The notes below the pieces were generated by a model, which did not search any database, was not told the DNA's origin, and worked only from the letters and a program-made list of their open reading frames with translations. A stretch of 48,614 nucleotides of DNA, the filler included, from Stramenopiles sp. TOSAG23-2 (taxonomy: Eukaryota), in assembly GCA_900128395.1 (NCBI GenBank). It is 2 parts of 2 records of this genome, joined end to end, with 100 filler letters (N's around TTAATTAATTAA, not from the genome) between each part and the next. Parts side by side here need not be neighbours in the genome. Positions count along the whole stretch, not along the records: positions 24,413 to 48,614 come from LT649469.1; 1 more part is not named here. The stretch is one strand, 5' to 3'. Every line of letters starts with the position of its first letter. Position 1 is the first letter of the stretch. Shown here one piece after another: positions 1 to 48,614 of this stretch. The translations under genes and the position numbers were made by a program.

Positions 1-350
1 CATAAATTCTTGATTTAATCTACTCAAATGATAATTCCTACTCTTCAAAAGAATACAATAACACGCTGAAATAATCTATCTCACACTAGTGTGTTGATAT
101 TCCAATAATCGAGAATACCAATGAAGGTAAATAGATAGTATCAACTACGAAGTACTCATAATATGATAGCTGATGGAAAACGTACATCATAGGAAGGCGG
201 AGATTTAAATATAATATAAATTAAATTATTTTTGAAAACAAAAAAAAATATATATAATATATATATTATTATAATATATATAATATATAATTATATATAC
301 ATTATATATAAAATGTTCTCTTACTCAATATATATATATATATTATTTTT

Positions 351-2294
351 TTATTGCGACGATATTGCATCAATAGCTTTATTCACAATTTTATATTTCA
401 CAATTGCATCAAGTGCTTCTTGAATGGTCATTCCTGCACCTAATAATATTGCCAAAGGCAATACTTGTTGCTCTTTCTCTTTATCGCTATCATCACTTGG
501 TGTAGCAACTTTAATATGATCTGATATTTGTCTCTTATCAACAGGTACATCACCATCAATTTGACTTAAATCATCGACATGATAAATTGCTTTCCACAAT
601 GCAAGCAAAGCTTTTTTCTCGTCAACGTTTGCAAACATCGATATTAAACGTATACAACGATGATAAATTTTATTATTTGTTGGACCAGTGTTAATCATAT
701 GATTACGACATACCATACCTTTCATGACTTGTGCACCGGTACTTATTGCGTTTAAAATTAACTTCAAACTAAAATGTGAAAAAGCAGTATATCCTTGGAA
801 TATTTCAGGATATTTCAATATGCTTTTGCAATCAATGTTGAAAAAATCAGAGTTTGTCAAATCCATATCATCCTCTGATCCACATTGTATCCTACATGCA
901 AATGTATTTTTCTCCTTTCTTGCTCGCATAGTCACTTCATCGATGTATTGATCATCCTTGTTATCTTTACTATTACGTGATGCATGTAATGCAATGACAG
1001 AATCATTCTCATTCAATGTAGGATATACATCTGACATAAATTGTTCAATCGAGATACGATATAATGATCCACGTCCAGAAATATCACCTTCTATTGCTCC
1101 AGCACCAACCCAACCACCTGTGCAAAATCCACGGAATTCAGTAAATGCAGCACCATACGTATCAGGCATTTCAGATGCATCAACGAAACCTAATATTCCA
1201 GCAGATTCTTTTCCTAAATAATAAACATGTCCTTTCTTTCCTATTGAATTACCACAACCTTCTAAAATTTTAGAAATATCTTCTGTAACTAAATACGTAC
1301 GATGGTAGGTTTCCTCCATAGTGGATACAATATTATCTACATATTGATCACAATTGATGCTTTTATCGCTTTGATTAATTTTACAAGATAAAGGCAATGT
1401 AGTTGCATCAGAAACAGCGCTACCAAAACATGCATCTAATATAACTTTAGTCACAGAACCACCTTTCATTCGTGATGATGCGCATACAGCTTCTGGTCCT
1501 ACAACAGGATTGATTATAAAATGTTTTGCTTTCGATGATGATGAAGCAGCTTGTTGCAATCTCATAGCGACATCTAACATTGTCTTTGATTTGGATGTTG
1601 GACGATTTCTCCACATTTCAATAGTTGCATCACGTGCAAGTCGTACAGGATTAAAGCCAACTAATACTCCACTATAATTTGGTAATGACGTTGGTAAATG
1701 GACCCCATTCGCTTCACTCCATGTTTTCACATCATCTTCACTTTTAGCATCACACATATCTAATACAAAATCAATTTGACCAGCAACATATGGGGCAGAT
1801 ACACCACATGTAATACCAACTACCATGACTAAATCGCCTTTCTTTTGTTTTGTAGTCACGGCCAGTAAATCTTTCACTGCGCCGACAGTATCGTCCTCTG
1901 GTAATTCATCTGACAATAACAATGCGCTGTCCCCACCGGAACAAAGATATTTAAAACATGGTCTTAAACCATTCTTAAATAATACTTGATTTAAATTTCT
2001 AGCAACTAAAAATGCTATTCGACCACTTGTACCGGAACCACTCATCACTACAACACTGTTATTTGACAAGATGATGTCTCTTGCAGCAATAGAAACTTTT
2101 TTCATGACATCCCGAATAGATACATCAGCTAACGACGTGTATGATCGATATCCTGAAAAAATTTGTGCATCACAACCACGCAATAATCGTACCATTCCTA
2201 ATGGTGTTGCAATATCTAATTTATCCGTCAATTCATTAGCACGTTCCGTGATTGGTAATTCTTTTTTTGCATTGTCATTCGCTACCGTTGCCAT
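351..2294 (-). CDS. GCKR: Glucokinase regulatory protein-like (tandem SIS domain, GCKR/MurQ-related)
   Basis: Motifs LPITERANELT..LD, SGSGTSGR, GITCGVSAPYV and GPEAVCASSRMKGGSVTK closely match the GCKR/MurQ SIS-family signatures. The length (~647 aa from ATG 2294, MATVAND) fits the two-SIS GCKR form. The ORF-track extension to 2423 is low-complexity and probably UTR. Confidence 0.85.
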   Translation of the reverse strand: MATVANDNAKKELPITERANELTDKLDIATPLGMVRLLRGCDAQIFSGYRSYTSLADVSIRDVMKKVSIAARDIILSNNSVVVMSGSGTSGRIAFLVARNLNQVLFKNGLRPCFKYLCSGGDSALLLSDELPEDDTVGAVKDLLAVTTKQKKGDLVMVVGITCGVSAPYVAGQIDFVLDMCDAKSEDDVKTWSEANGVHLPTSLPNYSGVLVGFNPVRLARDATIEMWRNRPTSKSKTMLDVAMRLQQAASSSSKAKHFIINPVVGPEAVCASSRMKGGSVTKVILDACFGSAVSDATTLPLSCKINQSDKSINCDQYVDNIVSTMEETYHRTYLVTEDISKILEGCGNSIGKKGHVYYLGKESAGILGFVDASEMPDTYGAAFTEFRGFCTGGWVGAGAIEGDISGRGSLYRISIEQFMSDVYPTLNENDSVIALHASRNSKDNKDDQYIDEVTMRARKEKNTFACRIQCGSEDDMDLTNSDFFNIDCKSILKYPEIFQGYTAFSHFSLKLILNAISTGAQVMKGMVCRNHMINTGPTNNKIYHRCIRLISMFANVDEKKALLALWKAIYHVDDLSQIDGDVPVDKRQISDHIKVATPSDDSDKEKEQQVLPLAILLGAGMTIQEALDAIVKYKIVNKAIDAISSQ

Positions 2295-2581
2295 CTTTGT
2301 ATATCGTCTGTTTTTTTTTTGCTTTTGGGGGGTGGTGGTGAAGATTCTTCTTAATAATCTAGTATACACACATATACATAAAATAAATCGAATAGCTGCT
2401 ACATAAACACACACAACACACACACAGATGAAACAGAGGAGAGAGTCAATTGTTTTTTTTTTGCATTCATTTCTTCTTTCTTTTTTTTTTTTCTCAATAA
2501 TATATAAATAAAATATGTGAATTTATCTAGACAAATATTGTATATCAAAAGTATAATTAATGGTATTCTATTTCGTTCACT

Positions 2582-2651
2582 CCAATTTGATGATAAAATC
2601 CTTAAAAATGAAATAGCCAATTTGCTGATAAAATCCTTAAAAATGAAATAG
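2582..2651. repeat. 35-bp tandem direct repeat (2 copies, 1 mismatch) in the divergent intergenic region
   Basis: ccaatttg(a/c)tgataaaatccttaaaaatgaaatag occurs at 2582 and 2617. Confidence 0.9.
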
Positions 2652-2950
2652 CCAGCCGTGTGTTAAGCCAATATTTTAATTCCACATTTCCAATCCAACC
2701 ACAGAAGACGTCATCAAAATAATTATTATTAGCAGCTGTACAGTGCTACACACCTTGACAAATGTAAGAAAGAACATTCATATATATATCACAGAAGAAA
2801 AAACAAATTCAAATATGTAGAAACAAAGCTATACTATCTATAGTGAGACGACAGATATATTTATTAAATAACTTTTACAGCATGGGAAAAGAAACGACGT
2901 ACTACGGCCATTAAGAAGAACATAATAATAATAATAATATACAATCAAAC

Positions 2951-5900
2951 ATGAAAGTACAACAAAGTAAGAAAAAAAAGAATACATCGAAACCTCCACC
3001 GAAAGAACAACCACCACATCCATTGGATTTGAATATCAACTTTTTTTCACGTATTACGTTTTCTTGGTTATTTAATTTAATAGCACTTGGTAGGCAAAGG
3101 GAGTTAGAAAATGAAGATGTATTTAAATGTCCATCTCGATTAGCATCTTTGAACAATATAAATAAATTTGATGATTTAGTAGCACAAGAAATTAAAAAGG
3201 AGAAACCAAAATTTTCTACTGTTATATGGACTATTGTATGGTATGAATATACAAGTGCATTTGTTTACTCTGTTCCTTTCATTATTTGTTATTTTTTTCA
3301 ACCATTATTCATACGAGGATTATTAAGAAAAATTGAAGGCAATGAAGATCCTTTTTTCGTTGGTTGGAGCGGTATATCATTATCAATTGGATTGACGTTA
3401 ACTACTGTATTAATGAGTCTGTCTATGCAAAACATGTGGGGAAATTTATTAAATGCTGGTGCTAAAGCACGCTCAATAGGGATGAGTTATATTTTTAAAA
3501 AAGCCTTAAAACTAGCACCACATTCTCGCCAACAACATTCAGTTGGTTCATTGGTGACGTTGATGACAGTCGATTTAGATCGTGTCTTTTATTGGATACA
3601 GCAATCGAATTGGCTTGTAGTTTCTCCATCTGCAATTATTTTTATTTCATATATTGTAGTAAATGAAATCGGTGCTATCCCATCAATGTGCGGTGGGATT
3701 GTATTAATTATTTTAACTGTTTTTTCTTATTACACAGCGACAGTTTTGAAACGAGCGCGAATTAAAGTTATGCGAAATACGGAACGAAGGGTTCATTTAA
3801 TTGAAGAATTACTACAAGGTATACGAGTAATTAAAAGTTATGCATGGGAAGGCCCATTAGCGGATCAAGTGGAAGATGTACGAAAATTGGAGTTGAAAAA
3901 TTTAGGGATCATGTTATTTTTCAGTGCAGTATCTTTATCAGTTGCATTTATTACGCCAGTAACAGTTGGATTAATCTCATTTTATGTATATGCATTGCAA
4001 GGCAATGAGTTAACTGCATCAGTTGTTTTTACAACATTTGCTGCTATTAATTTGCTAAGATTGCCAGTGAAAATTATACCTATGGTAATTGCTCGATATG
4101 TTGAAGCGGTAGTATCGTTTAAACGATTGACAAAATTCATGTGTCTAGATGAATTAGAAGATAATCCATTTACATTGACAGATGCAAGTACATCGGAAAA
4201 ATATTCTTTAACAATGAAAAATTGTATTTTTGCATGGTCACCAGAGAAAGATTCATTTCGTGTAAAAGTACCAGAATTAAATATTAAAAGAGGAGATTTA
4301 GTTTGTGTCATAGGTGTCGTTGGGTGTGGAAAAACAAGTTTACTTTCATGTATACTAGGAGAGTTATTAAAAATCGATGGTACCGGTACGCGAGACAAAA
4401 CAGGATATGTAAGCCAAAAAGCATGGATACAAAATTGTTCATTAAAAGATGCGATTTTATTTGGTAATCCATATAACAAAGAACGATATGAAAAAACAAT
4501 CGAAGTTGCACAATTAACAACGGACTTACTAGTGCTACCAAATGGCGATGCAACAGAAATTGGTGAACGTGGTATTAATTTATCTGGTGGGCAAAAGCAA
4601 CGTGTTGCAATTGCACGTCTGATTTATAGTGCAGATAATATTGATCTATGCATTTTTGATGATCCACTGAGTGCTGTAGATGTCCATGTAGCAAGTGCAT
4701 TATTTGAAGAAGCTATTTGCGGCTCACTTTTAAAAGAAAAAACACGTATCTTGACTTTAAATTCTCACTATCATTTATTACAACATGCTGACTATATTGT
4801 TGTTATGGAAGATGGAACCATTTCCGCAAAAGGAAGGTATGAACAAGTTGCAAATATGGAGTCGTTTAAACATTTAATATCGTCGATGGAGGAAACGGAA
4901 GAGGAAAATGATAATGATGAAGGTAATAGTAAAAGTGAAGATATTATCTCAGCAGCAGCAGTAGCAGTAGCAACCAATTCTCCAATAAGCAGTAGTAAGC
5001 AAGTTGTACTGAAGGAAGAAGGAAAAGAAGAAAAGAAAGAAAAAGTTGATGATCTGCAAGATGGAACAGGAACTTCGAATAAATTGATTAAAAAAGAGGA
5101 TAGAACAGTCGGTTCAGTTGGCCTTAAAACGTTGATAGCATATTATGATGCAGCATCTAATGGTAAAAATGGTGCGTTGTTTTGTTCATTTGTTTTGTTT
5201 ACATTTGTCCTGGCACAAGGAATTCGAACCGTAGACGATGTCTTGCTAAGTCAATGGTCAAAGGACTCGTCAGATAGTAATTTATTTACTTTATATGCTG
5301 TTTTTGCTGGATTAACATTTTTATTTTATGTGCTATCTAGCTTAACATTTGTATATGCTGCAATTCGTGCATCAAAAGTATTTCATTCACGAATTTTTAG
5401 TGCCATCTTGGAAGCACCAATCAATACATTTTATGATGTTACACCCGTTGGCCAGATTCTAAATAGATTTACGAAAGATATTGATCAAATTGATATGTTA
5501 TTGCCTGATTATCAAGTGCAGTTTATACAAAATGCATTATATTTCGTAGGGGCAGCTATTTTATGCGTTTATAGCAATCCATTCTTTGCATTAATTTTGC
5601 CAGTATTATTGGTCCTGTTTGTCAAGCTTGGTGCTTTTTACCGCGCAGCTTTGCGTACAGTGAAAAGGTTAGAAAGCATTTCAAGATCACCAATATTTTC
5701 CACATTTTCAGAGGCTATGAATGGATTATCAACTATCCGATCGTTTACAGGGCACCAGAAAAAAACATTGGAGAAACACTATGAAAGTGTTGATTTGAAT
5801 ACATCGCTCTTCCATGCCTATTGGCTTTCTGGAAATTGGTATGCTCTTCGTGTAGACACATTAGGTTCTTGTATTGCTTTTTTTGTTTCATTATTCGCAA

Positions 5901-6859
5901 TTGTTGCAAGTGATTATGGCCAAGGCCCTGAAATCGTAGGTTTAGCATTGACGTTTGCAGTACAATTTACCTCTTTACTTCAATGGACAGTTCGATGTGC
6001 ATTAGAAACTGAATCAAATATGACATCTGTTGAACGTCTACATTATTATGCATCTTCCATACCGAAAGAAAAAAGCGATGGTGATGAATTACCTTCTAAA
6101 AATTGGCCGGAAAAAGGTGAAATTGAAATGAGTAATTGTAAATTGCGTTATCGTGATGGGTTACCGCTCGTATTAAAAGGTGTTGATTTGAAAATTAAAT
6201 CAGGGGAAAAAATTGGTGTCGTTGGGCGTACTGGAGCCGGTAAATCGTCATTGGTTATAGCATTCCTACGCATTGTTGAACTGGTGGAAGGCTTTATTAA
6301 AATTGATGGTGTAGATTTATCGAAGCTTAAATTGAAGGATATACGTTCAGTTGTCAGTTTAATACCTCAAACACCTTTTCTATTTTCTGGTACTTTGCGA
6401 ATGAATTTGGATCCATTTAATGAATATACAGACGACAAAGTTTGGCAAGTACTTGAACAAGTCCATTTGAAACAAGCATGTATGAATTTTCCAAATAAAT
6501 TATTATATGCTATTTCAGATCAAGGCAGCAATTTATCTGCTGGACAACAGCAACTGATATGTGTTGCAAGAGCATTATTAAGAGGCTCTAAAGTAATTCT
6601 ATTAGATGAAGCAACAGCAAATGTTGATAGTGCTACTGATACTTTGATACAAGAAACGATTCAAACTGCATTTAAAGGTGCAACTACTTTGACTATTGCA
6701 CATCGACTTGATACTGTAATGGTTTCCGATCGAATTTTGGTCATGGATGATGGTAAAGTAAGCGAATTTGACACTCCTGCAAATTTATTGAAAAATGAAC
6801 ATGGAATATTTTATGGTTTAGTAGAAGAATGGAGAAGCAATAATGAAGATTCAAAGTGA
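2951..6859 (+). CDS. ABCC/MRP-family full ABC transporter (TMD1-NBD1-TMD2-NBD2, no TMD0)
   Basis: NBD1: GVVGCGKTS, LSGGQKQR, FDDPLSAVD. NBD2: GRTGAGKSS, LSAGQQQ, LLDEATANVD. Also N-terminal lasso-like FFSRITFSW and the WPEKGEI motif; 1302 aa. Confidence 0.96.
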   Translation: MKVQQSKKKKNTSKPPPKEQPPHPLDLNINFFSRITFSWLFNLIALGRQRELENEDVFKCPSRLASLNNINKFDDLVAQEIKKEKPKFSTVIWTIVWYEYTSAFVYSVPFIICYFFQPLFIRGLLRKIEGNEDPFFVGWSGISLSIGLTLTTVLMSLSMQNMWGNLLNAGAKARSIGMSYIFKKALKLAPHSRQQHSVGSLVTLMTVDLDRVFYWIQQSNWLVVSPSAIIFISYIVVNEIGAIPSMCGGIVLIILTVFSYYTATVLKRARIKVMRNTERRVHLIEELLQGIRVIKSYAWEGPLADQVEDVRKLELKNLGIMLFFSAVSLSVAFITPVTVGLISFYVYALQGNELTASVVFTTFAAINLLRLPVKIIPMVIARYVEAVVSFKRLTKFMCLDELEDNPFTLTDASTSEKYSLTMKNCIFAWSPEKDSFRVKVPELNIKRGDLVCVIGVVGCGKTSLLSCILGELLKIDGTGTRDKTGYVSQKAWIQNCSLKDAILFGNPYNKERYEKTIEVAQLTTDLLVLPNGDATEIGERGINLSGGQKQRVAIARLIYSADNIDLCIFDDPLSAVDVHVASALFEEAICGSLLKEKTRILTLNSHYHLLQHADYIVVMEDGTISAKGRYEQVANMESFKHLISSMEETEEENDNDEGNSKSEDIISAAAVAVATNSPISSSKQVVLKEEGKEEKKEKVDDLQDGTGTSNKLIKKEDRTVGSVGLKTLIAYYDAASNGKNGALFCSFVLFTFVLAQGIRTVDDVLLSQWSKDSSDSNLFTLYAVFAGLTFLFYVLSSLTFVYAAIRASKVFHSRIFSAILEAPINTFYDVTPVGQILNRFTKDIDQIDMLLPDYQVQFIQNALYFVGAAILCVYSNPFFALILPVLLVLFVKLGAFYRAALRTVKRLESISRSPIFSTFSEAMNGLSTIRSFTGHQKKTLEKHYESVDLNTSLFHAYWLSGNWYALRVDTLGSCIAFFVSLFAIVASDYGQGPEIVGLALTFAVQFTSLLQWTVRCALETESNMTSVERLHYYASSIPKEKSDGDELPSKNWPEKGEIEMSNCKLRYRDGLPLVLKGVDLKIKSGEKIGVVGRTGAGKSSLVIAFLRIVELVEGFIKIDGVDLSKLKLKDIRSVVSLIPQTPFLFSGTLRMNLDPFNEYTDDKVWQVLEQVHLKQACMNFPNKLLYAISDQGSNLSAGQQQLICVARALLRGSKVILLDEATANVDSATDTLIQETIQTAFKGATTLTIAHRLDTVMVSDRILVMDDGKVSEFDTPANLLKNEHGIFYGLVEEWRSNNEDSK

Positions 6860-7323
6860 GAGGGGATTGTTTAGCTTTTTATTTAAAATACACGTTTTTT
6901 TCTTTTCAGTGGAGTTTTAAAAAGCATTTTCACACGACATACTCAAAAAAAGGCTTTCTTTAAATTAATAATTAATACTCCTAATGTGGTCAGTCTGTTT
7001 TTCCGGGGTAGCTATTTCGTAAATGAATATATATTAGTATTTGGGACAGATAAAATTTATATATGCAAAGGATTTTTTTATATGAATATACGAAGTATAA
7101 ATATTATTTAAGATTTTATATAAGACTTTATAAATCATTTTTGGTTTGAGATGTTAATGAACGGGAGTAAAAGAAATTTATATTTAATATATGAGTAAGA
7201 GAACATTTTATATTATTATAAGACAAATTAATTTTATTTTTATTAATATATATATACAAATTAAAATATATAGGGGGGCCTTTCATTTTTTAATTTTTAC
7301 TCCCCCGCGCTCCCTTTTTCTTC

Positions 7324-8529
7324 TCATGGAGTATGTTTCTTATTTTCTTCTCCATCTACTTTAAATTCCTTCTCCTTATCAACAACATTAATTTGGATTT
7401 CTTCTTCTTTACCGAAAACATTTACTTTTTCTTCTTCCTTCACGGAGGTGTCTACTTCCGGAAATGTTTCATTGGATGATATTGCATTATTATCATCATC
7501 TGGCTTTTTCTGATACAATGGGTTATAAAATATTCCCTTACTCTGTGTTAAACGTTTTTTGATTCTTTTACGAGCTTTTTTCACTCTTGCTAATATGATT
7601 ACAGCTAATAATTCCAACACTATTGCTATAATTCCAAGCCCTACAATTGTATAAATCACTGTAAAAACACCACCACCAAGGGTAGAGGGAGCATAATCAC
7701 CAAGTCCTACAGTGGTCAACGTAACATATGTAAAATAAATTCCTTCCCAATATGTCCAATTTTCTATTAAACAAATAATTAATGATCCAATTAATACCCA
7801 TAGAAACATTACTGCAAACGATACTTTTACTTTTCTTTCCTCTTCTTTGAAATCAGGGACTTCAGCCTTAAGCAATAATGTTAATTCTTGAAATTCTTTT
7901 AAATCTAATTCATTTGATTCATCAACGTCAACTTGCTTAAAGTATTCTTCAAATTCATCAGCTGTCACTGTAATTCCTAGCTCTTTTAAAGCTGCAAATA
8001 CTTCCGTACCGTCTAAACATCCACTATTGTCAGTATCAAAGTGTTCAAATGCCGAAGCCATTTTCGATGCTTTGGGTGATAATGAAAGTGTTAAAATTTC
8101 AAGTACCATGTTTGATAAATTTACAAAACAAATACCAGCCAATGGAATAGCAACAGTGGCATATAACAAAACAAATGCTTGTCCTGCTAGTGTGCTAGGA
8201 GAAAAAGAACCGTAGCCAACAGTGGTAGCAATTGTAAACGCGAAGAAGGTGGAGCTTAACACGTGCCAATTATTTTCATACGTGCCATCTGATAAAAGAT
8301 GAGCCTTCTCTTTTAGGTAATTAATCAACGTTTCATTATCATTTAAATATTTCTTCAATGCTTCTAAATCATCTTTGTTTTGCTTAATAAGTTTTTCATT
8401 TTGATCGTATTCAATTAAATGAAATATGACACCACCAACAATTATTAATAAAAAGAATAAGATAAAATATCTCAAACATTTAATTAAACGTGAATGATGC
8501 TCTGGCCTCCATTTCATAATACGATCCAT
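7324..8529 (-). CDS. Two-pore-domain (K2P/TPK-like) potassium channel with an EF-hand pair between the two pore modules
   Basis: Two selectivity filters (TTVGYG, TTVGLG) and four hydrophobic helices. EF-loops DTDNSGCLDGTE and DVDESNELDLKE lie in the M2-M3 linker. Confidence 0.92.
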   Translation of the reverse strand: MDRIMKWRPEHHSRLIKCLRYFILFFLLIIVGGVIFHLIEYDQNEKLIKQNKDDLEALKKYLNDNETLINYLKEKAHLLSDGTYENNWHVLSSTFFAFTIATTVGYGSFSPSTLAGQAFVLLYATVAIPLAGICFVNLSNMVLEILTLSLSPKASKMASAFEHFDTDNSGCLDGTEVFAALKELGITVTADEFEEYFKQVDVDESNELDLKEFQELTLLLKAEVPDFKEEERKVKVSFAVMFLWVLIGSLIICLIENWTYWEGIYFTYVTLTTVGLGDYAPSTLGGGVFTVIYTIVGLGIIAIVLELLAVIILARVKKARKRIKKRLTQSKGIFYNPLYQKKPDDDNNAISSNETFPEVDTSVKEEEKVNVFGKEEEIQINVVDKEKEFKVDGEENKKHTP

Positions 8530-9217
8530 GATTTATACTAATATATATATTAATAGTCTTCTATGTTTATATATGTGAGCTATTCCTATTATTTGTAGAG
8601 ATTTAACATTTTTTGTTTTGTTTGATCAACAACACAATAATATCTTTTCTATATGTAGCTTCTTCTTCCTGTCTCTATGTATTAATTTCAATTAATATTA
8701 ATATATGGTACCATGGTAGACCTAAAATGTGAAAATGTGTCTTGCACACTAACACATGTGTGGGGTTAAAGGTTAAAGAGTTGGGGTAAGGTAAGCCTAT
8801 ACCAGGTAATCTATATACTGTAGGTCCTAGACTAAGACTTTTAAGGTAAGCCAGTAAGCCTGGTAAGGTTAGCTGGTACAAAGAGAAGCTGGTTTGCAAA
8901 AAAATAAAAAGATGGGGAGACTATTTTAATCAATATTACATTATGAAACTCGCCTGGATACAAAAACTGGAGATCAATTTTTATTTTCTAATGCAAGTGG
9001 TACTGAAATTACAACTATTTCTATTACGGCGCTGATGCTACAATAAAATTTTTTTTTTTATTACTCGTACGAAGTATTATTACTATATTTTTTTTTAAAA
9101 TTATTATTTTTTACCAAAAAAATAAGTATGATATAATTATTGTGTGGTGCTCTCTCTCGAAAAGTATCATGTACCTCCATCCTCCACATTACCTCCAACA
9201 TATTTCTTTTATTTATT

Positions 9218-9892
9218 TTACAACTTGCCTTTTGGTGCTTCACCTTTTGGATTCACTTTCATTCCTCTTGGTGGATAAAATGCAGGTCTTTTCGTCGTTA
9301 AATTGACCCATGTCAATACATTTGGCCATGGACTATAATCAAATTTTATAGCACGACCATATTGACCCACTACAGAAGCCATCATTACATCTGCCACTGT
9401 GAACCTTCCTCTGCCTTCACCAATTAAATAATCACGTCCTTCAAGTTCCGTATTCAATGCATTCAATAATGGTTGCAATTTTTTCGTAAACTGAACACGA
9501 CCTTCTTTACCACCTTGTCCAAATACCATTGGCAATAAATTTGGTTCAAAATTACTGATACTAGATAATCCATACATTGAAATGCGAGCTCGTTCACCTT
9601 CATTTTGTGCTGACATAGGACCACCTAAAACGTTTGCAATGTATTGACAAATTGCTTGGGACTCGTATAAAACCACATCGCCATGTTTCATCACTGGTAT
9701 AAGGCGGTATGGATTTAATTTTAGAAATTCTTCCGTATCACGCACATCATTAAATCCAGTAACTGGCCCGCCAGTATCGACTTCAAGGAAATCTTCACCT
9801 ATTTTCATTCCATATTCTCTTAGCAACCAATATGGTCTTGATGCTCGAGAAGCTTGATGTCCATAAATTACAATTTTATCTTTTGATGCCAT
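9218..9892 (-). CDS. Glutathione S-transferase
   Basis: SRASRPYWLLRE, FLKLNPYRLIPVM, LYESQAICQYI and the C-terminal FTVAD motif; 224 aa. Confidence 0.93.
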   Translation of the reverse strand: MASKDKIVIYGHQASRASRPYWLLREYGMKIGEDFLEVDTGGPVTGFNDVRDTEEFLKLNPYRLIPVMKHGDVVLYESQAICQYIANVLGGPMSAQNEGERARISMYGLSSISNFEPNLLPMVFGQGGKEGRVQFTKKLQPLLNALNTELEGRDYLIGEGRGRFTVADVMMASVVGQYGRAIKFDYSPWPNVLTWVNLTTKRPAFYPPRGMKVNPKGEAPKGKL

Positions 9893-11401
9893 AATAAATT
9901 TTTTTTTTCTTCTTTAGTTCTTTTTTTAAAGTGTGATGATAATGAGATATTACAATTATTGTAAATGTGTGTGTATCTATAATATATACTATGATATATT
10001 GTTGTTAGTATTACGAAGTTTTTCTGATGGTATATATTTATGATAGCCATCTGTTTATCTAAATATATATATTGTTTTTTGTGTGTCTAACTCATCGAGG
10101 TGTGCGTGTATCCATGTATTACGAGGAGTAAAAAGGGGAGTAAAAGATATTTTTTTATAGAAAAAAAATATCTTTTCTTTCTTCCAATAAATCCTCTTTT
10201 GATACTACCAACTTTTTTCATTTTATGAATATCCGAAAATATTAATAATGATCTAATTGGTAAGTGCGTGGTAAGGTACGAAGGAAGCCAGTAGCAAAAA
10301 AATAAAAAGATGATGCGGAATATTTTGTTGTTTTGCTGATTTTAAGAGGCTTTCGATTTTGTACCAGGTGGTATTTTAATGATGGAAATATGAGCTAATA
10401 TTGTTATAAGAAAGTTGGTAATTTAATAATGTGTGCTGGTGTGCACATGTCGAATAATTATTATTACCAGGTACAGTACCTGGTACAGTAATATGAGGAG
10501 TCAGTGAGTGACATAAATTTGTATACCTTTTCTTTAATGAATGAATTAAAATTATTATAAAAATAAATAAACATTAGTTGCATTATGCATATTTATTAAT
10601 AAAAACATTTTTTATAGAACCAATGATATTTTATATCATATTATTTATCATCATATAAATTATATATATTTATATTTAAATATTATATTAATATATGACC
10701 CAACACCCCAAACGTATATATATAATATATAAAATTTATTACGGACGGAAGGGAGACAGCAAGGAAACTTTATTTTAAGTGATTACCGCCTTGCCTTCGA
10801 TTCAAAACCAGACGTCCCAGTAGACCACATTGTCAAAATTGCATTAAACATGCAGGTGGAAAGGCGTGTGCTCCAAGATGCGAATAGTTAGAAACGTTGG
10901 GCCAAGAGTTTGGGCGTTTGGGCCAGAAATCTATGACGCGTAAATTAAATTAGTCCTCATAATTGTGATGCTAAAATAAACTTAATCCACCCTGATATAC
11001 AAAAAATACATTTTTGTGAGAGTATTAGTATTTTCTGACGTGCAATTGGCACATTCTAATTTTCCTATATGTAGTCAATAACCTACAATCACGGTGTGCA
11101 TTTTTTTCATTTTTTCATTTTTCTGAGATTTGATAGAGACTATATTTCACCTCCAAGTACAAATAATTAGTATAGTCGTCTAAAACGACCCTCGTCGAAC
11201 TAAAAATTTTGTTGCGAATTGCTGTCCAGGCTGTGTGGATTGCCACCAAAGATACGATAAATAATATATCCGACTGTGATGTATATATATTAACATGGGG
11301 ATGTGAATGAATACAATGTATATATATAGGAAGGATATGTGTACAACAGACATACCCCCTATCCCTTCTCCTTTTCCTTTATTTTTTATGTACAAAATAC
11401 C

Positions 11402-12772
11402 ATGAAAAAACGATTATATACAACATCAACAACTGAGTTTTTGAAACAGATTCAACCACAGAATCTAATTTCTACTAATCGACGTGTTGTAGTAACAGGT
11501 CTTGGAACAGTGAATCCATTAGGACTATCAATAAAATCATCATGGAAGAAATTAATTCAAGGACACGTTGGTATTGATGTGGTCCCGTTGTTTAAAGATG
11601 CTGGCTTGCCGATCCATATAGGTGCAACAGTAAAAAGAGGAAGTCCTGATGATGAGGAATATTTAGATCCAGATGAATTATTTTCTAATAAACGTGCTGA
11701 GGATGTAGATTTTATTACATTTGCATTAGCAGCTGCGAAAGAGGCATTGGAAGATGCAAATTTTTCCGCGGAAACAGAGGAAGAACAAGTTCGTAGTGGC
11801 ATAGCATTAGGTGCTGGTATTGGTTCATTGGAAGAAATAGTATCAGCATCTGAAACATTAAATAGCCCACGTGGTTTAAGACGATTATCACCGTATTTCA
11901 TACCTAGAACATTAGTAAATCTTGCTGCTGGAAACATTAGTTTAAAATATAATTTAAAAGGACCAAATCACTCGTGCATTACCGCGTGTGCAACAGGTGC
12001 ACATTCAATAGGAGATGCATGTCGTTTTATTAAATTTGGCGATGCAGATGTAATGGTAGCTGGTGGCACAGAATCGACAATGAATCCATTAGCTATTGCT
12101 GGATTTTCAAGAATCAAAGCACTTGCATCCAATTATAATGAAAATCCAAAAGAATCATCAAGACCGTTTGATAAAGATCGATCAGGATTTGTCATGGGAG
12201 AAGGTGCTGGTGTACTTGTATTGGAAGAATTGGAACATGCAAAAAAACGTGGTGCTAATATTTATTGTGAAGTACGTGGATATGGATTATCTGGTGATTC
12301 ATATCATATTACTGCACCAAGTGAAGATGGTGATGGTGCATTTCGAGCAATGAAATCAGCATTATTGCAAAGTGGATTGACGACTGAGCATTTAAATTAT
12401 ATCAATTGCCATGCCACTTCAACTCCATTAGGTGATAAAGTAGAATGTAATGCAATAAGAACCTTATTAAATGACAAAGAGGTTGGAAATAAAAATAATA
12501 ATCATAGTCCATCAATATCATCCACGAAAGGTGCAACTGGGCATTTATTAGGTGCTGCAGGTGCAGTCGAAGCTATTTTTTCCATTTTAGCTTTACATAA
12601 TGGTGTAATTCCACCCACTGTTAATTTAGAAAATCCAGATGATGAATTCAATGATTTAAACATTATCCGTGAAAATGCTGTGGAAAATGAAGATGTAAAT
12701 GTTGTATTGTCAAATTCATTTGGTTTTGGTGGTACAAATTGTTCATTATGTTTTACAAAATATATCGAGTAG
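11402..12772 (+). CDS. OXSM: 3-oxoacyl-ACP synthase II (FabF-type), probably mitochondrial
   Basis: RRVVVTGLG, catalytic TACATG, INCHATST, KGATGHLLGAAG, SNSFGFGGTN. The basic, hydroxylated N-terminus (MKKRLYTTST) resembles a transit peptide. Exact start uncertain. Confidence 0.92.
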   Translation: MKKRLYTTSTTEFLKQIQPQNLISTNRRVVVTGLGTVNPLGLSIKSSWKKLIQGHVGIDVVPLFKDAGLPIHIGATVKRGSPDDEEYLDPDELFSNKRAEDVDFITFALAAAKEALEDANFSAETEEEQVRSGIALGAGIGSLEEIVSASETLNSPRGLRRLSPYFIPRTLVNLAAGNISLKYNLKGPNHSCITACATGAHSIGDACRFIKFGDADVMVAGGTESTMNPLAIAGFSRIKALASNYNENPKESSRPFDKDRSGFVMGEGAGVLVLEELEHAKKRGANIYCEVRGYGLSGDSYHITAPSEDGDGAFRAMKSALLQSGLTTEHLNYINCHATSTPLGDKVECNAIRTLLNDKEVGNKNNNHSPSISSTKGATGHLLGAAGAVEAIFSILALHNGVIPPTVNLENPDDEFNDLNIIRENAVENEDVNVVLSNSFGFGGTNCSLCFTKYIE

Positions 12773-13132
12773 AGAGATGAGAACCCCCCCCCCTGCTTTT
12801 TACGTAATTTAATATATATATAATTTATACCGAACGTAATTAAATATCAAAAAGTCATACGTATATGTAGTTTTAAAAAAAAAGTTTTTTTAGTGTGTGT
12901 AATGTGTCTGTACCGTATATGATATCATAATGTATGTATGATATATAGACTATCATATATGATATCATATATATGTCTTGTGCTTTTACTTCCTTTCACA
13001 TTTTCTCGAAAAAATATACACACATTCCGTTAAAAATTCCACACACCATAACATATTATCCTCGTACACGCATTTTACAACACTACATGTGTGTGTAAAC
13101 GTCATGTGTGTGTGTGTGTACTCCCTCTTTTT

Positions 13133-13792
13133 TTACATGTATGCTTCAGGCTTTAAAACACCAACAAACGGTAATGTACGATAATGTTCAGCAAAATCCA
13201 TTCCATAACCAACAACAAATTCATCTGGACAATCGAACCCGACGTAATCAACATCAACATTAGCTGTACGCCTAGCCTTTTTATCAAGTAAACAACACAA
13301 TTTAAATGACGCTACCTCTTTGCTCTCAAAGTGCTTCTTTACCCATGCCAATGTATTTCCTGTATCAATCAAATCTTCAACTATAAGAACATGTTTCCCT
13401 TTTGGATCAACATCAATATCTTTTTTTAAATTTATACTTCCTGAACTTGTAGTCTATATTAATAGGTGTGTATAATATAATTGTTAGTATTTTATCGTAT
13501 GTAGAATAATTTTTTTTGATTTCATACTTACCCCATGACCATAACTACTTGCAATAATAAAATTTATAGAACTAGGTACTGTCAATTTTCTTACCAAATC
13601 TGCAACAAATAAAATAGCACCTTTCAATAAACCTACAATTAGAATTTCTTCACCTTCGTAATCTTTTGATATTTGCGCTGCCATTTCCGTGATTCTTTTT
13701 TCAATCATTTCCTCCGTGAATAATATTTTTCCTAAAGTTTCATGGTATTTTTTCGGGATAGCAGCTGAGCCGGTTTCAATTAATGACGTCAT
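13133..13792 (-). CDS. HPRT: Hypoxanthine-guanine phosphoribosyltransferase, 2 exons (13792-13532 and 13453-13133)
   Basis: Motifs VGLLKGA, SSYG, VLIVEDLIDTG, LLDK and FVVGYGMD. A 78-nt GTAAGT...TAG intron joins SSYGHG|TTSSGS in frame (87+107 codons). Confidence 0.95.
13454..13531 (-). other. Spliceosomal GT-AG intron (78 nt, phase 0) in HPRT
   Basis: Minus-strand donor GTAAGT at 13531 and acceptor ATAG at 13454. Removal restores a continuous HPRT frame. Confidence 0.92.
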
Positions 13793-14390
13793 ATTTACTA
13801 GTATTATAAAACAAATTTTTAAAATTATAACCAAGGGGAGATAGTAGTATAATATAGAATTGTGCCACTGTCTATCCCATTTTCCTTTCTTGTGTTTTTG
13901 TATATATGTACTTATGGTGGTGGATAATCTCTCTACGTTCTCTATCTCCACAATTTTATTATCCATAAAAAAAAAGTTCATATAAACACCTTATTTTTCC
14001 TTTTTAATCTATTTAAGGAAGATGCGTTTTCCTGAACATCGCCGCCGTCGTCGTCCGATTATTAATACGATGAAGGAAGTTGAAGAATGCCGAATGATGA
14101 ATTTATCATCAGATGAAAAATCTTTTTTTTTATTTTTTGATAATAATATTTTAATTTACAAACAGGTTTACAAACAGGTTTACAAAAATAGGCACCCCAC
14201 AGATGGGCGGCCTAGTTAGTGGAGAGAGTAAAAGTAAATCATATATGAATAAATAAATAAATATTTACAAACACAAATCTAATATAACCTGGATAACAAG
14301 GAAAAGTGCATATAATTAATTATATATATATTATAAAATTAGGAAATAACAGTTATTATTATCATCCATTTTTTAACATAGTTAGATATA

Positions 14391-16862
14391 ATGACAACAT
14401 TCTATAAAAGTGAACGTCGTATTTTTGTAGCAATAATATTAGCAATAACAGTTAACTTTACTAATTTTTATTATGTCGAATCAGCTGTATTTTGGGATTT
14501 ACAAAGTGCAAACATTACAGGATATGAGGAAGAATCATTAGTATACACGCTTCAAGGATTGGTCAATAAAATAAATGAGCCACCTGAATTGTTTTATAAC
14601 ACTGGTGAAAAGAATATTGATTTTCCACAATCTGATGGTTTATGGGTTGATTATTTTAAAAAATATCGTAATATCACATTTGACAAGGACCCACCAAAAC
14701 CAATATTATGTGATTTAATTATAAAATACAAAAATAAGTTAGACGGGGCAGTATTATATAATAGTGATGGCTTCAGTATTTACCTAGCCATGACAATTGC
14801 TGGACTTGACAATTTATTACCTATATCTTTAAATTTAATAAAAAGCCATGATTGTCTTAATGAGTTAAAAGTTGTTCAAAAAGTGGAAAATTTTGCTGAT
14901 AAATTCGATGCTTACCGTTGGGCGATAACTAATTTGTTACCACGAACAAATTCAAACCTTGTATTTAATGCTGATTATTATCACAATGCAGTGCAATCAC
15001 AAGGCGCTGCAACTATAATGTCTGTTGATTACCCAATACAAAATAAAGCCTTTATAATGAATTTATGCCCACTTTGGAAATGCGACCCTATTGATTGTGG
15101 AAAAGGTGGTGGAAGAGTACCAACACCAAAAGAAACAGCGTTGTATGTAGAAATATTAGAATCAAAACCTGAATTAGTTAGTGTGTGGGGTTGGTCTGAT
15201 CCGGAACATGCATATACAAATATTACAGCTCATGCAGGTGGCGTCGTATTTTGCACTTTTTCGACACCCAACTTATCTTTTTGGAGAGCTATATCAATTT
15301 ATTTAAATACAAAGCCAATTAATCCCCCAAAACATGATTTGAATCGAAAATTAGATCACGATAAAGTCTACATCATGTTTGAAACAAATGAAGGGGATAC
15401 GCCGCGTATATTATCTTCCCAATTTACAGGAGCTTGGGTTTCAAATCATCGTGGTAAAATTCCAATGGGGTGGGCTGCAGATCCATATTTAGGGACTATA
15501 TTTCCAGAACTATGGAATTTTTATTCAAAAAATACAACTGTTAATGATACTTTCATCGATGGCGTTGATGGTGCCGGGTACATATTTCTTCATTCTTTGG
15601 GCAATCATGCCAAATCATATGAAACCAGGGCCGGAAAAGTCTTACAAGAAAGTGGTATTACCGTAGTCGATGTTGGAGTAGCCTCAAATAAATGGCCAGC
15701 AGCAACACAAAGTGAAATCGAAGAATATGTAAAGAATGCGCATGAAGGGAATGGTGGCGATCATACTAGTCCAGGAATGATATTAAATGCATGTGGTACT
15801 GCTTGGAATCAACCAATTAATTTCTGGTTAGGTGATGGAACTCCAGTAATCAATAGTGTATGTGTTGGCCCAAAAAATGATACCAGCAATGGGCATTACC
15901 TATATTATTATAGAAATTATTTAAATCAAACAGAACCGAAGAAAGATTTAGCAAGTAGAATTTCATGGGCTTCAAATCATTATAAGAAACCAAGCGAACC
16001 TTTGTTTTTACTAATATTCGGAAGTTTAGGAGTTTACGGTGGAAATTCAGATGTATTTACATTTTTGTCAGATGTTATAGATTCATTGGATGAAAATAAA
16101 TTTGAAGTTGTCGGTTCCTGGGAAATGAGTAGACTTGCAAGGGAGCTATATTATCAAAAAAACAACAAATCTGCTGGCCCAACCGATTTCATTAAAAATA
16201 TTGAAAATGCTATTGATGACATAGGAGAGGAATTATATCTAGGGTCTGGTTGTTATTGGGGTAGGCAATATGATTATGTACAAATTGAACTATCCTCATT
16301 TGGTAGGAAAAACTCTCAAGTGACAACAATTGGTGGATATATGTACGGTAACTCGACAAATAAAAATGCTTGTTATTATAATAAAAACGATGTATCTGTG
16401 TATAGTGAGGAAGGACATGCAGAAGTTGTGAAAATAAATGTACCAAAGCTCAAAATTGCTGATATCTTAAAAAAATATTTTGAATCATTCGTGCAAATAG
16501 ACACAAAAATTTGGGAACGTGAAGATTATTTTGACCTTGGGCCGGGCTATCGTGCATTAATTGGTATGAAAGGTGGTATGAAAAATAATTTTGTTATGAA
16601 TTTGATCAAGCAAGTCGATCCACATAATACAACGTTTAAAATTGGAAAAGGTTCTGATTCAGATACATTAGGAACAAACACTGTATATATTTATGATAGT
16701 GATAAATTTGAATTTCATCAGGCAGAATTGTGTTTACAATTTCACAATAATCAAACTGGTACTTATCCAAAGCAATACCATGATATAAAAACTATTTTAA
16801 CTTCGGATGGTAAATTAAAGAAAACGAATTGTCCGTTACCAGAAATTGTTGGTTGTAAATAA
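14391..16862 (+). CDS. Secreted GxGYxYP-family putative glycoside hydrolase fused to a C-terminal MsrA-like domain
   Basis: N-terminal signal peptide. TLQGLVN, AMTIAG, AYRWA, VWGW, NLSF, EGD, RGKIPMGW and GAGYIFL match the GxGYxYP family. LGSGCYWG...GGYMYG...GHAEVV...YRALIG...FHQAE..QFH matches the peptide methionine sulfoxide reductase fold (~16230-16800). Confidence 0.75.
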   Translation: MTTFYKSERRIFVAIILAITVNFTNFYYVESAVFWDLQSANITGYEEESLVYTLQGLVNKINEPPELFYNTGEKNIDFPQSDGLWVDYFKKYRNITFDKDPPKPILCDLIIKYKNKLDGAVLYNSDGFSIYLAMTIAGLDNLLPISLNLIKSHDCLNELKVVQKVENFADKFDAYRWAITNLLPRTNSNLVFNADYYHNAVQSQGAATIMSVDYPIQNKAFIMNLCPLWKCDPIDCGKGGGRVPTPKETALYVEILESKPELVSVWGWSDPEHAYTNITAHAGGVVFCTFSTPNLSFWRAISIYLNTKPINPPKHDLNRKLDHDKVYIMFETNEGDTPRILSSQFTGAWVSNHRGKIPMGWAADPYLGTIFPELWNFYSKNTTVNDTFIDGVDGAGYIFLHSLGNHAKSYETRAGKVLQESGITVVDVGVASNKWPAATQSEIEEYVKNAHEGNGGDHTSPGMILNACGTAWNQPINFWLGDGTPVINSVCVGPKNDTSNGHYLYYYRNYLNQTEPKKDLASRISWASNHYKKPSEPLFLLIFGSLGVYGGNSDVFTFLSDVIDSLDENKFEVVGSWEMSRLARELYYQKNNKSAGPTDFIKNIENAIDDIGEELYLGSGCYWGRQYDYVQIELSSFGRKNSQVTTIGGYMYGNSTNKNACYYNKNDVSVYSEEGHAEVVKINVPKLKIADILKKYFESFVQIDTKIWEREDYFDLGPGYRALIGMKGGMKNNFVMNLIKQVDPHNTTFKIGKGSDSDTLGTNTVYIYDSDKFEFHQAELCLQFHNNQTGTYPKQYHDIKTILTSDGKLKKTNCPLPEIVGCK

Positions 16863-17277
16863 ATTTCTGGAAATAGTTATAATATCATTTTTTTATATTT
16901 TTTAAATATGATATAAATAAAATTAAAAATATCATACTGGTTGTTGGATTTATTATTTTAATTTTATACGAACTTCGTATGATGCTGCACATATTAAAAA
17001 TAAAAAGAAAATAAAAAAATATGATTAGTTCTTACTAATCTATTAAAAGTGGTACTCGTAATATTTTAAATATTTTAACCGGACATATATTAATACGTAT
17101 AAGATACAAATTTGAGCGCTCGTACAAGTATCATAAATTAAAAAAATATACGAGAACGCGTTAATAAAAAAAATGTTTTTGTTCGTACACGATAGTTTTT
17201 ATATAGGACGCAAGAAGAAATCTATTTGACTCGTATTTTAAACACTCTCTCCCTGTTTCCTATTTCTCCCTCTTGTA

Positions 17278-20200
17278 TTAAAAATTGTTTTTCTCCCTTT
17301 GGCGAAGTATAGAATTGACTGCAGAATGTGTATCCAGGTAAAAATTTACTTTACCAATGATATCAATAGCACCACTCAATTTTAATTTATTATAGACTTT
17401 ACTGTTGATCTTGGATATTTTTACTGCAATCTTTTGCTTTTTCACCTGTTTTACTAGTCTCATTAAAACATGTATGGCAGTTGAATCTATCCATGCAACA
17501 CATGAAAAATCTAAAATAATACTATCAAATTTTTGTATCCCATCATCAATATTTTCAGTGCTATTATCGTGTAAATGTTTATTCACAACACGCTTTAATG
17601 TTTCGACATTGCCAAAAAATAATGGTGCTTCAAAACGTAAAATAATCATTTTCTTTAATAAGTGTATTTGAAACATTTTATCATCGATTGCCCTATAATC
17701 TGTACTATTTATAGCACGCCCAAGTAGTGCCGTATGTGGAACAGCACTTAAAGTTAAAAACAATATAACAGAAAGACCAACAGAAAGTAATAAGCCATTT
17801 GTTATTCCAAGTGTCAACGTCAATATGAATGCCAATGCTAACGATAGAAAATCTTTTTTTGAAAGATTCCAAAGAAATTTAAATTCATCAATATCAACTA
17901 AACCAGCAACTGCACAGATAATGATAATTGCAATTACAAATTTTGGTAAATATGCCAATGCTGGTGCAAATACAAATAACAATATTGTACATATTATTGA
18001 AGATAATAATAAGCTCATTTGGCTTTTAGCTCCGGCTTTATCACTTATAGCTGATCTACTAAATCCACCACCTGTTACATAGGCGGAGCATAATCCACCA
18101 ACAATATTTGATAGCCCAAGCGCAAATAATTCGTGATTGTCATTTAAAGTATTTTTCTTATTCTTCTGTTTTGTATAAGATGTGTAGAGTTTCACATTTG
18201 CGGAATGCTCAACAAAAATGACCACACTTAACAAAAAACAATTTACAATAGAGCGGAGGTAAACATCAATACCAATACTAGGAATAGCTGGTGTTGCAAA
18301 CTTTGGATGAAAAGGTCCAATCATAGCAATATTTGAACAGGCATAAAAACCTTCTTCAGTTCCAGTAGTTGCTTTATCACTACAATATGCTATTTCCGAA
18401 GTTGAAGCATTAATGTTTGTATCTACATGAGATGGTTTACCGGATGGGCACAAAATTTGGGTAGATAATTTATTTACAATATTTTCACGTTGTTCTTTCG
18501 GTAAAGTAATAAAATTGAGATTATCAGCAATATTTTCATTAATTGTAGCAGAGTAAAACCATTTCATATAATGCAAAACAGCCAAACGTTCTTTGCAAGT
18601 TTGTATCCCATTTCGTAACTTTTTCCCATTCCATAGTGCAAAAAATGTATAACTAGAAATTGGCCAAGCTTCTGGCGTATTTAAAACAGTCTGTGACATT
18701 AAAGACAATTTATCTTTTCCGTTGTTTTCCGTTGCATCAATTGCTGTTTGGACTGAAATTTTGTTTGGGATAATAGGATTATTTCCAACATCAAATATAG
18801 AAATACAATGCAATTTTCTATTTTTCACTTCAACATCCCCGGAAACTGCATATCCTATTGAAAATGGTGTTTTATCAACAAAATCTATAACACCCTGATT
18901 ATAGTTTGCTAAAGTAATGTCATTTCCATCTGTTTCTTTTCTCCCTGCATTCCAATTGACTGTTTTCCCAAAACCTATTGTCTCATGAAAATCAGTATCA
19001 AACAATGATAACGCTTCAGTAAATATTGATGTCGTTCCTGACCCATCCTTTCGCACAATCATTTTGATACCAACACTTGGTAATAAATGTGCTAGATTTG
19101 GATTTTCTCGTTGTATCGTATCATGATCCCACCTCGTAATATTGCGGCGAAATATACGTGCAATCGTTTTCGGGCGTAAAACTAATCTTGGAGTCTCTTT
19201 GCTTGTAGCCTTGTCAACAGATATTATATCAGGGAAAACGTTTGCAAATGCACATACAGAAGTAGCCATGGTCGGTATTAATATAATATCACCCTTGTTT
19301 GTCACATTGTATTTAATAAGCGAGGAATTTGATATTTTGACGTCTGTACCGGCAAAATCAACTTCGTTCTGAAGTATGCTACTAATTCCATCTCCACTAC
19401 CAGTAGCTTTGTACTCAATGTCTATAGTTGTACTATGTTGACATTTAAAAGATTGAATTGATTCTTGATATACATGATAAGGCAAAGATGCCCCTCTGCC
19501 TAGGGCTTTTGGTAAATTAATGTCTACGCTGTTGCTATTATTATCATTTCCGTTCGTAGTAAAAGGCACAAATTGGCATGCACTTGCACCAAACAAAATA
19601 CCGACAATCAATAAGATTACGATAGGGTGGCAAATCGAAAAGCAATTGGAGCATATTCTTTGGCTCTTTGTTTGCATATAATTTTTGTTTCCCTTTTTCA
19701 AAGGGCTAAACGATGATTGCTGTAGTTGCCCCTCCTCTATTTTATTGTTATCAACAGCTGCAACAGGAATAAATGATGATGATGAAGAAGAAGCTGTTGA
19801 TTCTACTGATGATGATTTTGACTTCATACGTGGTACTATTTTATTTGCATTTTTACAATATCTCAATGCCATGTAAAACAAAAATCCTATGAGGGAATAA
19901 AAGACGATTAACATATTTGTCTCTGGCAATTTTGTAATTATATTTGGCAGCGCACTCTGAATTGTTGTCCCTTTTTTTCCAGATGATATTCCAAATACAT
20001 GTTTGAGTTGGGAAAGAATAACAACTACAGCTGCCGCAGCTGAGAACCCTTTTAAAACAGGGCGTGACACTAAGGCAGTTGTGATCACACCAATTTGCAA
20101 AATTGCCAATAAAATTAAAACAAAACCTGTCAATATAGTCATTCCAAATACGTAAGTTGCCTTATCTTCTGAAGCAGCAGAATCGACTAGTAGTTCATCT

Positions 20201-21933
20201 ACCATTGCGCCTATTAATAACGCGGGAATACTCATTGGACCTACTGCAACTTTTTTTGAAGAACCAAACATACCGTATATCAACGCAGGAAAAATGACGG
20301 AATAACAACCATATTCAGGAGCAATTCCAATCAAGCTGCTATAGGCAATGCTTTGAGGTATACCAACCATTGATATAGCTAAAGAAGCATTGAAATCCGC
20401 TAATAAGTTTTTTTTGAAATCGTACTCCCAAATCCAGTAGAAAACACTGTTGTAATACACAGTACAACAAGAGTTTACACAAAGTTTGCAAATATCTATA
20501 AAAGTAACCCCTTCGTTAAAATTTGCTTCATTTATAACTTCACTAAATTTTCGTTCTTTGGTTGCCTTTTCTGATTGGTTTGTATTTACTACTATGTCGA
20601 CATCACTACTACTGTTATTATTGGAGAAGGAACTATCAGTACTATGATACCCACGTTCTAAAGTATTAACAATTTCTTGTTTCAATGCGGATAATGGACT
20701 ATTATTATTATTATTAGTGTTTTTTGTATTTTGCTTAAGTTTTTGTTCATATTTATTTTCTACATCAGTTTCTGTGTCGCTACTGTCTATCTTTCCACCA
20801 TCAATTTGCGTTTCCTCAACTTGACTTTCCTCAAAATTAGAGAAAAGCATTTTGTGTGTATTTAACAGTTGTAATAAGCCTTCACTCATTTCAGGATCTA
20901 ATTGTGAAACTTGAAGCGCGAATATTTTCAGCAAAGAGGCAAATGTATCAACTTTTACTTGCATAATTTCTAAATTTCGAGTCGTAATTTCCAAAAGTTC
21001 ACTATCATTCATTTTAATATCACCATATAGCTCTACCATATTACTGTTTGCACTAATTTCCTTGTTTTTTACATCATCGCCACCACCACCATTATTTTTA
21101 CCATCATCGCCACCATCAGAAGACGATATTGAACTCTTAATTATTAATGGATTAATAATTGGTGCAACTTTATCTGCTATTCCTTCACGCATTTCACTTT
21201 TTTCCGCCCCTGTCAACGATAAATCTAACGCACTCATAGCATTCTGTCCCACCCGTATTGCCATTAAAATGTTTTTCGTTGCATTCTTACTTGATTCCTT
21301 AATTTTTTTCCTTAAGTTCTTCGATAATATTGTCCGTTGTTCTGCTTCTTCTTTCTCCGTCTTCTTGGCACTAGAGCTATTCATTTTTTGAGTAGCATGA
21401 TCAACTTTTTCCATAAAATTGAGAAGAGTGTTTGTATCATTATTCTTGTCAAATTTCTTCAATATTTTATAAAATCCAGTATAATTTAATTCAACAAATG
21501 ATATTAAAATGGCACTCAAATGCATTGCATCAACTTGTTGTTTCCTATTTTTTGCAACTCTAGAAGAGGTCATTTGCCTATTAATTTCTTTTGATTTTTG
21601 ATCTGAAAAAGTAATTGTTTTGACTAGTTCATTATCAAGAATATGAAAAAAGTAACTTGAAAGTGCATCAACAGAAACTGTGTTGATATCCTTACCTGTT
21701 TTAACATTTCCATCTTTAACACCATAAAATGTGCTGATAAATGTCCATTTGTCTTCAAACAAACTATCCCGTAATTTATAGTTAACTTCTTCTTTTGTTG
21801 CCGTATTTGTTTTATCTTTTTTTTCTTTTGCTGTTGATATGAGAGATATTATTTTTTTTAAAGCATTGTATTGTAAATATTTCTTTGCCCATGGTTCATA
21901 TCGTTCTTCCCGAATCCGGTTTCCAAATTTCAT
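17278..21933 (-). CDS. SPX - SLC26/SulP anion transporter with an inserted PstS-like phosphate-binding domain - STAS
   Basis: SPX: MKFG, YNALKK, NYTGFYKILKKFDK (~21933-21400). SulP: IPQSIAYS, VGP, NHELFALGLSN, GGFSRSA. PstS-like: GASLP, TGSGDG, FAGTD, RKDGSGTT, SIGYA, WPISSYT (~19510-18450). STAS: LRFEAPLFFGN, IILDFSCVAWIDST (~17730-17290). Confidence 0.9.
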   Translation of the reverse strand: MKFGNRIREERYEPWAKKYLQYNALKKIISLISTAKEKKDKTNTATKEEVNYKLRDSLFEDKWTFISTFYGVKDGNVKTGKDINTVSVDALSSYFFHILDNELVKTITFSDQKSKEINRQMTSSRVAKNRKQQVDAMHLSAILISFVELNYTGFYKILKKFDKNNDTNTLLNFMEKVDHATQKMNSSSAKKTEKEEAEQRTILSKNLRKKIKESSKNATKNILMAIRVGQNAMSALDLSLTGAEKSEMREGIADKVAPIINPLIIKSSISSSDGGDDGKNNGGGGDDVKNKEISANSNMVELYGDIKMNDSELLEITTRNLEIMQVKVDTFASLLKIFALQVSQLDPEMSEGLLQLLNTHKMLFSNFEESQVEETQIDGGKIDSSDTETDVENKYEQKLKQNTKNTNNNNNSPLSALKQEIVNTLERGYHSTDSSFSNNNSSSDVDIVVNTNQSEKATKERKFSEVINEANFNEGVTFIDICKLCVNSCCTVYYNSVFYWIWEYDFKKNLLADFNASLAISMVGIPQSIAYSSLIGIAPEYGCYSVIFPALIYGMFGSSKKVAVGPMSIPALLIGAMVDELLVDSAASEDKATYVFGMTILTGFVLILLAILQIGVITTALVSRPVLKGFSAAAAVVVILSQLKHVFGISSGKKGTTIQSALPNIITKLPETNMLIVFYSLIGFLFYMALRYCKNANKIVPRMKSKSSSVESTASSSSSSFIPVAAVDNNKIEEGQLQQSSFSPLKKGNKNYMQTKSQRICSNCFSICHPIVILLIVGILFGASACQFVPFTTNGNDNNSNSVDINLPKALGRGASLPYHVYQESIQSFKCQHSTTIDIEYKATGSGDGISSILQNEVDFAGTDVKISNSSLIKYNVTNKGDIILIPTMATSVCAFANVFPDIISVDKATSKETPRLVLRPKTIARIFRRNITRWDHDTIQRENPNLAHLLPSVGIKMIVRKDGSGTTSIFTEALSLFDTDFHETIGFGKTVNWNAGRKETDGNDITLANYNQGVIDFVDKTPFSIGYAVSGDVEVKNRKLHCISIFDVGNNPIIPNKISVQTAIDATENNGKDKLSLMSQTVLNTPEAWPISSYTFFALWNGKKLRNGIQTCKERLAVLHYMKWFYSATINENIADNLNFITLPKEQRENIVNKLSTQILCPSGKPSHVDTNINASTSEIAYCSDKATTGTEEGFYACSNIAMIGPFHPKFATPAIPSIGIDVYLRSIVNCFLLSVVIFVEHSANVKLYTSYTKQKNKKNTLNDNHELFALGLSNIVGGLCSAYVTGGGFSRSAISDKAGAKSQMSLLLSSIICTILLFVFAPALAYLPKFVIAIIIICAVAGLVDIDEFKFLWNLSKKDFLSLALAFILTLTLGITNGLLLSVGLSVILFLTLSAVPHTALLGRAINSTDYRAIDDKMFQIHLLKKMIILRFEAPLFFGNVETLKRVVNKHLHDNSTENIDDGIQKFDSIILDFSCVAWIDSTAIHVLMRLVKQVKKQKIAVKISKINSKVYNKLKLSGAIDIIGKVNFYLDTHSAVNSILRQREKNNF

Positions 21934-22293
21934 ATCGGAGACGATTGTAGATAGACGGAAAGATGAATAATATAATAGATGATAATGGAACTTTTTAAAT
22001 GGAAATCAAAGAAGTGAGATAATAACTTTGTTCAATAAGTATATGTATGAATTATTAGTTAATATATATATGTATAAATATACCATATTTTTAATAAATT
22101 TTTTTTCAAAACGTGAAATTACTACAAGTGCACAAGTTGTATTGGGTATTACACTATAATATAGTGCTGTGTAGGCGCATCACTTTTATGGATAAAATAT
22201 GTCTGCTTTTTTTATTATGGACGGAGCGAATCATTAATAGCGGAACGAATAATTGGAGAGGTATTGCTTCATCAATATATATATTGTTTTATT

Positions 22294-24300
22294 TTAAAAA
22301 TTCATGAATATAAGAGAACTCCACAAACAAACAAAATAAATATAGCCAAAGAATACATTTGAACCGCGCAATCCCTTATCCGTTTTTTCGTTCACAGCAA
22401 TATTTTGTTTCGATGGGTTGCAATCACTACTTGGTGGTAATGACCATCCTTTTTCTTGATATGCCATACGGATAATTTCCATGTCAAGATCTGATTTCCC
22501 ACATGCTTTACATGCAATTTCAAATTGTTTATCAGCGGCAGCCTTGTCGTTTTTCTTGATTTGTAACTCCACTAAATATGACTCAGCAAGGCAAAAATTT
22601 GGAATTAATTGCAATGCTTTGTCATAATACATTTTTGATTTATCCAAATCACTTGATGCACGTTGTCGATATAATACACCTAAATCAGTATATACATAAC
22701 CTAAACATGTGGTATTACTCAAATGCGATGGAATCAACCAATCTGAACAAGATAAAGGTGAATTAGATGCGATGGACAAAAGCATTTGTTCCAACGTATT
22801 TGCATTACTTTCCGGTATCGCAGTAGTATCACCTTTGTATACCTTAACGGATGCTTTCATATACTCTGCTAACGTGGAACCACCTGCTTGGGAAATGGAA
22901 CTTGTTTTACGAGTATCAATACCATGTACACGAATTCTCTGTTTACCTTCCGAACATGCTTTACCAACATTACATGAGAAAAATCTGGTACCCATGGTTT
23001 CACATTTGAATGTAAAATTTCCGCTATTACCAACATCAGTTCGTTTTGCACTGATGGAGAAATCACAATCGATATAAGTTGGATAGCTGTATACCTCATG
23101 AACATCATGTTGAATATTTGTATTCGTCCAACTAATTTCAACTGTCTGACCAATTTCACAATGTACTAATGGCATCTCAGAAACATTGAACCATTTTGCA
23201 CCTGCTGGAACCATATAATCCCAATTAATAACCTGTTTACTTGTCTGCACTAATGCTTGAGAAGATGTACCACTGGAAGCTGTTGTTGGTGATGCAATTG
23301 TTGGCGATGCAGTAGTTGTTCCACAAAATTGTGTTTCTGGGGAGCTTGGACAGGCTGTACCTCCATTACTAGGCTGTGTCGATACGGTGTATGTTCTACT
23401 TTGTGAATTACTACTACATGTGGACCATGTTGACCATGAACCAGCACAATTTACAGGATTGCCAGTACAACTTTGTGATTCTGGTGATGATGGACATGCC
23501 GTACCACCATTACTAGGTTGTGTTGTTACCGTATATGTTCTACTTTGTGTACTGCTACTACAAGAAGACCAGGAGGACCATGAACCAGCACAATTTACAG
23601 CATCAGTACAGCTTTGTAATTCTGGTGATGATGGACATGCCGTACCACCATTACTTGGTTGTGTTGTTACCGTATATGTTCTGCTTTGTGTACTACCACT
23701 GCAGGTCGACCAAGATGACCATGAACCAGCACAATTTACAGGATCAGTACAACTTTGTGATTCTGGTGATGATGGACATGCCGTACCACCATTACTTTGT
23801 TGTGTTGTTACCGTATATGTTCTACTTTGTGTACTGCCACTGCAAGTCGACCAGGAGGACCATGAACCAGCACAATTTACAGGATCAGTACAACTTTGTG
23901 ATTCTGGTGATGATGGACATGCCGTACCACCATTACTTGGTTGTGTTGTTACCGTATATGTTCTACTTTGTGTACTACCACTGCAGGTCGACCAAGATGA
24001 CCATGAACCAGCGCAGTTTACAGCAGGAGCTGCAGCAGGCGCAGGGGCAGGGGCAGGACTTGGAGATGGCGATGGACTACCTTTACTACCAGGTAATTTT
24101 CTAGCTTTTGCTCTTAAATTCAATAACGTTCTATCATATTGATTATTCTTAGGTGCATTAGCTATTTTTTTCGTTTTTCCATTTGGTAATGTAATAGATA
24201 TTACTTTTGCTTTCAATTGCTGTGCATGTACAATCGATGAATATATGATGCATAGATTCAACAACAATATTTTTAATAATTTGCAATTCATATTTTTCAT
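22294..24300 (-). CDS. Secreted/surface protein: signal peptide, SP/AP linker, 5 thrombospondin type-1 repeats, phytocyanin/cupredoxin-like domain, TPR-like helices, C-terminal hydrophobic (GPI/TM) tail
   Basis: NCAGSWSSWSTCS...QSRTY...GGTACP x5; HDVHEV..Y.DCDF...GTRFFSCNVGKACSEG; YTDLGVLY...YYDKALQLIPN; terminal hydrophobic stretch FFGYIYFVCLWSSLIFMNF. Confidence 0.8.
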   Translation of the reverse strand: MKNMNCKLLKILLLNLCIIYSSIVHAQQLKAKVISITLPNGKTKKIANAPKNNQYDRTLLNLRAKARKLPGSKGSPSPSPSPAPAPAPAAAPAVNCAGSWSSWSTCSGSTQSRTYTVTTQPSNGGTACPSSPESQSCTDPVNCAGSWSSWSTCSGSTQSRTYTVTTQQSNGGTACPSSPESQSCTDPVNCAGSWSSWSTCSGSTQSRTYTVTTQPSNGGTACPSSPELQSCTDAVNCAGSWSSWSSCSSSTQSRTYTVTTQPSNGGTACPSSPESQSCTGNPVNCAGSWSTWSTCSSNSQSRTYTVSTQPSNGGTACPSSPETQFCGTTTASPTIASPTTASSGTSSQALVQTSKQVINWDYMVPAGAKWFNVSEMPLVHCEIGQTVEISWTNTNIQHDVHEVYSYPTYIDCDFSISAKRTDVGNSGNFTFKCETMGTRFFSCNVGKACSEGKQRIRVHGIDTRKTSSISQAGGSTLAEYMKASVKVYKGDTTAIPESNANTLEQMLLSIASNSPLSCSDWLIPSHLSNTTCLGYVYTDLGVLYRQRASSDLDKSKMYYDKALQLIPNFCLAESYLVELQIKKNDKAAADKQFEIACKACGKSDLDMEIIRMAYQEKGWSLPPSSDCNPSKQNIAVNEKTDKGLRGSNVFFGYIYFVCLWSSLIFMNF
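23328..24020. repeat. Coding tandem repeat, 5 x ~141 nt (TSP1 modules)
   Basis: gaaccagc(a/g)ca(a/g)tttacag recurs at 141-144 nt spacing with high nucleotide identity. Confidence 0.95.
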
Positions 24301-24312
24301 GTTAATTCGTAT

Positions 24313-24412
24313 NNNNNNNNNNNNNNNNNNNNNNNNNNNNNNNNNNNNNNNNNNNNTTAATTAATTAANNNNNNNNNNNNNNNNNNNNNNNNNNNNNNNN
24401 NNNNNNNNNNNN
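24313..24412. other. Artificial contig-joining spacer
   Basis: Exactly 44 N + TTAATTAATTAA (stop codons in all six frames) + 44 N = 100 nt. Confidence 0.95.
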
Positions 24413-24616
24413 AACATATATATACATATATTGTTATTGAAACAAGGTTTACACAACAAAAAACAACTTATATTATATATATATATATATTTATAATTTT
24501 AGTTTATCATAAAGTATATATATATTATATAATAGGAAAGATTAGATAATTATATATCTTATATATATATTTAGCTAAAAAAAAAAAAAAAACAAGAAGT
24601 TGTTATATACAAAATT

Positions 24617-27600
24617 ATGTCTGATCCAACATTAAATCAAAAACGTGAATTGCCACATATCTACGACAAGGATTACCAAACAACCGTGCAAAATGCAAGG
24701 CAATTAATATGCACTGGCAAAGATTTGGAAAAGAAACAACGTAAATCGGGTATGTTTGGTGGTGGTAACTGGAAAACACGAAATTGTTGGGTACCATCTC
24801 AAGGTAAGTTTGGATTAAAAACATTTTTTTGGATTCATATGACCAAAAAACTTCGTGGAAACGAACAGATACGACGTGAACATTTAATGGAAGAAGCACG
24901 TAAAAAAGGCAATTATTTTGAATTTAAAGATATTACAGACATTGCACACGATGAGAAAAATCGTAAACAATTTATCATACACGATGTACATCATTCCGAT
25001 GCACGTTTTCGTTGTCCAAGTGAAAAAGAAGCAAAAGCATGGGTTGAAGGTTTAACATTAGCAATTAATGGTAAATTGCGTTATTTATTAGAATTTACTG
25101 GTGGTGATACAACAACAGAAATATCATTTAAAAAAGATGGTACAGAGATATGGGAAGAAGGTACAATTTGTGATTATTTATTTACACAACAACAAATTGA
25201 TAAAGGTTTGCCTGGTATTCACGTTGTTGCAATTTCCGATGGAATGGGAGAAACCGTATATCAAGAAGTGGATTTTGCATTGACGGAATATCATTTAAAA
25301 CGAGGTAAAAATAAAAATTTTGCACATGAACGTGTTGGTAAAGAAGTTGAATTATACCAAAAAATGAAAAAATTGAATCAAATGAATAAATTAAAAATCA
25401 AAGGTGTAGACGGTAAAGTGAAAAAAACCACCACTACGACGACGACGACGAAAACGACGACGAAAATGAATCTTCCACCACCACCAGCATTTGCACTACC
25501 ACCACCATCAGATGATGATACACCAATGAAACGTTTATTGGTAAAAGTGAAAAAAATTTTAGGTGAACAAAATGTTTTATTGGAAATAACACAAAAACGG
25601 GAACAAGCCTTAGCACGGAAGTTGAAAGACTTGCAAGATAAATTAAAGAAAAAAGATGGTGAACTGAAACGTTTAATTGAATTCCCACCAAAAACATTAA
25701 AACCAGATGAATTGAAATGGAGTATTAAAAATTTAAAAAAACAACGGGATAAATATCGTAAGCAATTGGATTTACAATATCGCCAAGCAAAATTACAACG
25801 GGAAGAAGCAGAGAAGGAAAAGAAAAAATTACAAGATCAAATTAACGAAGCACAAAAAGCTGGAAAACTTGATCCAACACCTGCACCTCAATTTAATTAT
25901 TATTTCACTATTCCACAACTTCCAATTAAATATGGAAAAGATCCAGAAATGAAGAAAGAGGAACCACCACCACCAGCATTTGCACCACCTGGATTGCCAC
26001 CACCACCCGTATTTAACAAAGCACCGCCACCGAAACGAACACCACCTCCAAGGAAACAGCCAGACAATCAAATTGCAGCTGCAATGAACTTGATGGCACC
26101 TGATACAGAAGAGGTAAAAACAAATGCAGACAATGCTGCTGAAATTGAAGCTTTGCGTAAAAAACTAGCGATTGAAACGAAAGAGCATGAAATATACGAA
26201 ACGAAAAGTAACCAGTTGGATGCACAATTAAGTGATAAGGACAAATCATTGATGGTAACAGAAAGAGAACGTGATCAATTATTGCAAGATCTAGAAAACG
26301 AACGGAAACGTAGGGCAGAATTAAGTGCTGCTTTATTAATGGCACGGGAAGCGAAAACATTAGAAGCAGATGCTGCTGCAAGAAAAGCTGCTGCGGAGAA
26401 AGAAAAAGAATTGCAAGAAAAAATGAATAAATTGAGTAAACAACGAAGTGAATTAAATATGCAATTAGCTTCGCAAATGGAAAAGGCAAATGCAGAAAAA
26501 TCTGCAACAGATTCTCGTTTAGCACAATCGCAAAAAGATCAAAAAGCAGCCATGCAAAAGTTTCAAGATGAACATGAAAAATTGGAAAAATTGGAAGGTG
26601 AACGTGCTCAATTAATCATCATTTTACAGCAAAAGAAAGATAATTGTAAAGATTTAGAAGGACGTATTGATGCTCTTCAAGCATCATTAGATTCTACTAA
26701 AACACAATCTGCTGCTGAAAAAGAAAAAGCGGAACAGGAAAAGCAAGAATTGCAAGCTAAATTATTATTAGCAAATGGCTCATTAGAAGATACCCAAGGA
26801 CGTTTAGCAAAATTGTTAGAAGAAGAAAAAGCTGCACACCAAAAGGATATTGAAGAGTCCAAGAAACGTGAAATGGAGTTGGAAAACAAGTTGAAATCAG
26901 AATATGCATATCACGAGCAAGCGGAAACGAAATTAAGTGAAAAAGACAAATCCTTGAAAAACACGGAAAAAGAACGTGATCAGTTTTTAAATGAACTAGA
27001 AGATGAAAGGAAAAAACGCCATGGATTGCAAGCAGAGCTGTTGATGGCACGAGAAGCTGTTAAAACGGAGTCAAGCGCAGCTGCAAAAAATGCAGCAGAA
27101 GAAAAAGAGAAAGAATTGCAAGTTGCCATTGCAGATTTAAACAAGCAACGAAACGAATTACAAATACGTTTGAAATTGGAGATTGAAACATTGCAAAATG
27201 AACAGAAAAGTACAAATGATCAATTAGCCCATACGCAGCAAGAGCAACAACAAGCAATGGAACAATTTCAAAATGAACATGAGAAATTAGCGAAAGTAGA
27301 AGCAGAGCGTGCACAATTATTAATTGTTATACAAAACAATAAATCGGATTGCAAAGAGTTAAAAGATCAAATTGATGATTTGCAAAGTAAAATTAAAAAC
27401 AAAGATTCCATATCAAAAAAAGAACATGATCAAAATGTCAAAGATGTAAAAGCATTGGAAAAGAAGTTGAAACTTGCTAACGATGCGCTTGAAAATACGC
27501 AAGGAGAATTGGCAAGATTATTAAAAGAAGAAAAAGCAGCGCATGAAAAAGATGCGGAAGAATTTAGAAAATACAAAGCAGACATGGAAGCACGTTTAGC

Positions 27601-30600
27601 AGAGGAGGAAAAGTTTCATACAAATGCAATCAACGAAAGGGAAAAACTTATAACAGAATTAGATGCTGAGAAACATGAACGGAATGACCTTGAAGTTCAA
27701 CTACGTGCTGCTAGAGAGATGCAAAAGCAATCCGATGCTGAATTAAGAAAAGCAGCAGAAGAGAAAGAAAAAGAATTGCAAAAGCAAATTAAAGAACTTG
27801 GTAAAAAACGCCTAAGTCTGAAAGAGCAATTAGAAAAAACCATGAAAGATCTGGATAATGAACGCAACATCGCAAATGAAACCATAGCAGCTGAGAGGGA
27901 TAGACAACGCCAACTCTTGGAGCAATATGAAGCAGAACATAGTAAATATGAAGTTACCGAGCATAAACGCGCTGCCCTGGAAGTAGAACTAGCTGCAAAC
28001 AAAAGCAATTGCAAATCACTTGAAGGTCGCATTGATGAGTTACAAAAAATACTGAATAATAAATCAAAGCAATCAAAACAAGAATTGAATGATGCTGCAA
28101 AGGAAAAAGAAGCACTGCAAGCGCAATTGTTAATGGCAAATTCAAACTTAAGTGATACAGAAGGACGTTTAGCAAAATTATTAGAAGAAGAAAAAGCAGC
28201 ACATCAAAAAGATATTGAAAATTTCAATGACAAAAAAGAGCAATTAGAACAACTAATTCAAGATGAGAAAAAAGAACAGGAAGTGTTAAAATCAGAGCTA
28301 CAAGATGCCAAAAACGATGTGGAGGCTAGCAAAAATAAGTCAAAAGAGCAACAACGTCTTGCCATGGAAAAACAAGCAGAGCTGGAATTAAAAATCAATG
28401 TCCAACATGGTTTAACAAATACGTTGAAAGATCAACTAGAAGCGTTGAAGGAGAAAGAAGCAAAGGAAGTTGCAATGGCCAATGAAAAGCAACGTTTATC
28501 AGAGCTTGAAATTCAACGTTTAAAAGATGAATTAGATCAATACAAACGCGACTTAGAAGCAGCAGAAAGTGAAGCGGAGATGACCTCCAATCAACTTGAC
28601 AAAGTAATGTCAGCTAATTCACAAAATGAAAAGCAGAAAAGTGCTGCAAGAGAAATGCATGCAAATGCAGAAAGACAGCGAAAGGAATTACACGATGCGC
28701 ACGAGGAACTACGACGCCAATTAGAATTTGAAAAAGAAAAACAAAAACAATTGGTGGATAAAGATGCTGCATTATTAAAAGCAGAACGTGAAAAACACGC
28801 AGAAGAGCAAAAACGTTTGAAACAAGAGCTAGCGTTGGAAAAAGAAAAAGAGGAAGAGATTGAACGTAAACGTGGTATATTGCAACGAAATTTAGATCAA
28901 GAGCGTGAGGAAAGTAAATTTTTAGCAGAGGAGTTAGAAAAATTAAAAAAGCAAATGCAAGATCAAGCAAATAAATCATCCGAGGAGATTGAAAAAGAAA
29001 AAGAGATGGAAAAAAATTTGCAAGACCAACTCCAACAAAGCAATCAAACAATCGATTTGATCCGTCAAGATCTTGAAAAGGCATTAAAGGAGGAAAAGAA
29101 AGCAAGAAGAGAAGAAAAAAAAAGAGCTGATATGAAAACGGCGGAATTGGAAGATCATTTGAAAAAAGGCGAGGAAATGCAACAAAATTTAACAGAGAAA
29201 ATTAAAAAGTTAGAGCAAAGCCTGAATGAAGAGCTGGACAATGAAAGACGCCTGGAGATGGGTAGAACCCAAGTAAAGCGACGTTTAGATAAGGAGCGTG
29301 GAGTTGTTGAGAAACTATTGCGCAAGATTGGGGAATTGAAAAATGAACGTTTGCATAACAAGGAAATGACGGATGAAATGAAACGTGATGCAAGGCGCAA
29401 AGAAGCAAATTTGAACAAAGAGCTAGCTGTCACGCAGGCTAAAGTTAAAGAAATTGAGGAAAATCTAAAGAAAGAACTTGAAATGGAACAAGGGGCGCAT
29501 AAAGAAGATTTGTTAAAATTAAAAGCAATTACCCAGAAGAAAGATGAAATTGAAACGCATCTGAATGATGAATTGTCTAACAATGCCGCATTGCAAGATG
29601 AACTAGAACGTTTAAAGAAAATGATGGCGGATAAAGAAGCAAAAAATACAAAAATTCACCAAGATGATAGAGATGAAATTGCACGATCGGAGGAACAATT
29701 GAAAAAATCAGACATCATGTTAAACGATATTCGCGACAAGCATAAGAAACAATTGGAGGAAGAAGAGGCAATGCACAGCAAAGCGCAATTAGCAATGGAA
29801 CAACGCAAAAAAGAATTGGAATCAAAATTAGAAGAGGAAAAGAAACGGGAAGCAGAATTAAATAATAATTTGAAACGTTTACGAAAAGACATAGACGATG
29901 GTAAAAAACGTGAAGATGACCTTGTCAATCAACGTAACGAAGTGGAAGGTTTACTGGAGGACAAAGAGAGTGAAAATACTGATTTAAAGGAACAGCTAAA
30001 ACGATTGCTAGAAAGCAATGAGAAAGGCAATAAATCCTCACAAGAAAGAGATGCAGAAATTAAGCGATTGCAAGCACGCATTGTACAAAGCGATAAAGAG
30101 ATGGATGCCGTGAAAGCGCGTTTGAGCAAGCAATTGCAAGATGAAAAAATAGCCCATAAAGCAGATGCCGACAAAGCCCAAGAAGAACAAAAATCGTTGC
30201 AAAAGAAATTGAGGGAAGAAGATGCTCGATGGAAACTTTTAAATGAAGGATTAAAATCCGAATTGGAGAATTTGGATCAAAAAGAAAAAGAGGAAAGACG
30301 GCTATTGGATTTAGCGATGGAGGAGCAAGGCCAATTGGAAACTCGGTTGGACGATGCCTCAAAACGATATGATCTTGTAACGTTAGATAATAAACAAAAA
30401 GAAGAAGAAATTGCAGAGCTAAAAAAGGAATTGCAAAAGTTAACGAAAAGTATTAACGATGCTCAAAATCAAGTATTAATGAAAGAAGATGATGTGAAAA
30501 AAGCAGATAAATTATACAAAGATGCAGAAGATGCAAAGAATCATCGTGAAGAAGAGTTACGCCAAATGGAAGAAGATTTCCGCAATAAAACATTAAATGC

Positions 30601-33600
30601 AGATGCAGATTTCGATGATTTAAATAAGCAACTTGAAGCGTTGAAGAAACAAATCAAAGAAAAAGAACAAGAAAAAGAAGCATTGAATAAGCAACTCGGA
30701 GACACTGAAGCGGAAAGGGAAAAGCTTGCAGTTGACAATAAAAATCTAGAAACCATGAAAGAAAAAGTCGAAGAGCAATTTAAGAATAGTACGGAAATAA
30801 ACGAAGTTTTAGAACAAGAAGTCAAAACTCAAAAGGAAGAAGTTGAAAATCAAAAAACTCAACTTGGTGAAAAAGACGATGAAATCGAAAATCAAAAAGC
30901 TCAACTTGGTGAAAAAGACGATGAAATCGAAGAGTTAAGAGATCAGCTTATGCAAATTGGGGGCAAAGTCAATGAGCATAAAGAGTCACATAGCAAATTA
31001 GCAAAACAACACGATGAGGAAAAAGCGAAATTGAAAAAAGACTTGAAGAAGGCAGAGCAAGAGCGTAAGTCACACGAAGCAAGTGCAAAGAAACATATGC
31101 AAGCTAAGGAATCATTGGAAAAAACGATGAAAGATTCAGAAAAGAAATTAAAAGAGTTAAAAGAACAACAAAAAAAATTAAAATCTGAAGCATCCAATGC
31201 ACAAAATCAAAGCAAACAGCATAAGCAAAAAGTAAATAATTTGCAGGAAGAACTTAAGAATGCGAAGGAAAGTAATAAAAATTTAAAAAATACTGTTGGA
31301 GAGAAAGACGATGAAATAAAAAAATTGAAAGAAAAAAGCCATGATGTAGACCATTTAGAAAATGAAATAAAACATTTGAAAGAGGAAAATGAAAGATTGA
31401 AAAATAGACCAATGCCAGAAGAAGAAGACGAAAACTTTAATAAGGTGACTACGCAACAAAAAAAATCAAAAAGTAAACCACCTGAGAATGATCGCCCACC
31501 AGCAAATGATGAGCAGATTGAAAAATTAAAAGTGGAATTAAAGGATAAAACAAAAGAACGTAGTAATTTATGTTGGTTATTAGCTTTGTTGATATTATTA
31601 ATAGCATTGTTATGTGGTAAAATATTTTTACTAGGAGATGACTCTAATAAACAAGAAGATGATGATCGATTCAACAAATTGCAAATCAAATATAATACGC
31701 AAGTGAAGCAATATAGTTTGTTGGAAACAGATATGAAAAATGCAAAATATCAACATGGACGTTTATTAACGGAGGCAAAAACGGCGGAAGAAAAATCCAA
31801 GCAAAATGCCCTTACGCAAACAAATTATTACAAGAAAGAAAAAGCTGCACATGCTACAAAAAAGACACGTATTACTGAATTGGAGAAAGAGATTGCTGCT
31901 TTGAAAAAAGAATTGAAAGCTATTAAATACAAAGAATCACAATTAGCTGCTGGTCAATCTGGTAATGAAAAGCAATTGACGAAGTTGCAAGATGAAATTA
32001 AACGTTTGAAAAAAGAAAAAAGTGACCTGTCTGATGAATTGAAGCAGTGCAACCGAAAGAAAAAGGAAGCACAATCTGAAGCAAAAGTAAGCAAAGCTGC
32101 ATTATCCACAGCAAAAGAAGAAATGGTAGCAAAAGTTAAGACAATTGAAGCTAAAGTTAAGACAATTGAAGCTCGTGATGCCGAAATTGTAGAATTGAAA
32201 AAGAAAATCAAAAATCTAGAATCATCGCTTGCTGCGGAGACAGCAGCAGTTGCAAAGTTGAAGCAAACAGCAAGTGCATCTTCATCTCAATTACAAAAAG
32301 ATGTAAATAAACGAGATGATGAAATTAAGAAATTAAAAGCACAAATTAAAACATTGCAAGCATCTGAGAAAGAATTAAAAACAACTATTGAAAACTTAAA
32401 GAATGAAGTTAAGAAATTAAAAGAAGATAGAAAACAAGCACAATATAGAATTGATGCTGCAAATGGTTTGGTAAAAGAGAAGGAAAATTCATTGCAAAAG
32501 CAAGTTAAAGCATACGATGCTTTGAATGCAAAAGCACAAACATTATCAGCCGAAAAAGATAAATTAACAAAAGACAAATATGATTTAGAGCAAAAATTAA
32601 AAAAAGTGGAATATAATTTATCAACAGCAAATGGTGAATTAAAAACATCAAAAGCAACTATTAATACACAAACAAAGAAAATTGCTACATTATCAGCCGA
32701 GAAAGATAAATTAACAAAAGACAAATATGATTTAGAGCAAAAATTAAAAAAAGTGGAATATAATTTATCAACAGCAAATGGTGAATTAAAAACATCAAAA
32801 GCAACTATTAATACGCAAACAAAGAAAATTGCTACATTATCAGCCGAGAAAGATAAATTAACAAAAGACAAATATGATTTAGAGCAAAAATTAAAAAAAG
32901 TGGAATATAATTTATCAACAGCAAATGGTGAATTAAAAACATCTAAAGCAACTATTGATACGCAAACGAAAGAAATTGCAAAGAAAAAACAAAAAATCAA
33001 AGAATTGTTAGATGAAATTGCTAAATTAAAGAATGTTGGTGGAAATGCAGATGGGCGAGTGAAACAATTGGAAAAAGATGTTGCTAACTTGAAAGCAAAA
33101 TTAGAAAAACAAGAAAAATCATATGAAACATTACAAAGTGCGAAGAATGTTGTAGATGTATCAGAGAAAAAATTGAAAACATCAACTTATAATTTAGAAC
33201 AAGAATTAAAGAAATTGAAATCTAAATTAGATACGACGGAACGTAATTTAAAGACATTAAAAACAAGCACTGATAAATCCATTGCAAATTTACAAACTCA
33301 AGTAAAAGATAAAGAAAGCGCTATTAATAAAGAGACAAAGGCGCATAAGAAAGATAATACGGAGAAAAATGAGGAAATTACTAAATTAACCAAAAAGTTA
33401 AAAGATAATAGCTATAAACAAGGTACTTCCAATAAAGATTATGAATATAAAATTACACAATTGAATAAAGAGATTGGTGTACTTGGTGGTAAAATCGATA
33501 AATTGCAAAAAGAAAATGAACAAATTGCAGCTTTAGATACCAAATTAAAAGCATCTCAAAGTGAATTAAACAAATTAACTAAACAACGTGATGAGGAACA

Positions 33601-34102
33601 AAGTAAATATAAACGTAATTTAAGTGATGGAAGCAAACAATTGCAAAAAGAGAAAGATGCATTGGAATATAAATTAAAAACATCGAAAACAGAAAATGAG
33701 AAATTAAATGGTTTAAATGTAAAATATAAACAAGGTGAAGAAGAAGCAAAAGGTACAATGAAAGTGACAAAAGCAGTGGATAATGCAGAAATTAAAGAAT
33801 TAAAAGCAAACGTATTGAAATTAGAAAAAGAATTAAATGCATTGAAATCAAAACATGATCGTGTATTGAAAGCAGAAGTAGGAAACAAAGAAACGGATAT
33901 TAAAAAAATCCAATATGAAAATAAAAATGAATTGACTAAATTACAAGAGGAAGCAACGAAAAAAGATGCATCATTGGAAAAAGAAAAACAAGGACGTGCA
34001 TATGATAAAAATTTATGCCATGATAAAATGAAGTTACTTACTGAACAATTGGAAGAAGCACGTAAAGGGGAAGATGATTGTATTCCAAGTATGTATATTT
34101 AG
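24617..34102 (+). CDS. Giant PH-domain, proline-rich, coiled-coil protein with one internal transmembrane helix
   Basis: 3161 aa. PH-like N-terminus (LEKK..GMFGGGNWKTRNCW...FRCPSEKEAKAWVEGL) and polyproline tracts. ~1800 aa E/K/Q heptad region, hydrophobic LCWLLALLILLIALLCGKIFLLG at 31568-31636, then ~820 aa more coiled coil. Confidence 0.85.
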   Translation: MSDPTLNQKRELPHIYDKDYQTTVQNARQLICTGKDLEKKQRKSGMFGGGNWKTRNCWVPSQGKFGLKTFFWIHMTKKLRGNEQIRREHLMEEARKKGNYFEFKDITDIAHDEKNRKQFIIHDVHHSDARFRCPSEKEAKAWVEGLTLAINGKLRYLLEFTGGDTTTEISFKKDGTEIWEEGTICDYLFTQQQIDKGLPGIHVVAISDGMGETVYQEVDFALTEYHLKRGKNKNFAHERVGKEVELYQKMKKLNQMNKLKIKGVDGKVKKTTTTTTTTKTTTKMNLPPPPAFALPPPSDDDTPMKRLLVKVKKILGEQNVLLEITQKREQALARKLKDLQDKLKKKDGELKRLIEFPPKTLKPDELKWSIKNLKKQRDKYRKQLDLQYRQAKLQREEAEKEKKKLQDQINEAQKAGKLDPTPAPQFNYYFTIPQLPIKYGKDPEMKKEEPPPPAFAPPGLPPPPVFNKAPPPKRTPPPRKQPDNQIAAAMNLMAPDTEEVKTNADNAAEIEALRKKLAIETKEHEIYETKSNQLDAQLSDKDKSLMVTERERDQLLQDLENERKRRAELSAALLMAREAKTLEADAAARKAAAEKEKELQEKMNKLSKQRSELNMQLASQMEKANAEKSATDSRLAQSQKDQKAAMQKFQDEHEKLEKLEGERAQLIIILQQKKDNCKDLEGRIDALQASLDSTKTQSAAEKEKAEQEKQELQAKLLLANGSLEDTQGRLAKLLEEEKAAHQKDIEESKKREMELENKLKSEYAYHEQAETKLSEKDKSLKNTEKERDQFLNELEDERKKRHGLQAELLMAREAVKTESSAAAKNAAEEKEKELQVAIADLNKQRNELQIRLKLEIETLQNEQKSTNDQLAHTQQEQQQAMEQFQNEHEKLAKVEAERAQLLIVIQNNKSDCKELKDQIDDLQSKIKNKDSISKKEHDQNVKDVKALEKKLKLANDALENTQGELARLLKEEKAAHEKDAEEFRKYKADMEARLAEEEKFHTNAINEREKLITELDAEKHERNDLEVQLRAAREMQKQSDAELRKAAEEKEKELQKQIKELGKKRLSLKEQLEKTMKDLDNERNIANETIAAERDRQRQLLEQYEAEHSKYEVTEHKRAALEVELAANKSNCKSLEGRIDELQKILNNKSKQSKQELNDAAKEKEALQAQLLMANSNLSDTEGRLAKLLEEEKAAHQKDIENFNDKKEQLEQLIQDEKKEQEVLKSELQDAKNDVEASKNKSKEQQRLAMEKQAELELKINVQHGLTNTLKDQLEALKEKEAKEVAMANEKQRLSELEIQRLKDELDQYKRDLEAAESEAEMTSNQLDKVMSANSQNEKQKSAAREMHANAERQRKELHDAHEELRRQLEFEKEKQKQLVDKDAALLKAEREKHAEEQKRLKQELALEKEKEEEIERKRGILQRNLDQEREESKFLAEELEKLKKQMQDQANKSSEEIEKEKEMEKNLQDQLQQSNQTIDLIRQDLEKALKEEKKARREEKKRADMKTAELEDHLKKGEEMQQNLTEKIKKLEQSLNEELDNERRLEMGRTQVKRRLDKERGVVEKLLRKIGELKNERLHNKEMTDEMKRDARRKEANLNKELAVTQAKVKEIEENLKKELEMEQGAHKEDLLKLKAITQKKDEIETHLNDELSNNAALQDELERLKKMMADKEAKNTKIHQDDRDEIARSEEQLKKSDIMLNDIRDKHKKQLEEEEAMHSKAQLAMEQRKKELESKLEEEKKREAELNNNLKRLRKDIDDGKKREDDLVNQRNEVEGLLEDKESENTDLKEQLKRLLESNEKGNKSSQERDAEIKRLQARIVQSDKEMDAVKARLSKQLQDEKIAHKADADKAQEEQKSLQKKLREEDARWKLLNEGLKSELENLDQKEKEERRLLDLAMEEQGQLETRLDDASKRYDLVTLDNKQKEEEIAELKKELQKLTKSINDAQNQVLMKEDDVKKADKLYKDAEDAKNHREEELRQMEEDFRNKTLNADADFDDLNKQLEALKKQIKEKEQEKEALNKQLGDTEAEREKLAVDNKNLETMKEKVEEQFKNSTEINEVLEQEVKTQKEEVENQKTQLGEKDDEIENQKAQLGEKDDEIEELRDQLMQIGGKVNEHKESHSKLAKQHDEEKAKLKKDLKKAEQERKSHEASAKKHMQAKESLEKTMKDSEKKLKELKEQQKKLKSEASNAQNQSKQHKQKVNNLQEELKNAKESNKNLKNTVGEKDDEIKKLKEKSHDVDHLENEIKHLKEENERLKNRPMPEEEDENFNKVTTQQKKSKSKPPENDRPPANDEQIEKLKVELKDKTKERSNLCWLLALLILLIALLCGKIFLLGDDSNKQEDDDRFNKLQIKYNTQVKQYSLLETDMKNAKYQHGRLLTEAKTAEEKSKQNALTQTNYYKKEKAAHATKKTRITELEKEIAALKKELKAIKYKESQLAAGQSGNEKQLTKLQDEIKRLKKEKSDLSDELKQCNRKKKEAQSEAKVSKAALSTAKEEMVAKVKTIEAKVKTIEARDAEIVELKKKIKNLESSLAAETAAVAKLKQTASASSSQLQKDVNKRDDEIKKLKAQIKTLQASEKELKTTIENLKNEVKKLKEDRKQAQYRIDAANGLVKEKENSLQKQVKAYDALNAKAQTLSAEKDKLTKDKYDLEQKLKKVEYNLSTANGELKTSKATINTQTKKIATLSAEKDKLTKDKYDLEQKLKKVEYNLSTANGELKTSKATINTQTKKIATLSAEKDKLTKDKYDLEQKLKKVEYNLSTANGELKTSKATIDTQTKEIAKKKQKIKELLDEIAKLKNVGGNADGRVKQLEKDVANLKAKLEKQEKSYETLQSAKNVVDVSEKKLKTSTYNLEQELKKLKSKLDTTERNLKTLKTSTDKSIANLQTQVKDKESAINKETKAHKKDNTEKNEEITKLTKKLKDNSYKQGTSNKDYEYKITQLNKEIGVLGGKIDKLQKENEQIAALDTKLKASQSELNKLTKQRDEEQSKYKRNLSDGSKQLQKEKDALEYKLKTSKTENEKLNGLNVKYKQGEEEAKGTMKVTKAVDNAEIKELKANVLKLEKELNALKSKHDRVLKAEVGNKETDIKKIQYENKNELTKLQEEATKKDASLEKEKQGRAYDKNLCHDKMKLLTEQLEEARKGEDDCIPSMYI
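32540..32980. repeat. Coding tandem repeat, 3 x 147 nt (49 aa = 7 heptads)
   Basis: acattatcagccga starts at 32540, 32687 and 32834; the copies are nearly identical. Confidence 0.95.
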
Positions 34103-35006
34103 AAATATCATTTTGCGCGACGAAAGGTATATATATGTATTATATTATATATGCATATATAGAAAAGTGTTAAATAAAATTATATATTTTTTTATATAAA
34201 AAAAAAATTAATGAAATTAAAAACTTTGTGAAGAAAGTTTTTGTGATTTTTTAATCCATTTTGGTTGTTTGTTGCTTTGCGGCTCTATCTATAGAATCTA
34301 GAACACATCTACTATGATACTTAGGTTTAATAGGGACACAGCATTGGAGTGCAACATCCACTCGTTTGCCCTTCATATATTTTTTGACCAAATTTTCACA
34401 CACGGAAATATTTCTTTGTTTAAGGATAAAATATATATAATATTCTATAATGAGATTGATTAAGACGATACTGTAGTATGCTGTGACAACATAAAAATCG
34501 GAAATATAATAATAATAGGATAATATGGAGTATAAAGTGTAATATAATGTATATTAAATATACAAAGCCTATTATCCTTAATTAATATCGATCACCGGAT
34601 GCCGGGCATCCATTACGTTGTTCACGCACCCGTTATTAGTAAAAATTGAATTAATAAAATTTATTTATGTAAGTTAAAGTGGGAAGAGCGGTCGTGTATA
34701 CTTAATATAAAGTGTGAAGTGGCAAAATAGTTTGTTCATTGTATATTTTCACTGTTTACTATTGTTATTATTATTATTATTATTATATTTCGGAACGCAT
34801 TGTATTTCATCTTTCTTTTTTTCTGATCTAACTTGTTTAGTATATACAGATAGATCGTAGTAGTAGTAGTAGTATCATCATATATAATACCCTTCTTTTG
34901 ACTAAATTACATATTATATTATTATTTTTAATAACAAATTTAAAGAAAATAGTACGATATACATATACATTTGTTGTGGGTGAACTTGTGTGACATTGCA
35001 TGAAAA

Positions 35007-38000
35007 ATGGAAGGTGCGAAAGAAACAGCGGAAAATATTGTTCAAGAAGGACAAAATATAGCACAAAATGGTATTGAAATGGCAAGTAATATGTCAAACT
35101 ATATAGCGGCAAATCAAGGTGCTATTACAGAAGGTGCAACAAATGTTGGTAATAACGTTATCAATACTGCATCAACAACTGCAAAACAAGCAGGTGCCCT
35201 TGGTGCTACTCTTGGTACAGCTGCTTTGAATACAGGACAAACCGTCGGTACAGCTGCTTTAAATACAGGACAAACTGTTGGCAATAATGTTGTGAATGCT
35301 GGTAGAACTGTTGGCAATAATGTTGTGAATGCTGGTAGAACTGTTGGCAATAATGCTGTGAACGCAGGTAAAATTGCTGGCAATGCCGCTATAAATGCTG
35401 GTCAAACACTTGGTACACAAGCAGAGGAAACTGGCACTATGCTTGCTCACAATGCAGCCATTGCAAAAGATGATGTAAAGGAGGCAGCTACAACTGCAGG
35501 TAAAGTAGGAGCCGTTGTCGGTGCAACAATGTCAACTAAAATATCGGAACAAAGCCATGTAGTATTGGGGCAAGCATTAGCAGCAGTGAAAGATATCAAT
35601 GTGGAAGAATTTGAATTTCCAGTAAATATTAAAATACCAGATATTGATTTTACCTCTGTAACCAATGTAATAGATGATGGCACTGATAAAGTAATGGACT
35701 TCGTCGCCACTCCAGCGGTACAGAATGCAATGGGTGAAGCAGTAGATTTATGTAGCAAAGTGACACAATATATTCCATTTGATTTAGCTAAATTTGAAAT
35801 TGTACGTGATTTTTATCAAATTTTAGGTATTTTAGTAGAATGTATTAGCTTTCCAGTAGTCTTTGAAGAATTTTTCGGTACAATTGCGAAAATTATGTCA
35901 TTAGCTGTAAGTGATTTATTAAAATATGCTATTTCCATTTCCAACTTAGCATGGTGGTGGATTATTACAGTCATTGCCATATTAGCATTAGTAATGGTAT
36001 TGAATTTTTTTAAACAAGACGTTGGTAAAGATATAAGTAAAGTTGGTTTAAATGTGGAGGTAAAAGCGAGGAAATTTGATTGGAAGAAACAAAATCAAAA
36101 AGATGGCGGTAGTCGATATCGTAAAGTGAAATATTTATTATTTTTAATGACATCGATCTATGCACCAGTAAGTCGAAATGCAATCCAAATGATATGGTGT
36201 GCGGATAAATATGCATATGCACGATTTAAATGCGAGACTTTCCATTTTGACAATGCTACCGGGACAAATATAGCCGATGCGGAGCCAATATTTGGTTATT
36301 TATCAAAAGGTAATACATTATGTTTAGAGGTGAGACAACAATTATTGCCATCGTTACCAAATAAAGGTGGTTTACCGGAGGGAACAATATTGGAAACTTC
36401 ACATGAAAGGATGACCATAACAAAAAGTGCTGCATTTACTACAACATTTGGTGGAAATACGGTAGAAACGCTTGGTGGTTCATGTTGGAACAACGAAGGG
36501 CATTTAATACATGTATTGCTATCGATAATTGTTGTTATTATGATCACAATACGTTTTCCACGTCAAATGTCAAGGGTAATTGTTGCATTTAGGCCACAAC
36601 CAATTGAGCCAGATGATCCAAAGCATCCGTATAAAGACCCACCACAATTAGGTACGCCAAATTACAATGAAGAGGTGAGAAAACAAATGGAACTTTGTAC
36701 GAAACCTGTATGGTTCAATGATGAAGGTGGCGTGGAGGAATTTACCAGTGCAGTATATGCACGTGAAATTGCTAGGCTTGGAGACAATCCATATGTCTAC
36801 CTATATGAAATGTACGAAGAAAAATGGGCACATTTTAAAACATATGTGATGTGGTTTAAATTTATTCAGATTATTCCAGCAGTGACATTGACCGCATGGT
36901 TTTTTGATAATTTAATGACGGAAGATTCCCACGTACGTTCAATCATACAAGCAAGTTTTGCTATTTTTATCTTGGTATTTTATTTATATTTCGCATGTAA
37001 AGAACGCCCTTTTATCAACGCATTTAATGATTTTCTAGATCAAACGTGCCGTATGGTTTTATTATTTTGCCCTATTATTACAATTGTGGCATATGCGAGT
37101 GAAAATCCAAAAGGACAGGTTTGGGGCGACCTGCTAAATACAGTAGTAGGAATACATTTAGTGTTTTTAGTCATATCAACTGTTTTTAGTGGCCACTCCG
37201 CAGCTACTAGAATTAAAAAATTAACAGGGAGATTGGATTTTACAATTGGTTCTGTAAAATACAAAGGGAATGTTGGGACGTTGCCAAAATGGGACATGGC
37301 AATGGAACGAAAACGTCGTTTGTGGAAACCATTTTGGGATCATTTATTTCATGATGATGTGAAATTAAGTACAGTGAAAAAAGAAAAAGATCCAAAAACA
37401 GAAAAAGAAAAAGATGTACGATTACCCATTGTCAAACCATTTGTAGATGGACCATTGATGAAACGTCCGCAAGATCGTTTGGATGAAATGATTGAAAAAT
37501 TACATACAAGAGGATTTAAAGCATGGGAAAGTAATTTATTACCGATGACACCTCAAGAAACGCAATTGCGATACCAGGTTCAAACCCAATTGGAAGGCAT
37601 CGATGTTTATTGCGATGATAAATGGACATCCGTTCCTGGGTTATCCAGTATTTTAGATCAACAATATTTACATGCCAAAAAGAAACGACAAGTATCTGAC
37701 GTTGTAAATGTACGCCAATCCAATTGGTGCACCATTGTAGTATCACCATTTCCATTTACCGTGAACATTTATTGGGAAAATTGTAATGTTGTCGGTGAAT
37801 TGGTATCATGGGGCTTAACAAAGTCACGAATACAAGAATTGTTACATAAAAATATGAGAGATCCTGATATTATATGGCAACGTCAAGTTCGATTAGCATT
37901 CCGTGCATTGGCAAAATCACAACAATTTACTGGCACATCTGCCCTTATGCTTTGCCCGATGGAAAAGTTAAGTAGTAATGGGACGATGATGCGATATAGT

Positions 38001-39548
38001 AAATGCAGCGTTGAATGGCCGGAAGTATCGAACCTTGCTACATTAGATGCTGATAATAAAAATCTGAAACGAGATATTGAATTAGCAGGGCAACCGCGAT
38101 TTTTATATCAAGATGGTACAGATGCAAACAGTGGGACGGCAACTGCGCCAGATCGTTATTTTACATTGGATGAATTGGGCATTGGTAAAAATTACAATAA
38201 ATCAAATCGTTTATTGAATATGTTAGGATGGGTACCAAATGGCAATCAAAATACAAACGTCGTACGTAAATGCATGCAAGACTATTTAGAATTTATTTCA
38301 GAAAAACGAAATGAAAATTTAAAACCCCGTGTATTGGATCAATATAGTTTGTCGTGGGGTTTTTGGTATTTTGTTTATAATAACGATATGTTGTCACGCA
38401 TTGATTTGGAACGATATTTGCAATCTGGTGCAGAGCAAAATCCATTGGTACGTAATATATTGACAAGGAAGAAGAAAGATTTAAATTTATTATATTCCAT
38501 GTTAAATTTTTACAATTCTTCCCCATTATGCGCATATTGGTTTTCATTTTGGTACGATGTATGGATGCACAATCAAGATTTACCAAAAATCAAAGAAGCA
38601 GAGAAATTATTAGATTTTTTAACACCAGATGCAATTTGTTACAAACCAATGGGAATGATAACATTACGAAAGGTATTGCAAAAATATGGAAATCCATTAG
38701 GATCAAAACAAGAACAATATTTAAAAGCATTATTTACACGTTTAAAGGAATGTGCATTGGAAAACAAGGTATATCAATTACCATTAGTGTCGTATCAGGC
38801 ACCATTTCAAATTAAATATTTAATTACAAATCGCGCAGTGAACAAGGTAATGGATGCATATTTATTATCAGATAAATACAATCAAGGGGAAGAGTTTGAT
38901 GATCAAAAGCCTAGAATGCCACCTATAGCAACTGCTGCAAATATTAGGGGGGATTTAGAGAAAGCGATGAAATTAGGTATGGATGCTGCACAACAAAGTA
39001 TTAATGCACATCAACTTCAAATCAACCAAGCGAAAATGCAAGAGCAGCAACGACAAGCAATTCAAGCACAACAAATGTTACAAGTCCAACAAGCAAGGAC
39101 GGAACAATTAAAACGTCAACAAGAACATCAAGAAAAAATGATCAAAGAACAACAAAGACTAGCCGCAGAACGTAAGAAACAACAAGAGGAGCAACAGAAA
39201 CGTATGCAGGAAATGTATAAGAAGCAACAAGAAGAGCAACGACGAGCGCAAGAAGAGCAACGACGAGCGCAAGAAGAGCAACAGAAACGTATGCAGGAAA
39301 TGTATAAGCAACAACAAGAGCGACAACGACAAGCGTATGGTGGATATGGTCAACAACCTGCGCCACAACAATTCATGCAGCAGCAGCAGCAGCAACAACA
39401 ACAACAAGGTGGAGATGTTATGGCAGTACAAGTACCATATGGAATGGGTCCAGGGCAAATGATACAAATACAAACACCAAAAGGTATGATGCAAGTACAA
39501 ATACCACAAGGTGTTGGACCAGGGATGACATTTCATGTACGTGTGTGA
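35007..39548 (+). CDS. Uncharacterised multi-pass membrane protein with N-terminal 11-mer repeats, Q-rich coiled coil and C-terminal VPxGxGPG repeats
   Basis: 1513-aa ORF. (TVG(T/N)(A/N)xxN(T/A)Gx)n 33-nt repeats at ~35210-35420; roughly 7-8 hydrophobic segments at 35930-37190; tail VQVPYGMGPGQMIQIQTPKGMMQVQIPQGVGPGMTFHVRV. Confidence 0.75.
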   Translation: MEGAKETAENIVQEGQNIAQNGIEMASNMSNYIAANQGAITEGATNVGNNVINTASTTAKQAGALGATLGTAALNTGQTVGTAALNTGQTVGNNVVNAGRTVGNNVVNAGRTVGNNAVNAGKIAGNAAINAGQTLGTQAEETGTMLAHNAAIAKDDVKEAATTAGKVGAVVGATMSTKISEQSHVVLGQALAAVKDINVEEFEFPVNIKIPDIDFTSVTNVIDDGTDKVMDFVATPAVQNAMGEAVDLCSKVTQYIPFDLAKFEIVRDFYQILGILVECISFPVVFEEFFGTIAKIMSLAVSDLLKYAISISNLAWWWIITVIAILALVMVLNFFKQDVGKDISKVGLNVEVKARKFDWKKQNQKDGGSRYRKVKYLLFLMTSIYAPVSRNAIQMIWCADKYAYARFKCETFHFDNATGTNIADAEPIFGYLSKGNTLCLEVRQQLLPSLPNKGGLPEGTILETSHERMTITKSAAFTTTFGGNTVETLGGSCWNNEGHLIHVLLSIIVVIMITIRFPRQMSRVIVAFRPQPIEPDDPKHPYKDPPQLGTPNYNEEVRKQMELCTKPVWFNDEGGVEEFTSAVYAREIARLGDNPYVYLYEMYEEKWAHFKTYVMWFKFIQIIPAVTLTAWFFDNLMTEDSHVRSIIQASFAIFILVFYLYFACKERPFINAFNDFLDQTCRMVLLFCPIITIVAYASENPKGQVWGDLLNTVVGIHLVFLVISTVFSGHSAATRIKKLTGRLDFTIGSVKYKGNVGTLPKWDMAMERKRRLWKPFWDHLFHDDVKLSTVKKEKDPKTEKEKDVRLPIVKPFVDGPLMKRPQDRLDEMIEKLHTRGFKAWESNLLPMTPQETQLRYQVQTQLEGIDVYCDDKWTSVPGLSSILDQQYLHAKKKRQVSDVVNVRQSNWCTIVVSPFPFTVNIYWENCNVVGELVSWGLTKSRIQELLHKNMRDPDIIWQRQVRLAFRALAKSQQFTGTSALMLCPMEKLSSNGTMMRYSKCSVEWPEVSNLATLDADNKNLKRDIELAGQPRFLYQDGTDANSGTATAPDRYFTLDELGIGKNYNKSNRLLNMLGWVPNGNQNTNVVRKCMQDYLEFISEKRNENLKPRVLDQYSLSWGFWYFVYNNDMLSRIDLERYLQSGAEQNPLVRNILTRKKKDLNLLYSMLNFYNSSPLCAYWFSFWYDVWMHNQDLPKIKEAEKLLDFLTPDAICYKPMGMITLRKVLQKYGNPLGSKQEQYLKALFTRLKECALENKVYQLPLVSYQAPFQIKYLITNRAVNKVMDAYLLSDKYNQGEEFDDQKPRMPPIATAANIRGDLEKAMKLGMDAAQQSINAHQLQINQAKMQEQQRQAIQAQQMLQVQQARTEQLKRQQEHQEKMIKEQQRLAAERKKQQEEQQKRMQEMYKKQQEEQRRAQEEQRRAQEEQQKRMQEMYKQQQERQRQAYGGYGQQPAPQQFMQQQQQQQQQQGGDVMAVQVPYGMGPGQMIQIQTPKGMMQVQIPQGVGPGMTFHVRV

Positions 39549-40199
39549 GGAGAGGTGAGAGAGTGTGTGGAATGATACGAGTTTTTATTTTTTAAACCCC
39601 CAGAGAGATTTAATTCCCCCGGGGTCCGGGGTATTTTAGATTTTTTAGAGATTTTAGAGAATTGTTGTGGGAAGAGAGTGTACGACGCACACATACTCTC
39701 TCGTATTTTTTAAAATATTATATGCATAGATTTTTATCAAATAAATTGCGTGTACAAAAACTTGAACACTTTTAACACTTCGCTTCGTCACTTCGTATTT
39801 TATCTCTCTCCTCTCTTTTCTTCCGTCTCCTCCATCTCTACTCTCCGTCACATTTTCAAGGTGTTGGACCAGGGATGACATTTCATGTACGTGTGTGAGG
39901 AGAGGTGAGAGAGCGTGTGGAATGATACGAGTTTTTATTTTTTACCCCCAGAGAGATTTAATTCCCCCGGGGTCCGGGGTATTTTTAGATTTAGAGATTA
40001 GAGAATTGTTGTGGGAAGAGAGTGTACGTACATACTCTCTCGTATTTTTTAAAATATTTTATATGCATAGATTTTTATCAAAATAAATTGCGTGTACGAA
40101 CACTTGAACACTTAACACTTCGCTTCGTCACTTCGTATTTTATCTCTCTCCTCTCTTTTCTTCCGTCTCCTCCATCTCTACTCTCCGTCACATTTTCAA
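39507..40199. repeat. Imperfect tandem duplication, ~350-nt period, covering the 3' end of the 35007 gene and the downstream spacer
   Basis: caaggtgttggaccagggatgac begins at both 39507 and 39857. The copies differ by several small indels and substitutions. Confidence 0.95.
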
Positions 40200-40208
40200 T
40201 ATACATAA

Positions 40209-41450
40209 TCAAACATTCATTTTCATACTATATATATCATTTAATTGCCTACGTTGGGAATTACCATTACGTATTGGATCGATTAATAAATCAATTGGTA
40301 ATAATGCATAACTAATTTCACGACGTGTATACATCATACCATTGATCTTTTTACTCCACATTGGTCGATTACCCCAACCAGCTGGAATGCATGTACATTT
40401 AGTAACAAAACAATTCCCAATCACTTTATTTTTATCACGATTTACACCATCTTTAAATTTATCATGGCAATAAAATTTACCTATAATAACAATTGCATGC
40501 CCATCTGCACCTGATTTACGTGTTGGTTCCCATGGATTATTATATGGATCAAATCGTGGTGGTATGAATGCTTCTTTTCGGCAATCTTTTGTTTTCGATG
40601 CACTATTTGCCCATGGATAACCAAGCTCTTCAATTCCACAATAAACAGGACCTTGTTCAATTAATTTACATAATTGATCTACTCGATATAATCTACCTTG
40701 ATCTTTTGGTTGATATGGATTCGAGGAACCCCAAATACGTGGTATGATATCTCGTAAATGTGCACCTTTTTCAATAGTTTCTTTCATTGCACCAATTTTA
40801 GATAGATCTTTTCCCCAATTTTTTCTATGTTGTATTTCATATGCAGAGATCGCACCCATTACTGTACAATCATTTTTTTGTTGTTCTTGAATTGGAAATT
40901 GTTTTTTATTTTTTTCACCAATAGCAAGTATAAAATCAAGCCATGTTTTAATATTATTATTATTGTTGTTGTCATGCGTACTGATGCTATTGTTGTTGTC
41001 GTTGTTGTTTATTCTTTCATTTACAAAATTATCATCAAACCAATTGCAATATGTAAATTTTTCGATGATTTTATTTGTTCTGGAACTTTTACGGCGTTTT
41101 GTAGGAGTGGTGGTGGTGGTGGTGGTAGTTAAATCGATTATTGATTCAACTTTATTATTATCATTATTATCTGGATGATTTCTTTGTTTCCGTTTTTTAC
41201 GAGTTTTCTTGGTGGTGGTGGTGGTGGTGGTAGTTAAATCGATTATTGATTCAACTTTATTATTATCATTATTATCTGGATGATTTCTTTGTTTCCGTTT
41301 TTTACGAGTTTTCTTGTTTGGTTTCGTTTTGTTTGATTCTGTTGTGGTGCCTTTTGTTTGATGATTGGCTATTTTATTTAATGATTTCAAACGTGTTGGA
41401 TTTCTTTTTTTCAACCGTTCTGTTAAAGTTAATGAAGTGGAGGAGCTCAT
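40209..41450 (-). CDS. Divergent papain-like (clan CA) cysteine protease domain with basic low-complexity N-terminus
   Basis: QEQQKNDCTVMGAISAYE (Gln...Cys helix), GPVYCGI, DGHAIVIIG (His) and FVTKCTCIPAGWG parallel papain QxxCGSCWAFS, GPV, HAVxIVG and IVKNSWGxxWG. No signal peptide. Confidence 0.6.
   Translation of the reverse strand: MSSSTSLTLTERLKKRNPTRLKSLNKIANHQTKGTTTESNKTKPNKKTRKKRKQRNHPDNNDNNKVESIIDLTTTTTTTTKKTRKKRKQRNHPDNNDNNKVESIIDLTTTTTTTTPTKRRKSSRTNKIIEKFTYCNWFDDNFVNERINNNDNNNSISTHDNNNNNNIKTWLDFILAIGEKNKKQFPIQEQQKNDCTVMGAISAYEIQHRKNWGKDLSKIGAMKETIEKGAHLRDIIPRIWGSSNPYQPKDQGRLYRVDQLCKLIEQGPVYCGIEELGYPWANSASKTKDCRKEAFIPPRFDPYNNPWEPTRKSGADGHAIVIIGKFYCHDKFKDGVNRDKNKVIGNCFVTKCTCIPAGWGNRPMWSKKINGMMYTRREISYALLPIDLLIDPIRNGNSQRRQLNDIYSMKMNV
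41106..41315. repeat. In-frame 105-nt tandem duplication (NLS-like + IIDLT motif + poly-Thr)
   Basis: KKTRKKRKQRNHPDNNDNNKVESIIDLTTTTTTTT occurs twice; tagttaaatcg at 41126 and 41231. Confidence 0.92.
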
Positions 41451-41839
41451 TTCTTTTTTATTATTAATAAAGACAAGTAATTAACGGTTTTTTTTTTCTT
41501 CAAAAAATGTTAATAATTTAATTTAATAATGTGTTAATTTTAAAATTTTGGAAAAAAAGAAAAAATACGAACGACGTATTTTAATATATATATTGTTTAC
41601 TAAATATTTGATTGCTACGTAGGTATATAGTTAAATTAATAAAATATAAAAATAGTAAATTGAATTTTACAACAAAAGGTATTGAATATATCACATATAT
41701 ATGTATTAACGAGATAGATTTTAAACGATTTATTAGATTGTAATTGATTATATGTTAATTTGGGAGGTCATTTTAGTATTCTTACACGCTCGCAAGTACA
41801 AACATCAGACCTATATATATATTATTAATTATTATGCTG

Positions 41840-43900
41840 CTATAATAGTTCTATCTGCATCCATTCCACTTGTTGATACCCGTTTGATCCATCTTTTTTA
41901 TATTGTTCTATAGCTTTTAATTGTGATTTCATATTAGAACTAAGTTGATTATTACGTAGGAACAATCTCTTTAATGTATTGTTTGTTTTTAATCCATCAA
42001 TAATACTTTGTATTCCACTATCATCAGTAATATTATTATTATCTAGGTACAATCTCGTTAATGTGTTGTTTGTTTTTAATCCTTCACCAATACTTTGTAC
42101 ATCAGTAATATTATTATAAGGTAGGTACAATACCTTTAATGTCTTGTTTGTTTTTAATATCACACCAATAGCTAATGCATCCATATCCGTGAGATTCTTT
42201 CCTTTATTGTTTGTTTTTAATCCTTCACCAATACTTTGTACATCAGTAATATTATTATAATCTAGGCCCAATCTCGTTAAATAATTTTTGTTTGTTTTTA
42301 ATCCTTCACCAATACTTTGTACATCAGTAATATTATTATTACCCAGGCGCAATATCGTTAATATATTGTTTGTTTTTAACAATTCACCAATAGCTATTGC
42401 ATCCTCATCCGTGAGATTCTTTCCACTCAAATCCACTTCCGTTTTACTACTATTCCAAAACGACCCAGTCCCATTAATTTTTTTGTCCCATTTAATATAT
42501 ACAGCACTTTTTTTCTTCAATTCATCAACATGTTCTTCTTTCAACTTTCCTACTATTTCAACATTATCTAAGAACGAATCAGTAGTCGTCGTTGCCGTTG
42601 TATCTTCTTCCCATTTAATATATACAGCACTTTTTTTCTTCAATTCATCAACATGTTCTTCTTTCAACTTTCCTACTATTTCAACATTATCTAAGAACGA
42701 ATCAGTAGTCGTCGTTGCCGTTGTATCTTCTGTATCTGTACCATTAATACGTTGTATTTCTTTCTCTTCTTCTTGTTTTATAGAAGATTTCACTGGATAT
42801 GCCGATACACCCATAGTTTGTTTTGTTGAATCAGGATAATCTGAATGATCAAATACTACTGTTGTTGCTATTGGTTTCTTTTTTTGCTTAACATTATTAT
42901 TTGTAATAATGCTCTTTATGTTTCTATCATTATTAACATAATTATCAATACCCCCATTCGGTTTCTTTTCATTATTCATATTGTTATTATTAATATTTTT
43001 GCTATCTATGACATTATTGTTATTGCTCTTAGTTTTCATATTTTCAATCTTATCATCATTATTAGCATCTCTTATCGGCACAACTAGTTCACGCCCTTCA
43101 TCTTCCTTTTTCAAACTCTCATCATCTTTAAATGTCGTATCTGTAATAGTACTATGAAAATAACCATCTTTCACAGGTTCATTTACAATTATTAAACAAT
43201 CTTTTGCACGTGTCATGGCACGATACAATGTCGTTTTATCTTTATTATGCTGCGTACGCAATTCATTAATTTTTACACCAAAACCAACCACAATAGCTAC
43301 ATCATATTCTAAACCATCTTGATTTGAAATGGTATCCACCACCATTTCCACTGATTTATGTTCTTCCAATTGTGGAAATTTTCCAAACATCTCCTCAGCA
43401 CTAAATAGTTCAAATTTAACGTTACTTTTGCTTTTTGCAATTATTGCATTTAATTTCCTTTGTAAACGGGTTTTGAAATCATCTTTTTTAAAATTAGTGT
43501 CATTACTAGGAATAATAATAGAAACACGATGATCTAAATCCACCAAAAATCCAAAATCATTTGCCTTTCGATTTTTTGCATATTTGATTGCCTCTATTGT
43601 TGCAAGAACATATGCATTTAAAATCGTATCATTTTTTTGAACATCCACCATAAACATTTTCACCGCTTCACCAAATGGTTTGGTTTTACATGTTGGTGTT
43701 TGCTCCGTGTGTTTAAATAGATGTGATGCTAAAGTAATTCGTTGCGTTGATCGTACGACATCATTTAATTCTATATTGTAAATATTTTCCATTGTTTGAT
43801 CGTCATCTTCTTCTTCCTCGGCAGCTGCTTCAGCTAATTTCTCTCTTATATTATTCATATTCGATGGATCTTGAGACGGATCTGTAAGTATCGACATCAT
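41840..43900 (-). CDS. C-terminal fragment of the S74-TIR-helicase-LRR gene: SF1 helicase C-terminal RecA domain plus RNI-like LRRs
   Basis: RSTQRI (motif IV-like), DTISNQDGLEYDVAIV (motif V), LYRAMTRAKDCLIIV (motif VI). LRRs LKTNNTLTRLYLDNNNITD at ~42440-41930. Confidence 0.85.
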   Translation of the reverse strand: MMSILTDPSQDPSNMNNIREKLAEAAAEEEEDDDQTMENIYNIELNDVVRSTQRITLASHLFKHTEQTPTCKTKPFGEAVKMFMVDVQKNDTILNAYVLATIEAIKYAKNRKANDFGFLVDLDHRVSIIIPSNDTNFKKDDFKTRLQRKLNAIIAKSKSNVKFELFSAEEMFGKFPQLEEHKSVEMVVDTISNQDGLEYDVAIVVGFGVKINELRTQHNKDKTTLYRAMTRAKDCLIIVNEPVKDGYFHSTITDTTFKDDESLKKEDEGRELVVPIRDANNDDKIENMKTKSNNNNVIDSKNINNNNMNNEKKPNGGIDNYVNNDRNIKSIITNNNVKQKKKPIATTVVFDHSDYPDSTKQTMGVSAYPVKSSIKQEEEKEIQRINGTDTEDTTATTTTDSFLDNVEIVGKLKEEHVDELKKKSAVYIKWEEDTTATTTTDSFLDNVEIVGKLKEEHVDELKKKSAVYIKWDKKINGTGSFWNSSKTEVDLSGKNLTDEDAIAIGELLKTNNILTILRLGNNNITDVQSIGEGLKTNKNYLTRLGLDYNNITDVQSIGEGLKTNNKGKNLTDMDALAIGVILKTNKTLKVLYLPYNNITDVQSIGEGLKTNNTLTRLYLDNNNITDDSGIQSIIDGLKTNNTLKRLFLRNNQLSSNMKSQLKAIEQYKKDGSNGYQQVEWMQIELL
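42487..42732. repeat. In-frame 123-nt tandem duplication in the helicase-LRR linker
   Basis: EDTTATTTTDSFLDNVEIVGKLKEEHVDELKKKSAVYIKW occurs twice; cccatttaatatat at 42487 and 42610. Confidence 0.93.
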
Positions 43901-44327
43901 TTAATTCTATATTGTAAATATTTTCCATTGTTTGATCGTCATCTTCGTCTTCCTCGGCAGCTGCTTCAGCTAATTTCTCTCTTATGTTTACATTCTCTGA
44001 ACGGTCAATTTCTGCCAATAATTCACTAATATCATCTTCTTCTTCCTCATTTAATTCTATATTGTAAATATTTTCCATTGTTTGATCGTCATCTTCTTCT
44101 TCCTCGGCAGCTGCTTCAGCTAATTTCTCTCTTATGTTTACATTCTCTGAACGGTCAATTTCTGCCAATAATTCACTAATATCATCTTCTTCTTCCTCAT
44201 TTAATTCTATATTGTAAATATTTTCCATTGTTTGATCGTCATCTTCTTCTTCCTCGGCAGCTGCTTCAGCTAATTTCTCTCTTATATTATTCATATTCGA
44301 TGGATCTTGAGACGGATCTGTAAGTAT
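43756..44327. repeat. Acidic tandem repeat block, 4 copies with periods 136, 150 and 150 nt; the 136-nt step frameshifts
   Basis: tcatttaattctatattg at 43761, 43897, 44047 and 44197, encoding IREKLAEAAAEEEEDDDQTMENIYNIELN. Confidence 0.93.
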
Positions 44328-45032
44328 AATTCGTTTTTTTGCCTTATAAAAAAAATCTCGACATATTTGTTTCCATTCTTTATTCTTTTCATGTATAATA
44401 TGATGTGCTTCATCAACAACTATTAAATTATATTCATCTACACGGTCTGTATCTTGAATTTGATCAAAATGTAAATATACCGGCTGATCGTCGGAATCTT
44501 GTTTTAATATACCTTGATGTGCTTTATATCCTGTATTTTCAGTACAAAAATGTATACAATTTAAAATATATTGAGGATTATATTTCGTTGCATCATCTTC
44601 TTTTGTCTCATCATCACTTTTATCTTCTTCTTTTGTATTTATAATACGAATTAAAATCCATCTAGCTAAAAATTTTGCAAATCCATTTTTTGTACAAACA
44701 AACAATATTTTCGTCTTTGAATTGTGTTTAATTTCTTTTGTAATAAAATCTAATGCTAAATATGTTTTACCTGAACCAGCTGGACCGTGAATATGAATAT
44801 TGTTAATTTTGTTGTCGTTGTTATATTTGTTATAATATTCATCTAGTTTTTTTCGCTGATCAGGTGTGAGAGTATCGTTTGCTAGTCTACCTTCTTCGCA
44901 TATCTTTCTTAACGTATTCAATAATTGTCTTCGTTCCGGTAGACAATTGATGTTGATATTCTTGCATCCTATCTTTGTAGCAATTTTTTGAACATCGCCT
45001 ATTTGCATCATATTATTTAATGCTTCTATCAT
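43851..45032 (-). CDS. Middle fragment of the S74-TIR-helicase-LRR gene: SF1 (UvrD/Schlafen-helicase-like) N-terminal RecA domain
   Basis: Q-motif-like LTPDQRK, Walker A IHGPAGSGKT (44787-44764), motif Ia ILFVCTK, Walker B LIVVDEAHH, motif III ILTDPSQ. Confidence 0.87.
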   Translation of the reverse strand: MIEALNNMMQIGDVQKIATKIGCKNININCLPERRQLLNTLRKICEEGRLANDTLTPDQRKKLDEYYNKYNNDNKINNIHIHGPAGSGKTYLALDFITKEIKHNSKTKILFVCTKNGFAKFLARWILIRIINTKEEDKSDDETKEDDATKYNPQYILNCIHFCTENTGYKAHQGILKQDSDDQPVYLHFDQIQDTDRVDEYNLIVVDEAHHIIHEKNKEWKQICRDFFYKAKKRIILTDPSQDPSNMNNIREKLAEAAAEEEEDDDQTMENIYNIELNEEEEDDISELLAEIDRSENVNIREKLAEAAAEEEEDDDQTMENIYNIELNEEEEDDISELLAEIDRSENVNIREKLAEAAAEEDEDDDQTMENIYNIELNDVDTYRSVSRSIEYE

Positions 45033-45452
45033 ATTGTTAAGATTTTCTAGATTCCAGGTGTGAGAGTATCGTTTGCTAGTCTACCTTCTTCGCATATCTT
45101 TCTTAACGTGTTCAATAATTGTCTTTGATCCGGTAGACAATTGATGTTGATATTCTTGCATTCTGGTATCATTGTGACAATTTCTTGTAGGTATCCGGGT
45201 CGCAGCGTGCGTATTTTTTCTCTAAGATGATTCAGATTTTGTGGGTTATTTGTGACATACGTTTGAACAAAATTATAGAAAATTGCTGGGGTATGTTTTA
45301 TTTCAGCATTACAGGGACAATTTCTTGTAGGTATCCGGGTCGCAGCGTGCGTATTTTTTCTCTAAGATGATTCAGATTTTGTGGGTTATTTGTGACATAC
45401 GTTTGAACAAAATTATAGAAAATTGCTGGGGTATGTTTTATTTCAGCATTAC
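44861..45452. repeat. Two frameshifting duplications (194-nt and 140-nt periods) between the TIR and helicase coding regions
   Basis: caggtgtgagagtatc at 44861 and 45055; gacaatttcttgtaggtatcc at 45176 and 45316. Confidence 0.92.
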
Positions 45453-47582
45453 TGGGATTATTATTATTATTATTATTATCATTATTATTATTATTTTGTG
45501 GTTTTGCGCGTAATATTTCTTCTTCCACTTCTTTTGGTACCAACGCTGCATTGCTTTTTATATTTGTTTGTAAAAGTGGGATAATTTTTGTTTTCATTTT
45601 TTTTCTTATTTCTTGCATTTTATTAATAGCAGAACCACCCGATAATTGCTCAATTATTTCGTCAATGTTTACATTTAAAACACGCGGGTTGTCACGATCT
45701 ACTTTCATAAATGATATATCACCAAGAAATTTAAATTCATCTGGAGCCAATGACATTAATTCTCCAATTTTCTGTTGATCATTTCTTCGAACAACAGGTT
45801 GAATCGGTATACCAGCTTCTTTTGCCCATCTTAATTCTTCGCGACAGTACCATCGATTAAAATATGCATTCTTTTCAGGTGGATCAGAAGGATTGTCTTC
45901 ATTTACACAAGGGCCAGTTATGATAGCAAGAAATAATTTACACTTCTGAACTCCTTCTTGCATTGCTTCAGTTGCAGGATTGGGCATTTTAACATCTAAC
46001 CATACAGTATAACCTTTCGTAGTCAATTCATGGTACAGAGTGGCAGCAAGTGTAGTTGCCTGCCCACTGCGTCTCGAATGACCAATGAAAAAATCCCAAT
46101 GTCCAGGATCATTAAAAAATTTTGCACTTGTTGTTGATGACATGTCGCTAACATTATTCTGACGGTTTGTAAAAGTCTTCTTCCGTTTATCATTTGTAAA
46201 CTTTACATTATTATTATTATTATTCCGCTCGAAGCTTTGTTGTCGTGCAACCAATACTTTTCCCGCATCACCTGAATACTCGACTATCTGTTTCCCCGAC
46301 CTTGTTTCTACCGTTTTTTTTATTGTTAATTTTCCCTTATTCTGTTGATATTGTTGTTGTTGCTCTAGTTCATCAACTCGACCATCTATCTTTACAACAT
46401 CTTTTTCCAAGGCAATAATATTTTCCTCTAACTTGACATACTTTCCATAAATATTACAATAAAACGTTTTTAATCTTTTCAAATTTTCATTCATTTTTGT
46501 GGACAACTCTTTTTGATTACTGAATAGGTTCTGAATACTTCGAATTAATAATGCACGTATGGCATTGGAATTAACAACTAAACGTCTTCCTTTTTTAATC
46601 TGTTTTTGTCCATCTTTATCTAAAATCGGAATTCCACTTTCATCTTTGATTACACGATCGTTCATATTTTCACGAGTTACGTTTATGCTCTGATCTTCAT
46701 AGTGTATTAATGGAATTCGTAAGTTTTTACCTATTTCCCATAAATCTTCTGCAATATAACCTGCATCCAAATTGCCATTACTGATCCATTCGTAAATATG
46801 CAAGTTTAAGCCGGATACTTGTTCTAAAACGTCATCTGGAAATGGAGTATCTGTCTGTATTATTTTCAATTCAGAATCAGATAATACTTGTAATTGATCA
46901 ACAATAGCTTGGGCAATATATGCATTATTTACATATATTGTATCAAAGTTATATGATAGGTTGCTATTAGTTATGTTTAAGTTTGCATTTGGGAATGAAA
47001 CTATACCATTGTTGTTGATTCTTAAATTAGTGCCTGGAAAGTAGTTAGTTTCCTTATGGGCTTGATATACAATTAAGATTTGAAATTTTATATTTGATAA
47101 GGATATGCCATCACGATCGTATACTTGAAAATTTACAGGTTTTTCCTGATCGAACTGGTCTTTAAAAAAAAAATGTTTTCGATTTCTTTGTCTTCCATTT
47201 CTTGTATTGTCAATATGGCAAAAATTCAACGAGACATTGTTGTCAAGGGGAAGGTCGTACTGCGACGCCGTATTAAGTCCTCTACAGACAATGCTCCCAT
47301 AAGGCACATTATTATTATTATTATTATTAGAATCACTCAAACTCAATATACCATGTAGCTTAGGAACAATTCCGTTCCCTGTTGTATTTCCTCCTAGATT
47401 CCCTCGTAAAGCAAATATATTATATGTAGAATCACTTTCATCACAAATCAATGAGCATAGAGTTTGACGATCAACATTTGTAATTTTTATTTTTAAAACA
47501 TATTCATTTTCCTGTTGTTGGGATTGTATATAACTTTCCTGCTGTCCCATACCGAATAAATCATCATCATATGAATTATCAA

Positions 47583-47615
<33 letters not shown>

Positions 47616-47619
47616 CCAT
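45298..47619 (-). CDS. N-terminal fragment of the S74-TIR-helicase-LRR gene: beta-rich domain, peptidase S74/ICA-like domain, coiled coil, TIR domain
   Basis: TIR: WDFFIGHSRR, GYTVWLD, AMQEGVQKCKLFLAIIT, YFNRWYCREELRWA, IQPV (~46100-45650). S74-like: LSDSELK...DVLEQVSGLNLHIYEW...AGYIAEDL...LLIRSIQNL (46881-46520). First ATG is at 47619. Confidence 0.82.
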
Positions 47620-47739
47620 GATTATACATATATATATATATTTCTCAAATAAAAAAATAGAATAGAATGAATATAAATGAATCAAGATGTATATATGATA
47701 TCATCTATTGATATTATATATATTATTAAGATTACCACA

Positions 47740-47983
47740 GATCAGATTTTAATATATATAGGCATAGATTTAGATTATATTATAGATTTTATATATTAGA
47801 ATAATAATAAAAAATAATAATAATAAATAATTATTAAGAATTGCTTAACATAAATACATATGATCAGATTTTAATATATATAGGCATAGATTTAGATTAT
47901 ATTATAGATTTTATATATTAGAATAATAATAAAAAATAATAATAATAAATAATTATTAAGAATTGCTTAACATAAATACATAT
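47740..47983. repeat. 122-nt perfect tandem duplication upstream of the TIR gene
   Basis: gatcagattttaatatatataggcatag at 47740 and 47862. Confidence 0.92.
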
Positions 47984-48082
47984 TATTATGGTATGGAGTG
48001 TATGAAGGTAAGCTGAGGCTCATGCAGAGATCATCAGCATCAGCAGCACATCATTTTTCTTTATTCTAGATTTAGATTGTTG

Positions 48083-48111
48083 GTCACGAGTCACGAGTCA
48101 CGAGTCACGAG
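48083..48111. repeat. 7-bp microsatellite (GTCACGA)x4
   Basis: Read directly from the sequence. Confidence 0.9.
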
Positions 48112-48223
48112 GAGCAACAAAAACGTATCAATTTGTCCATTTTTTTCACAATAATTTCAATGATACAACTAGGACATGGAGTATGGAGTAGTATAATAAA
48201 CTATTACTAAATAAAGGCAAAAT

Positions 48224-48614
48224 AGTATAATGATTTCTCTCTGCTTTTTTCCAGACTTTTTTCTTCCTCCTGATATGTTTTGCTTATGTGCTTATTAATA
48301 CCAGGCTTATACCAGCTTTATTATCATTCCTGGAATTCAACAATTACCAGGTGCCCAACAGGGAATTAATATACATATTACTCTGGAAGAATGAGTATAA
48401 TGATTTCTCTCTGCTTTTTTCCAGACTTTTTTCTTCCTCCTGATATGTTTTGCTTATGTGCTTATTAATACCTATTATAATACCAGGCTTATACCAGCTT
48501 ATTATCATTTCAGCGCTATTTTTCTTTTTTTTTTCTTCCTTCTTCCCGGACGAATTCCTGGAATTCAACAATTACCAGGTGCCCAACAGGGAATTAATAT
48601 ACATATTACTCTGG
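48224..48614. repeat. Imperfect direct repeat block running to the window end
   Basis: agtataatgatttctctctgc at 48224 and 48394; ttcctggaattcaa...attactctgg at ~48327 and ~48556. Confidence 0.88.

Follow-up and report, generated by a model that had tools for sequence, protein, structure and literature searches.

A single gene of an uncultured marine protist, Stramenopiles sp. TOSAG23-2, encodes in one chain an SPX domain, a SulP/SLC26 transporter interrupted by a PstS-type phosphate-binding domain, and a STAS domain. The gene was analysed within a stretch of 48,614 nucleotides (the window), in which it occupies positions 17278..21933 on the minus strand as a single unbroken open reading frame of 1551 amino acids plus stop, in the order SPX, SulP TM1-7, PstS domain, SulP TM8-14, STAS. 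The gene is genuine, conserved and apparently expressed, the last on the basis of RNA-library contigs only. The data incline us, by a modest degree, to regard its product as a high-affinity importer of phosphate that combines, in one chain, a tethered domain for capture with regulation by SPX. The design is apparently undescribed and probably serves to scavenge phosphate where it is scarce.

The uninterrupted 1551-residue frame, in which SPX is followed by a Sulfate_transp domain that a PstS-type domain splits, and then by STAS, had been proposed in an earlier note on this DNA, and Pfam and NCBIfam searches confirmed it. All four domains exceeded the gathering cut-offs of Pfam: SPX with 39.7 bits (cut-off 27.8), Sulfate_transp (PF00916) with 227.2 bits in two stretches (cut-off 23.2), PBP_like_2 with 66 bits (residues 811-1074) and STAS (PF01740) with 61.1 bits (residues 1428-1538). 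One Sulfate_transp stretch, residues 510-699, corresponds to profile positions 1-188 of 380. The Pfam scan of the whole protein returned nothing beyond SPX, Sulfate_transp, PBP_like_2/PBP_like and STAS. In addition, every motif quoted in the earlier note was located in the frame, specifically YNALKK (residues 22-27), KILKKFDK (156-163), IVILLIVGILFGAS (771-784, described there as the last helix before the SulP split), the insert motifs GASLP (814-818), TGSGDG (844-849), FAGTD (860-864) and RKDGSGTT (961-968), and IGPFHPKFATP (1205-1215). The insert itself is real, but the size of about 350 amino acids given for it has to be corrected: TM7 ends ~414 amino acids before IGPFHP, and the PstS domain proper takes up ~363 of them (806-1168).

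Such an arrangement could also be an artefact, if the assembly were chimeric or separate genes were read through, and the earlier note had raised the former as a possible objection. Nothing was found in favour of this artefact and we rejected it, its probability being practically nil. An independent marine metagenome contig (X4, record 29) runs through both junctions, matching 17386-20095 with 3 mismatches, and each junction is also bridged by metatranscriptome contigs from RNA libraries (X16, records 10 and 13; X19, polyA, record 18), with the caveat that contigs from RNA libraries do not prove transcription. Furthermore, divergent relatives are built alike. The four-domain architecture is also present in P0002-P0006 (24-99% identity), P0002 being a public protein of 1550 amino acids that is 99% identical. 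Among 157 proteins compared, an HMM of the PstS insert identified 16 non-redundant SulP+PstS proteins, which share the architecture at 26-42% identity and carry the insert in the same loop; SPX is present in every full-length one. The 16 inserts group together in the PstS-domain tree with an SH-like support of 99, as a single origin would allow; the trees were built without a plant SULTR set. No description of the SPX + SLC26/SulP + PstS fusion was found in the literature searched, in agreement with the earlier remark that none was known.

The inserted region comprises an N-terminal tether (19519..19563, minus strand, residues 791-805), the PstS-type domain (18430..19518, minus strand, residues 806-1168; TIGR00975, 1ixh alignment and Foldseek) and a C-terminal tether (18322..18429, minus strand, residues 1169-1204). 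The NCBIfam PstS model TIGR00975 matched residues 813-1154 with 173.9 bits (E 4.3e-51) and the equivalog cut-off of 205 was not reached; since the score lies below this value and the domain sits inside a SulP transporter, we consider the insert homologous to PstS but not an equivalog of the ABC-system protein. The homology with the E. coli PstS of PstSCAB (1ixh, 2abh, 9k3s) is full-length, residues 5-320 of the 321 of 1ixh being aligned to the insert by HMMER (E 1.8e-26). An AF2 model of the transporter with its insert had a mean pLDDT of 84.5 and a pTM of 0.70; when the insert model was compared with E. coli PstS by Foldseek (1ixi, 2abh, 1quk, 9k3x), TM-scores of 0.88-0.89 and an rmsd of 3.3-3.5 A over ~360 columns were obtained, so that the PBP2 fold suggested for the insert, namely the type II binding-protein fold of PstS, is met in the predicted structure. 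The linkers flanking the domain (~15-20 and ~35 residues) are of low confidence in the model. In the N-terminal one, pLDDT falls to <50 at model residues 305-316 (protein residues 794-805), and the C-terminal one contains a short helix, the conserved C1184 and C1199 and an N-glycosylation sequon at 1175.

The phosphate ligands of E. coli PstS, which we take to be T10, F11 (backbone), S38, D56, R135 (paired with D137), S139, G140 and T141, were mapped on the insert from the HMMER alignment to 1ixh. The predicted ligand positions are S816, L817, S846, D864, R961, D963, S965, G966 and T967; T10 and F11 are changed to Ser and Leu, and S38, D56, R135, D137, S139, G140 and T141 are identical. As the motifs had suggested, the E. 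coli ligand residues, including D56 and the R135-D137 pair, thus appear to be kept, and we infer from this likeness, with no binding assay, that the insert works like PstS. The ligand set is retained in 14 of the 16 fused proteins. The substitutions in P0006 (D56 to Gly, T141 to Met) and P0021 (S38 to Thr, D137 to Asn) indicate that phosphate binding may not be universal among them. E. coli PstS is a free periplasmic protein serving an ATPase, whereas the protist domain is internal to a secondary transporter and possesses five cysteines (831, 894, 1043, 1113, 1162) at positions that are conserved among the fused proteins; 21 of the 22 stand-alone PstS proteins compared lack them.

The membrane domain is formed by a first SulP/SLC26 repeat, TM1-TM7 (19564..20436, minus strand, residues 500-790; Pfam, PDB alignments, AF2 helices), and a second repeat, TM8-TM14 (17734..18321, minus strand, residues 1205-1400; PDB alignments). 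The STAS domain that follows (17281..17733, minus strand, residues 1401-1551; Pfam) aligns with the STAS domain of AtSULTR4;1 and is C-terminal and cytoplasmic, as expected of an SLC26/SulP protein. The sulP model TIGR00815 scored 329.6, below its cut-off of 380.45, the domain being split by the insert. In the AF2 model the 7+7 TM UraA-type fold is met, with a short strand and a half-helix at both TM3 and TM10 (model numbering: strand 75-77 then helix 79-92, and strand 798-800 then helix 802-810), and Foldseek comparison with prestin and AtSULTR4;1 gave TM-scores of 0.64-0.67, normalised to the target. By analogy with solved relatives, the transporter is probably a proton-coupled, dimeric elevator of the SLC26/SulP type.

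The insert is placed exactly between TM7 and TM8. For OsSPDT, PMC12513419 describes a cytoplasmic N-terminal domain and STAS and 14 TM helices, of which TM7 belongs to the gate and TM8 to the core. With the N-terminal domain and STAS in the cytoplasm and 14 TM helices, the TM7-TM8 loop lies outside, and the extracytoplasmic position claimed for the insert agrees with this SLC26 topology. The five cysteines, together with five N-x-S/T sequons in the insert, would fit an extracytoplasmic domain. They would fit a lumen equally well, as this is topologically equivalent to the outside, and the protein could instead reside in the membrane of a vacuole, food vacuole or acidocalcisome, its PstS domain in the lumen, and salvage phosphate from lumen to cytosol under SPX control, much as AtSULTR4;1 and the SPX-bearing transporters of the vacuole move their own substrates. 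Among solved structures, the C-terminal half matches the vacuolar AtSULTR4;1 best (E 1.4e-50), and the vacuole is also the site of several SPX-transporter fusions, yeast Pho91 and plant PHT5 among them. High-affinity capture, however, pays most against dilute seawater, and we hold the endomembrane location to be unlikely. No targeting information was found for the protein, and its sequence offers nothing to separate endomembrane salvage from the plasma-membrane importer that we prefer.

Concerning the transport site, PMC12513419 lists Y133, S170, E370, S413 and S415 as the phosphate ligands of OsSPDT (rice SULTR3;4) and R416 as a structural linchpin; S170 is reported there as SPDT-specific and needed for phosphate transport, being necessary but not sufficient for phosphate selectivity. 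PDB alignments place Y531 (TM1), S568 (TM3), E1242 (TM8), S1292 and R1293 of the protist protein at Y133, S170, E370, S415 and R416, E1242 falling also at the position of AtSULTR4;1 Glu347. OsSPDT shares these residues, the SLC26 fold and STAS, but it is without SPX and without a binding-protein insert, and its S413 is Gly in the protist protein (TM10 segment G1290-F-S1292-R1293), as in 15 of the 16 PstS-bearing proteins. Among the latter, the E1242 and R1293 positions are kept in 16/16, S1292 in 15/16, and Y531 and S568 in all 12 that contain that region. At the S170 position, Ser is found in 12/12 PstS-bearing and 14/14 SPX-only proteins, compared with 14 of 125 plain SulP proteins; Ala stands there in 105 of the 125, as well as in AtSULTR4;1, prestin and SLC26A6. 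Because serine and SPX co-occur largely in one clade, the 26/26 count does not represent 26 independent events. In addition, PDB E-values show no preference for OsSPDT over other SLC26 proteins: it matches the two halves with E 7e-20 and 1.5e-30, no better than AtSULTR4;1 or prestin, and the serine thus probably arose by convergence or was already present in the ancestor of a separate clade.

The idea of a SulP scaffold repurposed for phosphate, advanced in the earlier note, is supported computationally, with fold, ligands, loop and SPX surface as predicted, and gains further support from the OsSPDT-type serine in the transporter site. The membrane domain is nearest in sequence to sulfate transporters and prestin, S413 is not kept and, according to PMC12513419, the Ser170 equivalent alone gives no phosphate selectivity; these points would suit a carrier whose substrate is a different anion (sulfate, bicarbonate, chloride or a phosphate analogue) and in which PstS gates activity in response to phosphate outside and SPX in response to phosphate status inside. 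We find this quite improbable, given three independent phosphate-related features in one chain (an SPX domain, the serine of SPDT type and a PstS domain in which the D56 position is kept) and long, low-confidence tethers which, in the model, would suit substrate delivery rather than force transmission. A carrier of this kind would imply sulfur/phosphorus or carbon/phosphorus cross-talk.

The SPX domain (21394..21933, minus strand, residues 1-180; Pfam and PDB matches) resembles the SPX domains of rice SPX1/SPX2 and XPR1 in the PDB. Its basic ligand surface presumably consists of Y22 and K26 in helix 1 and of a K-x-x-K-K-x-x-K stretch in helix 4, represented here by K156/K159/K160/K163 in the KILKKFDK helix; Y151, K156, K159, K160, D162 and K163 are invariant in 9/9 aligned relatives. 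The inositol-pyrophosphate-binding clusters, previously described as intact, thus appear to be kept as a basic surface, without binding data. Known SPX-transporter fusions are SPX-EXS (XPR1/PHO1), SPX-SLC13 (Pho87/90/91) and SPX-MFS (PHT5/VPT), which likewise bear an N-terminal SPX with a conserved basic surface on a membrane transporter. In the protist protein, by contrast, the carrier is SLC26/SulP, a combination with SPX that we did not find in print, and an extracellular binding domain is present which, to our knowledge, those fusions lack.

In the importer that we favour, three phosphate-related modules, the PstS domain, the transport-site serine and SPX, would surround an SLC26 elevator. 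The PstS domain, tethered in the outward loop that joins TM7 of the gate subdomain to TM8 of the core subdomain, would catch orthophosphate from dilute seawater and pass it to the outward-open transporter site; the elevator would move it inward, and SPX, perhaps with STAS, would tune activity to cytosolic phosphate status. In this scheme phosphate as substrate, high affinity, transport direction, plasma-membrane location, hand-off and the sign of SPX control are inferred. As an analogy, soluble binding proteins feed the TRAP and TTT secondary transporters, and fused binding domains feed some ABC importers, GlnPQ and OpuA among them. What they would have in common is a Venus-flytrap domain that captures the substrate for a membrane carrier, which in TRAP is likewise an elevator-type secondary transporter. 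The likeness to TRAP/TTT is a functional analogy only: DctP, DctQ and DctM have no sequence relationship to the protist protein, in which the Pfam scan detected neither a DctP/TctC-type binding protein nor DctQM/TctAB-type membrane subunits. Moreover, TRAP, TTT, GlnPQ and OpuA are prokaryotic, whereas the protist protein is eukaryotic and has its binding domain inside the carrier, between two inverted repeats. It counts against the importer that tightly bound phosphate normally leaves PstS via an ABC motor, of which there is none here. Further points against it are the lack of transport or binding assay data, the change of S413 to Gly and the insufficiency of Ser170.

The PstS clamshell being wired between gate helix TM7 and core helix TM8, the elevator stroke could couple to its opening. 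Coupled opening would release phosphate into the carrier with ABC-like affinity but without ATP, and an SPX brake would sense cytosolic inositol pyrophosphate. Taken jointly, these steps would make the protein the first eukaryotic binding-protein-dependent secondary transporter, in a single chain, and the family could be a main high-affinity phosphate route in some abundant uncultured marine protists. We offer this joint proposal tentatively, as a possibility that we do not expect to hold in full.

Uptake and sensing are indistinguishable from sequence. Bacterial Pst doubles as a phosphate sensor for PhoR, a function summarised in PMC11528361. The protist protein might accordingly be a transceptor, its PstS domain reporting external phosphate and its SLC26 body passing the signal on to SPX, STAS or the linker while transporting little or nothing in bulk. 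That another protist has PstS domains fused to a membrane protein that is no transporter speaks for this, as does the 320-residue cytoplasmic linker (20437..21393, minus strand, residues 181-499), mostly of low complexity, in which the alignment of relatives reveals one conserved helical segment (~315-365; F331, P347 and F364 invariant) without an assigned role. We nevertheless give a pure sensor little credence, since the transport-site residues are kept across the PstS-bearing proteins and synonymous changes outnumber the others 14 to 6 among the natural variants of the transporter and PstS part, both of which fit an active carrier; such residues can be kept in transceptors too. In the linker, 8 of 9 natural variants are non-synonymous. 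The protein of the other protist, P0017, combines four PstS domains with Ephrin_rec_like and a TRP-like channel.

The fusion protein is encoded by a single open frame of 1551 codons on the minus strand of the window (17278-21933), in which all the motifs that the earlier note had read were found in place. Pfam returned four domains on the protein, each above its gathering score. Specifically, SPX scored 39.7 bits, STAS 61.1 bits and PBP_like_2 66 bits (residues 811-1074), while Sulfate_transp (227.2 bits) was matched in two stretches, the first of which, residues 510-699, stops at position 188 of the 380 of the profile. The NCBIfam label for the insert, which occupies the loop between TM7 and TM8, is PstS: TIGR00975 matches residues 813-1154 with 173.9 bits (E 4.3e-51), short of the equivalog cut-off of 205. 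The NCBIfam sulP model, with 329.6, also stayed below its cut-off (380.45).

To place this architecture among known proteins, relatives were collected by a word-based search limited to proteins of similar length, which returned the 1550-aa protein P0002, 99% identical to the fusion protein, four diverged proteins (24-42% identity) with an identical set of four Pfam domains, along with SPX-SulP-STAS proteins lacking the insert. A full HMMER scan of residues 490-1551 against 1.84 billion representatives, followed by a search with an HMM of the insert, brought the non-redundant SulP+PstS proteins among those collected to 16. SPX is present in every full-length one of them, and 14 more SPX-SulP clusters carry no insert. 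In the multiple alignment the insert stands out as a sharply delimited block, bounded by the TM7 helix and by a conserved VG-I-P motif preceding TM8, and it is absent from the related proteins P0007, P0009 and P0010.

All or part of the fusion stretch was found in 20 public sequencing runs from 12 studies, most of them marine metagenomes and 6 of them RNA libraries; three of the 20 may be the source of the window itself, and contig cover was examined in four. An independent metagenome contig (run X4, record 29) covers 17386-20095 with 3 mismatches and spans both junctions of the insert. In addition, the C-terminal junction is bridged by RNA-library contigs from run X16 (record 10, 17689-18711) and from the polyA library of run X19 (record 18, 18013-18406), and the N-terminal junction by another contig from X16 (record 13, 19425-19665). 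The fusion gene is likely to be expressed, with the caveat that RNA-library contigs are not proof of transcription. In the three RNA runs among these four no contig covered approximately 21176-21697, and next to none the sequence up to 21871, which corresponds to the SPX part; such a gap proves nothing and was not counted as evidence. Natural variants hint only weakly at purifying selection acting on the domain parts, as their counts are small and strains are mixed. A chimeric assembly, which would have refuted the fusion, is excluded by the junction-spanning contigs, the alignment and the relatives of the same architecture, and we conclude that the fusion is real.

The insert aligns end to end with the PstS proteins of E. 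coli and Yersinia (E about 1e-26, chain residues 5-320 of 321). On the E. coli alignment we mapped the residues that we take, from the structure literature, to be the phosphate ligands, namely T10, F11 (through its main chain), S38, D56, R135, D137, S139, G140 and T141. The last seven are identical in the insert, T10 is replaced by Ser, and Leu stands at the main-chain ligand F11. An AlphaFold2 model of residues 490-1551, built from a 44-row alignment, had a mean pLDDT of 84.5 and a pTM of 0.70. When compared through Foldseek, the modelled insert matched E. coli PstS with a TM-score of 0.88-0.89 and an rmsd of about 3.4 A, and for the membrane and STAS parts the matches were prestin and AtSULTR4;1, with target-normalised TM-scores of 0.64-0.67. 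The proposal that the insert is a PstS domain is thus supported by a modelled PstS fold, together with a phosphate-ligand set kept in 14 of the 16 fused proteins. The exceptions are P0021, with Thr at S38 and Asn at D137, and P0006, with Gly at D56 and Met at T141; the latter also has A-F-G-R in place of G-F-S-R in TM10. In its lineage, which includes P0014 (subgroup C among the fused proteins), the anion that is bound or carried may be another one. The pLDDT falls below 50 on both flanks of the domain (model residues 305-316 and 690-706), which, as far as the model can indicate, suggests that it is tethered and not rigidly fixed.

Five cysteines of the insert (831, 894, 1043, 1113 and 1162) are conserved in the fused proteins and missing from 21 of 22 stand-alone PstS proteins, and the insert contains five N-x-S/T sequons. 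Both features fit an extracytoplasmic, disulfide-stabilised domain. Solved SLC26/SULTR proteins have 14 TM helices, with the N-terminal domain and STAS in the cytoplasm, a core made of TM1-4 and TM8-11 and a gate made of TM5-7 and TM12-14 (PMC12513419). By this family topology, the chain should be outside once seven helices have been passed, and the insert would join a gate helix to a core helix. The extracytoplasmic location anticipated by the earlier note is supported by inference from the family topology and from the cysteine and sequon pattern.

Two of the five cysteine positions are shared with the PstS repeats of P0017, a 2386-aa EukProt protein of Chromosphaera perkinsii. It has four PstS-type domains in tandem, of which three retain the complete set of phosphate ligands, and after them come Ephrin_rec_like repeats and a TRP-like channel domain. 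Extracellular PstS domains thus occur in a second type of eukaryotic membrane protein, and P0017 might act as a phosphate-gated channel or as a sensor.

Turning to the carrier, the same source gives Y133, S170, E370, S413 and S415 as the phosphate ligands of rice OsSPDT and R416 as a structural linchpin; it describes S170 as unique to the phosphate-related SULTR3;4 and SULTR3;3 clades, replaced by Ala in sulfate transporters, and as needed but not sufficient for phosphate selectivity (PMC12513419). OsSPDT was assayed there in a yeast strain deficient in phosphate uptake and in a sul1 sul2 strain. In the HMMER alignment to the OsSPDT chain, S568 and Y531 correspond to S170 and Y133, and S1292 and R1293 to S415 and R416, but G1290 falls on S413; the position of the TM8 glutamate is occupied by E1242. 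In AtSULTR4;1, prestin and SLC26A6, Ala takes the place of S170. Over the collected proteins, after removal of ten near-duplicate rows, Ser was found at this position in 12/12 PstS-bearing proteins in which the region is present, in 14/14 SPX-only proteins and in 14/125 plain SulP proteins, 105 of which have Ala. Some of the Ser-bearing plain SulP proteins sit within the SPX clade of the transporter tree and could be gene models that lack their N-terminus. The association follows the clades and cannot be read as 26 independent events. Even so, it ties SPX to an SPDT-like site. All 14 insert-less SPX-SulP clusters carry the TM3 serine, which suggests that the SPX-SulP clade is an unrecognised eukaryotic family of phosphate transporters.

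On the cytoplasmic side, residues 1-180 match the solved SPX domains of rice SPX1/2 and of XPR1. Y22 and K26 are present, and the helix K156-x-x-K159-K160-x-x-K163 is invariant in 9/9; these positions presumably bind inositol pyrophosphates. The linker that follows (residues 181-499, 20437-21393 on the minus strand) is long and cytoplasmic, with no Pfam match and one conserved helical block at about 315-365; its residues F331, P347 and F364 are invariant in 9/9.

Because three phosphate-related features meet on one polypeptide, we lean, on balance, towards the fusion protein being a single-chain, SPX-regulated, high-affinity phosphate importer. Flexible tethers would suit phosphate capture and hand-off to the carrier, for which TRAP/TTT systems and ABC importers with fused binding domains offer an analogy, and the conserved TM8 glutamate would suit proton coupling. 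The importer reading has weak points: S413 is not conserved, no energy for release is available beyond the carrier cycle, and neither the membrane location nor a docking of the PstS domain on the carrier has data behind it. There are three rival explanations. The carrier might transport another anion, under phosphate control; the protein might serve salvage in an internal compartment, moving phosphate from lumen to cytosol; or it could be a transceptor.

As regards its origin, the transporter tree was built with FastTree after removal of the insert, with local SH-like branch supports only. In this tree one supported group holds 14 of the 16 PstS-bearing proteins and also the insert-less P0007, the gene model of which is truncated at its N-terminus; P0006 and P0014 lie apart, near an unresolved base. 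In the PstS-domain phylogeny that the earlier note had called for, a branch with support 99 divides 16/16 inserts from the 22 stand-alone PstS proteins and the four P0017 repeats. The simplest reading is one old insertion, with either a later loss or an unresolved topology. Which lineage donated the insert was not resolved; the word-based search gave stand-alone PstS relatives of at most 35% identity over at least 55% of the query, and at most 37% over half.

No description of an SPX-SulP or SulP-PstS fusion was found in the full-text literature searched, which left most subscription journals and supplements outside its scope; within that coverage, the suggestion that the fusion had not been described holds. 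The passages on PstS met in this literature concerned stand-alone eukaryotic PstS-like genes or bacterial PstS only. Family members are already present in public protein sets, including EukProt and MMETSP gene models, and one is automatically annotated as a phosphate ABC transporter phosphate-binding protein, a label that hides the architecture. What would be new is the architecture into which known modules are combined and, plausibly, its mode of operation. Little is understood of how small eukaryotes in the sea hold their own against bacteria when phosphate is nanomolar, and we know of no capture domain on their known carriers (PHO84-type, PHO89/PTB-type and PHO4-type). A conserved protein that combines PstS capture, an SLC26 carrier whose site is SPDT-like and sensing by SPX would be a compact answer, open to experiment. 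The protein also offers a natural test of whether a covalently tethered binding protein can feed an elevator carrier, and its gene a phosphorus-stress marker for ocean metatranscriptomes.

The window DNA has approximately 32% G+C and long, uninterrupted ORFs. Those near the fusion gene belong to the usual cellular repertoire of a eukaryote (GKRP, a full ABC-B transporter, an EF-hand K+ channel, KAS, GST, and TSP1-repeat, LRR and TIR proteins). An 823-aa ORF at 14391-16862 (+) shows an unusual pairing of GxGYxYP glycoside-hydrolase-like domains with a C-terminal peptide methionine sulfoxide reductase (PMSR) domain. The ORF at 22294-24300 (-) looks like that of a secreted protein; it has five TSP1 (spondin-like) repeats that are almost identical, and its C-terminal part is rich in cysteine and matches no family. 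A 3161-aa ORF at 24617-34102 (+), with only sub-threshold, coiled-coil-type Pfam matches, lies where the asymmetry between the strands is extreme, with an AT skew of about 0.4 and a GC skew of about 0.2. The LRR ORF at 41840-43900 (-) overlaps by 50 bases an upstream ORF at 43851-45032 (-) for a ResIII/AAA/NB-ARC-like NTPase, and the two (41840-45032) might together form a single NLR-like gene that contains an intron or a frameshift. Adjoining this pair, the ORF at 45298-47685 (-) combines a TIR domain with a Peptidase_S74 (endosialidase chaperone) domain.

Follow-up and report, generated by a model that had tools for sequence, protein, structure and literature searches.

The window, that is, the whole stretch of 48,614 nucleotides of Stramenopiles sp. 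TOSAG23-2 DNA analysed here, carries on its minus strand, to which all window features given below belong, a coding sequence (45298..47619, stop included) for a protein of 773 amino acids, counted from the ATG at 47619, in which a match to Peptidase_S74 (the intramolecular-chaperone autocleavage, or ICA, domain) precedes a TIR domain. The open reading frame as listed (45298..47685) opens at a TTG at 47685, and an MDNNNN start is common to the S74-TIR protein and its relatives P0009 and P0017. From the N-terminus, the protein comprises a variable head that looks beta-rich and matches no Pfam family (residues 39–199, 47023..47505), a stalk ending in NANLNITNSNLSYNFDTIYVNNAYIAQAIVDQLQVL upstream of the predicted cleavage site (residues 200–246, 46882..47022), the full ICA domain as aligned to our own broad S74 profile (residues 225–378, 46486..46947), a predicted three-stranded coiled coil delimited by the inter-chain contacts of a trimer model (residues 358–422, 46354..46548) and the TIR domain (residues 510–615, 45775..46092; Pfam TIR_2, 32.8 bits with a cut-off of 28). 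No transmembrane-like segment was found, the maximum 19-residue Kyte–Doolittle mean being 0.85 in this protein and 1.29 in P0017. The gene is followed by two further open reading frames, one encoding a helicase-like P-loop NTPase of 393 amino acids (43851..45032; ResIII 53.4 bits, DEAD 29.8 bits) and the other a helicase C-terminal-like segment with leucine-rich repeats (41840..43900; LRR_4 29.5 bits, and UvrD_C_2 weak at 14.6 bits).

An earlier note on this DNA had proposed an S74 autocleavage domain upstream of the TIR, at 46360–46960, from four short strings including SDSELK and AGYIAEDL. All four are found in the minus-strand translation of the S74-TIR frame, and the range corresponds to residues ~221–420, which take in the last part of the stalk together with S74 core and coil. 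The translation runs ...AQAIVDQLQVL-S-D-S-E-L-K-IIQTDTPFPDDVLEQVSGLNLHIYEWISNGNLDAGYIAEDL...RRLVVNSNAIRALLIRSIQNLFSNQKEL... and then enters a heptad-rich stretch, and within the ICA domain the motifs are ordered as SDSELK, HIYEW, GYIAEDL, a variable loop and RRLVVNSNAIRALLIRSIQNL. A curated profile, an independent profile with shuffle controls and language-model neighbours agree on the S74 identity. In the PF13884 comparison that the note had suggested, the window protein scored 22.7 bits against a cut-off of 22 (E = 1.2e-4; residues 247–299, 46723..46881), with profile positions 1–55 of 58 aligned and the match beginning exactly at Ser247. The three other members also exceed the cut-off (P0007 23.8, P0008 24.4 and P0017 24.8 bits), and in all four the match begins at profile position 1, the Ser; these scores, just above threshold, are marginal, and since the four members are 84–94% identical in the S74 core and coil they amount to roughly one observation.

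Our own profile was built from 46 domains, 32 from bacterial S74 loci and 14 of the 79 viral S74 domains extracted from 80 loci. It matched all four members at 20.1–24.8 bits across the whole domain (residues 225–378 in the window protein), gave the window region 24.7 bits when none of 2000 shuffles exceeded 10.4, and singled out the S74-TIR frame among the 254 six-frame open reading frames of the window (E = 7.4e-6; next 3.6). An hhalign comparison with the same 46-domain alignment gave E = 7.7e-4 and a probability of 25% over 106 columns, in the correct register. In the ESM Atlas PF13884 is present on all 30 of the neighbours listed (top score 0.92, recognition 2830), which share only 145–162 of 256 features with the query. 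Three PHROGs tail-fibre families were also matched, in each case at the C-terminal end of the family (E = 9.6e-4, 3.4e-3 and 0.071); P0007 repeats two of these matches at E of ~2e-3, and P0008 and P0017 repeat none. Judged by these alignments, residues ~225–378 very probably constitute a true Peptidase_S74/ICA domain.

The homotrimer model, also suggested by the note, returned three intertwined chains and a coiled coil ~65 residues long. Three copies of residues 201–459 reached an ipSAE of 0.89 in two runs and 0.87 in a third, whereas the best of three controls gave 0.02; partner pLDDT was at least 79, pLDDT 80–83, and the runs shared at least 83% of their contacts. The contacts recur with the three-to-four-residue spacing of heptads over chain residues 158–222, which are residues 358–422 of the protein, while the GYIAE and RLVVNSN motifs are found at inter-chain interfaces and residues 203–255, spanning the stalk and the site, within one. 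This arrangement agrees with the strictly conserved Gly and Val of MYRF, which PMC3742443 describes as contributed by different subunits. In calibration, the ipSAE mark was reached by 21 of 30 solved same-chain pairs and by none of 23 solved single chains, and among eukaryotic cases by 17 of 29, with only one of the seven lacking an older solved relative; as two copies were used there and not three, the trimer may have passed because it resembles ICA trimers already solved. An AlphaFold2 monomer of the S74 region from four sequences (pLDDT 41.5) was too poor for fold comparison; phage S74 sequences were kept out of its alignment because the model would then mirror them. According to the trimer model, the S74-TIR protein is likely to be trimeric.

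The Ser codon that the note had placed at 46881–46879 is that of Ser247 counted from the ATG at 47619, and Lys252 (46864..46866) lies five residues further on. Ser247, the predicted nucleophile, is assigned by position 1 of PF13884, by the Ser of the SDxxxK motif in our own S74 profile and by S911 of endoNF, the K1F endosialidase and prototype of the domain; Lys252, the predicted general base, has the spacing of S911/K916 in endoNF and of S587/K592 in MyRF. The segment S247-D-S-E-L-K252 aligns with endoNF S911-N-G-E-R-K916, the predicted scissile bond being Leu246|Ser247, and both Ser and Lys are kept with the correct spacing in all four members. For ICA domains in general, PMC3742443 gives the Ser and the Lys as absolutely conserved. 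The doubt raised in the note was that the usual Arg at +3 is replaced by Glu. The Glu is indeed there, but Arg fails as a defining residue: K1F endoNF itself carries Glu at this position (S-N-G-E-R-K), 33 of 111 natural domains have a residue other than Arg (78 have Arg), and the MyRF R590A mutant still cleaves, in part and at aberrant sites, according to PMC8326128. By comparison with these sites, Glu at +3 is not disqualifying for SDSELK.

A possible but doubtful alternative is that the domain is genuinely derived from S74 but has lost catalysis, acting together with the coil as a folding and trimerization scaffold leaving the head in covalent linkage with the TIR protein. SDSELK contains no basic residue at +2 to +4, where Arg at +3 is the commonest choice, and there is none in the 25 residues before Ser247, a stretch in which endoNF has R897; moreover, the trimer model requires no cleavage. 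A basic residue at +2 to +4 is likewise missing, however, from 20 of the 111 natural domains, and endoNF cuts despite its Glu at +3. We know of no cleavage test for any of these 20 domains. The MyRF data of PMC8326128 bear on both sides, since the coiled coil is described there as the main driving force for trimerization, whereas the Ser and the Lys are the sole residues whose loss abolishes cleavage (S587A and K592A), no stalk residue is needed and the R590A mutant cuts; it is precisely this Ser and this Lys that are retained in 4/4 members. Sequence comparison thus leans, if slightly, towards Ser247–Lys252 being an active self-cleavage site.

Identity to relatives is 91–94% in the S74 core, 81–94% in the stalk and 47–72% in the head. 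Relative to the paralogue, dN/dS is 0.31 for the S74 core, 0.91 for the coil, 0.80 for the head and 0.52 for stalk, S74 and coil together, values that derive from few changes (6.7 synonymous and 9.3 nonsynonymous for S74). An AlphaFold2 model of the head from six sequences had a pLDDT of 33.2.

Downstream of the coil, the Glu of the CxxEL motif, a candidate for the catalytic Glu of NAD-cleaving TIRs, is invariant in seven of seven aligned TIRs; PDB sequence searches with the TIR region and its profile matched no TIR chain. The fuller architecture of the protein is revealed by the paralogue P0017, a single open reading frame of 1460 amino acids (L083:7461-11843) with S74, TIR_2 (29.7 bits), ResIII (48.8 bits) and LRR matches, in the order variable head, stalk, S74, coil, TIR, helicase-like NTPase and LRR. 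Its locus, L083, was the only one returned by the second of two metagenome scans, the first having returned none, and P0008 also continues from S74 into the start of a TIR. The window NTPase frame shares 88% identity with the region of P0017 downstream of its TIR, and the LRR frame is colinear with L083 10314-12181. The receptor of the earlier note is accordingly larger than was first seen, running from the TIR through a helicase-like NTPase into leucine-rich repeats in the paralogue's single frame.

In the window, tandem duplications interrupt this order. A 140-nucleotide duplication (45176..45457; 2.0 copies, 99% matches), present as one copy in L083, shifts the frame and ends the S74-TIR frame at 45298; a second, older duplication of 194 nucleotides (44861..45240; 81% matches) repeats a ...CKNININCLP..RQLLNTLRKICEEGRLANDTLTP segment; and an array of 150 nucleotides within the NTPase region (43897..44285; 2.6 copies, 99% matches) changes the frame between the two downstream open reading frames. 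One X2 contig connects 43806 to 44364 across the array, the intervening part not being known, and no read contig bridges the junction of the 140-nucleotide duplication in either direction, cover there being near zero. The duplications after the TIR may be real or may be artefacts of assembly.

Because it is broken downstream of the TIR, the window copy is possibly decaying, and it could be a pseudogene whose S74-TIR frame is a relic, function being confined to paralogues such as P0017. Relative to that intact paralogue the three duplications split the gene into three frames, segments 9523-9619, 9587-9777 and 10353-10444 of L083 each being used two to four times in the window, and the N-terminal part as a whole does not show a low dN/dS (0.52 for stalk, S74 and coil, and 0.80 for the head). 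On the other hand, the 773-codon frame is intact, short contigs of two RNA libraries overlap it in part (X15 records 5-8 and X17 record 16), although these are not proof of transcription, and the duplications are two-copy repeats of 99–100% identity, several more of which occur in the window and which amplification or assembly could explain. Decay of this copy is therefore considered unlikely; it would be compatible with any other reading of the family as a whole.

The setting of the gene is cellular. Its neighbours in the window encode a ketoacyl synthase, a GST, an ABC transporter, a SulP protein and GKRP, and those of the paralogue in L083 a ubiquitin-repeat protein and ALG6/ALG8; GC content is even along the window, and no capsid, packaging ATPase, integrase or polymerase gene was found among the 16 large window frames scanned. 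The NTPase–LRR chassis recurs in P0018 with a different N-terminus and the same TIR type is also found behind kinase, SAM and LRR-TM modules, a pattern expected of a host receptor family. All of this stands against the gene being viral or a recent viral insertion, for instance a fibre gene of a polinton-like virus, a virophage or a giant virus with a TIR placed on the discarded chaperone end, where it might serve in viral counter-defence or as an NAD-depleting factor. What speaks for such an origin is that Nucleocytoviricota make up most of the S74 cluster closest to the domain in the ESM Atlas, that the clusters nearest to the head are all viral (Preplasmiviricota and Nucleocytoviricota), although at a score of only 0.84, a mere lead, and that Peptidase_S74 is described in PMC12220804 as ubiquitous at the C-termini of polinton-like virus fibre proteins integrated in protist genomes. 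A viral gene is thus very improbable; a protist-virus fibre protein, rather than MYRF, is nevertheless the likely origin of the module alone.

The K1F-like viral subfamily profile alone did not match the S74-TIR protein, hhalign gave probabilities of 0.35% to K1F and 0.3% to its subfamily, and a homology search with the K1F chaperone domain returned three proteins. A profile of the S74-TIR family scored at best 5.3 bits on the 79 viral domains, against 5.7 for the best shuffled or reversed control. PDB sequence searches with the protein and the family profile matched no ICA chain, tblastn with the domain as query returned five of 50,697 phage records, all with E of at least 5, no relative emerged when IMG/VR was scanned with the family alignment, and the window protein matched no NCBIfam family. 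When 1.84 billion representatives were searched exhaustively with residues 1–459, seven proteins were retrieved, six of them close relatives and one matching the coil only, with no phage or MYRF protein among them. That the S74 likeness is mere chance, residues ~225–378 being a beta-rich segment that precedes a trimeric coiled coil, might be argued from these failures at the subfamily level and in the PDB, from Pfam scores within 3 bits of the cut-off and from the matches of E = 1e-4 that scanning many windows yields at random, but it is very improbable given the score of the independent profile over its shuffles and its choice of one frame in 254, an alignment that spans the entire domain with its motifs in the correct order from the Ser onwards, the S74 annotation of 30/30 language-model neighbours listed, the C-terminal matches of three phage tail-fibre families and the location of the conserved motifs at subunit interfaces in the predicted trimer.

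The S74 domain, also called the C-terminal intramolecular chaperone domain (CIMCD), is not confined to phage tailspikes and fibres; bacterial surface fibres carry it as well, and so do the fibres of protist polinton-like viruses. With phage fibres such as endoNF the S74-TIR protein shares the profile family, a Ser–Lys pair with five-residue spacing where the domain begins, the Glu at +3, an aromatic pair, G-x-I-A-Q/E, a variable loop and a hydrophobic helix leading into a trimeric coil, as well as the upstream beta-stalk and intertwined trimer, both predicted here. It differs in lacking a counterpart of R897, in a similarity that is undetectable from the K1F-like subfamily alone, in being cytosolic, as predicted from the absence of a transmembrane-like segment, and in having no virion context, and above all in the position of the domain, which is not C-terminal but is followed by more than 350 residues in the window copy and ~1100 in the paralogue. 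Since a TIR, an NTPase and leucine-rich repeats follow S74, the 'chaperone' side would be the larger, functional product and not a discarded piece.

In this respect the S74-TIR protein resembles MYRF and Dictyostelium MrfA, membrane-bound transcription factors that ICA trimerization and self-cleavage activate. Like them it is a eukaryotic cellular protein with an internal ICA domain, and its Ser–Lys dyad and the coil behind it correspond to the dyad and the coiled coil or leucine zipper described in PMC3742443 and PMC8326128; as in those proteins, trimer-dependent cleavage would part an N-terminal trimer from a C-terminal trimer with a further function. In contrast to MYRF, however, residues 1–246 have no NDT80/PhoG-type DNA-binding domain (no Pfam match), and the ICA domain is followed not by a transmembrane segment but by TIR, NTPase and leucine-rich repeats. 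No MYRF protein was found in the exhaustive search, so the domain appears to have been recruited independently. A MYRF orthologue was rejected for want of the DNA-binding domain, the transmembrane segment and a MYRF match.

The succession of TIR, P-loop NTPase and LRR in one polypeptide, as in P0017, is that of plant TNL-like (TIR-NBS-LRR) proteins. Unlike in these, the P0017-type NTPase matches ResIII/DEAD and not STAND NB-ARC or NACHT (the window NTPase scores 19.4 bits with NB-ARC, below the cut-off of 23.5), and the TIR is not N-terminal but is preceded by a predicted self-cleaving trimerizer. A classical NLR was accordingly rejected, the NTPase being helicase-like and not STAND. SARM1, which is held as a preformed ring through its SAM domains, likewise has an oligomerization module beside its TIR; the order of the oligomer would differ, being three in the S74-TIR protein and not four, eight or more as in NLRs and SARM1. 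In the literature outside the fibre-architecture supplement of PMC12220804, which may list related fusions, no description was found of an S74-TIR fusion or of a self-cleaving trimerizer preceding a TIR.

The combination of S74 and TIR in a marine protist protein suggests a pre-assembled, self-processing receptor of immune type. Three chains would intertwine through the ICA domain and the coil, as in phage fibres and MYRF, and only within this trimer would the Ser247–Lys252 dyad be placed to cut Leu246|Ser247. The cut would part a trimeric head and stalk (residues 1–246) from a trimeric body of ICA, coil and TIR, with NTPase and LRR where these are fused, and the coil would then hold the three TIRs on flexible linkers of ~85 residues as a pre-assembled oligomer. 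By analogy with the preformed ring of SARM1, the NTPase–LRR part would restrain or release the TIRs. For this chain as a whole, from ICA domain and trimer through cleavage and head release to the TIR oligomer, we estimate a probability of about 0.55; for an immune or defence role of the S74-TIR family, which we infer from the architecture, the odds appear even.

ICA/S74 domains are otherwise known from viral and bacterial fibres, where they are discarded after folding, and from MYRF, where they free a transcription factor from the endoplasmic reticulum. If the proposed chain of events is correct, a soluble protist TIR-NTPase-LRR protein would be a third setting, in which the fold-then-cut device sets the oligomeric state of the TIR and cutting separates a variable head. 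TIR enzymes are activated by being brought together and this protein has an obligate trimerizer built in; the question therefore becomes how the receptor is kept silent and how it is fired. It would also offer a plausible case of a host gene of defence type adopting a structural module from viruses resident in protist genomes. The S74-TIR family is small and is known from computation alone.

A more speculative extension, which we regard as improbable, is that head, stalk and S74 represent the captured tip of a viral fibre kept as bait. Viral fibres with a related ICA domain, from polinton-like viruses, virophages or giant viruses, would co-trimerize with the receptor; the mixed trimers would either remain uncut or perturb the coil, and the altered spacing of the three TIRs would switch on TIR signalling. 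The fast-evolving head, with its 47–72% identity and dN/dS of 0.80, would then track the repertoire of viral fibres, and the immune receptor would sense the virus through the virus's own folding chaperone.

The S74-TIR protein is encoded on the minus strand of the window by an open reading frame (ORF) at 45298..47685 in the ORF listing, and its residues are counted from the ATG at 47619 (773 residues) because its relatives share an MDNNNN start. Two domains exceed the curated Pfam cut-offs: Peptidase_S74 at residues 247-299 (22.7 bits, cut-off 22, E 1.2e-4), aligned to profile positions 1-55 of 58 with Ser247 at the first position, and TIR_2 at residues 510-615 (32.8 bits, cut-off 28). An earlier note, made from sequence alone, had described an S74 autocleavage domain upstream of this TIR, and what it saw is correct: all of the motif strings that it quoted occur in the translation, Ser247 is encoded by codon 46881-46879 and the lysine five residues further on is Lys252. 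No transmembrane-like segment was found in the protein, the highest 19-residue hydropathy mean being 0.85.

Since the Pfam S74 score is marginal, independent support was sought. The relatives P0007 (23.8 bits), P0008 (24.4 bits) and P0017 (24.8 bits) also pass the S74 cut-off, which adds little because their S74 regions are 91-94% identical. An independent set was assembled from 80 viral loci, found with an alignment of the chaperone of the K1F endosialidase (endoNF, the S74 prototype), and 32 bacterial loci, obtained by searching 401 genomes from a single bacterial phylum with PF13884 (52 of these genomes had a match); one of the 401 is flagged as unpublished and its sequence was left out. 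A profile built from the 32 bacterial domains and 14 viral domains, taken from the 79 that were extracted, all independent of the S74-TIR protein, matches all four family members (20.1-24.8 bits). Its alignment covers the entire domain (window-protein residues 225-378), and the motifs succeed one another as expected, from SDxxxK through an aromatic pair, G-x-IAQ/E and a variable loop to the hydrophobic helix. Among 254 six-frame ORFs of the window, the S74-TIR ORF is the sole match (E 7.4e-6; runner-up 3.6), and the real region scores 24.7 bits against 10.4 for the best of 2000 shuffles. With hhalign, the S74 region gave E 7.7e-4 and a probability of 25% over 106 columns. PF13884 clusters make up all 30 listed ESM Atlas neighbours of the region (top score 0.92, recognition 2830, with just 145-162 of 256 features shared), and three phage tail-fibre families of PHROGs match at their own C-terminal ends (E 9.6e-4, 3.4e-3 and 0.071).

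The K1F-like subfamily profile alone gave no signal with the S74-TIR family in either direction, and hhalign returned probabilities of 0.35% to K1F alone and 0.3% to the K1F-like subfamily, in the correct register. A sequence search for a solved ICA chain found none, and from 1.84 billion representatives, searched exhaustively, only seven proteins were retrieved, six of them close relatives and one matching the coil only, with no phage or MYRF protein. Taken together, the PF13884 pass, the separation of our profile from the shuffles, the ESM Atlas neighbours and the PHROGs matches support the S74 reading, and the region is very probably homologous to S74 domains (probability of about 0.93).

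The earlier note had regarded activity as uncertain on account of a Glu in place of the usual Arg; the Glu at position +3 is present as described, but Arg there is not a defining residue. The K1F record reads R897...S911-N-G-E-R-K916 for endoNF, in which S911 and K916 have been equated with S587 and K592 of the eukaryotic transcription factor MyRF (PMC8326128), with numbering that agrees with this record; the prototype therefore also carries Glu at +3. In 111 natural S74 domains this residue is Arg in 78 and Glu in five, and a basic residue is absent from +2 to +4 in 20. The S587A and K592A variants of MyRF lose cleavage, and R590A shows partial, aberrant cleavage (PMC8326128). The Ser and Lys of ICA domains are described as absolutely conserved, and a Gly and a Val contributed by different subunits as strictly conserved (PMC3742443); the places matching the latter pair in the S74-TIR protein are GYIAE and RLVVNS. 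The S74-TIR protein has no basic residue near its Ser-Lys dyad and, unlike endoNF, no counterpart of the upstream R897. The Glu of endoNF, the 20 domains devoid of a basic residue and the MyRF variants make the site compatible with activity, and the balance tips slightly towards the predicted self-cleavage being active.

The trimer envisaged in the earlier note is predicted when three copies of residues 201-459 are modelled, with ipSAE values of 0.89, 0.89 and 0.87 over three runs (0.02 for the best of three controls), a partner pLDDT of at least 79 and contact agreement between runs of at least 83%. The mark applied was reached by 21 of 30 solved pairs of one chain and by none of 23 solved single chains, and on eukaryotes by 17 of 29, yet by one of seven that lack an older solved relative, in a calibration on two copies rather than three. 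The pass may stem from the model's training on solved ICA trimers, and would then show likeness to them. The inter-chain interfaces comprise residues 203-255 (stalk and cleavage 'cable'), 265-293 and 346-352; contacts at residues 358-422 are spaced by three to four residues, a pattern that predicts a three-stranded coil some nine heptads long. Monomer AlphaFold2 models were of no use.

Downstream of the S74-TIR ORF, two further minus-strand ORFs encode a helicase-like P-loop NTPase (43851-45032; ResIII at 53.4 bits, NB-ARC at only 19.4 bits, short of its 23.5-bit cut-off) and, by Pfam matches, a helicase C-terminal-like piece with LRRs (41840-43900). Searching with the NTPase identified two longer proteins. 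P0017, an intact paralogue of 1460 residues encoded by one ORF (L083:7461-11843), has an NTPase 88% identical to that of the window and contains, in order, the head, S74 (24.8 bits), coil, TIR_2 (29.7 bits), ResIII (48.8 bits) and LRRs. The NTPase-LRR chassis recurs in P0018 (1935 residues), whose N-terminal portion of about 1100 residues is unrelated and matches no Pfam family. Relative to L083, a blastn map places three tandem duplications in the window copy, of 140 nt (45176-45457), 194 nt (44861-45240) and 150 nt (43897-44285), which break the frame past the TIR; the 194-nt duplication is older than the others. Five tandem duplications in the window are near-perfect (99-100%; 105-150 nt, about two copies: 41107-41316, 42486-42731, 43897-44285, 45176-45457 and 47740-47983); some fall in coding sequence, and L083 has none of them. 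The window duplications may be real and recent or may derive from amplification or assembly; genuine decay of the window copy and an artefact are thus both possible. Adjoining the 4.4-kb receptor-like gene in L083, which has no intron, an ALG6/ALG8 glycosyltransferase is split across two ORFs (L083:12618-14131), which suggests that the organism has introns.

Between the window gene and L083, with every dN/dS value based on few changes, identity is 72% for the head (dS 0.20, dN/dS 0.80), 94% for the stalk (dN/dS 0.64), 91% for the S74 core (dN/dS 0.31) and 84% for the coil (dN/dS 0.91), dS being about 0.1 in the S74 core and coil; the linker and TIR are 31% and 36% identical, with saturated dS. 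Such divergence between similar flanks (S74 and coil on one side, the NTPase on the other) indicates that the TIR cassette (window 45298-46353, L083:8730-9740) was exchanged among family members. The window TIR is 78% identical to a TIR located behind a protein kinase and is related to those that follow SAM and LRR-TM modules. Parts of the gene also recur in other combinations, in P0018, P0002, P0004 and P0005. Polinton-like viruses integrated in the genomes of protists are reported to carry S74 domains ubiquitously on their fibre proteins (PMC12220804), and the ESM neighbours of both the S74 region and the head are viral clusters, although the head, at a score of just 0.84, provides a lead only. 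A viral fibre would thus be the likeliest source of the S74 module.

No paper pairing peptidase S74 with a TIR domain was found; in the accessible text of the one paper where PF13884, Peptidase_S74 and TIR all co-occur, 'TIR' denotes a terminal inverted repeat. Among the matches listed, none combines an intramolecular chaperone with a TIR domain, and no title on NLR-like protist proteins was relevant; no description of the S74-TIR architecture was therefore found. The best reading of the mechanism is that a self-assembling and probably self-cleaving trimeriser would set up a receptor-like protein composed of TIR, NTPase and LRRs.

Marine metagenome contigs (X2, X4) cover parts of the gene with 90-100% likeness, as do short contigs from two poly-A or oligo-dT RNA libraries (X15 records 5-8, X17 record 16), a weak hint of expression that falls short of proof. 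The window gene and its L083 paralogue are both embedded among cellular genes. With a GC content of about 32%, the eukaryotic DNA of the window has long ORFs for a glucokinase-regulator-like protein, an ABC transporter, a K+ channel, a ketoacyl synthase, a GST, an SPX-SulP-STAS transporter and a TSP1-repeat protein. A 3161-residue ORF (24617-34102, plus strand) with weak, coiled-coil-type Pfam matches only falls within a region where AT and GC skew are both strongly positive (26-34 kb), and ORFs of 1513 and 413 residues (35007-39548, plus; 40209-41450, minus) match no Pfam family. On the 5' side of the S74-TIR gene lies a (GTCACGA)x4 microrepeat (48083-48111), together with a roughly 200-nt direct repeat (about 48250-48614) that reaches the window end. 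A 1551-residue ORF (17278-21933, minus) joins SPX, sulfate permease, PBP_like_2 (periplasmic-binding-protein-like) and STAS in an uncommon transporter fusion, and another (14391-16862, plus) fuses GxGYxYP glycoside-hydrolase-like domains to a peptide methionine sulfoxide reductase domain.
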